64,000 bases of DNA, from the NCBI GenBank assembly GCA_016748015.1, contig JAAOMT010000436.1, forward strand, positions 1,941,511-2,005,510. Reading direction: 5' to 3'. Made by a program: the position numbers and the translations under genes. Below the pieces are notes generated by a model. It did no database searches and was not told where the DNA came from. It saw nothing but the letters and a program-made list of their open reading frames with translations. Source of the stretch: Geosiphon pyriformis uo1 (lineage: Eukaryota > Fungi > Glomeromycota). Of the stretch, positions 1-64,000 are shown one piece after another. The first letter of the stretch is position 1. The number at the start of each line of letters is the position of its first letter.

Positions 1-590
1 TTATTAATTTTTTTTGTTATTACTTTTTTGGTTATTTTTATTATTGTTATTATTGTTGGTATTTTAGATTTTTTGATTAATTAAAAGTTGGCTTTTCTAA
101 ATTTAAATTAGTTATATTAATTTTATTAATCAAATCTATTATTAAACTTATTAATTTTTTAATTGTTTTAGTTATTAAATTAATTAATACTTTTTTTTAA
201 GAATTAAGTTTAATAATAAAATTTTTATAATTAACAAAAATATTGATTTTTTTGATTATATAATTGATAATTTATGCAAAAAAATAAAAAATTTTAAAAT
301 AAAAATTTAATTAAATTTTTTGTTAAAAAATAATATATTTAATATAAAATTAAACTTTTTTATAAATAATAAAACTTTTAATAAATAAAAGTTTTAAACT
401 TTTAAAATTAAATCTAATATAAATAATACTATTTTATAATTAAATAATTTATTTATTTTAATAATAATTTAATTATAATTTTACATAAAATGTTTTTTTT
501 ATAAATTTATAATTTAATTTGGTTAACTTGAATAATTAATTATATATAAAAAACATATAAATTATAATTAATTATTAAATTATATTTATT
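1..590 (+). mobile_element. 3' end of a highly degenerate ORF1-only (non-autonomous) LINE derivative
   Basis: Decayed ORF1 C-terminus-like coding pattern (..LINQKLAFLNLN..LLIKSIIKLINFLIVLVIKLIN.., similar to the ORF1 end at ~1080-1170 on -), followed at ~520-570 by the LINE 3'-tail motif in + orientation. Confidence 0.4.
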
Positions 591-606
591 TTGGTTTTTT
601 ATTGTG

Positions 607-2870
607 TTTTAACAAAGTATGTCTAAATATTATCTAATATAATATATCAAACTAAATAATTTAAATTAAAAGTAAATTATGTATTTTTTAAATATAATTA
701 ATTATTTAAGTTAGTTAAAGCATTAACTAAATTAAATAAAAAAAACTAAGAGTAAATTTTATTTATTAAGTTTTTTGAATTAAAAATAAAATTACTAAAA
801 AACAATCTAGTTTTTTTAATATTACTTTTAATTTTAAAATCATATATTTATTACAAAGTAATTATATAATTATATGTTTTTTTACTTAAAAAATATGCTT
901 TAATAATATTTAAATTCTCAATATTTATGTTATTAAATTCGACTTTAACTTTAAGATAAGCAAAGTTTTAAATATATTAACTAAAAAAAAGCAAATTTTT
1001 TGAAAGTATTAACCATAATAAGCAAATTTTTTTTAACTTTGTGATTTTTGTGCATATTTTTAGACACAAAAAAAGCAATTAAAACAATCAAAAAACCAAT
1101 AAATTCAACAATAAACTTTATCAAAGCAGTTAAACCCAAAATTTAAGATTTTAAAAAATTTAATTTAAACTTAATAACATAATCAACAACAAAAGCAGCC
1201 AAAAAAACAGCAAAAAAAACCCAAAAAAGCAGAAATCATAACATAAAATTTGTTATTAACAAAAAAAGAAGTAAAAAACTTAAAGCCAACAACAAATTTA
1301 AAAGACAATTTAAAAAAATAGATAAAAACACTTTGTAATCAGCAAACAAATAGTCCAAATTTAACACTTATAATAATAATAATATCTAAAAGTTTTTCAC
1401 TAAATATAATATTCATGCAAAGAACTAGTTTTTGTTATAACAAGGTTTAATATTTTATTAAACTTAATAATAAAAATCAGAAAAATGGAAAATAAAACAA
1501 ATATAATTATTAATTTAAGAAATTATATCATTGATTTTAAAAACAGTATAACTAAAAAAAAATTGACCAATTTAATATTAAAAAAATTGCTTAAAGTAAT
1601 AATTTTTTTTAATTGAAAAAAATAAAAATCCGAATATTGTCTTTTTTAATCAGCACAAACTAGTTAGCAAGAGCAGCAGCAGAAAAAAAGTTCTTAAAAA
1701 TTACAACAACATATTATTACAAGCCAGCAGATTTTAATTTAGCAAAGATAATAACACCAAAAATACCAAAAATATTTTTAATTTTATTAAAAAATATACT
1801 AAAAAGAATATTACAAAGTATAACAAATATGAAAAAAAAGAACCAAAAGCTATTACAAAAGATTTTGCAATTTTAAGTGTAATTAAAAAAAACTATTAAT
1901 AATAATAATAATAATAATAATCAAGAAAGTTTTAAAAATAAAATTCACACAAAATAACTTTAATATTGTTTTTAAATACTAATTTAAGTCCAACAAAATT
2001 AAACAACAGATAAAACAAAAAAATAACTAAGACCAGTTTGATCTTAAAAGTAATATCAAGCATTAAAGTAGAAACTATTTACTCAAAAAACTTTTAATGA
2101 TTGGAAATTGTTTTTTAAGTATTATTAAAAGCAATATTAAAAAACAAAAAAACAGAGATTGATTTAGTTTTTATTTAATCTGTTCAATTTTTAAGATTAA
2201 GTAATCAAATGAATTTTTTTGTTTTTAAAATTAATAATAATTTGCTAAAAAACATCATATTTGATAATACAACCAATAATTAATCTTGGCTCATTTTAAA
2301 AAATATGTTATTGTTATTAATATTTATATTAAGAAAAAAACTAATTGTTACTAAAAAAAGTTTATCCAAAATTTCATCTAAAACCATAAAAAAATTCAGT
2401 ATAACAATAGCAAATACAAATAACTATTACTGTTTTTTTAATTCTTTGGCTTTTTTGGCTATTTACAAAAAAATGGTAATAAAAATAGAGAAAATTAACT
2501 TGTTAACTAATATATTATTAAAAACTTTGGGGCTTTTAAAGAAAATAAAAATAATACTAAGACTAATTTAAGTGTATTTCTTAGAAAAAATTTTAATTAA
2601 AAAAAAAACTACTAATTAAAAGTAAAAAAAATGCATTAAAAACTACCAAAAACAGCTTTTTACTACAAATATTTAAAAAAATATTACTAAGCCATTTTGT
2701 TTAACTGTTTTAACAATAAAAAAATCTTCTTTTATTAAAACTTTATTAGTTACTATAAAAAAAAATATTTAAAACTTTTTTACTCTTTGCTCTAATTATA
2801 GTTATAAAAATAAAAAATAAAAAAAGTTTATTTTATTAAAACATAATAAAAAAATTATATTTAAAATAAA
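607..2870 (-). mobile_element. ORF1-only non-autonomous LINE derivative, degenerate (copy 1)
   Basis: The minus strand encodes a decayed LINE ORF1-like protein (..IVSTLMLDITFK.., ..FVGLKLVFKNNIK..) that runs directly into the ~110-nt 3' tail shared with the autonomous LINEs (610-720 vs 62470-62580). No EN/RT lies in between. Colinear with 19081-20022. Confidence 0.6.
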
Positions 2871-2904
2871 GAATAAAATATTTATAATAATTATTTTTTT
2901 TTAA

Positions 2905-5900
2905 TTTATTATAAGTGCAGTTTAACTACTATTTAATATATAGAACCAGATTAAGTAATTCAAACTAAATAAAACTTATGTTTTTATTATATGTAATTAG
3001 TTATTTAGATCAAATAAAATAATACTATATACCTATATAAAAATATATATTATTATCTAAATCAGAAAAAAAAGGACAAAATCTATATTTACCAAATCTT
3101 ACTATAAAAAATTTAATAATATTAAGCAATTAAATTACTTTATCTAATAATACAGTTATCATATTACAAAACAAGTTTAATATCAAATTATTATTTTTGA
3201 TCAGGTTAATCTTTTTTATATTTATCTTATATCTAGATTTTATAAGTTACAACTTTGAATAATGTAACTTTATTAGTTGTTTAATATTGTTACAAGTAAT
3301 TATTTGAAGTGTTAAAACAAATAATAAACTTATAACTTAGTACTCAATAGCTTATTGATATTAGTAATTTCTAAAGATATTAGTGTCTAAAAATTTTGGT
3401 TGAGTCTTTTGTATAATAGACAAAAATTCAATTAATAGTTTCTTCTATGAATTTTTTTTTTAGCATAGTGGCTAATTTAATCTAACAGTTATGTTTTTTT
3501 GGTAAGCTATTCTTATTTTCAGGTTTTTTACTAGGCTATCCTTAATATTAAATACTTAGTGCTTAATTCCTTTCAATTAATTAGTAAACAACAAAGAATA
3601 AAACAAAAAAAAATAAAAAAATAAAAGAAAATAAGAAATTAGTATCCTATTAATAGCCATAATCAAGAATTATTGGTTCAATATGATTAAGTATTAGATT
3701 TTATCAACATAAAATATTAATAGAATGAAAATTATTAATATTTATTTATTAAGTTAGAATAACATAAATTTAGGTAATAATTAATATTTTATTGATATGT
3801 GATTTGATTTCCACTTCAAGTTGTAAAAAACTACTTTTTAAAGAAAAAGATATTGAATAATTAATGAATTTTAACTGATTGTTAATATTTTAATTTTTGT
3901 TATACAAAATTTTACATTTTCTTAAACAATGTGCCCTATTTTCTTTAACAATATGCTTATTGCTAAACAATATGCCATGATTTTCTGACAATGTGCTCAT
4001 TGTTGAGCAGTATGCTATAATTTACTAACAATATACACATTGTTGAGCAATATGTTCTAATTTCCTAACATTGTGTTTACTCATTAAGTATTATTCTTCT
4101 ATTAGTCTATTTTTTTATCTGTTTTTTCTACTTTCTTTCTTTGTACTTTTTCTATGAATAACAACATATTTAATAACAGCAGAAACAATCTTTTTTTTTG
4201 TTAAAAATTATAATGTCTTTGTGCATCAATCTTTTAACACAAATTTTTTACAAACTATTGTATATAAGCTCATATTTAATAAATACATGAAAAAAGTCTC
4301 CAAGATAACAAAAATAAAAGAAATACAAATATTTGCCAATAAAACTTATTGTTTAAAAACTTTTGCCAAAATTTTTTTGCAAACACCATTATTTTTAATG
4401 CAAACAAAAACATAGTTTAATAGCTTTACTTTATTATACAATAAATACAACATATTTAAATATGTTTTATTATAAAATTTTTTTTTAACTACTATTAACA
4501 GTTGTCTATATGCAGTTTTTATTAGATACATATACAAATTGGCAAATCTTCTGTTAGTAAACCAAAAAAGCATATGTAAATCAAAATGTTATATTTTTGT
4601 AGTAGTTAACTAATTCACTTTTCTAATTAATATATTTAAAATTATATAGTCAAAACCAGTTTTTTTATAAGCATAACAAATAAATCTATATAAATTATGA
4701 ATAAAATAATAAGTATTGTCAAATATAGCTGTGTTTTCAATTATTAAAAAACATTTGTGCATCCTAATTGGCAAAGAAAAAAGAAAGTAAACAGTCTTAC
4801 TTGTTATTATGTTAGCTTTAATATTATTTAGAATTTTTAAATAATCTTTAATTTTTACTTATCTAACCAAAAAATTCTTATTCTTAATTAAATTAACAAT
4901 ATGTTTTCTTTTTATTTAACATCAGTTATAAAAATCTAGTATAGCAAACAAAATCTTAAACACATATATATTAATAACAGTCTGGCTATTTAAATATAAA
5001 ACTATTATACAAGAAAATAAAACACATTCCAAAAACAAAGTAATAGCTTGTAATTTAGTTATAGTAAAAAACAAAATTTTTGTATTTTAATATTAATATT
5101 CATATTTACAACTAAAAAGTAAACTATAACTTTATTAGTAATCTTAACAGAATTAGTATTTTTTAAAGACCTATTTATATATACTTTGATAGTACTTAAT
5201 TAAACTTTATGTAAATATTCTTACATATTAAAAAACTCTCTAGAGTTTAGAATATTTAAGCCAAGTAATCTGCCAATACTGGCAAAATTAATTATTAAAA
5301 AACTCTTATTACACAAAAACTTTAATACTAGCTTAAACCAATAAGACATAAAGCTCTTAGGATCTAATTTTTTTCATTAATAAAATATTTTTTAGTTCAT
5401 CATATTATCTTTTCTGTTCAAAAGTTTGTTATCAAATATAACTTTAAATCTTTTTAAAAAATAAACTAAACTATAATACAAAAACTTTTCTAAAATATTT
5501 AATATTAAGAACTTATTAAGACTACAAAACATATTAGACAAATTATTCATTAAAGATAAATTATTGTCCAAAAAAATTCTTACTATCTCAACCAAAAAAT
5601 TGTTTATTGAATTAACATACAACTTGACAAAAAATTGCAAAAATTCAAAAGAGCTTATCTTAGAATCTGCAAATTAAAGAATTTGTAATCAAATAAATGC
5701 TCAAAAATATTTATAGTATTAAAAAAGATAATTACTGAAGCCAATTTTTTTTCAAATTGTATTAGCTCAAAGAACTTTAAACCATATAAAAAAGAATAAT
5801 ACAAAGTTTTATTAAGAAAGTCTTATGGCAAATTGGTTTTAGTCTTAAAACTTATCTTAACTATTATGTTTTATTTATAATACACACTTAATAAAACAAA

Positions 5901-8900
5901 ACTAAACTGTAACTAATAGTTAATTATAAGTTGCAAGACAGTTAACACTAAATAAGAAAACTGTTTATTTGTAATTGCTTTTTTCAATACTATATTGGCA
6001 AAAAACCTGAAATTAAAATAAGCTTAAGTTATACTAAACTTAAAAAAACCTTTAGTTGATAGAAAAATTTCCAAATACTTATGTAATTTACTTTTTTTAG
6101 CAATTAAAATTAGCAAGCCACTGATTATTAACAAAACAGTTTTAATACTCTGGTTGATAAAAATGACCATAGTTTTTTTATTATTAATTAAAATATTGTT
6201 AATATCAAAAAACTCATTAACAATGTTTAAAATATATTGTGTAGAAATTTGGTTACTTTTAATCTAAATTGTGTTATTAACAAAAACACTTAGAGTAAAA
6301 AATGACATCTTTTCTTTATCATCCTCTATTTTGTCAGTTTTAGTCACAAACCTAATATTAATTAGGTATTTAGATAAGTGTTCATGCTTTTTAATCTTAC
6401 ACAAAAGAAAATTATAAAAAATTCTCTAAAAAAAAAAGAAAAATTTTTATTTTGATTTAATCTACTCTATAATTATTTAAAAGCCCAAAATTTGGCATTA
6501 TTTTATTAATTCTATTCTTATATATATTGCCAAAAAACTTAACAAACTAATTGTATATTTTAATGTATTATAAATTAGTTCTTAGATAATACTATTTTAT
6601 TAAGTTATAAGCTTTACACATATTTTGCAAAACCAACTAAAGCTCTCTATTTTTTTTAAAGCATTTTTAATTACAAACTCAATAACAAAAATAGGAGATT
6701 AAGTTAAAATATATTTTAACACCAAAAAATTATCATTATAAAGAACACCAAATTTGCTACATGTTAAAAAAATCTGATTAAAAAAATTTTAACCAAAATT
6801 TTTTTAGTTATTTCAATTAATACAATTAGTTAAGTGTTTATTAAAATGTTATCTTATTTATAAGACTTGAAAATCATTAAAACTTATACCTTTTTTTAAA
6901 AAACCAATATTACTTAAAAACAAACAAGAATTCAACAAAACCAAAAAGCATTTTATAACAACTTTACTACAATACTTCCAAAGCTTATTTAATATTTCAA
7001 ACAATTTGACAACTTTACTATCAAACAAATTATTAATCACCAGAACCAATTTTTCCATGTTAATTTTCTTTGTTATATCAAAAAAAACATTATTATTTAT
7101 GTAGTTTAAAAATATATAGTCGAGTTTAAACTAAAAGATAGAAAGGCAAAATGTAAGTGTAAATTATCTGAATTTGAGTCTAGTGCTAAGTTAAATAAGC
7201 ACCCTAAATTAAAGTATAGAAAAAGAAGCAATAATTATAATAATAATAATAGCAATACTTCAAATTCAAATTGTTCTGATTCCAATCTATCTGATTTTAT
7301 TGGCAAAACCAAAAATCAGATATCTTTAAGAACACAGACTACTTTCTTGTCTATTTTTCTATAATTTTATTGATCTTAAACTTTACTTTATCTGGTTTTA
7401 CAACTAATTTTTTTCTAATTACCAAGTAATTCAAAACAACTTTGCAAAAAAGCCATTTTAAAATACTTTTAATTATATATTTCTTGTTAAAACAAAAATT
7501 CTTTATATGTTGTTTAATTGTTTTCTTAATAGATATATTTTTAAACGTTTTTAACTTATAATACTTAAATTTTTTATATTTTTTCTTAACCATTGATAAA
7601 TGTTTTATAATGTCTATTATTTTAATATTATCTTAAATTATGCTGTTAATCTTAAAAGCTTTAGTATTATTAACAGTTAACCAAGTTTTAACAAGATGCT
7701 CAAATTTCAAAAGATTTTTTGAATTTAACTTTTTAATAATCTTAGCAATAAACAGCTCAAATTTGAAAAATTTTTATAACTATTTGTTTTTTAAGTAATT
7801 ATATTCATTATACCAATATTTAAAAAACATTATATTAGCAAAATATATTAAAACTTTTTTTAATATTTTTTATATTGCATTTAAGTTACTAAAATTTTTT
7901 GTCTACTCAAATATATTTAATATCACTAACAGTTTAATAGAAAAATACTTTTTAAAATATGCTTATTTGACCTTATTTATATCTTTAATCTTAAACTTTT
8001 ATTGATTTTTATTGGTTTGTTTATAAATACTATTAAGACAAATATCTAAGAAATTATTTAAACTAATTACAACTAAAACTGTCTTGTGCTCTATATTAAA
8101 AAACTCGAATATAATGTCAATTTTATGATTTGCAATTGCAGATACAGAGTTTTTGTTTATAAAAATATAATTTATAACCTTTTTAATGTCTTTAAAATTG
8201 TTCTAAATAGAAGTTTTAACTATTAAATATCTATTAAATAAGTTAACCAAACTTAAATTCAAACAAAACTTGAAATTCACACTTTTTTTGAATCTATTTT
8301 CATTGAAATTTCTACTTAGAACAACAAAAATATTAGAATTAACTGACTTGACAATAAAAAAATTAATCTTTAATGTTTGTCCAAATCTGGTTTTAGCAAA
8401 AGCACCAGTATACAAACTTAAAATAACAACCAAAAGTCTATTTTTAAACAAAAAACAAATTAAAATAATTTTACTTAAAATTTTGTCAATTTTTAAAACA
8501 TAATAAACCAAAAAACTGTTTATAATAACTGTTATATTAACACCAAAAAAATTTTTATTCAAACCAGATATAAAAATTTGAACTTTATTAATAAAATTAG
8601 TCATTAAAATAAAAATTGAGTCAAGATATACAAGTTATTATATAATTGATTTAATATTATTAAAACTAAACTAAAAAAGATTTTATGAGCAACCAACTTT
8701 AATTCCAAACTGCTTACTTTGGTAGTCAAAATTTTCAAGTTATTTAAATTCAAATTTAAAATCTTAGACACAGCCAATAAAAGTAAAAGAAACAATATTT
8801 AGAAATTATTTACTACTATATTTAAATCTAAACTCAATTTTAAAAACACCAAAACAAATGATAAAAAAAATTGAATCACTAAAACTAAAGACACCAAATT

Positions 8901-10520
8901 CATATTACTTAGTTTTTAGACAATACTAAATATTTAATTAACCAAAAGTTTTAAAAAATATTTTAAACAGATCAAGTAATTATTAATAAAAAATTATTTT
9001 ATATAGTTAAACCAATTTTGTTAAAACTCAGAATACTAAAAAAAATCTAAAGCTTAAACCAAAGTAAGTATTATTAAAACTAGAAATAAGCAAAACTATT
9101 TAAGCTCATAATTTGCTGCCAAATATGAAATAGAAACACTTTTTTTAATATATAATTTGGCTAATTAAAGATAATTTTTGTCTAATACAGGCTTTCTATA
9201 TATTTTTAAAGAAAAAAAACTAATGCATCTAAGATATTACACTCCAAAAAAATATCCAAAATACTTATATCTTTTATATCAAACCAAATCTAATTTAGCC
9301 CAAAAAAATTTAATGTTATTTAGAATTGGCTTTGTATAAAAGACTGACTTCAAATTTTTTTTTAATTTAAAATTAATTATAATGTAACAAACTTTGTTAC
9401 ATGTCTTAAATAATCAATTAATAATGCAAGTCTTCTTACCAACCTTTTTTAACAGATCACCAAAATTATAGACAGTTGTTTTTACAGAAAGTGTAAACAA
9501 AAGTGCTCTGAAACAATTTTTTAACATCTATACATCATAATTTTCTATAGTTTTAACCATATATACTGAGTTTTTTCTAATTAAAAATAACTATTTAAAT
9601 GCTAAACAATTAGTTTAACTTGATTTAATGAATTTTATTACAGTTTTTGTTATATTTTAATAAGTTGTAATTAAATTAACATTATTTAACCAAACTTAAA
9701 AAGAATTATAATAATTATTTTTTTTATATCTATAAAATTTTTTTTATAATTACAGTCTAATTTAAATAAAATTTTTGTTTCTTAAAATTACTGTTTACTC
9801 TGATCTTATTTTTTTCAGCCAATAATATGATCTTATTTAAGTTTTTCTTAGATATAAATATTGATTTAATAATTTTTTTAAATTTTAAAAAGATAATAGT
9901 TCTTCTAAAACTATTAATTATTGAAAATTTTTTTTTAATAATCCGAGTTTTTGCCATTGCCAATTTGCTATCTATTGCCAAAAGATTAATATTTAAAGCA
10001 AAAAATTTTTTAATAGATATCTTTACTTAAGTTTTAATAATTCTTGAATTAATTTATTTTTTGTTCAAAAAAATAAGAAGACAAAAAAACCAAAAACAAT
10101 ATTAATATTAACTTGTTTGGTCTTAAAAGTATTTATTTTAGAATTAAACTGTTTTTATCTTTATTACTTGCTCCATAATCACTATTTAAAAATTCCACTT
10201 TAGGAGTATTTTTATCTGTATTTATCTTAGCAAACTGATTAACAATATGTTTGATCTACTAAAACTCAAATTTACTTTATTATCTAAATGCTTTATTTTG
10301 CTAAAAAAAGTTTTTTGCTTTTAAGTTAAGCTTTTATTAATTAAATCTAAAGCCAGAACTCTAATTGGTCTTTTTTTAGTTATAAAACTACTTATGATGA
10401 CAGCTAACTTAACAACAAAAAGATTAGTTTCTTGGAAAATTATAAAATATAAAACAAAAAAACAATTTTTTTTTAAAATTATGTTCTTTGAAAAATTTTG
10501 AATATAAAAAAGAAAAACGT
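2905..10520 (-). mobile_element. Near full-length degenerate LINE (ORF1, APE endonuclease, RT, RNase H, C-terminal Cys/His region), interrupted by a solo LTR
   Basis: ORF1 remnants ~8604-10400. EN remnant 8203-8604 (VVILSLYTGA, VVLSRNFNE). RT remnants ~5900-7060 (FDSKVVKLFEILNKLWKY, homologous to 45376-46540). RNase H ~4800-5200. 3' tail at ~2905-3015. Many transition-derived stops. Confidence 0.8.
3288..4163 (-). repeat. Solo LTR (family E, 876 bp) inserted in LINE ORF2 C-terminus
   Basis: TGTTA...TAACA termini; flanks ATAT / ACAT (4-bp TSD with one C>T). The left part is homologous to LTR-A. A ~20-bp tandem array lies at ~3920-4080. Strand is assigned by analogy to LTR-A. Confidence 0.85.
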
Positions 10521-12782
10521 TTTTTTTTAATATTAAGTATTATAAGTATAATAAAATAAATTATAAATTTTGTATTTGTTTACTATATTAATAAAAATAA
10601 AAAACAATATTATATATAAATTTTTTAAAAATTTAATATTAGTACTATTTATATAATTTAATATATATATTTTTTATTTTATATTAATAAATATAATTTA
10701 ATTATTACTTAAAACATTATAACAAAAAAGTTTAAAATTAAGTACAGTTTATATATTTTTTATATGTAATTAGTCATCTAATTTAATATTAATATTAATT
10801 ATAATATAATAAGTTATAATTCTTATTAAGAATTTTGGATTTAAAACTTAATATATTAAGTTTTTGAAAATTTTAAATATAACAAATTAACTGTAGTTAA
10901 AATTAAGAATTGGTAAAAAAATTTATAAAAAAAAATTTAAAAACCAATAACTAAAAAAGATTTTATTTAAAAAAAATTAAATAAAAATAAAAATATTTAT
11001 TTATTAAATTAATAATAAATACAAATATTTAATTTATATAAATATAATATAATCTTAATTGGTTTAATTATATTAATTATATGTAAAAAGCACATAAATT
11101 GTATTTAAAATAAAATAAAATATATATATTAAATATATTTTAATAATAGTTAAATTAAATTATTTTAAATAATAAATTATATATATATATATATATATTA
11201 TTAAAATATTTACAAATATAACAATTTAAACTTATTTAAAGTCAATTAATAATTTAAAGTTTAATAATTTTTTTATAATTTTAATATTTTTATAACATGT
11301 GTAATATTTTTATTTTTTATTTTTTTATTAATGTTTTACAAATATAATTTAATCATTAACTATTATAATATAACAGCATTAGATGTGGATCGTGTAATTA
11401 ATAATACGTAATTAGACATTTACTATTAATTATTATTATTATTAATAAAAATGGTTTTTTTATTTATCTGTAATTAAAATTTTTTTATTACAATAAATAA
11501 AAATTATTGTAATTAAATAATAATATTAAATTTTTTAATAAAAACGAAAATTATTTATAATATAAAATCGGATGACTGATCATGCATAGTTTGTTATACG
11601 AAAATAGTTGGTAGTTGGATTACATCATATAAGCAAAAAATAAATAAAATTACTATTTAAAAAAAAACTTAGGTAAAAATAGCTTAATAATTTAAATACA
11701 TATGAAATTAATATCCATACCAAAAATAAAATAATAAATAATAAATATTAAATATTAAATTATAATATTAAATTATAAAACTTAATAAATTAAAAAAATT
11801 AAAATTTTTGTAGTAAATTTCTATAAATTTAATATATATAATATTAATATTAAAACTGAAAATTTTATCTGAAATTTAATATTTTATAAATCAGATATTA
11901 TAACTAAAAAACCAATAATATATATAAAAAAACCAATAATAATTTAAAACTTTATTTAATAAAGACTTTTACAATTAAAAATATATAATAAAAATGTTAA
12001 AAAGTTAAAATATTAATTGATAAAAAACTTTTAATATTAATTTATACAAACTTTATTATTTATTAATCATAAATAAATAAACAAATAAATATTAAATAAA
12101 AAAATTGAATTAATAATTGTATCATTAAATTTTTTAATAATTTTGAATTTATTATAATTTTTTTGTTTTATCAAGTCAATTATAATATTTTTATATAACA
12201 AAATTAACTTCATTATTAAAAAAGTATTTTTTATTTTTTATATTTTATAAATTAATTATCAGTTTATAAAAATTTACATATAATTGAGCCTTATTTTTTT
12301 AATATTAAAGCCATAACAAAAATAAAATCATTAATGTTATAATTTATAAATTGTGTTTTAAAAAATGGTTAGAAAAAAATATTTTGTCTTTTCAGTTTTA
12401 ACATCGAAATGTATTTAAAAGGTTGGATATTTTAGAAGCAAAAAAGTGATATTAGTTTTAATATTTGTATTATACAAGACACAAATTTTATATACTTTGG
12501 TAATTAAAAAATTTAACAATAGTCCGTCAGCCACAATTATATTCCGCTTTACCCAGAGAATCTGGGAAAAACCAAATATAGATTTATATTTCTTGCTTCA
12601 GTTGAACTTGACGTAGCGATTAATCTGAATAAAAGTCCCACTGTGAGAGCCATTAAGATTCTTTTATCAATGATAAATAATGAAGCTATCATTACGTTCT
12701 TGACTGGGACTTCTATAAAAAACCGTGTAATATACATCAAATTAATGTTATCTCTATTATATTTTTTGGCTTAATTAGGAAT

Positions 12783-13964
12783 TCACATAAAATCATCAAA
12801 TTCGTCCAAATCATCATCCAAACTCCCATAATTTGTAGTATCAACGGGTTCAAATTTTCCGGCTGTAAGAGAAGGTTTGCTTGGTTTACCTATATTAAAA
12901 AATTATATGATTTAATTCCAGTCTTCATTAAATCAATATAAAGATAGATCAAAGAAAAATTAAAAATGTATACCTTTTTTCTTCCCTTTATTGACATCTT
13001 TTAATGCCTTTGTTTTTTCATTTGCCAAAGTATACAAAGTGCCAGACACCTTACGTACATCAACGTCTTTAAGAGGAAGACAAAGCTCTCGGAAAAAAGT
13101 ATTAATGAAACCTAAATAAGGGCCTTGTTTCTAGAGTATAGAACTTCAATATAATTATTCCAAAAATAATTTCTAAAAAGATGCAAATCGGTCATAATAC
13201 CTCATGTTTGCTTATTCTGGCAACAAGTATTCTTGAAAATTCTTCAAACTCCTCTTTTGTTTTGGGATTTATCGTTTCTAAAAAGCTAATTTCATCTATA
13301 TTTTATCATGAAGAATTATAACAATTATTTAAAATTAATTAATTTAATTTATTCACATATTAGCTTGCTTTTACCATTCAGATCTACTCCAAAGGTATTT
13401 GCTGCATTTTCAAGATCAGATTTGACTTCTAATTGGTGAAGCCGATTTTTTCTCTCCACTGGGTCTTCAAGAAAATCTTGCTGCTTCTATATCATGTGTA
13501 TCAAAATTATTAGAATGAATGAGTTGAAATAAGTGATTTAATAAAAATTTTTACAGCTTCAGCAGCTTTTTCGGCAATTCCTTTGTTCTTTGCCTCTCTT
13601 TCGGCTATTTTTTGCTCCACAGGAATCCTTTTCTTTACAGGCTCTTTTGAGGGTTTAGACTTGGATTTTCCGTCCTCCTCTTCCGATTCTTCCCAGGATT
13701 CCTAAGCACACGTGAGGAAATTTCAGGAAAATAGGAGTTTAGTGTGAAAAGATTGAACTTTAACATTTTCAAACTTTGATTTCGTCCTCCTCAACGTCTT
13801 CGTCCTCCCACTTTTTTTTAGCAATAAGAAGTGGAACGGGAACCTCGTCAGGGTCACTTTCCTCTTTATCTTGCGGGATATAAGTAGAAAAAAATTAATG
13901 CTAAGTCATCTCTTTTTGTATTGCTTACTTTCAGACTTTTTCAAAACTTACCCCAATCCTCCAT
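12783..13964 (-). CDS. HCR1: Eukaryotic translation initiation factor 3 subunit J (eIF3j/Hcr1), 7 exons, 241 aa
   Basis: Exons 13952-13964, 13775-13869, 13555-13701, 13375-13486, 13201-13295, 12974-13130, 12783-12889, all GT-AG and in frame. Protein MEDWD..KKWEDEDVEEDEIKESWEES..SDLENAANTFG..NPKTKEEFEEF..VRKVSGTLYTLANEK..DEFDDFM*, typical of eIF3j. Confidence 0.93.
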
Positions 13965-14188
13965 GGCTAAAGCCTATGAAAGAAAATTAAAAAACCTCGT
14001 CAATTTATGCATTGTAAAACTTATTAGTCTATATGAATTTAGATCTAGAACAAATCAATTCGCTAAAGTCTGTTCTACAATATCTAATTTCCCATGATCA
14101 GAACTGATATATCAAGATACATCTATTTGTTCTTATCACATAACGTAACCATTTCTTTGTCTCGGTTTTTATAATTACTCTAATATCA
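13965..14188. promoter_or_regulatory. Putative bidirectional promoter region between eIF3j and tropomyosin
   Basis: The divergent ATGs are only 224 bp apart, so this interval must contain both 5' UTRs and core promoters. Confidence 0.55.
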
Positions 14189-14900
14189 ATGGAGAAGTTC
14201 AGAGAGGTATGTTGGAGCTTTAAGGACCTTCCTAATCCTTAAATTCTCCTCAAATGAATTCTGAAACCGGCTTGTTTATTTGTTGCGGTTGTGAACCATT
14301 CAAACGCATCACAATTATTAAATTTACCTCGTTGAGAAATTAGATTAACATAACTCACCAACTTGGGACCAATTTTTAAACTTAAATTTCTTCAAGAAAT
14401 GATTAAAAAGTCTCGTTTTTCAATTTTCCTTAGAGACTCACTGCGCTTCGTGCCGAAGCTGACGCAGCCACTAAGCGTGCTGAAGAAGCCGAGGCCGCCT
14501 TGAAGAAAGTTGAAGAAGCACAATCGAGCAGGGAACAAGAATTTAATTCTCTCCAAAATAAGCTCGCTTTGGTTGAGGCCGATTTGGATACAGCCGAAAA
14601 GAGCTTAAGGGAAACAACAGAAAAGTAAGTAAATAGGAAAAAAAGCGTTAAAAAATTAACTAAACAAAACATTGCTTGCTTGATTGATTACTTAATTACC
14701 TATTTGATTTTCATTCAATCTTGTATAATTAATTAAGACTTCGTCAGACAGATGTGAAAGCCGAGCATTTGGAACGAAAAGTTTCGCAACTCGAAAACGA
14801 ACGCGGCGATTTCGAGAAGAAAGTTGAAGAACTCAAGGAAGAGTTAAAAAAATCCAAGCAAGAATTAGATGACACCCTTGCAGGCCTGGAAAATATTTAA
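14189..14900 (+). CDS. TPM1: Tropomyosin (fungal Cdc8/Tpm type), 3 exons, 123 aa
   Basis: Exons 14189-14206, 14434-14624, 14738-14900 (GT-AG). MEKFRERLTALRAEADAATKRAEEAEA..SLQNKLALVEADLDTAEKSLRETTEKLRQTDVKAEHLERKV..ELDDTLAGLENI*, with the fungal tropomyosin signature ETTEKLRQTDVKAEH. Confidence 0.92.
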
Positions 14901-15626
14901 TAGAATATTTGAAAGATTGTGATTTTAATACTTTTGGCTACATGAATCCTGTAAGTATTTATAGCGGTTTGTTTTAATTCTTTGTTTTTCAAATTTTTTC
15001 CGAGCTAAAAATCTTGTAAAATATTTTTCAAAGTCATGAAAAAATTGCTTACCTTGGCGGAAAAGTCCTTCAATATAATATATATTTGATTTGGGAGGGT
15101 CTATGGGGCGTCCTTTACATAAATTATTAATCTTTAAAACCATAATAAGGTATTATATCATTTATAATGGGAAAAATCAAAGGGGATGGGGCCTTGTAAT
15201 TATCCATTTCTATACCCGTGAATTTTTAAAGGCAGTTTTAGGAAATTATACAACCTCCGTTTGAGTTACCCAAAATTGAAAATTAAAACGTTTCAAATAA
15301 TTTGATTCAATGCCAATTTCGACATTATTAATTCAATTGAATTCTGTTTATAATCCATTAAGTACAAATTCAGACCACTCATTTGATAGCCTCAATAATT
15401 ATTTCAAAATACTTTGAAGAAATGCCTTCTGTCCAAGAACAAACAAGATTGCATTTCTAATCTTATTAAATTAATATTTATTTAGTTACGATAAAAGTAT
15501 CTTTCCCTGAGTGGTAAATATTTTTGCCAGGAATAAAGCTAATTATGCTTAATATTGTTAATAGGTTTTCATTTTCATCTCGCTGACATGATGGGTTTGG
15601 AGGGGTGGATATCAAATATTAAATTT

Positions 15627-17223
15627 CTAAGTAGACTTCTTGCTTTTATGTGATAAAACATTGCCATTGGCTTTTCCATGAATATTCAGTGCTTCTTCAC
15701 CACTAAAAATGTCGATTAGCATTTCTCGCTCATCCAAATAACAAGTATAATTTTTAAAAATGAACTGATTTTAAATAAACTCACCTTTCAGATTCACTAC
15801 GATTGTCATGAGCATTATCACCCCGTACAACCCGAAATGCAACTTGGCAAATCAACACAAACCAAAATATTATAATTGCTTGGAGAGATAGAAAGAGCGC
15901 AAGAAAAAACCATTGTACTCCTTGTGTAAAATAATGTTCTTCTTCGTATGACCATTTGGTTTCTATATATTGTCCAGGTTGAACCCACGTGCTATAAATG
16001 ATATATCCATAAAAATAATGTCGCGTTATAACCCACGACACCATAAAAACACCAAATAGGATGTCGCACATTTTGGTGAAATTTAAGTATTTCAACATTT
16101 TGGCTAACTGATAAAGAATATAGGCAATTTAAAATTATTTTATTTTTGGCCAAAAGAGAATTTTTTTTTCAGAAAAATGGTTAAGAAATATATTATATAA
16201 ACGTTACAATAAAATGGTAATTACCGGTAATATAATATCAGCAAAATCCATAATGCACAATACCGCGTTTCCAATACGCGTGTAATTGAATATATAGGAC
16301 AAACCCATTAGAGATATCGTTATTGCATGGTGAGCAATCATTTCGGCAAAGTCTTTTCGCCTCTTTTCAATTTGAAGGACAAAAACTTGTTGTAACCAAA
16401 AGGCGAATTGAACCAAATAATACCATTTTGTGAGATAGTTGAGACGTGAATGAGGATAGCCTTTCCAAAACTGAGTGGTGTCAAACCAGTGTGGTGAATG
16501 ATACATTATATACTGTAGATGTAAATATAAGAATAAGTTTGACGCGTTTGATCAACCAGTTAGAAGTTCCCTCACTTTGGCATACATATTGATCCAATTG
16601 TAGGAGAGCGATTCATCTTTAAAATTACGCTTATTCCGTTCTTTTCTCTCCTTTCTCCCCTCTTAATTCAACTCACCATGCCAAGCGTCCAAAAGATAGA
16701 ATAATACAAAAAGGACCACCCTTGTTCTGCAAACCTTGTGCATCGACTATTGCTTTTGATCCCACTTTGCCGCCCAATTGGTATTAATATATATTCCATT
16801 GCGCTTGCCCGTAGTAAAGTGAAAAGTGCCACCCAAAAGAAAACAAAGTAAGCATCTTCTATCCCCTTGGAATACAGCCCAGTCTCAGAGTCCCTATACT
16901 GCAAAATAACAAATTTTTCGGAACCAGGAACATTCAGCGCGAAAGCAGTTGTGATGGCCGCGATAATTCCTAAAGGAAACTCTAAGTAATTTTCGAAAGA
17001 AAGCAGTTAATATCTTGTAAATAATGTTCGACTTAATAAAATAGATATTTTTCTTTAAAGAAACAATTATGGTCCCAGAACGGAAAAATCTACCAATTTG
17101 GTTTTCAACGAGATATATCGCCGCCTTCGAGAAAAGGCTCGTCTTTTTCGTTTCACTCCTAGTTTTTAGGTTTTTTTTCGGTATTTCGCCGTTGTATATA
17201 CCATTCAAATGTTTCTGTGCCAT
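15627..17223 (-). CDS. LAG1: Ceramide synthase / sphingosine N-acyltransferase (LAG1/LAC1 family, TLC domain), 5 exons, 373 aa
   Basis: Exons 17094-17223, 16677-16981, 16225-16512, 15785-16107, 15627-15702 (GT-AG, in frame). RFAEQGWS, Lag1p motif RKDFAEMIAHH..GNAVLCIMDFAD..LAKMLKY, C-terminal DNRSE. Confidence 0.93.
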
Positions 17224-19080
17224 TTTAATAAAGAGGACTGATGAGCAGAGGTGTTTTCGAGGAGTAATTAGCTGAAGAAAAAAAAATAAAAAATCGTTCC
17301 TGTAACTCTATGCGATTGGTTGATGCAATGTCCGCGCTCATTTCGCGGCAATAGAAGTTGACCCAATGTTTACAAGCCTACATTTAATATAACACGCTGA
17401 CAGTTAATAATAGGTGATAAAAAAGAAGGGACATTGTATTCATAACGGATCTATGATTGGGTGATGGAGAAATCCATTCTATTCGATATTTGACTAGTCC
17501 TGCGCAAAATGCATTGAATGAATGTGTGAAAAAAGTTAAATCATCAATTCAAATATACAATTATAAATCCATGACGAAATTGATGTTTTAATATAAACCA
17601 AAATTTAAATGTCTAATAATAGTTTTTTATATGTAAAAATTAAATAATTGTTATGCACAATTTAGTAGATGAAAAAATTGATTAAACCCGATATTAGTTT
17701 ATTATTTATATAATCAATATAATATATATTTATTATTAATTATATAATTCAATTTTTATGTATATCTTCAATTTATTTTTGACTAATTAATATGCAAAAT
17801 AAATATAATTTATTATTTATTATTTTAATTATTAATTTTATTTTCACAATTAGTATTAAATTATAATTATAATTTAAAAAAATATGTTAATTAATAATTT
17901 ATAATATTTAATGTTTGAATAAATATTTCTAATTAAACCAGTTTTTTGTTTAAATTACAACAAAAAATAATAATTATTTTAATATAAAAATTATATTTTT
18001 TAATTAATAAACAACTTTATTTAAATAAATTTTTAAATTAATATAATTATTATATTTTGTTATATAAAACAAAATAGTCTATTTAAATAAACTTGTTATA
18101 TGTAAAATCATATATTTAAAAATAAATAAAATTAATAGAAAAACATCAAATTATTAAAATAACCAAAAAATTAGCTAAATACAAATTATGTAATTATAAT
18201 TAAATTAATAAATTAATTAATTAACAAAATTACAAAATGCTAAAATATTTTAAAATAATTAATAATTAAACATTAAAAAAATTACAATATTAATATTATA
18301 GTTTTTATAAATAAAATAAAATAAACAATTATATTTAATAAACAAATAAATTAAAAATATTTTTGTTAATAATAAATATTAAACACATATTAATTTTAAA
18401 TTAATAACTTGAAAAATAATTAATTATTAATTTTATATATTAACAAAGTTCCTTATTTGGCTTTTCAAAAACAAAATTTTAAATTTTTTAAAAAATCAAA
18501 AACTAAATATTTTAAAAATAGTTGCAAAAATTTATAATAACAATATTTTAATTTTTTTTGTTATAACTATATTCATTTTCATAAATTTATTTAATTTTTT
18601 TTAACTTATTTTTGGTTATATAAAAAAATAAAAAGTTTTATTGATAATAAAAAACAATTAATTAAAAATATATTTAAAAAACTTTAAAAAAATTTTATTT
18701 TAAATTATTAATAACTAATAAAAACATTATTTTAAAATTTGAACTAATAAATTAAAACTAATAATATTATAAAGACTTAAATTAAGAATTACACTATTTT
18801 AAATAAAATTTTTATAACATAATAATTACAATATAATTTTTTTAGTATATAAATAATAAAAATTTCTTTAATATAATAAAAGTTTTTAATATATATAAGT
18901 TTTTAAGAATAGTAAAAATATTACTAAATAATAAAATTACAAATTTATTTAATAAATTAAATAAAATATAAAAACATTATAATAGATTTTTTATTAAATA
19001 TTATAAATTTTAATTTGCTTAAAAAAAAAATTTTAGATAAATAAAAAGTTTAATTTCTTAAATTATTTTTTTTATTAATA

Positions 19081-20022
19081 TTTTAACAAAATATGGTCAA
19101 AAATTTATTTAATACAATATACTAAATTAAATAACTTAAATTAGATATTAATTATGCATTTTTTATATATAATTAACTACTTAAATCAATTAAAATACTA
19201 ATTAAGCTAAATTAAAAAAAGTTAAGAATAAATTCTGCTTATCAAGTTTTTTAATAATACTATTCAAATTTTTAGAATCAAAAATAAACTTATTTAAAAA
19301 CAATCTAGTTTTCTTAATATTATCCTTAATTTTAGAACTATATAATTACATGTTTTTTTATTTAAAAAACATGTTTTGATAATACTTAAATTATTTATCT
19401 ATATTATTAAATTCAATTTTAGTTTTAAAACTAATAGTTTTTAGATATATTAGCTAAAAAAGCAAAACTCTAAAAAATATTAAGTATAATAAGCAAATTT
19501 TTTTTAACTTTATAACTTTTGTGCATATTTTTAGACATAAAAAAAGTTATTAAAGCAATTAAAAAGCCAATAAGTTTAACAATAAACTTTATTAAAACAG
19601 CCAAACGTGAAATTTAAGATTTCAAAGAATTTAACTTAGACTTAATAACAAAATTAGCAACAAAAACAGCCAAAAAAATAACAAAAAAAGAAGCCAAAGA
19701 AACAAAAGTTTTAATATAAGACTTTCTATTTATAAATAAAAATATAAAAAATCTAAAACTAACAATAAGCTTAAAAAACAACTTAAGAAAAAAAAAAATT
19801 TTGTATTTAATAGATAAATAATTCAAATCTTAATATTTATAGTAGTAATAGTATTCAAAAGTTTTTTACTAAATATAATATTTGCACAAAATACTAGTTT
19901 TTATTATAGTAAACTCTAACAATTCACAAGTTTTAAAAATAATAACAGCAAAGCATTAATAATTATAAAATTAAGAAAATAAGAAATAAAACAAATATAA
20001 TTACTAACCTAAAAAATCATAT
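19081..20022 (-). mobile_element. ORF1-only LINE derivative (copy 2, 3' part), truncated by an LTR-C insertion
   Basis: Colinear with 607-1530 (e.g. aaaaacaatctagtttt, gtgcatatttttagaca), including the same ORF1-to-3'-tail junction. Confidence 0.7.
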
Positions 20023-23000
20023 TATTATGAATTAAAATAATAAGCTAACAAATAACAAAAAAAACAAAATTGTAAAATAATAAAATAAATTAAAAGAAAT
20101 TCAACTTCAAAAAATAAATTAAATAAATATAAATTCAATATATAAGATTGGTTTTATAAAATATTTTAATTGTTATTTTTTTCAAAAAATAACTAAAAAA
20201 TAGAAAGATAGCTTATATTTTTAACAAATGATAACACATTAATATAATTTTATGTCTTATATTAGTATTCTTAGAATTAAATATTAAATATTAGATGTAT
20301 TTTTTAGTTATATTTATTTAATAATTATTAAATACTACAATGATACAGATTAAAAAAGAGTAAGTAAATACTAACAAGTAATTTTTTATTTCAAAATGTT
20401 CAAATACTTGAAGATAAAAAAAGAAAAATAAGTAATAAGAAAAGAATTAAATTAATAATTGTTATTTTATTTTTTTGATTTTTTATATTTAATTATGTTT
20501 TTTTATAGCTAAAAGACTTATTATTTATATAGTTATTAAAAGTAATTAACAATTAAGTTAATAAATAGATTATTAATTAGATTAATAATTAAATTAACAG
20601 TTAAGTTATTAATTAAGTCAATAATTATTATTTAAAATTAAGATAACTAATTATATAATATTAGTAACTAATATATATAATAATTAATAAAAACTATGTG
20701 TTTTAGTCATAATATTATTTTCTCTAAAGAAATTAAGCTTTAGTAAAATCAAACTATTTATAAAATAATCTATCTGAAGATTTTTATCTAACTTAAAACT
20801 AACTAATTTTATAAAGTTTTTTGTAGATAGGATATATAATACCTAAAATAAAATAAGTTTTGTATTCAAAAAACCAAATTTTTATATAAAAATTTTGGTT
20901 CTTTTAGCAATAATCAAAATTTTTATAATAATTAATTATATAATATTCAAAATTTCCACTTGTATTTTTAAAGCTGTTTTTTTTATGAGCTTTATATCTT
21001 CTATAATTTTACCAAAACAATTATAAAGCTTCAATTATTTTCTATATAACAAGTTTTTATTTATGAATAAAATTTCTTTAATTGATTTTCTAATTATAAT
21101 AAAAAGTAGAAGTATGTTTTCAAGCAAATACTTATTTATTTTACTACCAATTTTTTTTCTTCTAATAGTAGTTTTTTTTGATTTAATAACAATATAAGTT
21201 TTATTGTTATTAGTTATAATAATCTGTTTTTTTATAATTAGAATAATATTAAATAGTTTTTGATTCAATATTTATAAAAAGTATAAAAAGTGTTTTAAAT
21301 ATTTTAATTTAGAAAATAATTGTTTATATTAGTTGAAAATACTTCTGTTTTAAAAATAGTGTGTTTATTTATATCTAATTTTTACTGATTATTTAGATCA
21401 AAATTATCATAACAAATAATTAATTAGATCATTTGTACTATTTTTTAAGCCATATATTATAAATAGAACAATCATTAAAAATTGTTTTATTTTGATTTTG
21501 TAAAATGTAAAAATCATTGTTTAAGATTTTGTTTATTAAAAAAAGTTTTTTTCATTAATTAGAGAATTTATTTTCATAGACATTGTTTTTGTTTAAATAG
21601 TATTTTAGAATCAAGTTATTAATACTTAAAAAAAGTGTTTTATAGATTTTTTTTTTCTTAAGCTTTTTTTAAAACTGTTTGTGTTCCTATTAAGAAGTTA
21701 AGAATTGTACTAAGTTTTTTTTGCAAAATGTTCTTATAATTTCTTATTGTAATTTTTTTAAAGAATATTGTTTCAATATTAATTTTTATTAATAAAGTTG
21801 TTATTTGTCTATAAAACAAATAAAAAAATTTATAACTTATTATATTATAATTTACAGTTCTATAAACAAACAAAACTGAAAGTAGTACTTTGTTTTATAA
21901 GTTTGTTTTTTTACTGGTTTTGGTTAAAGTTTTACAAAGAGTTTTATTAAAATATTTCACTAGACTATTTGTTTGAAAATAATAAAAAAAGAGAATTTAT
22001 AATGTATTTTTATTTTTTTACAAAGTTTTTTAATTAATGTACTGAAAAAAGTTTTTTTTTATTAAATAAAAGTTTTTTAATACAGCTATAGTAATAAATA
22101 ATATTTTTATAAATAAAATTAACAATAAAAACTGCTGTTTAATCTAAAGTAACTCTTGTTTTTACCTATTTTATAAGATAATTAATAACTGTAATAATAT
22201 ATTTATTGCTATTAGGTATTATTATTAAGAGTTTACAACATCTATGCCAATTTTGTTAAATAATTAACCAACAGAAATTAGATGTATATTTTCTTTGTGA
22301 TTGGGCAGGTATACTATTATACTGACATCTTTGATAGTAAAAATTGAGAAAATTAGTGGTAACTCTCAGAAGTCAAAAATTGAGTTTGAATGAATTTAAA
22401 GGAAGGGTGAAAAAAAAACAGGGTTACTACAGTATGTAAAGTGACAGTTGTAAAAGTATGGTATTTTAGATGACTAATTAGAAAGTTAAATAGCCGGGTT
22501 TTTTTTTTGGCAAATATTACAAGTTTTTATGTACTTGGCAATATTTTTTTCCAAGATAAGTCGATAATAATAAACTAAAGTTTTTTGAATTGTTTTTGTT
22601 TTTCTAAAGTGTTTAGCTAATATATTAGTATACATATTATAAATCACAATTTTTTTTTTAAATTTAATAACTTTTTAAAAATAATTAAAATTTTTTTTGT
22701 TTTTTTTGTATAGTTGGTTTTAATAAATTAAATAAAAATTTAATTGTTTGCACAATTGTTTTTTTTACTGTCAAGTATAATTTGTTTTTTTATAATATTG
22801 TATATCATAGTCAAATTTATTTAAGTAAAGTATTCAGTAAATTATTTGTTTGTGTTTTAGCTTTTTTTTATTGTATAGTCAAACTAAAGCTTAATAATTT
22901 ATTACTATTAAAAATTTGGCACCAAGAAAATATTTATTTCAATAATTGATAATTCAAACTACTATGTATTTTTGTTTAATAATTAAATAATTTTGTTTTA

Positions 23001-25484
23001 TTAAAAAAAGTAATTTGCTAATATAAGCTATAATATGCCCTTTGTTATATTTATTTTTTTGGAAAAAAATAACATCAAGTTTAAATTTAAATATATCAAT
23101 ATAAAAAATAAAAAGTTGATTTAGGTTAAATTGTATAAGAATAAGTTCTGTAACTAATTTTTTTTTTAAGATTTTAAAAACTTTTTGCTAATATATGTTT
23201 CAATAAAAATTAACAGTTTTTTTGAATAGTTAATTAAAAAAAAACAATTTTAAAGAAATTTTTAACAAATTTTTAATAATAAAAAACCAATTCAAAAAAA
23301 GAGCATAATTTATAAATATTTATTAGTTGTCTAATATTCTGAACTTTTTTAATCTTGACAAAATCAGAAAAAAATTTATTGTTTGTAATAAAATAACCAA
23401 GAAATTAGATAGATTAATGTTTAAAAAAAGATTAGATTAAATTAAATTAATTTTAAGACCAGTATTTCTAAGAAGATCAAAAACTTTTTACAAGTATTCA
23501 AGATGTTTATTCCAAGTTTTTAAATATATTATTATATTGTTCAAGTAAACTAAACAAAACTTTTATTAACTGATTTAAATACTTTGTTTATTAAGCATTA
23601 AAAGATAAAAAAAGTATTGGTAAAATCAAAAAACATGATTGTAAATTCATAGATATTATATTTAGTAATAAAAGTGGTTTTTTTTTACTTTCTAAAACTA
23701 TTTTTACTTGTTAAAATTTAGTAGTTAAATTAATAATTGAAAAAAAAACAGCATTCTTGAATTGATTTAGCATTATATTAATTTTAAAAAATAGATATAT
23801 ATTTTTTTTAATGATAATATTTAATTAGTAGTAAATAACACAAAATTATAAAGTTTTATTTTTCTTAGATACTATTACAATTAAAAAAACTTATTTACTT
23901 TTGGTTTTTTGTATAAATTTAAAATTTTTATTTAATTTATTTATTTCTTAATAAATTTATTATTGTAACAATTAAATTAATAAGATTTCAAATAAATAAA
24001 GTAAGTTTCTTTAATAGTAATAGTGTGTTGTATCACATTAGTTTGTTTAGAAATTTTTTTTTTATTAATATTACTGAACTGTTTTTAGTCAATAAATTTT
24101 CAATGTTAGTTTTTTTTCTTTTAGAAAAAATTTTCTTTGTCTTATTACAGGTAATTAAATCTTAGACAGTTTATTTTTAAAAAATTTCTGTATTTCTTTT
24201 ATTTTTTTTCTGAATATCAAGCTAATAAGTTCTTAATTTTTATAATAAATTAAATAAAACATGTATTTATTATTAAAAAAATAGAATAGTTTATTATATT
24301 AATACTATGTACAAAAATCATATTACTAATAATTGTATTTAGCTTTTTTGTTAGACTTTTTATCAAAAATTTTTTTAAAAATATTATAATAAGGCCAACA
24401 AATTAGTTTGCTATTCACAATAATTTTTTTTGTTGGTTTTAATATTATTTAATAGCTTAATATTGCTGGTAAAAATAGTATAAATAAGTTTAATAGTTTT
24501 TTTATTTTTTTTATTGCTTTTTTTATCATTTGATTTATCTAATTGTTTTTTTTTTTGGTTTTGCTTAGGTATTAAAAGAGTTGTTTAATAATAATACTTA
24601 ATTACAATAAACTTTTTACTATATCTAATAATTAATTTACAGAGTTTATAATTAAGCAATACTTTTGTTTTCTTAAGCCATTTATTACCAATTATTATAG
24701 TGTACTTTTTTGTTTTAGAAACTTTTATGTCAGTTTTAATGCTAATGCTATTGATGCAAACAGAAACAGTTTTGGCTATACCAAAACTTTTTTTTTGTTA
24801 TCATGTATATTAATTATAAATTGAGTTAAAAATTCATTAATTTTTCTATTAATTGCTTCAAAAAAATGTTTAACAATAACATTAACAAATAATTTACTGT
24901 TTAGAATTAAATCAATAAAATAATTAGCCACTTGGATTTTGCAAATCAAAGAAATAATATTGCTATTGTTAGCAAATTCAATTTGTTAAGAACATTTATT
25001 AATTTTAAAAGTTTTTTTTTAAAATCAAAAATTTGTGAAAATTTTTTCTAAATTAAAGATGAGTCATTAATTAATTAAAAATAATGTGTGTTGAAGTTTC
25101 TATAAGATTCAAATTTTTGTATAATTTCTGAAGATTTCAATTTTGAAAATTTTTTAAAAACTTTAGTTTTTAATAATTTATTATTATTAACAATAAAAAT
25201 TGAAACTTTATTGAGATCTAAAACAAAATCAATCTTAGTTTTTTTCTTCTTGTAAATTCAGTAAAGTTAATAGCTAATTTATCTATGTTATAGTTATTAT
25301 CAGTTAGGTTAAAAATATAAAAAAAATTTTTTTTAATTGGCTTGTATTCTTATTTTTTAAAAGTGTATTTACTAATTTAAAAGCTAATAAACAGTAACTT
25401 TAACTAAAAGATTCTTTTCAAAAAAATTGATGTTAATATGATTAAGTTTTTGATTAAAAACACTATTGTTATTGGATCTGTTGT
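20023..25484 (-). mobile_element. Heavily mutated, 5'-truncated copy of Ty3/gypsy family C (3' LTR ~20023-20714, ORF3, IN, RH, RT, PR, end of gag)
   Basis: Colinear with 33427-39640, lacking the solo LTR at 38783. ORFs 21035-21268 and 21658-21873 match 34028-34720 and 35025-35252. Truncated at the hAT end. Confidence 0.88.
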
Positions 25485-27830
25485 TAGGATTTCAATTGAA
25501 CTGAACTGAATTAAACTTTGAGTGTTGTTTAAGTTTGGTTCAAATTATAAACTAAACTTAAATAAACCAATTTTTCAAAGTAGATTTAGTTTAAGTTTGG
25601 CATTGAACTTTTTTAACAAATCTGAGTTTGGTTCAAGTCTGGTTCAAAGTTTATAAACTTTTTTAAGTTTAATGGAATTAAAAAAAATATAACTTGTACT
25701 ATTTGTTTATTAATTATTACTTTGTTTAATTATTATAATCAGTTAAAGAGATATATAAAATTATGCATATATAACAACTCTACTTTTCAACTTACCAAAA
25801 TAAATTTATTGTTAGTATTATTCAATGTTACTAAAGATTTAAAATCTAAAATAACAGAATTTAATAATCTAAATAGTCTAAATATTAATATATTTGGTAA
25901 ATATAGTTTTTAGAATAAAATATAGAACTATTTTAATAAGTTTAAGTAAACAAAAGAAAAAAAACAGCCAAATATATAGTCTCAAAATATGTGTATAAAC
26001 AATTTTTTTGTAAAACTACAAATATTACCAAACTTTTATGGTATTATTTAGAGACTTCTCATTGAACAATATATGTTACAATAAAAGAATATTATAAGAA
26101 AAAACAAAATGTCCAAAAAAATTGCAAGTCAATTAAAGAAATATTTTAACAGATAAAATTGCTATTTTTTTTTATAATTTTTGGCCAATTTAACTAGAAA
26201 ACTGTTCTAATCTTCTGTAATAACTGCTATTAATATTGATAATGAAAAACTTTATAATATAATTACTATTTGGCTTATCAACTACCAGCAACTACTTTTT
26301 ATAATAGAAAACTCTAAATTAATTGAAATATTTCAATATTTGAATCTTACTTCTCAACCTGTTTGTGTTGATACAATTAAAAATAGAGTTATAAAACTCT
26401 ATGTCTTAAGTAAACAAGAATTAAAAGTAAACCTTTATTATAAAATGTCTTTTTTCTTTTACTTATATTTATAATATTATAAGTATACTTAAATATTATC
26501 AAGTCCAAAATTTTTTTTATATTAGATTTCTAGACATTTTTCAATAACAAAATTTTTGTTTCTATTATTGCTTATTATATTAATAACAATTAAAACTTTT
26601 AACAAACAATAATTAATTTTGGATTAATAAATAAATAACATGATAGAATAACTATTACAAACAACTTTTTTAAAATATTAAAAAATTAAAAAATTACATT
26701 AAAGATATGTATATATATTCTTGCATGAATCAGATTAGTTAATAATTAATAAAAATATTGGCATACTATACAACATATTAATATCATTTGAAGTTTAGAG
26801 TTATTATAATGCTCATATTATTGAAAATTGCATTTTTTTAATATTGATTTAAGTTGGTTTTTATTATTATCTTAGAGCTGAATTTTCAGAATTAATATTA
26901 TCTAAGGCTCAAAGTTATTACAGTGTTTATATTATCGAAAACTGTATTTTTTTAATATTAGTTTAAGTGGTTTTTATTATTATTTTAAGCCAAATTTTCA
27001 GCCAAAAAAGTTATATTTACTTTCTTTTTATATAAGTTTACTATTAATTTTATTAGTTATAATCTAATTTTTTTTTGACAGCTTTTTGCTATTACTTTTA
27101 ATAATATCACAAATAATAGTATTTTATAAAAAAGTAAGAAAATTAAAAGAAAAAAACATTTAATAGAACTCAAAAAACTTTTAATTTCAATGCTTTGATC
27201 ATATTTTAAACTTAACAGTACAAACAGCTTTAAATAAAATAAAAAATGATGTTTTCATAATATTTGTTAAAAACTCAAACCAAATATATTTACTTGAAAT
27301 TCTTTTAATATAAACTTTGTATAAATTAAAGATTAAAAAACTTAACTCTGCAATATATATTTTGTCTCAATGTTTTGAGCTTCTTAAACATGCTGTAATA
27401 CATGTTAAATTAAATACCATAAACTTATTCTGGATTGTTCTATTCAATAGAATTCTACTTATAACATGATCAGAAATAAGTTATTTCTTAAATTAACAAG
27501 TCATTTATTTCTAATTCTATATATTTTGAATGCAAAAATTTTAATTGTAAATTTATAGATATTAAACACTCTTATTAGCACTCATATTAACTTTTATCAA
27601 TATGCTATTTTATATAATTAATGGGCTGTTTTTAATAAAATTGCTAAATTTCTTGAACTATTTAAGAATATTATAGTTAAAATGTTAGCCAGTTCAAATA
27701 ATACTGCTTTCTTAATTATTATTTTTTTAATATCATTTTTAATTATGTTAAAAGTATGGTTAATAGTAATGAATCTGGTAAAGCATTATAATTTTAATTG
27801 TATTTATTTAGTTATTTATTTAACATATTT
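25485..27830 (+). mobile_element. hAT-superfamily DNA transposon relic (BED-finger transposase pseudogene), 3'-truncated
   Basis: Starts TAGG followed by decayed (CCGAA)n/(GGTTC)-type subterminal repeats at 25495-25660. BED finger remnant ~25920-26080. 'WLINYQQLLFIIEN..IEIFQYLN' at ~26270, 'FILDF*TF..FVSIIAYYI' at ~26520, 'ILDCSIQ*NSTYNMI' (=TRWNST) at ~27430. Confidence 0.8.
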
Positions 27831-27834
27831 AATA

Positions 27835-29046
27835 TTAGTCCAATGCTGATTTAAATATTATCAATGTTTATACAGATGAATTTTTAAAAAACTTGAATAT
27901 ACATGAAATAAAGTGTGGTGTAGCTGCATTTTTTGTTGATCTGAATCTAAGTATTGGTATTAAAGTTGGTGGTTTAGTATTTTTTACAATAACAAAATTA
28001 TAGGCAATTGCTTTGGCCTTAAAGTATATTCTGGTTTTCAATAATATCATGATATATTCAGATAATTAAGTCACTGTTACTCATAAAAAAAGTAAAAAAA
28101 ACAGATAAAAAAATAGACCAATAAGAGAATAGTACTTAGCAAATAAACACAATATCAGAAAATTATAACATATTGTTAAAGAAAATAAAACACATTGCTT
28201 AAAAAAATACAAGATTTTATATAACAAGAATTATATATATATAGTAAAAGTATTAGAAACAAAAAAAATAAAATTGATATTGACAATCAGTTAGAATCCA
28301 TTAATTACCCAATACTCTTTCTTTCAAAAAATAGTTTTTTACAACTTAAAATGAAATTAAACTACATATTAATAAAATATTAATTATTATTTGAAATTTA
28401 TGTTACTATTACATGATTAAAAAATCTTAATTAATTTCATACTATCAATATTTAATGTTAATAAAATCCAATACTTAATCACACTAGACCAATAGTTTTT
28501 AATTATGACTATTAATGGAATACTAATTTCTTATTTTTATTTATTTTTATTTGTTTTGTTTTTTTGTTATTTATTAATTGATTAAAAAAATTAAGCATCA
28601 AGTATTTAATATCAAAAATAGCCTAGTAAAAAACCCAAAAACAAAAGTAGAAATTTAAGAATAGTTTACCAGAAGAGCACAACTGTTAGAATAAACTGGC
28701 CATTATATTAAAAAAAAATTTTATAGAAGAAACCATTAATTAAATCTTTGTCTATTATATATAGAACTTAACCAAAACTTTCAAACTCCAAAACCTTTAG
28801 AAATTATTAATATTATCAGCTATTAAGCACTAAGTTACGAGTTTATTATTTGTTTTAACATTTCAAATATTTACTTATAACACTACTTTAGATGCATATA
28901 CTATAGAATTAGATATAATTTTACCTAACTTCTGTAATTGCTATTGGTTTAAAAGACATAATATTGTAAACTTTATTAAATATAAGGTGCTTGCTGTTTT
29001 TTAAATTAAGATTAAAGGCCATTTGAGTGTTTTAAATGATAACTAT
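27835..29046 (+). mobile_element. LINE RNase H fragment interrupted by a solo LTR
   Basis: NVYTDEFLKNL..CGVAAFFVDLNLSIGIKVGGLVFFTITKL*AIALAL..YSD [LTR] TLDAY..KIKGHLSVLND, homologous to 63666-63896. Confidence 0.8.
28075..28882 (+). repeat. Solo LTR (family E, inverted relative to 3288-4163)
   Basis: TGTTA...TAACA termini; reverse-complement match to 3288-4163. Flanks TCAC/CTAC are compatible with a decayed CCGC TSD. The RNase H reading resumes across it. Confidence 0.8.
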
Positions 29047-29849
29047 TGTTATAAATAATTATTTAAGATGTTGAAACAAATAACAAATCTGTAACTTGGT
29101 GCTTAATAGCTGGTAATATTAATAATTTCTGAAGATTTTAGAGTTTAAAAGTTTTGATTAAATTTTTTGTATAATGAATAGAGATTTAATTGATAGTTTT
29201 TTCTATGAATTTTTTTTTTAGCATAGTAACTAGTTTATTTTAGCAGTCATGCTCTTCTAATAAGTTATTCTTAAATTTCTACTTTTGTTTTTGGGTTTTT
29301 TACCAGATTATTTTTGACATCAAATACTTAGTGCTTAATTTTTTTTATCAATTAATAAACAACAAAAAAATAAAACAAAAGAAAATAAAAGAAAATTAAG
29401 AAAAAAAAGTAAAAAATTAGTATCTTGCTAATAGCCATGATCAAAAGTTATTAATTTAGTATAGTTAAGTATTGAAGTTTATTAACATAAGTTATTAATA
29501 GTAAAAAAAGTAATTAATATTTTTAATCAAGCAATAATAACATGAATTGGATAATAATTAAATATTTTTATTTAATATTGATAGATTTTTACTTCAAGTT
29601 ATAAAAAACTATTTTTTGAAAAGAAAAAAAAGATAAGTAGTTATTGCTAGCTACTGTTTTATTTGAGTTAAATTTTGAATACTTTTTTGCTTTTAATACT
29701 CTTACTATATAAACATAATTTGTATTATATAAGATTTCTGAGAATTCTGTAATTCTTTGAAAGGAATTCTGGAATTTTTTATTTTATTATGTCTATTTTT
29801 GATTGGTTATTTTACTTATTATTATAATTTATAATTTCTATAAATAACA
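29047..29849 (-). repeat. Solo LTR (E-like left part, D-like right part), flanks do not match
   Basis: TGTTA...TAACA termini. The left ~570 bp is like 3288-3850; the right end is like 39410-39520. Flanks are CTAT/ATAT and come from different LINE copies. Confidence 0.75.
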
Positions 29850-32800
29850 ATATGCTCTTCAAAACTAAGAAGTTATTATTACATAAAACATCAAATTTAC
29901 TATACACTAAAAAAATTCTATGTAAAAGAAGCTTTGATAAGATTTTCCAAACTTTTTTAATCAAGACTATTAGTTTAGTATTAATAAAAGTTTTTTTTTA
30001 ATTATATAAATTTAATATTATAAAGATCTAGGCTCTTTTTTATTGTATAGAAACTGTATTCAATCTTAGATACTTATTAAAAATGTTCAATAAACCACTC
30101 AACATCTATATATTACCATTTTTGCATAGCTTATTAAGAATATTAGAAAGACCAGCAGCTTTTCTATTAAGTAGTTTTTTAACTATTTCTAGAAACTTAT
30201 CAAAATTAATATCACATATTATCTCTAAGAATGCATTACTATTAACATAGTCTAGGAAAAAATATTGATTGGACTATCAATCTAATAAAACACTAAATAC
30301 TACATGTTTATTTGTTTAATCTTTCATAATCTTGTTAATATTATACTTAACTTCACAAGATTTCAAAACCAAATTATTGTTTACTACTAGATAATTAAGC
30401 ACTACTTACCGAACTGAATGTTTTAAAACACTTTTAATTATGCACTCTTTGTTAAAATAAAAGTTTTTTATATGTTTTTTTATTGTTTTCTGATAAGATT
30501 ATCCTTAACAACTTTGAATTTATAATATTTGGATTTGTAGTACTTTTTTTTAATGCTTGACAAGTACACCAGAATTTTATCTGTTTTTTTACTACTATTA
30601 ATTATAATCTCTGCTTTAAAAGCTTTTTTTCTGTTAATATTAGTCCAAATACTAAAAAAATAATCAGTCTTTCAAAAACAGTTTGAATTCAAACTTTTTA
30701 TAATCTTAATTACTAATAGTTTTAGCTTAAAAAACTTAAATAATTGTTTGTTTTTTAAATATTTATACTTACTAATCAATATTTAGAAAAAACTTTATCA
30801 ATAAAATCTACTATTACATTTTTTAAAATTTTTTATATTATATTTAGGTTACCACAGCTCTTTGTATTACTGAAATTTGTCATATTCATTAAAATTTTTT
30901 CCAAAAAGCATTTCTTAAACTATAACTACTTAGCAGTATTAACATTTTTAATTTTGAATTTCCACCTATTTTTGTTGGCTTGTTTGCATATGCTATTCAA
31001 GTAGATATTTAAAAAACTATCTAAACTAATTAAAACTAGAACTGTCTTGTGATTAATGTCAAAAAAATCAGATATAGAGTTGATTTCATGACCAATAATT
31101 GCAAGCAATAAACTTTTATTAACAAAAATATAATCTATGACTCTTTTAATACTTTTTAAATTGTTTTAAGTAAAAGCTTTTATCAATAAATGTTTATTAA
31201 ATAAATTGACCAAATTCAGATCTAAACAGAACTTAAAATTCAGACTTTTTTTGAACTTATTTTTGTTAAAATTCCCATTTAAAACCACAAAAATACTAGA
31301 GTTGACTGCTTTAGCAATGAGAAAATTGACTTTTATAGCTTGATCAAATTTTGTTTTACTAAATATACCAGTATATAAACCTAAAATTGTAATTAAAAGC
31401 TTGTTTTTGAAGAGAAGCCATACTAAAATAATCTGATTGAAAATTTTTTCCACTTTAAAAACATGCTGAGCCAGATAATTATTTATAATAATAGCTATTT
31501 CAATGCCAAAAAAACTTTTATTTAAATTAGACATAAAGATCTGTACTTAATCAAACTTATTTATAACTCATAACTTAGTATTAGATTTTAATTTCATTTT
31601 TGTAATAATAAAAATCATATTATCTATACTTGTGTATTAATAAACAATATTTTTGTGCTTTACAGAAACATTAATACTTCAAATATTATATATAGCAAAC
31701 TTTTATACTAAGCTGGTTATTAAAATAAAAAGAAAACCAAAAAACTTAAACCTAAGCACAACCAATTTAACTTTGCTAAAACTGAATTAATTAACATTTT
31801 AAAAACCACTATTTTTGATTCCAAGCCACTTACTTTAGTGGTCAAAACCTTTAAATTACTCAAACTAAAATCTGAAGTCTTATCTTTTACAACTAAAAAA
31901 AAAAGAATAAGTAATATTAACAAGTCTTTTAGAATTATATTTGAATCTAAATTTGAAATTGAAGATGCAAAAATAACTGGAAAAAAAGTATAAAAAGCAA
32001 ATATCAGAGACACCAGTTCTATAAAGCTTAATTTTTGCATAATACTAAATATTTGATCTTTCAAAAGCTCTAAAAAGCATTACAAAAAGACCAAATAAGC
32101 ATTTAAAGAGAAGTTATCTGGTAAAATAGAAAGAGATTTTCTATTAAAATCTAAAATACTAAGAAAAAAAAAGCCAAAACCAAAACATGTAAACAATTTG
32201 TCAAAAACAAAAATTATTAAAACTATTTGAGTTCATGATTTACAACCAAAAACAGCAGAATAAAAAATAAAAACTTTTTTTTTGACATATAATTTGACCA
32301 GCTAAAGGCAATTTTTATCTAAAACAAACTTCTTAAATATTTTTAAAAATTGAGAAATAGAAAAACCAAATGTACTGCACTCCAAAACAGAATGACCAAA
32401 ATGTTCACATTTTTTACATTAAACCAAATTTATCTTAGTCCAAGAGAGTTTTATATCACCAAAAATTGGCTCTATACAAAAGACAGCTTTTAATTTCTCA
32501 TCTGATTCAAAACCAACTATGGCATAATAAATTTTGTTACCAGTCTTAAATAATTAATTTATAACACAAGTTTTTTTTACCAGGTTCTTCCAATAGAACA
32601 CTAAGATTATGAGCAGTTGTTTTTATAGGCAATGTAAACAGAAGTATCTTAAACCAATTCCTTAACATCCAAACTTTACAATCTTCTACAGCTTTTATTA
32701 CATATACTGAATTTTTTTTGATAAAAAATAACCACTTTGTTGCCAATTAATCAGCCTAATTTAATTTAGTGAATTCTATTACAGTTTTCTATTACAGCCC

Positions 32801-33426
32801 AATTAATTGTAATCAGATTGATATTACTTGATTAAACTTAGAAAAAACTGTGACAATTATTTTTTTTTGTGTATTTATAAGAATTTTCTTAATAATTACA
32901 GTCCAATTTAAACAAATTTTTTGTTTTTTAATATTGTTATTTATGATGATTTTTTTATCTTCAGTCAATGATACAATTCTTTTCATATTTTTTTCAGATG
33001 TAAATATTGATCAAATAATCTTTTCAAATTTTGAGAAAATAGTAACCTTCTCAAAACTATTAATTAATAAGAAAATTTTCTTAATAAACTGAGTTTTTGT
33101 CATTACTGATTTCTTTTCCATAACTGAAAAATTAATATTTAATGCAAAAAATTTTTTAACAGCCACTTCAACTTGAGTCTTTATTATCTTTGAATTAATT
33201 TATCTTTTGTCAAAAAAAATATTAAGAAAAAAAGGAAGGGAATTTGTATCTTTATCTATTCTAAAGTTGATTAGACCAATAATAAAGCTATTATTCAAAT
33301 CAGTATTAAATCTTTTAGCTTTGAAAGTTGTCACAACTGAGTCAAGAAAAAAACCACCACCAAATTTTATTATAGTGCTTTATATCTTATTGTTATTAGA
33401 CTCACTATTTATATTTAAATACATAT
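29850..33426 (-). mobile_element. Degenerate LINE (ORF1, EN, start of RT), cut at RT by an LTR and in ORF1 by gypsy C
   Basis: ORF1 remnants 31720-33426 (LLFTLPIKTTAHNL, zinc knuckle C..CEHFGHSVLEC). EN N-terminus ~31560-31718 and 31166-31534 (ILGLYTG, VLNGNFN). RT start ~29850-30200. Confidence 0.82.
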
Positions 33427-34058
33427 TGTTATGAGTTGGAGTAACAAGCTAATGGATAGCAAGGGAGAATAGAATTGTAAGGTGATGAAAGGAATCAAAG
33501 AAAATTCAATTTTAAAGAGCAAATTGAATAAGTATGGATTCAATATGTAAGATTAGTCTCATAAAATATCTTAGTCACTATACTTTTCAAAAGATAACCA
33601 GGAATCTGAAGATAGAGGAATAGTCTGTACTGTCAACAAATAATTATGCCTAGTATAATTCTATGCCTTACATTAGTGCTCTTAGCATTCAATATCAGGT
33701 ATCAGATGTACTCTTTAGTCACATTTTATTGAATAATTTTCAAATGCTGCAATTACACATTTCAGGAAAAAAGTAAGGAATAACCAACAAATGATCTTTT
33801 ATTTCAAAATGTTCAGATATTTGAAGATAAGAAAAGGGAAATTTAGTAATAAAAGAAAGATTAAGATGAAAGTTGTTATTTTATTTCTTTGATTTCTTTG
33901 ATTTCTATATGTTTTTCTACTGCTAAGAGATTTATTACTTATATAGCTATCAAAAAGTGGTCAATAATTACTTTCTAAAAATAGAATGGCTAATTTATAT
34001 GACATCAATGGCTAATACATGTGATAATTAATAAGAAGTATAAGTTTCAACCATAATA
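33427..34058 (-). repeat. 3' LTR of family C element
   Basis: Direct repeat of 41131-41775; PPT complement (tcattctctccaaaaaaa) immediately adjacent. Confidence 0.92.
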
Positions 34059-34720
34059 TCATTCTCTCCAAAAAAATTGAGCTTTGACAAAATCAAGCTA
34101 TTCATAATATAATCTATTTGAAGAGTTTTATTTAACTTAAAGCTAACTAGTTTGTTGAAGTTTTTTGTGGATAGAGTATATAATATTTGAAGTGAAATGA
34201 GTTTTGTATCCAAAAGTCTAAATCTTTGTATTAGAGTTTTGGCTCTTTTAGCAATAGTTAAAACTCTTGGAACATTTAACTGTATAATGCCCAAAATTTC
34301 TGCTTGTATTTTTGAAGTTGTTTTTTTCATGAGTTTCATATCTTCTATAATTTTACCAAGGCAACTATAGAGTTCTAATTGCCTTCTATATGACAAGTTT
34401 TTGTCTATAAGTAAGATTTCTTGGAGTGTTTTTCCAATTATGCTGGAAGATAAGAGTATAGCTGCTGTTATACTTTCCAACAGATATTTATCCATTTTAT
34501 TACCAATTTTTTCTCTTTTGGTAGTAGTTTTCTTTGGTCTAATAACAGTATGTGTTCCATTGTTATTAGTTATGGTGGTTTGTTTTTCAATGGTCAAAGT
34601 AGCATTTGGATAGTTTTTAATCCAATACTCATGGAGAATATAGAAAACGTTTTGAATGTTTGATCCAGAAAATAATTGTTTATGTTGATTGAAGATATCT
34701 CTGTTTTGGGAATAATGCAT
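34028..34720 (-). CDS. ORF3 of gypsy family C (230 aa, unknown function, intact frame)
   Basis: Uninterrupted ORF between integrase and PPT that runs into the LTR. Homologous to ORFs at 47459-48094 and 51053-51760 and to the decayed copy at ~20690-21400. Confidence 0.7.
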   Translation of the reverse strand: MHYSQNRDIFNQHKQLFSGSNIQNVFYILHEYWIKNYPNATLTIEKQTTITNNNGTHTVIRPKKTTTKREKIGNKMDKYLLESITAAILLSSSIIGKTLQEILLIDKNLSYRRQLELYSCLGKIIEDMKLMKKTTSKIQAEILGIIQLNVPRVLTIAKRAKTLIQRFRLLDTKLISLQILYTLSTKNFNKLVSFKLNKTLQIDYIMNSLILSKLNFFGENDIMVETYTSY

Positions 34721-37700
34721 TTATTTATACTTGATTTTTGCTGATCATTTGAGTCAGTATTACCACAACAGACAACCAATCAGATTGTTTATGATATTTC
34801 TTGAATCATATATCATAAACAAGATGATCATTGAAGATTGTTTCAGATTGATCTTAAAGAATATAAGAACCATTATTTAAAACTTTGTTGACTAAAAAAA
34901 GTCCTTTCCATTGGCTAGAGAATTTATCACTATAGACATTGTCTCTATTTAAACAGTATTCTAATACCAAGTCACTAATACTTAAAAAAAGTATTTTATA
35001 GATTTTCTTTTTCTTAAGCTTTTTTTAAAACTGTTTTATCTTTTCAAAAGCAATTATTTGTGCTTCTATCAAGGAGTCAAGAATGGTATCAAGTTTTCTT
35101 TGCAAAATGTCTTTGTAATTTCCTATTGTGATTTCTTTAAAGGATATTGTTTCAATGTTAGTTTCTATTGATAGTATTGTTATGTGTTCATAGAACAGAT
35201 AAAAAGATTCATAACTTGTTATGTTATAATTTACAGTTTTATAAGCAAACAAAGCTGAAGGCAGTACTTTGTCCCATAAGTTTGTTTCTTTACTGGTTTT
35301 GGCTAAGGTTTTACATAGTGTTTTATTAAAACATTCTACTAGATTATTTGTTTGGGAGTGATAAAAGAAAGAAAGTTTATGACATATTCCTATTTTTCTA
35401 CAAAGTTTTTCAACCAGTGTACTTAGAAAAGCTCTTTCTTTATTAGATAAAAGTTTTTTAGGGCAGCCATAATGGCAAATGATATCTTTATAAATGAAAT
35501 TGGCTATTGAGACTGCTGTTTGGTTAGGAATAGCTCTTGTTTCTACCCACTTTGTAAGATATTCAGTAGCTATAATAATGTATCTGTTGCTATCAAGAGT
35601 TATTATTAAAGATCTAACAACATCTATACCAATTCTGTCAAATGATTAACCAACAGAGATTGGATGGATATCTTTTTTGCAATTAGATTTGCTTTTTCTT
35701 TGGCAGATGTTACAGGTTTTGATGTATTCAGCAATGTCTTTTTCCAAGATAGGCTAATAATAGCAAGCTAAAGTTTTCTGAATTGTTTTTGTTTTTCCAA
35801 AGTATCTAGCTAATAAGTTAGTGTGCATATTGTATATTACAATTTCTTTTTCTTTAAATCTGATGACTTTCTAAGGGTAGTTAGAATCTTTTTTATTTCT
35901 TTTATATAGCTGGTTCTGGCAAATTAAATAGAAATTTGATTGTTTGCACAATTGTTCTCTTTGTTGTCGAGTGTATTTTGGTGGGCATTGTTTTTTACCC
36001 AAAAATTCCATTAAGGCAAAGTAGTTGTCCAAGTCCATTATTATGTTTGTTTGTAAAAAAGTTACTAATAATTAAGTTAGTTTGGTTTAAGAGATTGTAC
36101 TATTACTAGATGGTAAGTTTAGAGAGAGCATCAGCATTTTAATGATTTGCTTTTTTGCAGTATTGAATATTATAGTTGAATTTATCCAAGTAGAGTATCC
36201 AGCAAATTATTTATTTGTGTTTCAGCTTTTTTTTATTGTGCAGCCAAACCAAAACTTGATGATTTGTTATCACTAAGAATTTTGCACCAAGAAGATATTG
36301 ATCCCAATAACTAGTAGCCCAAACTACTACTAAATATTTTTATTCAATAACTGAATAGTTTTTTTTTGCTGGTATAAGGGATCTACTGGCATATGCTATG
36401 GTATATTCTCTGCCATTTTCATCTTTTTGTGAAAGGACAGCACCAAGTCTATAGCCAGATGTATCAGTGTAGAGGATAAAAAGTTGGTCCAGATTAGGTT
36501 GTTTGAGAATGAGTTCAGTAACAAGTTTTTTCTTTAGAATTTCAAAAGCTTTTTGTTGATGAGTGCCCCAGTAATAATTGACATTTTTTCTAAGTAGCTA
36601 ATTGAGAGAAAATGTGATTTTGGAGAAATTCTTGATAAATTTGTGATAGTAAAAGGCCAAACCAAGGAAAGAGCATAGTTCAGAAACATTTATTGGTTGT
36701 CTGATGTTCTGAACTTTTTCAACTTTAGCTGGGTCAGAGAAGATTTCATTTTTTGTAATAAAATAACCAAGAAACTAGGTGGATTGGCATCCAAAAAAAA
36801 ATTTGATTGGATTAATCTTGAGGCCAGAATTTCTGAGCAGATCAAAAATCTTTTGTAAGTATTCAAGATGTTCATCTCAGGTTTTTGAGTAAATCATTAT
36901 GTTGTCTAAGTAGACCAGAACAAAGTTTTTTTTTACTGATTTAAATACTTTGTTCATTAGACATTGAAAGGTGGAAGGGGCATTGGTAAGACCAAAAGAC
37001 ATGACTGTGAATTCATAGGTGTCATACTTAGTAATGAAAGCAGTTTTCTTTCTGCTTTCTGGATCCATTTCTACTTGCCAGAATTCAGCAGTTAAGTCAA
37101 TAGTTGAAAAAAAAGCAGTACCATTGAATTTGTTTAGCATTGCATTAATTTTAAGGAGTGAGTATATGTCTCTTATAGTGATAGCATTTAGTTGATAGTA
37201 ATCAATACAGAAGTGTAGGGTTTCTCCTTTCTTGGATATCACTACAACTGAAAAAGCTTATTCACTCTTGGTTTTTTGTATGAATCCAAGATTTTTCATC
37301 TGGTTTATTTCTTTTTTGATAAACTTATCATTGTGTTGATTGAATTGATAAAGCTTTAAATAGATGAGATGAGTTTCTTTTGTGATGATAGTATGTTGTA
37401 TTACATGAATTCATCTAGGAGTATCACCTTCTTTTAAAATAACTGGGCTATTTCTAGCCAACAGATTTTTAATGTCCACTTTTTTTTCTTCAGGAGAAGA
37501 CTCTTTTTGTTTTACAACTAGTAATTGGATTTTAGATGGTTCACTCTCAAAGAACTTCTGTATTTCTTTTAATTCTTCTTTGAATATCAAACTAATTAGC
37601 TTCCAATCTTTGTAATAGATTAAACAAGACTTGCATTTATCACTAGGAGAATACAAAAATTTATTACACCAGCACTTAACACAAAAACTATACTACCAAT

Positions 37701-38782
37701 AACTGTATTTTGTTTCTTGCTAGGTTTTCTATCAAAGGTTTTTCTGAGGATATCATAATAGGGCCAACAGATCAGCTTGCCATTTACCATAATTTTTTTT
37801 TTGTCAGCTTTAATATTGTCCAGTGGTTTGCCATTGCTGGTAAAGATAGTATAGGTAAGTTTAGCAGTTTCTTCTTGTTCTTCTTAATTTTTTTCTTTAT
37901 TGCTCTCATCATTATCTGATTCATCTGATTGTTTTTCTTCTTGGTTTTGCTTGGCTACTGGAGAGGTTGTCTAATGATGGCATTTAACCACAATGGGTTT
38001 CTCACCACATCTGATAATCAGTTCACAGAGTTCATAATTAAGCAAGGCTTTTGCTTTCTTGAGTCATTCATTGCCAACTATTATGGTGTATTTTTTCACT
38101 TTAGATACTTCCATGTCAGTTTCAATGCTGATGCTATTAATTTGGACAGAAACAGCTTTAGCTATGCCCAGATTTTTCTTTTTATCACCATGTATGTTGG
38201 TCATTGGTCTTGTGGATGGTTCATCAATCTTTCTACCAATTGCTTCTAAAAAGTGTTTGGCAATGATGCTAACAAATAATTTACTGTTCAGAATCAGATC
38301 AATAAAGTAACCAGCTACTTGGACTTTACAAATGAGAGAGGTAATATTGCTGTTGTTAGCAAGTTCAGCTTGATGTGAGCATTTGTTAGTTTTTGGTGTC
38401 TTTTTTTTGGGAATCAAAGATTTGTGAAGGTCTTTTCTAAATTGGGGATGGATCATTAATTGGCCAAAGGTAATGTAAGCAGGCATTTCCATAAGATCTT
38501 TGACAACAGAATAGAGACCAAATTTTTGTACTATTTTTGGGGGTTCCAACTTTGGAGAATTCTTGAAAACTTTGGTTTTTGGTGGCTTATTGTTATCAGC
38601 AGTTGATTTGGATGCTTTGTTTGGGTCCAGAACGAAATCAATCTTGGCTTTTTTTTTCTTTTTTGTTAATTCAGAGATGTTGATTGCTAGTTTATCTATA
38701 TTATGGTCATTATCAGTTAGATTAAAAGCATAAAAGAGGTTTTTTTCTGGTTGGCTTGTACTTTCACCCTTTGGAGATATGC

Positions 38783-39520
38783 TGTTACAAGTGATTATTT
38801 GGGGTCTTAAATTAAATAACAAAACCTGTAACTTGGTGCTCAGAAGTTATTCACAATGATGATGATCTGAAAGTTTTGGTTGAGTTCTTTGTATAATGAA
38901 CAGAGTTTCAATAGGTGTTTATCTGTAGCTTTCTAGAATCACAATTCTGTCAATTTCTTTCTTTAGCTTAATAGCCAGTACTTCTCTGATAAGTAATCTG
39001 TAATTTTTTTACATGCTCTACTCACTTGCAGGGGTTTTTTACCAGGCAATTTTTGATGTCAATAACTCAGTGCTTTAATCTTTTAATTAATTAGTACATG
39101 ACAAAAGAAAAAAATAAATAAAAGAAATAAAAGAAAATAAAAAAATAAGCCAAAGCAATAAAGTTAGTATCTTGTCAATAGTCATAATCAAGAGCTATTG
39201 TTCTAGTGTAATTAAGTATCAATTACTATTAACATAAAGTGTTAATAGTAAAGAGTGAATTTGAGATAGTAATTAATTAATTATTTGATATTTGTAATGT
39301 GGAAGATTGATTAAATCAAATCTAAACTAAAAAATCTGTCTTTTTCTACTTCTAATGCTACCAATATATATACATAATTGAGATTCCTTAATTTCTCAAT
39401 TTTTCATACCAAGAATCCTGCAATTTCTTTGAAAGGAATCCTGAAATTCCACATTTACTATGGCTATTTCTGATTGGCTAATTTATATGCTAATATACTT
39501 CATATATTCTATGAGTAACA
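38783..39520 (-). repeat. Solo LTR (family D, 738 bp) nested at the gag/pro junction of element C
   Basis: TGTTA...TAACA termini. Flanks ATGC/GTAC are both one G>A from GTGC. The empty site is visible in the second C copy at ~25345-25385. Confidence 0.85.
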
Positions 39521-41107
39521 GTACCTACCAGTTTAAAGGCTAATAAACAATGGCTTCAACTAAGAGATCTTTTTCAAAAAAATTAATGTTGACATGATTG
39601 GGTTTTTGGTTGGAGACATTATTGTTGATAATTCTGTTGTTTTAATTGTCATTGTTTCTGGGAGCTGGAGAAGACAAGAGAGAATTGTTACAATTTTTGG
39701 ATAAATGTCCAGTTAATTCACAACGATAATACACAAGTGGGTCATGATTTTGTTGTTTTTAATAAGGGGGTTGCTGGAGTTGATTAAAATGGGGTTCAAA
39801 TCTGGGTTTTTGAGGTTGTTGATTCTCTCTGACTGCTTGGGCTAAGAGTTCCAGTAACTGGGCAAAATTAGCTGTGAGTCTATTTATTAACTGTTTATTT
39901 GGGTCTTGAGTTTGGACAACAAAAGAGGTAACAGCCATTTGGAGAACAGGAGCCATAACAGGAGCAGAAGCAAAAACTGGAAGTGTGAATTTCAAGTGCA
40001 TCTTTTGGTTGTTTTCAATTTGTTGGGCAAGTTCAATAGCCATGTTCATTGTGGGGTTGTTTTTCAGGACCAGAAGGAACCAAAGAGCATAGGACAAATC
40101 TGTTCTCAATCCTTTTGTAAAGGAATAAATCTTTTGTTCTTCTGTCCAGTTTCTTCCAGAATCTACTCTTTTAATTAACTTTCTAATGGCTTTGGCATAT
40201 TCAGTTACCATTTCACCAGGACCTTGAGTTTTTTTTTCTAGTTCTATGTATCATTTAGATATCAAGATAGGAGTTCTAAATTTCATTTCAAACTGAATAG
40301 TAAAAGAAGTGTCATCTTCTCCAGCATTTGTCAGTGTCTATCTAATAATTCTTTGCTAAGCATTGGCATTGGTTTCTTGTAAAAACCAAGTAGCAGGAGA
40401 GCCTTGAAGATAGCCACCAACAATTTGAATTATATATTCATTATCATATTGGTTAACTGTAGTAGCTCTTTCAAAGTCATCTAACCATTTAATTGGATCT
40501 TGTGCATTATTTTTAAACAAAAGTAATAAAGTGTTGTTTCTTTTTCCCAAAGCAGTTTGTATGTTTTGGAGGGCAATTAGAATGTTCTGTTGTATAAAAT
40601 TATTAGTCATTAGTTCAGGAGTTACTGTTTGAATAGAATGATCTGAATTACTTGAAAAGAAATCAAAAACAGGAGCAGTTTAATAGCTTTCTTCTTTTGT
40701 TTTAAGAAAAGTTTCAGTTGATTGATGGGCAGCAATCTAAGTATAGATTTGATGATTCAGATATTCGAAATCAGGAGACTGTTGTTAAAAGATTATGGAA
40801 TATAAAAGCTGATTGATGCTGTTGTTTCTTTTTTCAAAGTTGTCTTCAAAATAAGCTTGATCAAAGTAATAAGTTGTATAGGCTGTGTAGGTTTTAGCTG
40901 AATGCTTGTTCAGAAACCAGTTCCAAAAGTCTTAAAATTGTCTACTGGATTGTTTTTCAATGGGAAAGCAAATCAAGCAAGATGGCAAAAGATTGAGTTT
41001 AATAAAGTCTAGATCATTTTTGTTGTGTGCTTCAAAGTATTCTTCTGATTGTTGTGGCAGATATGAATAATTACCCATACAATAGAAAACAGAGTGGATT
41101 TTGACAA

Positions 41108-41124
41108 CCTCACAGAGAGCACCA
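41108..41124 (-). promoter_or_regulatory. Primer binding site TGGTGCTCTCTGTGAGG (probably elongator tRNA-Met)
   Basis: Lies 6 nt inside the 5' LTR and begins TGG (complement of tRNA CCA). A near-identical site is at 61431-61447. Confidence 0.8.
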
Positions 41125-41130
41125 TTTTTA

Positions 41131-41775
41131 TGTTATGAGTTGAAGTAACAAGTTAATGAATAGCAAGGAAGAACAGAATTATAGGGTAATGAAAGGAATC
41201 AAAGAGAATTCAACTTCAAAGAGTGAATTAAATGAGTATGGATTCAATGTGCAAGATCAGTTTCATAAAATATTTCAGTTGCTATACTTTTCAAAAGATA
41301 ACCAAAAATCTGAAGGTAGAAAGATAGTCCATACTATTAACAAATGATCATGCCTGGTATAATTTTATGCCTCACATTGGCACTTTTAGAATTTAATATC
41401 AGGTATCAAATATACTCTTCAGTCATATTTTATTTAATAATCTTCAAATGCTGCAATTACACATTTCAGGAAAAAGATAAGGAATAACCAACAAGTGATT
41501 TTTTATTCCAAAATGTTTAAATATTTGAAAGTAGGGAAAGAAAAATTTAGTAATAAGAAAAAGATTGAGATAAAAGTTGTTATTTTATTTATTTGATTTC
41601 TTTGATTTCTACATGCTTTTTTTACTGCTAAGAGATTCATTACTTATATAGCTATCAAAAAGTGGTTAATGATCAGGTTAATGATTACTTTCTAAAAATA
41701 GAGTGGCTAATTTATATGATATCAGTGGCTAATACATGTGATAATTAATAAGAAGTATAAGTTTCAACTATAACA
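41131..41775 (-). repeat. 5' LTR of family C element
   Basis: TGTTA...TAACA; direct repeat of 33427-34058 with one extra ~13-bp unit. Confidence 0.92.
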
Positions 41776-41779
41776 ATAT

Positions 41780-42060
41780 TATAATTAAGACCAGATTTGA
41801 CTAAAAAAATTTCTTTTTCATTATTAGAATATTTAATATTGTTTATTAAAACTTTTTTTTTTAAGAGAAAATATTATTAACAGAATCATGAAAGGCTCTT
41901 TTGAGTAGTTTTTTTTAGACATATTACTACTTAAAGTAATCTTTAAGTTTATTACAAAGGATTATTAGCTTGAAAAATATTAAAAAAAATACAACTAGAA
42001 AAATTAAAAAACTTTTTTTTTGAAGAAAAATATTCTTTGAGAAATTTTTTTTTATATTTT
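41780..42060 (-). mobile_element. 5' remainder of the LINE split by element C
   Basis: The ORF1-like sequence continues across the ATAT TSD from 33426; the right boundary is approximate. Confidence 0.55.
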
Positions 42061-42452
42061 TAATAATATATATGTATTTATTAATTAATTTGACTTTTTT
42101 TTACAAATTATAAATATTTATTTTAATTAAAAAAAGAATAAAGCTTAATATTTTTTTAAGAAATTTTATTTATATGAATTTTAATAATATATACAGTATT
42201 TTTTTCAATTAAAGCAAATTATTTAAAAGTCACTAAATTAATTTAATAAGTTACAATTCAATTAATAAAATTTTAAAAAAGCTAATTATACAATTGTTTT
42301 TAAAATATTAACTGAAATTTTTTAACAATTATTTTTTAAATTTATATTTTTTTAATTAGTTGTTTTATTTTTTTATTTTTTTATTTATTTAACAAGTGAG
42401 GTTCAAACACAGCCTAATACTATACATTAATAAATTAATCTAAACTAGGTAT

Positions 42453-43462
42453 TGTTACTGGAGGTTTTTGGTCTCTTTTCTTAAATGTTGTAAATGTCTG
42501 TTGGTTGCAAATTCATATTTTCTAGAAGTAGTTGAACCTTCAGTACTGAATTTATCTTCAAATTATTTCCTATAATTTGAACTGCTGGGTTTATAAGTGA
42601 AATGGCCAATTCCTTGCCAGTTACTTTATGTAGTTATATTGTAGTAAATGTCAACTCTTTCCCAGGAATTGCTCATCTGGAAGCTTACTAAAAATGTGTA
42701 GTTACTTTGCTGTGAAAGTTAACTCTTCTACAGGAATCTTGTCTGTAGACTACCCTAATGATTATAATAAAAAAATAAAAAAAATATAAAAGAAATGTAA
42801 AAGAAATTGAATTCTGTCAAGGGAAACGTTTTCTATCCAGGCCTGGAGTCACTAACAGTTTACTGAAATTGGTAGTTAATCAATTTCAAAACATTAATTG
42901 GGTTTTGGGGATTTTCCAAGTGCAATAATTAAAGAATTTGGTTTTTCAATTTATTTGATATTTATTTCTTTTTGTGTGTGTAGGAATGGTTCTAAGTGAT
43001 AAATCTAAAGTAAGATACATTTTCTTGAAGAGAAAAGCTCTTCTTTTATACAACTTGTTGTAGTACTAATCTATGAACTTGCACTTTTTCTCTTTGCTCA
43101 AATTTCGGCGAACTAAAGATATATTTTGATGGACTACAAGTTATTTCGCTGAACTATTGATTAATTTGGGTGAACTATTCATAATTTCGGCGAATTTCTA
43201 TAAATTTCGGCGAATTTTTTATAAATTTCGGCGAATTTCTGTAAATTTCGGCGAATTTCTGAATGTTACAAAGTTCAGGGTATTGTGTAATTTGATCATC
43301 CTACTTTTTGTTATACTAATTGGATTATTTAATTGAATCGTGATATGTGATAATTGATTAAATAATAAATGATAATTTGAAATGATATTAATATACTAAT
43401 TAATTATAGGAATTATAAGGGTAATTTCATGCTAATTAATAGCTAAAATTCTACTGGTAACA
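42453..43462 (-). repeat. Solo LTR, family B (1010 bp)
   Basis: TGTTA...TAACA termini, perfect GTAT TSD on both sides, direct repeat of 50103-51072. Confidence 0.93.
43101..43260. repeat. ~20-bp tandem array (8 units) with TTCGGCGAA core in LTR-B U3
   Basis: Units start near 43101, 43121, 43141, 43161, 43181, 43201, 43221 and 43241; five have an intact TTCGGCGAA. Confidence 0.9.
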
Positions 43463-43487
43463 GTATGAATTATGTATTTTTTACACA

Positions 43488-43510
43488 TGATCAGCCACTC
43501 AAGCTGATCA
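43488..43510 (-). other. LINE 3'-UTR stem-loop
   Basis: TGATCAGC-cactcaa-GCTGATCA, a perfect 8-bp stem with a 7-nt loop. Decayed versions occur in the other LINE tails. Confidence 0.65.
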
Positions 43511-46500
43511 AGACAACAATAAGCACCTATGTAAACAAAAACAGGGCTCCCAATATCTGAAAAAAATAAACAAGACCTACAAAAACCAAAACCAACACCA
43601 AATGTCTCATTAATTCCTAGCAATTTAACCATACCAGCAGAAAACATTGAAAACAGCCCAGAAACTAAATCCAAAACTGACTTATCACATGGTATTAGCC
43701 TATTTTTTTCCATAAAAGCATGATGTTTAGTACAGACCAACCAAATTTTTTTCCTAAAAGCAAGACAGAAGTCATACATAAAGTCCACAATCTTCTGATC
43801 TGCAATCTTAGAATTTTTGAAAACAGATACAGTCTTCTGAAGCCAATCTTTAAAAACAAAGTTCTTGTAAAAAGCTGTATATACTGTAGCATTCAAAACA
43901 CAAGAGAACAATAATTGTGACACACATAAAAAAGAAAGGAAGAGACCAAAAAGTGCATACCAAACAGTCATATGGATATTCAACAACTAATAATGAACAG
44001 AAACATCAACCATACAAGAAAAAGCATGATCAGAAATCCCAACATTGCCACAATACAAACACAACACACTAGAGTAACACTTGTCATATAGATACTTCTA
44101 AACAGCAACTGGCAATCAACAATGCAAAGCTTTCATAAAGTACATACAAGTGCCAGCAATAATCTCACTAGTAAAACCAGCAGCCATATGTGAGTCAGAA
44201 TGTCACACTAAAAATAAGCTAAGCCAATCAACATCTAAGAACAAACTATTATTTAACATTCTAGATTCAGAACCAATTTTTTAGCATGTATGATGAATAG
44301 ACCAAAAGATTCCATAAACAAAATATCTAGAATTACCAGAAACAATACTACCTTCAGCCAAGACACAATGTTCCTTCAAATTGAGAAGAAGACACCAGGA
44401 AAAAAGAGAAATATTATTGGCAAGTGCATTAGCACATTTGTTACCAAAGATGCCTAAGTGACCTTTAACTTTGTACTAGCTAACATTTAAATTCTTTTTT
44501 CTAATAATGTTTATGATGTGCTGACACTTAACCCAATACTGATTCCAAAAATCTGGATGTATCAAACCCAATTCTGATTTGCACACATCCAGAGCAGCTT
44601 GACTGTCTGTAAAAAAGTGAACCAAGCTAAGAAAGGGAACAAATTCAAAAGTCAATACAATAGTCTGCAACTCTGCCAAAGTAGAAGACAACAAACCAAA
44701 AATCCTAACCCCTAAACCTAAGTTCATATTTCCAAAAAAAACTGTTGTACTAGTTCTTACATTAGCACTTCACAAGTTCTTCAGAGATCTGTTTATATAG
44801 ATAGAAAGACTATTAGCCATAATATCTAACAAGTGACTATAAACATGCTTGAACTTACTAGACTTCAAAATACTTAAAAGTCCAAAACTATACAAAGAAA
44901 AAGAGCCAATAGAAAAAAAAGCTACACTATTAAGAAAATTAATAAAAATCTTAAATCAATCAGAAACAAAACTATGCAGGTCCAATCTTTTCTAATGCTT
45001 GAAGATTTTTCAATTAAAGATAGCATTCTTCCAATTATAAAGCTGCTTCATAAAAGCTATGCCATATTACTGAAGTAAAGAGAGAAACCTAAAGAATATA
45101 GACTCATCAAACACAGTTAACATAGGAGTTCCATTTTGAAAACAAAAAGAATTGACCATTGGACCACTTAAGGACAAATTGTAACCAAGAAAAATACAAA
45201 CCACACCTGCCAAAAAATTATTAGATAAATTGACTTTAATGTGAGCTAAAGAATTCAAAAGATGAAGTGGATGCCAACTCAGAGTTTATAAGTCAAAAGA
45301 TCTGTATAAAAACAAACAACCCAAAATTCCAACAGAGTTTACAAAACACACAACAGAAGCCACTTTGCTTTCAGTCTAGACCTGCTTAAAAGTTTTCAAA
45401 CTATACAATAAAGGATGGTAAAGTGCATTACTGGGAAAGTCAAGTGGCAGACCAGATTTCAATTTCAAGCTCTTGTAAATTAAAGCATCCCACTTTTCAC
45501 ATACTTTAACAGGAATAAAGCTGAACTGCATCTTGTATTTAACAATAAGATAGAAAACAGTTGACATTAAATATGAGAATTGTTTATCTGAAATGGTTTT
45601 TTTTAGTATAAGATTGGCAAAAAATCTGATATCCAAATGTGTCTTAGCCAAACTAGACTTCAACAAACTTTTGGTAGACAAAAAAATACCCAGATAATAA
45701 TAAGACTCTTCTTTTCTGACAATGGAAATAGACAAACCACTAATTAACAAAGAAAAGCATTCAACTTTGCAATTGATAGAAATGACTACTGTTTTGTCAT
45801 TATTAATGAAAATGTTATTAATTCTAAAAAATTCATTAGCAATATTGAGAATATGTTGTGTTATAATTTAACTATTATCAATTTAGATCATATTATCAAC
45901 AAAAGCACTAGCAGCAAAAAAAAACATCAATTCAGTCTGAAATTCCACATAACCAGTTCTAGCAACAAAATGAAAATTCAACCTATATCTACACACACTT
46001 TTCTGTCTCTTGACTTCACATAAAAGAAGATCATAAAAAATGCACCAAAAAAGAAATAAGAACACCTTCTCTTAGTCCAAACTATCATGCACTTAATATC
46101 CATCTAACAATCCAAAATTAGTTATAATTTTGTTAACACAATCATTGTGAATGTCTCCAAAAAACCTAATGAACTTGTCACATATTTTTATTCTAACCAA
46201 GCTTTTTTTAAGATACTCTTAATCAACAGAATTGTAGGTCTTTTATATGTTTTGCAAAACCAGTCAGAATTCACAGTTCTTTTTTAAAGCATTCTTAACA
46301 ACCAAACCAATGGCAAAAATAGAAGATTGCATTGTTATACTCTTTAAAACTAAGAAATTGTTCTCTTATAAAACATCAAAAGTGCTGCATGCCAAAGAAA
46401 TCCTATTTAAGAAAATCTTGAAAAGGATTTTGCAGGTAGTTTCAATTAAAGCAATAGATTAGACATTCATAAGAACTTCCTTCCACTCATATGATTTGGG

Positions 46501-46590
46501 AATTATTAAAATTCAAGCTTCCTTCTAAGCATTGCAATTTTTTTAAGAATTTTTTTTTATAGTTAATAAAAATATAATTGAGTTATATAT

Positions 46591-47445
46591 TGTTACAGAT
46601 GATTAATTGGGGTCTCAATGCAAATAACAAACTCATAACTTGGTGCTCAATTGATATGATAATGTTAATTTCTGAAGATTGTTTATATCTGAAGGTTTTT
46701 GTTGATTGAGTCCTTTGTATAATAAACAGAGATTCAATTGTTGTCTTCTCAGTAGCCTCCTAGAATCGCAATTTTGTCAAATTTCTTTCTCAGCATAGTG
46801 GCCAGTAATCTGGCAGAGATGCTCTTCTGGTAAGCTATTCTTTAATTCTCAATGTTATATCCTTCCTTTGAGGTCTTTTACCAGACTATCTTTGACATCA
46901 ATAACTCAGTGCTTTTACTTTTCAATCAATTAGTCAAACAACAGAAATAACAAAAAATAATAATAAAAGAGAACAAAAAAAATAAGCCAAGACAATAAAT
47001 GTTAGTATCCTATCAATAGCCATGATCAAAAGCTATTGTTCTAGTGTAATTAAGTATTAATTATTATCAAAATGAAGTATTAATAGTGGGAAGTGGATTT
47101 GAGATATTGAATGATTATTTATTAATATTTTGTGATGTGGAAGATTGCTTAGATTAAATCTAAACTGAGAAGTCTGTCTTTTCTGCTTCTAATACTACTG
47201 TTATATATACCTAATTTATGTTCTATGAGATTGCTCACATTCTTGAATGATGTGTTATGATTTCTTGAGCAATGCTTACATTGCTAAACAATATGCCCTA
47301 ATTTTCTAACATTACTTTACATTGCTGAGCAATGTGCTGTAATTCCTAATATTGTTCTATATTGTTAAACAATGTGCTTATGTGTTAACTACTACTCTCT
47401 TATTGGTCTGCTATTTTTTTATAACTGTTTTTTTTATGAGTAATA
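46591..47445 (-). repeat. 3' LTR, family A
   Basis: Direct repeat of 61450-62304, followed by the PPT complement ttatctccttctttt. Confidence 0.93.
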
Positions 47446-47458
47446 TTATCTCCTTCTT

Positions 47459-48094
47459 TTAATATTGAGCTCTGTTAAAATTCTCATTTTGAATTATGTT
47501 GAATACTTCTTTTTCAAGTAGTGTTTGTTTTACCCTACTTTTTATTTTTTCAATTTGTGAGTTGTTTATTCTTCCCTATTGGTTGATGATTATTGTTTCC
47601 ATGTTAAAGTGTAACAATACTTCTGGGTAGTTTTGAAATATAGTGTGTAGTCAATAAATAATCCTAATGTGTAATGTCAAGTTTGTTTTTTTTCTAATAA
47701 TGTCTTCAATGTTTCAGATTATTTTTTGATTGAAAATTCTCTTGGCTTTGTCAAAATATAACTTTTGAATATCTACTTTTTGTCCCAGTTAATAGTAGCA
47801 GTATGGTATTAGAAGTTGGTTTATTCATTGGTTCCAATTTTTTTTCATTGGTTTTTCTGATGGAACAATGATAGTTGTCTTTCCAAAAGTGTCTTTTACT
47901 TTCTCTACTATTTTATCTGACCAGTTTATTAATTGTTTTTGTGGTCGCTAGTATGGTGTACTTTTCCCTTTTTGTTTGATGTTTTAATAACAAATTGTTT
48001 GATTGTTGATAATAATTTTCATGTTTACTTGCTGTTGACTTATGGCCTGAAACAATTGTTGAACTAAAGTATAAATATAGTCTGGTATTTCCAT
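47459..48094 (-). pseudogene. ORF3 of gypsy family A (212 codons, several transition-derived stops)
   Basis: Manual translation: MEIPDYIYTLVQQLFQAISQQQVNMKIIINNQTICY*..PYCYY*LGQKV..IRIYY*LHTIFQ..INQ*GRINNSQIEKI. No frameshift; not in the ORF track in this frame. Confidence 0.7.
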
Positions 48095-50102
48095 TTTTTT
48101 TTGTTGCTTTTGTTGCATTGACCATGTCTTTATATACTCTTTTGGTTTGTTTAATTTAATGTGTTTGTTTCAATAATTATAATTGGTTCCAGATCTTGTG
48201 GAATTTCATTTGGTTGAACTAGTATTCTCTGTACTCCTAATTGTAGAATATTATTGGTGGATGATAATATTATATAGTGATATGATTTTAGTCAATTACC
48301 ATGTGCTGCTTTGGCTAAGATTTTGTTGTTTCATTTTAATTTATAAGTTCTATTTCCTAGAATTTTTTCTATGTAAAATAATTCATCTCATTTGGTGTCA
48401 AATTTTCTACTCCATTGTTTTTCCACTTTGGTATGATATAAAAGTACTTTGTCTTCAATCTTGAATTCAACTGGTTTATCTGGTAGTTGGTTATTGTGTC
48501 TTTCTTTTTGTTTTTCTTGTGATTTTTGGATGTTATCAGCTGCTTTTTACCATTTGTTTTCTAGCATTTCCATTAAGTCATATGTTCTTCTTAACAATGT
48601 TTCTTGGAAATTATCTTCTGTTATTGGTTCTGTTGAATATGTATTGACTTTTATCTCAACTGGTAATATTGCTGTTCTACCATATATTAATTCAAATAGT
48701 GTTGCTTGTGTAGTATCTTGTTTCATTGTCTAATAAGCAAATAATACTAATGGTATGAATAAATCCCATTCATCTTGGTTTTTTTGGCTGATCTTGACTA
48801 TCACTTCACACAATATTCTATTGAATTTTTCGACTAGTCCATTGGTTTGTGAATGATATGATGATGATAATAGTCTCTTTATTCCAAATCTTTGACTCAG
48901 TTTTGTTAATGTTCTATTCACAAAATGAGTTCCTTGGTTGGATAATAATTTTTTTGGACATTTGTGTCAACAAATCAGATCTTAATAAATGAATTCAGCA
49001 ATGAATTTTGCATCCACTCTTTGAATTGCTTTTGTTTCTGGCTATTTAGTAAAATAATCCATGACTACTGCAATATGTCTGTTGTCTTTGCTGGTAATTG
49101 TTAATAGTCTAACTAAGTCAATTCCAATATAATTAAATAATTGTCCTACTTTTATCAGTCTCAATAGTTTACTGGATCTGGTTTCTTCTCTTCTTTAACA
49201 AACATCACAATTTTGAACATATTAAATGATATCTGGATACATTAATGGTCAATAGTATCTTTTCCTGGTTCTTTTCATGGTTGCTTCTTTATGAAAATAT
49301 CCTGCTATTGGATCTAAGTGCATGTTGAACAATATTGTTTCTTTCTCTGGTTCTGTAATTACTCTGATTGATTGATTTGGATTTCTTTTGTTTTTTTGGT
49401 AAAGTATATTTTGATGGTTGATAAAATATTTTGATTGTTGTTTTATGTTATTTTGTTTTTTTTGAGATAATTTCTCTTTGAACAATTGGATATTTATATA
49501 ATATTGAAGTTGTTAGTATTTTTGTATATTCATCTTTTTGTTATATTTTTGAGTTAAAATGTTCTTAGATTTGTTTCATTCTTGACAATCTGTTAGCATT
49601 TCCATTTTTTTTTCTTTTTTTGTAATGTATTGTATAATTAAATGGTGAAAGTTCTATTTTTCATCTAACATAACAATTATCTCCAAATTTTTACTTCTGG
49701 ATTGAAGTCAATTCTTTGTGATCAGTATAAACATTAAATTTTTGACTCAAGTATTCTTTCCATTTGATGACAGCCTAATAGATAGCTAAGTGTTCTAATG
49801 CTAGTGTTCCATAGTTTCTTTCAGCTGAACTTAAGCTTCTATTGGCATAAGCTACTGGGTGTTCTTGTCCATCCAGCTCTTTTTAAGATAATACAGCTCC
49901 TAATGCTTGGCCAGATGCATCAGTAGTAATGATGAATAGTTTGCTGTGGTTTGGATAGATTAATACTGAAGCTTGAATAAGTTTTCTTCTTAGTATGTTA
50001 AAGGCTTTTTGTTGAATTTCAGTCCATTCATATTTGGTGTTCTTTGTTTGAAGTTGATGTAGTGATTGAGTTATTTTGGAAAAGTTTTTAGTAAAATAGC
50101 AG

Positions 50103-51072
50103 TGTTACCAGAGATTTTTGGTCTCTTTTCTTGAATGTTGTTAATGTTAATTTGCTGTGAATTCACATTCTTAGAAAGTAGTTGGACCTCTAATAACTGA
50201 ATTTATTTTCAAATTATCTTCTATAATTTGAACTGCTGGGCTTATAAGTAGAATGACCAATTCCTTGCCAGTTACTTTATGTAGTTACATTGTAGTAAAT
50301 GTCAACTCTTTCCCAAGAATTGCTCATCTGGAAGCTCACTAAAAATGTGTAGTTACTTTGCTGTGAAAGTCAACTCTTTTACAGGAATCTTGTCTGTAAG
50401 CTACCCCAATGATTGTGATAAGAAAAGAAAGAAAAATAAAAGAAATGTAAAAGAAATAAGATTTTATTAAAGGAAACGTTTTCTATCCAGGCCTGGAGTC
50501 ACTAACAGATTATTAAAATTGGTAGTTAATCAATTTCAAAATGTTAGTTGTGTTGAGGAAATTTCAAGTATAATAATTTAAAGATTTGGTTTTCGAATAT
50601 TTAATTTTTATTTGAATATATAAAAGGTGATTTGTTTTAATTAAGATATCTAAAGTAAGATGCTATGGTAAGATACTATAAGAAGATACATTTTTTTGAA
50701 GAGAGAAGCTTTTCTTTTATACAACTTGTTGTAATACTAATCTTTGAACTTGCACTTTTCTTTTTGCTATAATTTGGGTAAACTAAAGATACATTTCGGC
50801 AAACTACAAGTTATTTCACTGAACTATTGATTATTTCGGCCAATTTTCATTAATTTCGGCGAATTTTAACTATGTTAAATGGTTCAGGGTATTGTGTAAT
50901 TTGATCATCTTAATTTCTAGAGTACAAATCGGATTATTGATTGAGTAATGATATTTGATAATTTGATTAAATAATAAGTGATAATCGAAATAATAATAAT
51001 ATATGCTAATTAATAATAGAAATTATAAGGGTAATTTCATGCTAATTAATAGCTAGAATTCTACTGATAACA
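50103..51072 (-). repeat. 3' LTR, family B
   Basis: TGTTA...TAACA; matches 42453-43462; followed by the PPT complement taatctcctcctcaag. Confidence 0.93.
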
Positions 51073-51760
51073 TAATCTCCTCCTCAAGACTGAGCTCCGT
51101 CCAAGTCCAAGTACTATCTGTAATGTTAAGATAGTGGTCCAAGATAATTGAAGTAATCTGGTCTGAAAATTGTTGAAATTTCAGTTCTGTGAGCTTTCCA
51201 ATATATTGAATCTTCATTGGGTAGAGTATTGGGTTTTGCAGGACGTTTTCACAAGTATTGAATAAATTATAGAGTCTAAATGCTGCTCTAAGTTTGTAGC
51301 AAGTGTTTGTTGATTCAGCTGTTGTCTTGAATTCATTGTGAATTTGTTTTTGTATAGTCTTAGAAGTAATGTTGGTTGTTTTAAGTTCTAGTTTTCGTTC
51401 ATAAAGTGTTTTTCCAATATGAAAATATCTATATATAAGAGTATGTTCATTGTTCTGTTTATTAAGAAATAGTAGAAGTTTTTGTTATATTGTAGCATTT
51501 GGTGGAATGTCAATAGAAGCAAATAAAAAATTTTCTTTTAGTGCTTGCTTCAAAAGTTCTGGTAATTGATTTCCAGAGTAACTTTTTGTTTTTCTTTTAT
51601 AGAGGTGATAATTATGAGAATTATTTACTACTGGGGCTGTGGTTTTTTTCTGAATGTAATTAATTTGACTTCTATTAATCGTTATAGATAAGTCAGGAAG
51701 TGTTTTCAAAGCTAACATTAATTTTTGGAATATTTGTTGAATATTTTGGGGAATAATCAT
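51053..51760 (-). pseudogene. ORF3 of gypsy family B (236 codons, one internal TAA)
   Basis: MIIPQNIQQIFQKLMLALKTLPDLSITINRSQINY.. then, past a single stop at 51485-51487, ..IYRYFHIGKTLYERK..AAFRLYNLFN..KIQYIGKLTELKFQQF..ELSLEEEIMLSVEF*, ending inside the LTR. Confidence 0.75.
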
Positions 51761-54700
51761 GATAAAAAAATGACTAACTAATAAACAAAATTTGAAAAAG
51801 AATAAAGAAAATTATTTTTGGGTATAGGGTTTTTATTTGTTTTTGGGTTTGAATGTTTTTAATTATTTTACTATTTTTGATTTATGTTTTGTGTATTTTA
51901 AAGGGGTTTGTAAAAATGTTAAATTAAGTGTTCAAGTTTGGTTGTTGTTTTATTATAATTATTGGTTCTAAATTTCGGGGAATATTTTCAGAATTAACTA
52001 AAGAGGAATGTATACTAATTTGTGGAATTAATGGTTCAGGATTGTTTCTGGAATAATAGTGTTTCAATCTATTTCTATGTGCAACTTTTGCTAGTACTTT
52101 GTTATTAAGTCTTAACTTGTATGAGCTATTGCCTAAAATTTCATAAATATAAAATGGTTCATCCCATTTATGTTCAAATTTTCCACTCCATTGTTTTTTA
52201 GTCTTAGTTCTGTGTAAGAAAACTTTATTTCCAACTTTAAATTCGTTGGTAATTGGTGACAGTTTGTTGTTATGTTTTTTTTTGTAAGGCTTAGAAGTGT
52301 TCAATATGAGTGGCTGCTATGTGTCTTTTTTCTTCCAATGTACTAAGGAAAGTATCATTAATTAGTTGTACTGGATATGTTTTCATTGTGAAATTAATTG
52401 GTAATGTTGCTGTTCTTCCATAAGTAAGATCAAATAGTGTGTGTTTTATAGTATTTTGTTTTAGTGTTCTGTATACTAATAACACTAATGAAATAAAGAT
52501 ATTCCATTCCTGTTCAAAATTTGTTGAAACTTTGGCTAAAGATTCACACAATGTTCTATTGAATTATTCTATAAGTCCATTTGTTTAAGAGTGATAAGAT
52601 GATGATAGAAGTCTTTTGATATTAAATCATTCACAAATTTTTTGTATCAAGTTGTTCACAAAATGTATTCTTTAATCAGATAAAAGTTTGATTGGACATC
52701 TATGTCTACAAATAATGTCTTCATAGATGAAATTTGCTACTGATTTTGCATCTGCTCTTAGAATGGCTCTAGCTTTAAGCCATTTGGTAAGATAATTTAC
52801 TGCAACTGCAATATAATAATTTTCTTGGGTTGTAATAGGTAATGGTCCAACTAAATTAATTCCAACTCTGTCAAAAGGTTGTCCAACTTTGATTAGATTT
52901 AAAGGTTCTGTGGGGTGAGTTCCTTCTCTTTTTTAACAACTATTACAAGATTCTACATATTGTTGAATGTCTTTTTACATGAGAGACCAAAAATAATGTT
53001 CAAGTGTTCTTTGAATTGTTCCATTTTTTTCCAAGTGTGCTGAAAAAGGATCTGTGTACATGTTGTATAAGATTGTTTCTTTTTTATTCTTTTGTATTAA
53101 TTTGAGTGATTGCTTTGGATTTCTGCGATTTTTGTAATAGATTTTGTTATGGTGTATGAAATATTGTTTGGATTGGTGTTGTAATTAATGTTTTTTATTT
53201 GAAAACCAATTTTTTGGTATAGTAAGAGTTTCTAAATAGTTTTTAAGATTGTTGTAATTTCTGGGATCTATTGTTGTTTTGTTATTTGTTGGTAGGTTGG
53301 TAAGTTGTAGTGAATTTATTGGTGTTATTAATCTTGTCTTATTCTTAAGAAACTATTAACATTGGTGTGTAATTTTTCTGGTTTGTGGTGTACAATATAT
53401 TTGTAATCTGCTAAGAAATCATTTCATTAAGATTGTTTAACACTTTGTTCAGTTTTTTTTTTATTGAGCCATTTGAGACCAATATTGTCAGTTATAATGT
53501 TAAATTCTTTTCCATTCTTTAGATATTGTTGAAAATATTTAAGAGCCCAAATGACTATGGTAGCTTCTAATTCAGTTAAGCCATATTTGAGTTCTGTTGG
53601 CTTGAGTGTTCTATTGGCATAGACAATGATTTGTTTTTGGCTATTTTCATTTAATTGTAATAAGATGGCATCAAATACTATATGTGAGGCATTAGTGACT
53701 GAGTAAGCAAGAACTGGAGCTGTTGTTAGTTTTGTTTTGAGAATTTTAAAAGCTTTTTGTTGTTCTTTAGTCCATTAATATGGCACGTTTTTGTTGATAA
53801 GATAATTGAATGGTTTGGCAATTTTTAAGAATCTTTTTATGAATTTTTGATAATAGGAGGCTAATCCTACAAATTCTCATAGCTCTGTGGTATTTTTGGG
53901 AGTTTGAAAGTTTTTGACAGCACTAATTGTTCCAAGATTTGGTTTGACTTTATCTTTGTTAACAATGTGTTCAAGAAAGATTAAACTTGTTTTTCTAAAG
54001 TAACATTTCTCAATGTTCAACTTTAATCCTGCTTTCTGTAATTATTGAAAAACTTTTCACAAGTGAATGAAATAAGCTTCAAAACTTGGTGAGTATACAT
54101 TAGTGTTATCTAGATAAACAACTACTGATTGCTATAAGAGTCTTTTATATACAACATTCATGAGTTATTGAAATGTTGCTGGTATATTGCAGAGTTCAAA
54201 AAGCATAACATTAAACTCATAGTTCCCTCCTTGAGTGGTAAATGCTGTTTTGGGTCGATTTTTTGGGTTCATTTTGACTTGCCAGTATCCACTTTCTAAG
54301 TCTAAAGTTAAGAAGAACTTGGCTTTTCCTAAGACATCTAACATATCATCAATTCTTGGAAGAGGGTAGACATTTCCAATTGTCATATTGTTGAGCTGAC
54401 AATAATCTACACAGAATCTGATTTTTCATTTTTTCTTTTTAACAAAAACTACTGATAAGGCCCAAGGATTTCTTGATAGTTGAATCAATCTGTTATTAAG
54501 CATTTTTTGGATCTTTTCTCTGATAAATTGGTGGCTAGCAGATGGAACTCAATAGGCTTGTTGTTGTTTTGGTAGAGCATCTTCTGTGTAAATCTGATGT
54601 TGAACAATATCAGTTTTTCCAAGGTCATTGTTGTTTTTTGCAAATATATCTGCAAATTCAGCTATCAGTTGTTTCAATTGTCTTTGTTGTTGGGATTCTA

Positions 54701-55151
54701 AGGAATTCATGTTGATTTGAGAGAGTTTTTCTTTCAACAGATAATAGTTTTCAGTAGTAGGAGTAATGTTTGAATTTGAAAGTAAAGTATGTCTTATAAT
54801 TTCGATGAAATTAGAGACAATTTGAGGGTTTTTATTTTGGAAGATATTGCTGTGTATAATTTCAATTTTTAATTTATTTAATAAGACAATAGAGTAATTA
54901 TTGGGGTTGTAAAATATAACTCGAAATTTTTTTATTCCTTTGGAAATATAAACATTTGAGATTGAGATTTCATGCTTTAAACAGATTTGTTCATTAGATT
55001 CAAAGATTTGTTGGGTAGTGGTGGGTTTTGAGCAAGTGTAAATTTCGTGATATTCTCCAAAAAATAAAATAGTAATTGGTTGAAGAAGTTGAAATATCTG
55101 GTGAGATTTATTCTGTACATTGAGAGCTATGTTTACTGGCACTGTAAATCG

Positions 55152-55575
55152 TCCAATTGAACCAAAACCTTGAGTTCTTCTTTCACTTTTTCCCAATTGT
55201 TCTCTGTTCTTAACTGATTGTAAACCCAAAATGTTGATTAAGGGTAAGTAAATTGCTTGGGCAATTTTTTCAGCATGTTCAATCCTGAATGGTTTGTCTG
55301 TTTTATTTTGCAACATAATGGTAATGTTTTCATTATATCTTGCATCTATGACTCCTCCTTTGACATTGATTTCTTTGCTTGCCAATAATAATTGGGAAGC
55401 AATTTGTACTATTGTTTCTGGTGGTATTTCAAAAGCAATTCTAAGGTTAATTTTGGTTAAGGATTTTGGTTGAAGAACCAAAGTATTTTTGCCAAGATAT
55501 CTTAAATCATATCTTGTATCAATTTCATGGACTTTTTCTGGTTTTATTTTTTTTCCATTGTTGTCAAAATATTTG
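55152..55575 (-). pseudogene. dut: dUTPase domain within pol of gypsy family B
   Basis: Recognisable trimeric dUTPase motifs: PEKVHEIDTRYDL (=AGYDL), IASQLLLA (=RSSLA), GGVIDARY (=GVIDxDY), EKIAQAI (=DRIAQ), ERRTQGFGSIG (=RGxxGFGSTG). In frame with PR upstream and the pre-RT segment downstream. Confidence 0.9.
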
Positions 55576-58500
55576 AGTTATATAGCAGACTGGTTTTCAG
55601 TAAGATAGATTGGTGTGGTTGTAATTTTTTCTTTTGTTTCCAGTTTTCCAAATTCAATTTCTTCCTGGTCATTTTTGCTGAGTAAGAGGATGCTAAGAGC
55701 ATAGCATTCTAGACACTATTTGTCATCACAAAACATGATGTATTCTTTACACAATTGAATGTTTATTTGCTCTAATTGTTGAATTTGAGCTTCTTGGATT
55801 GGATATGTGTGGTTTGTAATTTAGTGGTATGTCTCTACTTTATCTTCATAGTTGAATCCAGCTAATTTCATTGTATATTCAATGTACTCAGCTTCTTTTA
55901 TTTGGTGGACATCTTTCTGTATGGCTTCATTAATTAAAGCCATTGCTAAATTAAAGATTATTTCAGCATTATAAGAATAGTGATAAAGTTTGTTAAGAGC
56001 TCTGTTGTATGCTGCATCAAAAGGTGTTCTTCTTTTAACTTTTTTCGAAATTGATAGGGCATATTGGCAGGTTTGGTCACATACTCCTTTTCTCATTGCA
56101 ACATTAATCCAATTGTATTCTTCTGATAGCATATCTCTACATGTGAGACAAGATGTGTTGTTCTATTTTCCACTTCTTTTTGGGAATTCAAATTGTTCTC
56201 TATGGCATGTTTTACAAAAGTAGCAAATGTGAGTTTCATATTCTTCTTTTGAGGAAATACAGGCTTTCATAGATGAAAGCTTCTTTTTGCAATCTTTACA
56301 TTTTAGTGGGATGTATGATAGTTCTTTTTGTAGTTCTGGTGTGAAATACCTAACCTTCTTCTATTTTCTTGTTTCTTCAAAAATTTTTTGTTCTGTTTCC
56401 CCAGCCCAATTGAATATTGATCCAAGAGCCATGTAAGTCTTAGTGAATGGCATTTCTTTTTTCTCTTCAAATTCAAATACTGGGGCTTTTTCTGATTGTT
56501 TGTTAAAAGTACCACAAGTAGCAGGTACTATAGTATATTGTTCTTGGTATGAGATTTTTAGTTCTTGAGTTTTCTAGTCTAAGTTTGCATTGGCCTTAAG
56601 AAGCCAATCATTTCTAACAAGAACTTGGTATTGGGATATATTCATAACTAGAACTTTGACTGAAATGGTAATTCCATTAATAGTGAATGGAAAATTGTCA
56701 ATTTCTCCTACTGGTCTCTTTTTTATACCATCTGCTGTAACAATTACAGTTTGGGCTGGTCTATTGACATTTCGATTGAGTTGTTGTATTAATTGGTAGG
56801 TGATGATACTTTCAGTGAATCTACTGTCTAGAATTAATTGAATAGGCTTTCCTTTTATTGTAGCTTCAGTGTACATAGCAGTGATAGCTTTTTGTTCATT
56901 GACTGCTGTATTGCTAAGCAAGAATGGTGATTTATTTGCTTTGAATTTGAATAAAAATATATCTGAAAGGTTAGTATTTTGGACAATTTGGGCTGGTAGA
57001 ATAGTATTGTTGGAAGGGTTTGATTTTGGTGCTGCAACTTTACTTTCAGAAAGTGCAATTTGTTGAAAATCCGATTCTTCAGACATTGTAAAATAACTGG
57101 ATTGAGTGTGATAATGATTGAGTCTTTGTTGACCAGAATTTCAAAGAACCAACTGGTTATTTGGGTTGATTCTGTTGTTGCTATTCTGAAATTGATTTTG
57201 GGGTGTGAATTGGTAATGTTGAACCAATCTTCTGGCTAGTACTTGATATTGTTGAATGGATGGTGTTTGATATTGCTGAATTGGTAAAGGTTGCTGATAT
57301 TGTTGCTGCATTGATTGTGAAGCTGGTTGATAGTAACTGTTTTGATTTTGTGGTCTTGGTGAATAATAAGTTGGTGGTAGAGGTCGATAATAAGATTGTT
57401 GTAATGAAGAGTAATGTTAATTACTCCTGTTTTGTTGGTCTCTTTGTAATTTTCTGCAATTTTGTTTTCAATGCTCTGAGATTCCACAGTAATGGCAATT
57501 TTGAAGTTGGTTGTTGGATGGTGATCTAAAATTGTTCTGGTTGCATCATTGTGAGAGTTGGTATTTTTGTGATTGTTTTTGCTTTTGTTGTTGATTTGTA
57601 AAGTAGCTTTCAACTTTTTTTGTGAGTTGGTCTATTTTCCCTTCAGCTGCTAAGCTGGTTTTTTCAATAGCTAGGTTAATAAGTTTGGTGTGGTTTGCTT
57701 TTTTTATTGCCATTTCATAGTTTTTTGCATGTCTAATGGCAGTTGCTAAGTCTGTTTGTGCATGTGAACAGACTTTCTTAATCAATTTGTCTTTTAATCC
57801 TGCTATGAATTAATCCAGAATCTGGGCATCAGAATAGTAGTCATTGGTTTCCAATTGTCAAATTCATTGAAGAAGTTTGTTGAATCTCCCAAAATAGGTC
57901 ATAACAGTTTTAGATGTTTCTTGTTTAATATTGCAAAAACAATTATGAAGAGTGATAGAGGTGTTGTTGTTGGTAAATTGTTGTAAAAAAGCATCTTTGA
58001 ATGCTTGCCAGTTTTCAAATGGTTCTTCTAAGTTTTCAAACTATTCTTTTGCAGTTCTTTGGAGAGAGTATGAGATTGCTTTGAGCATTCTTGCTGCATT
58101 CCAACCATTTGCATCTCCTGCTTTTTGAACTTTGTTAAGCCATTCTTGAGGGCTGGTATTATTGTTTTTACCAGTGAATTCTGAGATTTTTGCAATATAA
58201 GCAGTTGCCATTTCTTCTTTGTTTTCTGTAGTTTCTTCTTGTTTTGATTTAGTTTCTTTATTTTGCAAGTTCTCTGAATTATTACTTTCATTTTCTTGTA
58301 AGTAATCAATAATATTGGTGCTAGTTAATATGGGTTCCTGCTGTTGAGTAGGACTTTTAAGTAACTGAAAATCTTCTGGTCTTGAGAAATAGATAAGTGG
58401 TGAATTTGGTGTTTGTGGTTAAGCAAATGAAATTAGAAAGGGTGTAACTGAGAGTAGAAGTCTGGTGCTGGTTCCTTGTTCTGGAGTTTGCAAATGTTTG

Positions 58501-61430
58501 GCAGTTATTTTTGGTGTCTTTGGAGTGGTTGGGGTGATGTTTGAATGTTGCTTTTTTTGTTTGCCTTTGTTGCTTGTTTCTGTTTCTAATTCAAAGTCAA
58601 TAAAGTATCTAGACTGTACTGGGTATTTTTTTTCACAATACTAAATAATGCTGTAGTTAAGTTTTTGGAAGTAGATTGCAAAAGTTTCACTGTTCAGGTT
58701 TTCTGTTTCCAATTGTGAATAGTGCACTAAATTATTGTAGAGATTGCTTCTAACTTTTAAAATGTTGTAGTTTCCAAAAAGATAATTGTTGATGCAGTTT
58801 TTGATATATTGGTATACTGATTTCTTGACAGCTTCAATTCCGTCTGGAATATTAAATATTTGCTTACAGTGGGTGTAAATGGGTACAATGATGCCATTGA
58901 TTTCTATGGAGAGATCATTAATCTTGCCAATTGGAGTTTTGGTTACTCTATTAGCTGTTATGATTCTGGCACTGATAACATGATCAACTTGGTGACCTAA
59001 TTGGTCTACAAATTGTTATGTGATGATACTGCCTGCTGAACTACTATCTAAGATTAGTTTTATAGCCTAACTATTAACTTTAACATCAGTGTACATGGCA
59101 GTGATGGGTTTCTCTTCGAGCATAACTCTATTAAACAACAGTATTTGTAATAATTCTTTGAATTCAAATGGGAAAATTGCTGTTAGCAATTCATTATTGG
59201 TTATAGTAGCTGAAGATATATTGCTAGTAAGTGATTTGTTTTGGTTAAATTCCCAGTTGTTGGATAAGGTGTCTTCTGGATTAATTAAAAGACTTAAATA
59301 GTTCTGAAAACTCAGGTTTTAAGTATATCCAGTTTCTGAACTTCACTGGCATGATCTTAATAGCTAATTGGATAAACTGGGAATTAGTTGGTAGACAACC
59401 ATCACCAATTTCTAGTTTTGGGTAACTCTTGATCTGGGATTTTCTAATATTATCTAAGCTGAGTTTGGTGACAGTGTGGAAATTTGTTGGGATTGATATA
59501 TTATTTGTGGCTGCAGTTAATAAATAACTGGTGTTGAAGTTTGATAAATAAGTGGTTGATATATTGGCTGCTACATCATTAGTAGGTAGTTTTGATGATA
59601 TGGTTCTGGGTTTGGTTGGTAACTCGGAGTTTGAAACTGGCAATTGGGGTTTTGATATTGATTTCCCGATTATTGGTTGCTTATCTTTTTGTGATATTCC
59701 AACTGCAAATGTTCTTGTTTATCACAATAGTGGCAAACATGCATTTTTGGTTGCCATTGTTGATTGGTTGATGATGCTGGATGTGATTGATTTTGGATGT
59801 AATTAGAGTTTTCTTGATTATTGTATTATTGAGGAGGTTGATAAATTGTCTAATGGTTGTTAGCTAAGTATTTTTCTAATTTCTGATTGATAAATTCACT
59901 GAATTGCTTCAATTTGGAATCCAAGTTAGATGATCTGTTCATTATTAAATTTATGGCTTGGGCATGATTAGCTTCAAGTTCAATTGCTTCAAAATCTCTG
60001 GTGTTTGTAATAATGGCTTAAAGGTCTGCTGGATGCAATAGGCATATACATTGGAGGATGCTACTGTGCAGGCCTCTAATGAATTGGTTTAGAATTTGTG
60101 GTGCTGTAAAATAATCAGTCTGTATGGCCTGAATTTGGTGCAGATTTTTGTGAAAGCATCTCAAGTAAGTAGTGACTGCTTCATTTTTTCTTTGCTTGAT
60201 AATGGTAAAAGAGTTGGCCAATTGGTTGATGCTATTATTATTATTAAAATATTACAGAAATGCAAGCTTAAATATATTAAAATCTTGAGGTTTGTTAACC
60301 AAGCTCTGATACCATGAGTTGATAGTATCTTGGAAGAAGTATAAAATAGCTTGTATGGCTTGTGCATCATTCCATCTGTTGGCTGCAATGGTTTTTTCCA
60401 TATTGTTCAGCCACATTTGGGCATTGTCTTCCTTGTCTGTGAATTTTTTAAGTTTTACTATTGGGGTGTAGACTATTGGATTCAAGTTTGGTTGTTGTAG
60501 TGGTTGAAATGATAATTGCTAAGGTAGTATTGGTGGCTATTAAAGTTGTTCAGCAATTGAATCAATTGGTTGTTGATTAATGACAATTTTTGGAGATAAG
60601 TTTTGTTGATTAATTAACTCGAAGTTTGGATTGTTCAGAGTTTACTGGGTTTGAATATTTGGAGTTTCAACTTCCAGATTTTCTGCAATCGAATTTTGAT
60701 AATTAAATTCTTGATTTTTTTTTCTTTTTTTTCTGATGCCATTATCTTCTAAGGACTTGTAGTTCCGAAATCTGGTGGAGATGGTGGTGATTGAAATCCT
60801 AATGGTGTTGGTAATTGCATTTTAAATCCTTCAAAATAATTGCCATAAGTTCTTAATAATTTTGTTTTCTTTTGTTTACTTTGAAATGGTAGTTGTCCAA
60901 ATATTGATGTCACATTTGATGTGAACACATCTGTTGATGTAATATTGATGGTACTTCTGGGTATTTAATGATATGATAGATATAGTGGAGATTCAATTCT
61001 TTGTTTTTTTCACATTGGTAATTGTATTCTTTTTGGAGTTGCTGCTAGTGTTTGTAACTTTCCTTTGCCTTTATCTGCATAGATAATGGAAAATTGTTGT
61101 TGGGTGTATCTTTTAATTTCTTGATTAATTTCTCTAATAATTAGTACAAAACTGTAATTTTATGGTAAGTTGGTGTGTTGAATTAATTCTGTATAAAAAT
61201 TTTCTCTTGCTGATTTAATATCAACTGGTCTTTTCAGAAAATCTGTGATTCTTTTGTTGATGTAAAAGTTGAAGACTGATTCTGCTGGATAATGGTTGTT
61301 GGTTAAGCCTAATTGTTGGCTGTATTGTTGAAATAAGGATTTAGCAAATCCTAAATGGTTTGTCTCTATTATTTCTGATTCTGCCACTTTTGGACAATTG
61401 TTGTTGGTGCTGATTTTCTGTAGAATTATA

Positions 61431-61447
61431 CCTCACAGAAAGCACCA
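61431..61447 (-). promoter_or_regulatory. Primer binding site TGGTGCTTTCTGTGAGG of family A
   Basis: Lies 2 nt inside the 5' LTR; differs from the family C PBS by one transition. Confidence 0.8.
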
Positions 61448-61449
61448 AA

Positions 61450-62304
61450 TGTTACAGATGATTAATTAAGGTCTCAATGCAAATAACAAGTCTGTAACTT
61501 GGTATTCAATTGATATGATAATGTTGGTTTCTAAAAATTGTTTATATCTGAAGGTTTTTGTTGATTGAGTCCTTTGTATAATGGACAAAAATTCAATTGT
61601 TGTCTTCTCAGTAGCCTCCCAGAATCACAATTCTATCAAATTTTTTTCTCAGCATGATGACTGGTAATCTGGCAAAGATGCCCTTCTGGTAAGCTATTCT
61701 TTAATTTTCAACATTATACTCTTTCTTTGGAGTTTTTTACCAGATTATCTTTGATGTCAATAATTCAGCACTTTTACTCTTCAATCAATTAGTCAAACAA
61801 CAGAAATAACAAAAGAAAATAATAAAAGAGAACAGAAGAAATAAGCCAAGACAATGAATATTAATATCCTATTAATAGCCATAATCAAAAGCTATTGTTC
61901 TAATGTATTTAAGTATCAATTACTATCAACATAAAGTGTTGATAGTAGGGAGTAGATTTGAGATATTGAATGATTATTTATTGATATTTTGTGATGTAGA
62001 AGGTTACTTAGATCAAATCTAAACTGAGAGATCTGTTTTTTCTGCTTTTAATGCTACTGCTATATATACCTAATTTATGTTCTATGAGATTGCTCACATT
62101 TTCAAGTGATGTGCTATGATTTTTTAAGCAATGCTTACATTGTTAAACAATGTGTCCTAATTTTCTAACATCACTTCACATTGCTGAACAATGTGCTGTA
62201 ATTCCTAATATTGCTCTATATTGCTAAGCAATGTGCTCATGTGCTAACTACTACTCCCTTATTGGTCTGCTATTTTTTTATAACTGTTTTCTTTATGAGT
62301 AACA
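61450..62304 (-). repeat. 5' LTR, family A
   Basis: TGTTA...TAACA; 855 bp; direct repeat of 46591-47445. Confidence 0.93.
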
Positions 62305-62469
62305 ACATTAAAAAAAAACAATATTTAAAGTTTTTAATGATGATTTAACTTTTTTTTGGTAAAAATTAATTTTAAATTTTTATTTTTAAAATTTAATATA
62401 TTTAACTTTTTAATTATTATATACTTAATTTAGAAGTTAAAAACTAGTTTTTTTTTTTTTATTAACATT

Positions 62470-64000
62470 TAACAAGTAAAGCCCAAATGCCACTTAACAC
62501 AATATATCATACAAAATGATCTAAACTAAGTGCAAATCATGCACTTTCTACACATAACCAGCCACTCAGACCAATCAGAGCAATACTACAAATCTATTAC
62601 AATAGACACCACACTATTAAGATTAGCAAAAAAACAAGATAGCTTACAGAAACCAAAGCCAATGCCAAAGGCCTCAGCAATACTAAACAACCTGACAACT
62701 TTAACCAAAAGTAAAAAAGATAGACCATAAACAACAGGAAAGTCCAAGCTATTACTCACAATCAGACACTTTTTCTTCAAAATTGCCCTATATTTAGTTC
62801 TGACCAATTATATCTCAGCCCAATAAGCCATTCCCAAGCCACAAACAAAATTAATAACATTCTCACTAGCAAGTTTAACACCACCAAAAACCTCCACAGC
62901 TTCAACAAACCAATTCTTGAACAGAAAACTTTTACACAAAATGGTATACAAAACATTATCAGAAGTATACAGATAAAGCATCTGTAAGACTTAAAATGAT
63001 GATAACTCCAAATCTGGTAAAACACCCCACTTAGCATAAAATATCACAAATAGGTTACCACAAATTCCAGAGTCGAATACACAGACAAAAAAATGATCAG
63101 AATTCTTAATCTTTTCACAATAAAAACACAAAACACTAAGATATCTCTTGTTATACAAGTGCTTCAGAATGGCAACTAGCAGATGATAATATAAGGCTTT
63201 TATGAAGTAAGAACACAAATCAGCCATTGTTTTACTTGTAAAACCCACCAACATATGAGAGTCAAAATGCTAAACTAAGGCCATATAAATCCAATCCACA
63301 TTACCAACTAAGCAATTGTCAATAACACCAGAACCAGAGCCAACCTCTCAGTTAGCACAATGAATATATCCAAAAACCCCCTTAGTAAAATGGCAAACAT
63401 TCTTAAATACTATTATTCTACCAGCCTTAATAAACTTATCTTTAATCAAAACTGGAAGCATAAGATCTAAATCAGCAGTCATACTAGCCAGTTCATCAGC
63501 ATAGTTATTACCCAAAATGCCTGAATGTCTTCTAACTTTGTATCAAGAAACATTTAGTCTCTTATTCCTAATAGCTTTCACAATACCATGACATTTTATT
63601 CAACAATGATTTTAAAAATCTGGCAAAATTAGAGCTAACTTAGCAGCATAAGCATTCAAGGCAGCTTAACTGTCTAAGTATACTACAACCAAACTATTGA
63701 GAGGAACACATAACAAAGCCAAAGAAATAGCCTGCAACTCTGCTATTGTAAAAGACACCAACCCATCAATCCTAATGCCAATACTCAGACACAAGTCAGA
63801 AAAATAAGCAGCAGTCACACAACTCATCTTATGCATATCCAAATTTCTCAAAAACCTATTAGTATAGACATTAACAATATCCAAATTAACAGCCAAAAGA
63901 CTTTGTCTTAAATCAGAGAAGTCTTTAAAGCTATAAACATTTAAAGACTAAGAGTTAATATTAACCACTACAGCTGAAAACAAAGACTTGGCCAAGAAAT
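62470..64000 (-). mobile_element. 3' portion of a LINE (RNase H, C-terminal region, 3' tail), continuing beyond the window
   Basis: VYTNRFLRNL..IAELQAISLAL..YLDS (RNase H), LCFYCEKIKNSDHFFVC (CCHC), FGIGFGFCKLSCFF C-terminus; tail adjacent to a T-rich tract (polyA on -). Confidence 0.88.

Follow-up and report, generated by a model that had tools for sequence, protein, structure and literature searches.

A conserved third open reading frame between integrase and LTR in Ty3/gypsy retrotransposons of Geosiphon pyriformis, a candidate LTR-binding regulator

The window analysed here, a stretch of 64,000 nucleotides from Geosiphon pyriformis, contains decayed Ty3/gypsy LTR retrotransposons of the families A, B and C, identified by their LTRs, primer-binding sites, PPT and the order gag-PR-RT-RH-IN (Table 1). 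The primer-binding sites of C and A are nearly identical. Between the 5′ and 3′ LTRs of C, 74 transitions and 3 transversions were counted.

Table 1. Retrotransposon features in the window, by position.
Feature	Position	Strand	Remarks
Second C-type ORF3	20687..21327	-	Heavily decayed; fourth ORF3 copy in the window
C 3′ LTR	33427..34058	-	88% identity to C 5′ LTR
ORF3-C	34028..34720	-	230 codons, 0 stops
Integrase of C, separate ORF	34857..36038	-	Found by tblastn with L001 integrase; own ATG 36038, 67 nt past RNase H stop, other frame
C gag-protease-RT-RNase H	36106..41050	-	Decayed; stop after RNase H
C 5′ LTR	about 41131..41775	-	Followed by primer-binding site
Second B-type LTR	42850..43462	-	
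Second B-type LTR array	43102-43257	-	6 near-palindrome sites, four spaced 20-21 nt
A 3′ LTR	46591..47445	-	89% identity to A 5′ LTR
A 3′ LTR U3 array	47280-47373	-	3 palindromic 13-mers ATTGCTNAGCAAT, period 40-41 nt
ORF3-A	47459..48094	-	211 codons, 7 internal stops; ends at PPT
Integrase of A, separate ORF	48150..49533	-	Own ATG 49533, 31 nt past RNase H stop, other frame
B LTR	50500..51072	-	
B LTR array	50793-50865	-	3 sites of near-palindrome ATTCGCCGAAAT
ORF3-B	51053..51760	-	235 codons, 1 stop
Motif RAGCTCART + PPT ahead of LTR	51072..51097	-	Conserved in cis
Integrase of B (SH3 tail), separate ORF	51924..53271	-	Likely decayed start (ATA) 53271, 56 nt past RNase H stop, other frame
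B gag-protease-dUTPase-RT-RNase H	53328..58890	-	Single reading frame; stop after RNase H
A 5′ LTR	61450..62302	-	
A 5′ LTR U3 array	62139-62232	-	3 sites, same as in A 3′ LTR

In the usual Ty3/gypsy layout the integrase is the C-terminal part of the Pol polyprotein. The integrases of the window elements and of a metagenomic element, L001, lie instead outside it: in all four (A, B, C and L001) RNase H ends in a stop and a separate integrase starts 24-67 nt further on, in a frame that differs from the upstream one in A, B and C and is the same in L001. Since the integrase is an ORF of its own behind this stop, the elements are three-ORF elements with the layout gag-PR-(dUTPase)-RT-RH / IN / ORF3, a second departure from the textbook arrangement. 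The sequence-only reading had not remarked on the separate integrase. The integrase tail of B, the one tail scanned, carries an SH3 domain, and no chromodomain was found in it. Searches of the openly readable literature, main texts only, listed no account of an integrase encoded apart from Pol in Glomeromycotina.

The placement of ORF3 between integrase and PPT/LTR in A, B and C, proposed from the sequence alone, was confirmed, with all three on the minus strand of decayed gypsy elements. ORF3-B crosses the PPT and overlaps the LTR by 20 nt, and the end of ORF3-C overlaps the 3′ LTR by about 30 nt. Base shuffles of each ORF3 contained about 18 stops on average; stop counts as low as those observed had a probability of 0.0012 for ORF3-A and occurred in 0 of 5000 shuffles for ORF3-B and ORF3-C. 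The C frame had been called an intact ORF of 230 aa, which must be corrected: a 1-nt deletion near 34660 puts the family start out of frame, and the first ~20 residues are supplied by a chance upstream ATG. The family frame starts near 34684 and is 218 aa long, and 20 of 20 C-family members of that length begin M(N/S)NYFLDQNIQ. The two C-type copies share 77% DNA identity (134 transitions, 20 transversions). In A and C, TATA-like words, common in such AT-rich DNA, lie about 40 nt ahead of where ORF3 starts.

The RAGCTCART + PPT motif is also present at 47472, at 34084 and in L001, and is translated in different frames by different ORF3s. An acidic C-terminal "activation tail" was considered and rejected: the tail cannot be taken as a sign of such a domain, because it is dictated by a motif conserved at the DNA level and read in two frames.

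ORF3 had been regarded as an old accessory gene under selection, and both its conservation and the codon-position bias bear this out. The 24 listed differences inside ORF3-B fall at codon positions 1/2/3 as 10/1/13 (P 8e-4); 13 are synonymous and 11 are not, a crude dN/dS of 0.43 (P 0.03), below the value near 1 expected of an unselected frame. We are highly confident that ORF3 is a real selected gene. It diverges faster than its neighbour, with 22-29% identity between the same elements against 50-53% for the integrase.

Direct BLASTP among the A, B and C proteins gave no significant match (E values of 0.097, 0.005 and 0.009, the second out of register), so that the homology of A and B needs intermediates. 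Through intermediate families the two are linked at E 1e-9 to 1e-18. The B profile retrieved 35 proteins from 1.84 billion representatives, among them P0268 (7e-16), P0270 (5e-12), P0271/2 (1e-9) and P0273/4 (5e-5, 4e-4), and A matches P0271 (E 3e-18) and P0274 (2e-17). On these matches the ORF3s of A and B are almost certainly homologous. For C, local HMM searches and hhalign were not significant, and the three-way similarity claimed earlier is supported there by a global test against an A/B/D/E profile minus its last 22 columns. C scored z 4.8 and 5.0, which none of 200 column shuffles and none of 200 block shuffles reached; seven unrelated proteins gave z of at most 1.8 and three C proteins 4.5-5.6. 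ORF3-C is therefore likely a distant homologue of A/B ORF3. The blocks aligned by eye hold in register for A and B, whereas the second half of C takes a different register in the new alignment.

A metagenome scan reduced 218 pattern matches to a single locus, L001. This independent, nearly intact element carries ORF3 in the matching position, as an intact P0270 after RT-RH, IN and SH3, and the P0270 frame extends through the PPT into the LTR. Sequence comparison thus places ORF3, as a conserved feature, in at least six families and an independent metagenomic element. Among the matches listed, all 240 database relatives are G. pyriformis "hypothetical proteins". Counted by family, the database proteins number 130 for C and 209 for B, and a protein search with A found none among 226 candidates. 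Of the sequencing runs, X1 covered 30/30 bins, X2 gave 6 contigs matching the LTR, the 3′ half of ORF3 and the integrase tail, and X3 gave no matching contigs. Viral contigs contained no relatives for either profile, and tblastn of plasmids with P0187 gave no matches. The top Atlas match was an unnamed Mucoromycota cluster (0.94, under the tool's recognition mark). Together with the database relatives this supports a tie to Glomeromycotina/Mucoromycota; the sequence-only reading had pointed to an expanded hypothetical-protein family of arbuscular mycorrhizal fungi. Its word "unannotated" holds for function and fails otherwise, hundreds of copies being filed as host hypothetical proteins. Several hundred of these G. 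pyriformis entries are transposon ORF3 copies, not host genes. Searches of the openly readable literature, main texts only, listed no account of the ORF3 family.

Judged by hydropathy, the absence of a signal peptide and a TM segment, and with it of an envelope, was borne out in nine of nine proteins (maximum Kyte-Doolittle 19-mer 0.7-1.52), which contain 0-3 cysteines. The protein is not generally basic, as had been thought: the window copies have a pI of 9.3-9.8 and P0126 of 7.1, and the intact metagenomic homologues are acidic (pI 5.4 and 5.9). The basic charge of the window copies is partly G>A decay. An AlphaFold model (pLDDT 80; core 86-96; linker 41-51 below 50) is soluble and mostly helical, in keeping with the helical protein suggested earlier, and the predicted architecture comprises an N-terminal helix and beta hairpin, a disordered linker and a helical core. 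A model from B only was poor (pLDDT 49), and fold searches with it gave nothing clear. With the pLDDT-80 model, Foldseek returned no matches at E<=0.001 in PDB or BFVD, and neither run of the VIA structure search gave Z>=5, which does not make the fold new.

Pfam, PHROG and NCBIfam gave no ORF3 match above cut-off, PHROGs returning only unnamed families (best E 0.0012), and no significant family or fold match tied ORF3 to a retroelement domain already described. The commonest Pfam match of B members was DUF1016_N (PF17761; 7/50, best E 0.015), a candidate proposed from the motif ahead of the Pfam tests. Its alignment to ORF3 is nearly gap-free: a Y-x-IG helix, a second helix, a turn and a helix ending RLY-x-F lie in register, as they do for ParB/KorB/Spo0J, which overlap the ORF3 core weakly in structure. 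The P0187 score is 14.6 bits, far under the cut-off of 32.8. With hhalign, a 16-sequence DUF1016_N alignment fell in the right register with a score within shuffle range, and when blocks were shuffled 12 of 150 shuffles reached the score; single YhcG gave no match. C gave no DUF1016_N signal (z 0.3). ORF3 differs from these proteins in having no nuclease or ParB CTPase domain and in its extra N-terminal helix-hairpin and PY linker. In the list of 50 VIA rows, four entries are helical domains of the ParB/KorB type or similar ones (Spo0J, Z 3.9, rmsd 4.8, 92 aligned; Raf1, Z 3.9, rmsd 4.9, 88 aligned; KorB, Z 3.3, rmsd 5.1, 96 aligned; ParB, Z 3.3, rmsd 3.1, 59 aligned), tied with unrelated helical proteins, and the top row is a designed protein (Z 4.7). 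Matches at such a level can mislead, because a stronger one, to FtsQ (50/71 members, best E 7e-5; PDB E 0.008), is almost surely false: the matching stretch is all-helical at pLDDT >90, and the corresponding FtsQ region contains beta strands.

A motif resembling the PY-NLS consensus R/K/H-x2-5-PY (given in PMC2408616) lies in the linker, where pLDDT is <50. It occurs in six of eight single proteins (A, P0268, P0270, P0271-3) and 40 of 88 B copies, and is missing from P0002, P0274 and all 39 C proteins. The U3 arrays of A and B (3, 3, 6 and 3 sites, shuffle means <=0.12) are built from motifs each missing from the other family's LTR; an array is loosely present in L001. The C LTR has no palindrome array, its single palindrome comparing with a shuffle mean of 2.4-2.8. 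In the second B-type LTR 11 of 12 CpG lie inside the near-palindrome array. Their survival there does not have to reflect shielding by a protein, because residual CpGs outside B LTRs also lean to TTCG/CGAA (18/41, background 0.30). Any anti-silencing would be incomplete, since the elements are heavily CpG-depleted.

From these features ORF3 is rather probably a nuclear nucleic-acid binder. The best explanation, to which we give a probability of roughly 40%, is an LTR-binding activator or anti-silencer comparable to foamy-virus Tas or plant VANC. The protein, for which a soluble, helical structure is predicted, would enter the nucleus by the PY-type signal in its linker, or in C by a plain basic signal. 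It would bind the U3 palindrome arrays of its own family through a ParB/KorB-like helix-turn-helix, the second helix following the conserved G/K-K-T-N turn, and would keep the element transcribed by activation or by shielding it from CpG methylation. For the transactivator or anti-silencer idea, already raised in the sequence-only reading, the U3 arrays, the PY-NLS-like motif and the faint helix-turn-helix resemblance are circumstantial support. Against it, the arrays could be host-factor sites, family and fold searches gave no significant match, the intact homologues are acidic, and C combines an LTR without a palindrome array with a protein without a PY motif. Rather doubtful is the full version, a tricistronic Glomeromycotina gypsy clade in which a ParB/KorB/DUF1016-type helix-turn-helix of bacterial origin co-evolves with U3 operators and serves its own family as activator or shield against CpG silencing.

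A nuclear signal would fit equally well an accessory protein acting on RNA, Rev- or CERV-like, in export of unspliced genome RNA or downstream translation of IN and ORF3. With three ORFs, expression has to rely on subgenomic RNAs or reinitiation; in B a pyrimidine tract with TAG lies about 20 nt ahead of the ORF3 ATG; and CERV of Cer1 is a precedent (in the accessible text of PMC10309623). This is unlikely in that no acceptor-like site precedes ORF3 in A or L001, no RNA-binding family matched, and the family-specific U3 arrays would be left unexplained. Just as unlikely is an integration cofactor that would replace a chromodomain, tethering IN or cDNA ends to chromatin or importing them. Such a role would be consistent with the integrase ORF directly upstream and the SH3 tail of B, and with a helical core that binds DNA and bears a nuclear signal; the much faster divergence of ORF3 relative to IN speaks against it.

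Conflict proteins typically evolve this fast, and a particle or restriction protein, whether capsid-associated or controlling copy number, could be imagined, as could one that acts on RNAi or another host pathway. No capsid or RNAi-suppressor family matched and the conserved PY motif suggests a nuclear site of action, which leaves this improbable. That the ORF3s are frames left open in strand-biased DNA, neither selected nor related to one another, as the weak pairwise A/B/C scores might suggest, is very improbable in view of the open-frame statistics, the intermediates, the intact L001 copy, the codon-position bias and the confident fold, and is already refuted for A and B. Least probable of all is a role as an env-like protein or in movement between cells, for which only the position speaks and against which stand hydropathy never above KD 1.52, the few cysteines and the soluble helical model.

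Additional ORFs form a known class in LTR retrotransposons, but hardly any of the fungal ones has been given a function. Those that lie in sense downstream of pol and ahead of the 3′ LTR are termed aORFs-3S in the accessible text of PMC7264820, and that of PMC2864245 lists fungal Gypsy elements with an "add. ORF" of unknown function. ORF3 resembles the aORF-3S class in its orientation and its place after pol (A, B, C, the second C copy and L001) and in being kept in many copies with unknown function; it differs in forming a new protein family without env-like features, next to an integrase that is a separate ORF too. The dUTPase of B lies between protease and RT, as in the dUTPase-bearing fungal Gypsy elements of PMC2864245, those described in its accessible part being chromodomain elements of Dikarya. 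CERV, from the LTR retrotransposon Cer1 of C. elegans, is likewise a nuclear accessory protein unrelated to env, the nuclear role of ORF3 being putative, but as described in the accessible part of PMC10309623 it acts in RNA export and is made from spliced mRNA.

Foamy-virus Tas, according to the accessible text of PMC3185757, shares with ORF3 an accessory gene adjoining the 3′ LTR, an accessory ORF reaching into the LTR and binding of U3 motifs, proposed in the case of ORF3. The window elements differ in their fungal host, the lack of env and the putative status of both an internal promoter and DNA binding, and no Tas-type Pfam match was seen at E<=10 or E<=1. VANC proteins are anti-silencing proteins of VANDAL transposons (accessible text of PMC5735166; PMC13547354). 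The proposed likeness lies in a protein specific to its family, whose tandem target repeats vary from one related element to the next; VANC belongs to plant DNA transposons and is related to MAIN, and ORF3 gave no such match. CpG methylation of transposable elements in the host group is shown for Rhizophagus in the part of PMC8647823 available, and LTRs make up 41.2% of the G. pyriformis genome according to that of PMC11952901. A new family, a confident model, the intact L001 copy and candidate sites make LTR-element activity in a CpG-methylating host testable. If the LTR-binding regulator is real, a fungal LTR retrotransposon would possess a Tas/VANC-like circuit, which may lie behind the LTR burst of Geosiphon.

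The three frames of about 210-235 codons that the sequence-only reading had placed between integrase and the PPT in the divergent gypsy families A, B and C (ORF3) were borne out in position, all on the minus strand. The A frame, with 7 stops, was more open than chance in base shuffles (P 0.0012), and the B frame with 1 stop and the C frame with none were matched by 0 of 5000 shuffles. The B and C frames cross the PPT into the LTR, and the A frame ends at the PPT. The C frame had been described as an intact ORF of 230 aa, which is to be corrected: in the window copy a 1-nt deletion lies close to the start, and the proteins of this family are 218 aa long. Relatives were found for C (130 matches) and B (209 matches), and for each the 120 of 120 listed were Geosiphon pyriformis hypothetical proteins, none identical to the window copies, which points to this species or a close relative of it as the likely host. 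The ORF3 observation is real.

A single frame of B runs from gag through protease, dUTPase and RT to RNase H. The corresponding frame ends just past RNase H in 4 of 4 elements (A, B, C and L001, a metagenomic contig with a nearly intact gypsy element), and integrase begins 24-67 nt further on, in a different frame from RNase H in A, B and C, with its own ATG in A, C and L001 and a likely decayed ATA in B. Since integrase stands separately behind the RNase H stop, ORF3 is truly a third ORF. B showed an acceptor-like tract of pyrimidines, the leader of A is A-rich, and A and C have TATA-like words; no expression signal for integrase and ORF3 was common to the elements compared. The B dUTPase lies between protease and RT.

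Coordinates of features in the window (L001 in contig coordinates)
Feature	Position	Remark
ORF3, A	48094-47459	minus strand
ORF3, B	51760-51053	minus strand
ORF3, C	34720-34028	minus strand
RNase H stop to integrase start, A	49567-49533	
RNase H stop to integrase start, B	53330-53271	
RNase H stop to integrase start, C	36108-36038	
RNase H stop to integrase start, L001	772-799	
dUTPase, B	54549-55577	
Cys/His-rich insert, B	55600-56500	~300 codons, before dUTPase
Shared PBS, A	61446-61430	
Shared PBS, C	41123-41107	
Host-gene island	~12.5-17.5 kb	CpG-retaining, between repeat blocks
Host TLC/LAG1 gene (ceramide synthase-like)	15781-17307	intron-containing, inside the island
Non-LTR element fragments	43460-46560; 62600-64000	with RNase H-like region
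A-like LTR pieces	28214-29735; 3285-4145	
A-like LTR copy	3959-4051	A-type palindrome array, 40-nt period
B nested inside A	58890-50100	permuted: gag...ORF3, LTR, PBS, leader; A without most of its RT

The proposal of an accessory gene under selection was upheld. Contigs of sequencing run X1 over the B 3' end (n = 25,707) spanned 30 of 30 bins, and 24 of the 40 differences listed (215 further ones lie beyond these) fell in ORF3-B, at codon positions 1/2/3 in the ratio 10/1/13 (P 8e-4). Their crude dN/dS was 0.43 (P 0.03). Both the codon-position counts and this ratio come from tool-chosen differences and mix in neutral decay after insertion. That a 230-codon frame stays open across families at 22-37% identity leads to the same conclusion.

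A common ancestry of the three ORF3s, also proposed earlier, is probable. Direct comparisons are weak. The B-family profile retrieved 35 proteins from 1.84 billion representatives, 6 of them distant: 2 metagenomic proteins and 4 from the further G. pyriformis families D and E. A matches D and E (E 3e-18 and 2e-17), which links A to B. P0270, the ORF3 protein of L001, occupies the same position and likewise runs through the PPT into the LTR. Local tests of C against other ORF3s failed (best score 6.2 bits, with the 99th percentile of the shuffles at 5.4; probability <3% in hhalign). C joins by global profile alignment only: without the PPT-encoded tail z was 4.8-5.0, reached by 0/200 column and 0/200 block shuffles, and the core alone gave 2.1-2.4 (3-4/150 shuffles), with 7 unrelated control proteins at z <=1.8. 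A pre-PPT DNA motif is common to C, A, B and L001, the PBS is nearly identical in C and A and different in B, and the C integrase is the most distant (39% to L001 vs 50-53%), so a barely detectable C ORF3 is expected under descent; it is probably homologous to those of A and B. The A/C PBS resembles the elongator tRNA-Met 3' end.

No transmembrane stretch was found in ORF3 proteins, as the sequence-only reading had it, and the predicted helical character agrees with an AlphaFold model (73 sequences, pLDDT 80) of a helix (7-21), a beta hairpin (25-38), a disordered segment (41-51) and a helical core (pLDDT 86-96). An overall basic charge was not supported: pI was 5.4-9.8, with the top values in decayed copies. 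The core has three conserved motifs, namely Y-x-(I/L)G, the turn (G/K)-K-T-N, and R-L-Y-x-x-F. No library searched gave a significant match. DUF1016_N matched 7/50 B members weakly (best E 0.015); in global alignment its z was 4.9 over the whole length, 3.2 over the core and 1.6 against block shuffles. ParB, KorB, Spo0J and Raf1 domains overlap the core at a weak structural Z of 3.3-3.9. DUF1016_N and ParB/KorB domains may be kin, for which a literature search gave no confirmation. An FtsQ match outscores DUF1016_N, yet is almost surely false, and the DUF1016_N and ParB/KorB leads therefore carry little weight. The linker motif R/K/H-x2-5-PY, present in 6/8 single proteins, 40/88 B copies and 0/39 C copies, fits the PY-NLS consensus (PMC2408616); C copies have a basic stretch there. 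Non-LTR pieces like those in the window are joined to ORF3 in gene models P0245 and P0272.

Save for the host-gene island, the window is AT-rich and CpG-poor (observed/expected 0.21) and consists of nested, decayed transposons. LTR pairs differ almost entirely by transitions (transitions:transversions 74:3 in C, 93:3 in A), consistent with methyl-cytosine decay; CpG methylation of TEs is reported in Rhizophagus (PMC8647823). Two A-like LTR pieces, placed back to back, form a long inverted repeat with arms of 356 nt (83%), and the permuted B may represent either a one-LTR circle or the outcome of recombination.

The A U3 holds three 13-bp palindromes at 40-41 nt spacing and the B U3 up to six near-palindromes, four at 20-21 nt, each motif missing from the other's LTR. 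Counts were far above shuffles, which shows clustering and not function, the motifs having been picked by eye from the LTRs tested. L001 has a third repeated motif in its LTR, and C short direct repeats only. In one B LTR, 11/12 CpGs lie inside the array, but the CpGs that survive elsewhere (window 19000-64000) lean to the TTCG/CGAA context of the array as well (18/41 outside B LTRs, background 0.30), possibly a methyltransferase preference.

The simplest joint reading, with a probability of about 0.4 and every functional step inferred, is that ORF3 would be a protein of the nucleus that binds DNA sequence-specifically and has its own U3 as target. The main alternatives are a role in RNA export or translation and one as an integration cofactor; we hold each of these to be improbable.

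LTR elements with additional ORFs on the 3' side have been described as a class (PMC7264820), and such an ORF has been shown in fungal elements (PMC2864245). The literature searched gave no account of the ORF3 family or of the split integrase. The DNA binding proposed for ORF3 at its own U3 would be similar to the action of Tas (PMC3185757) and of VANC (PMC5735166).
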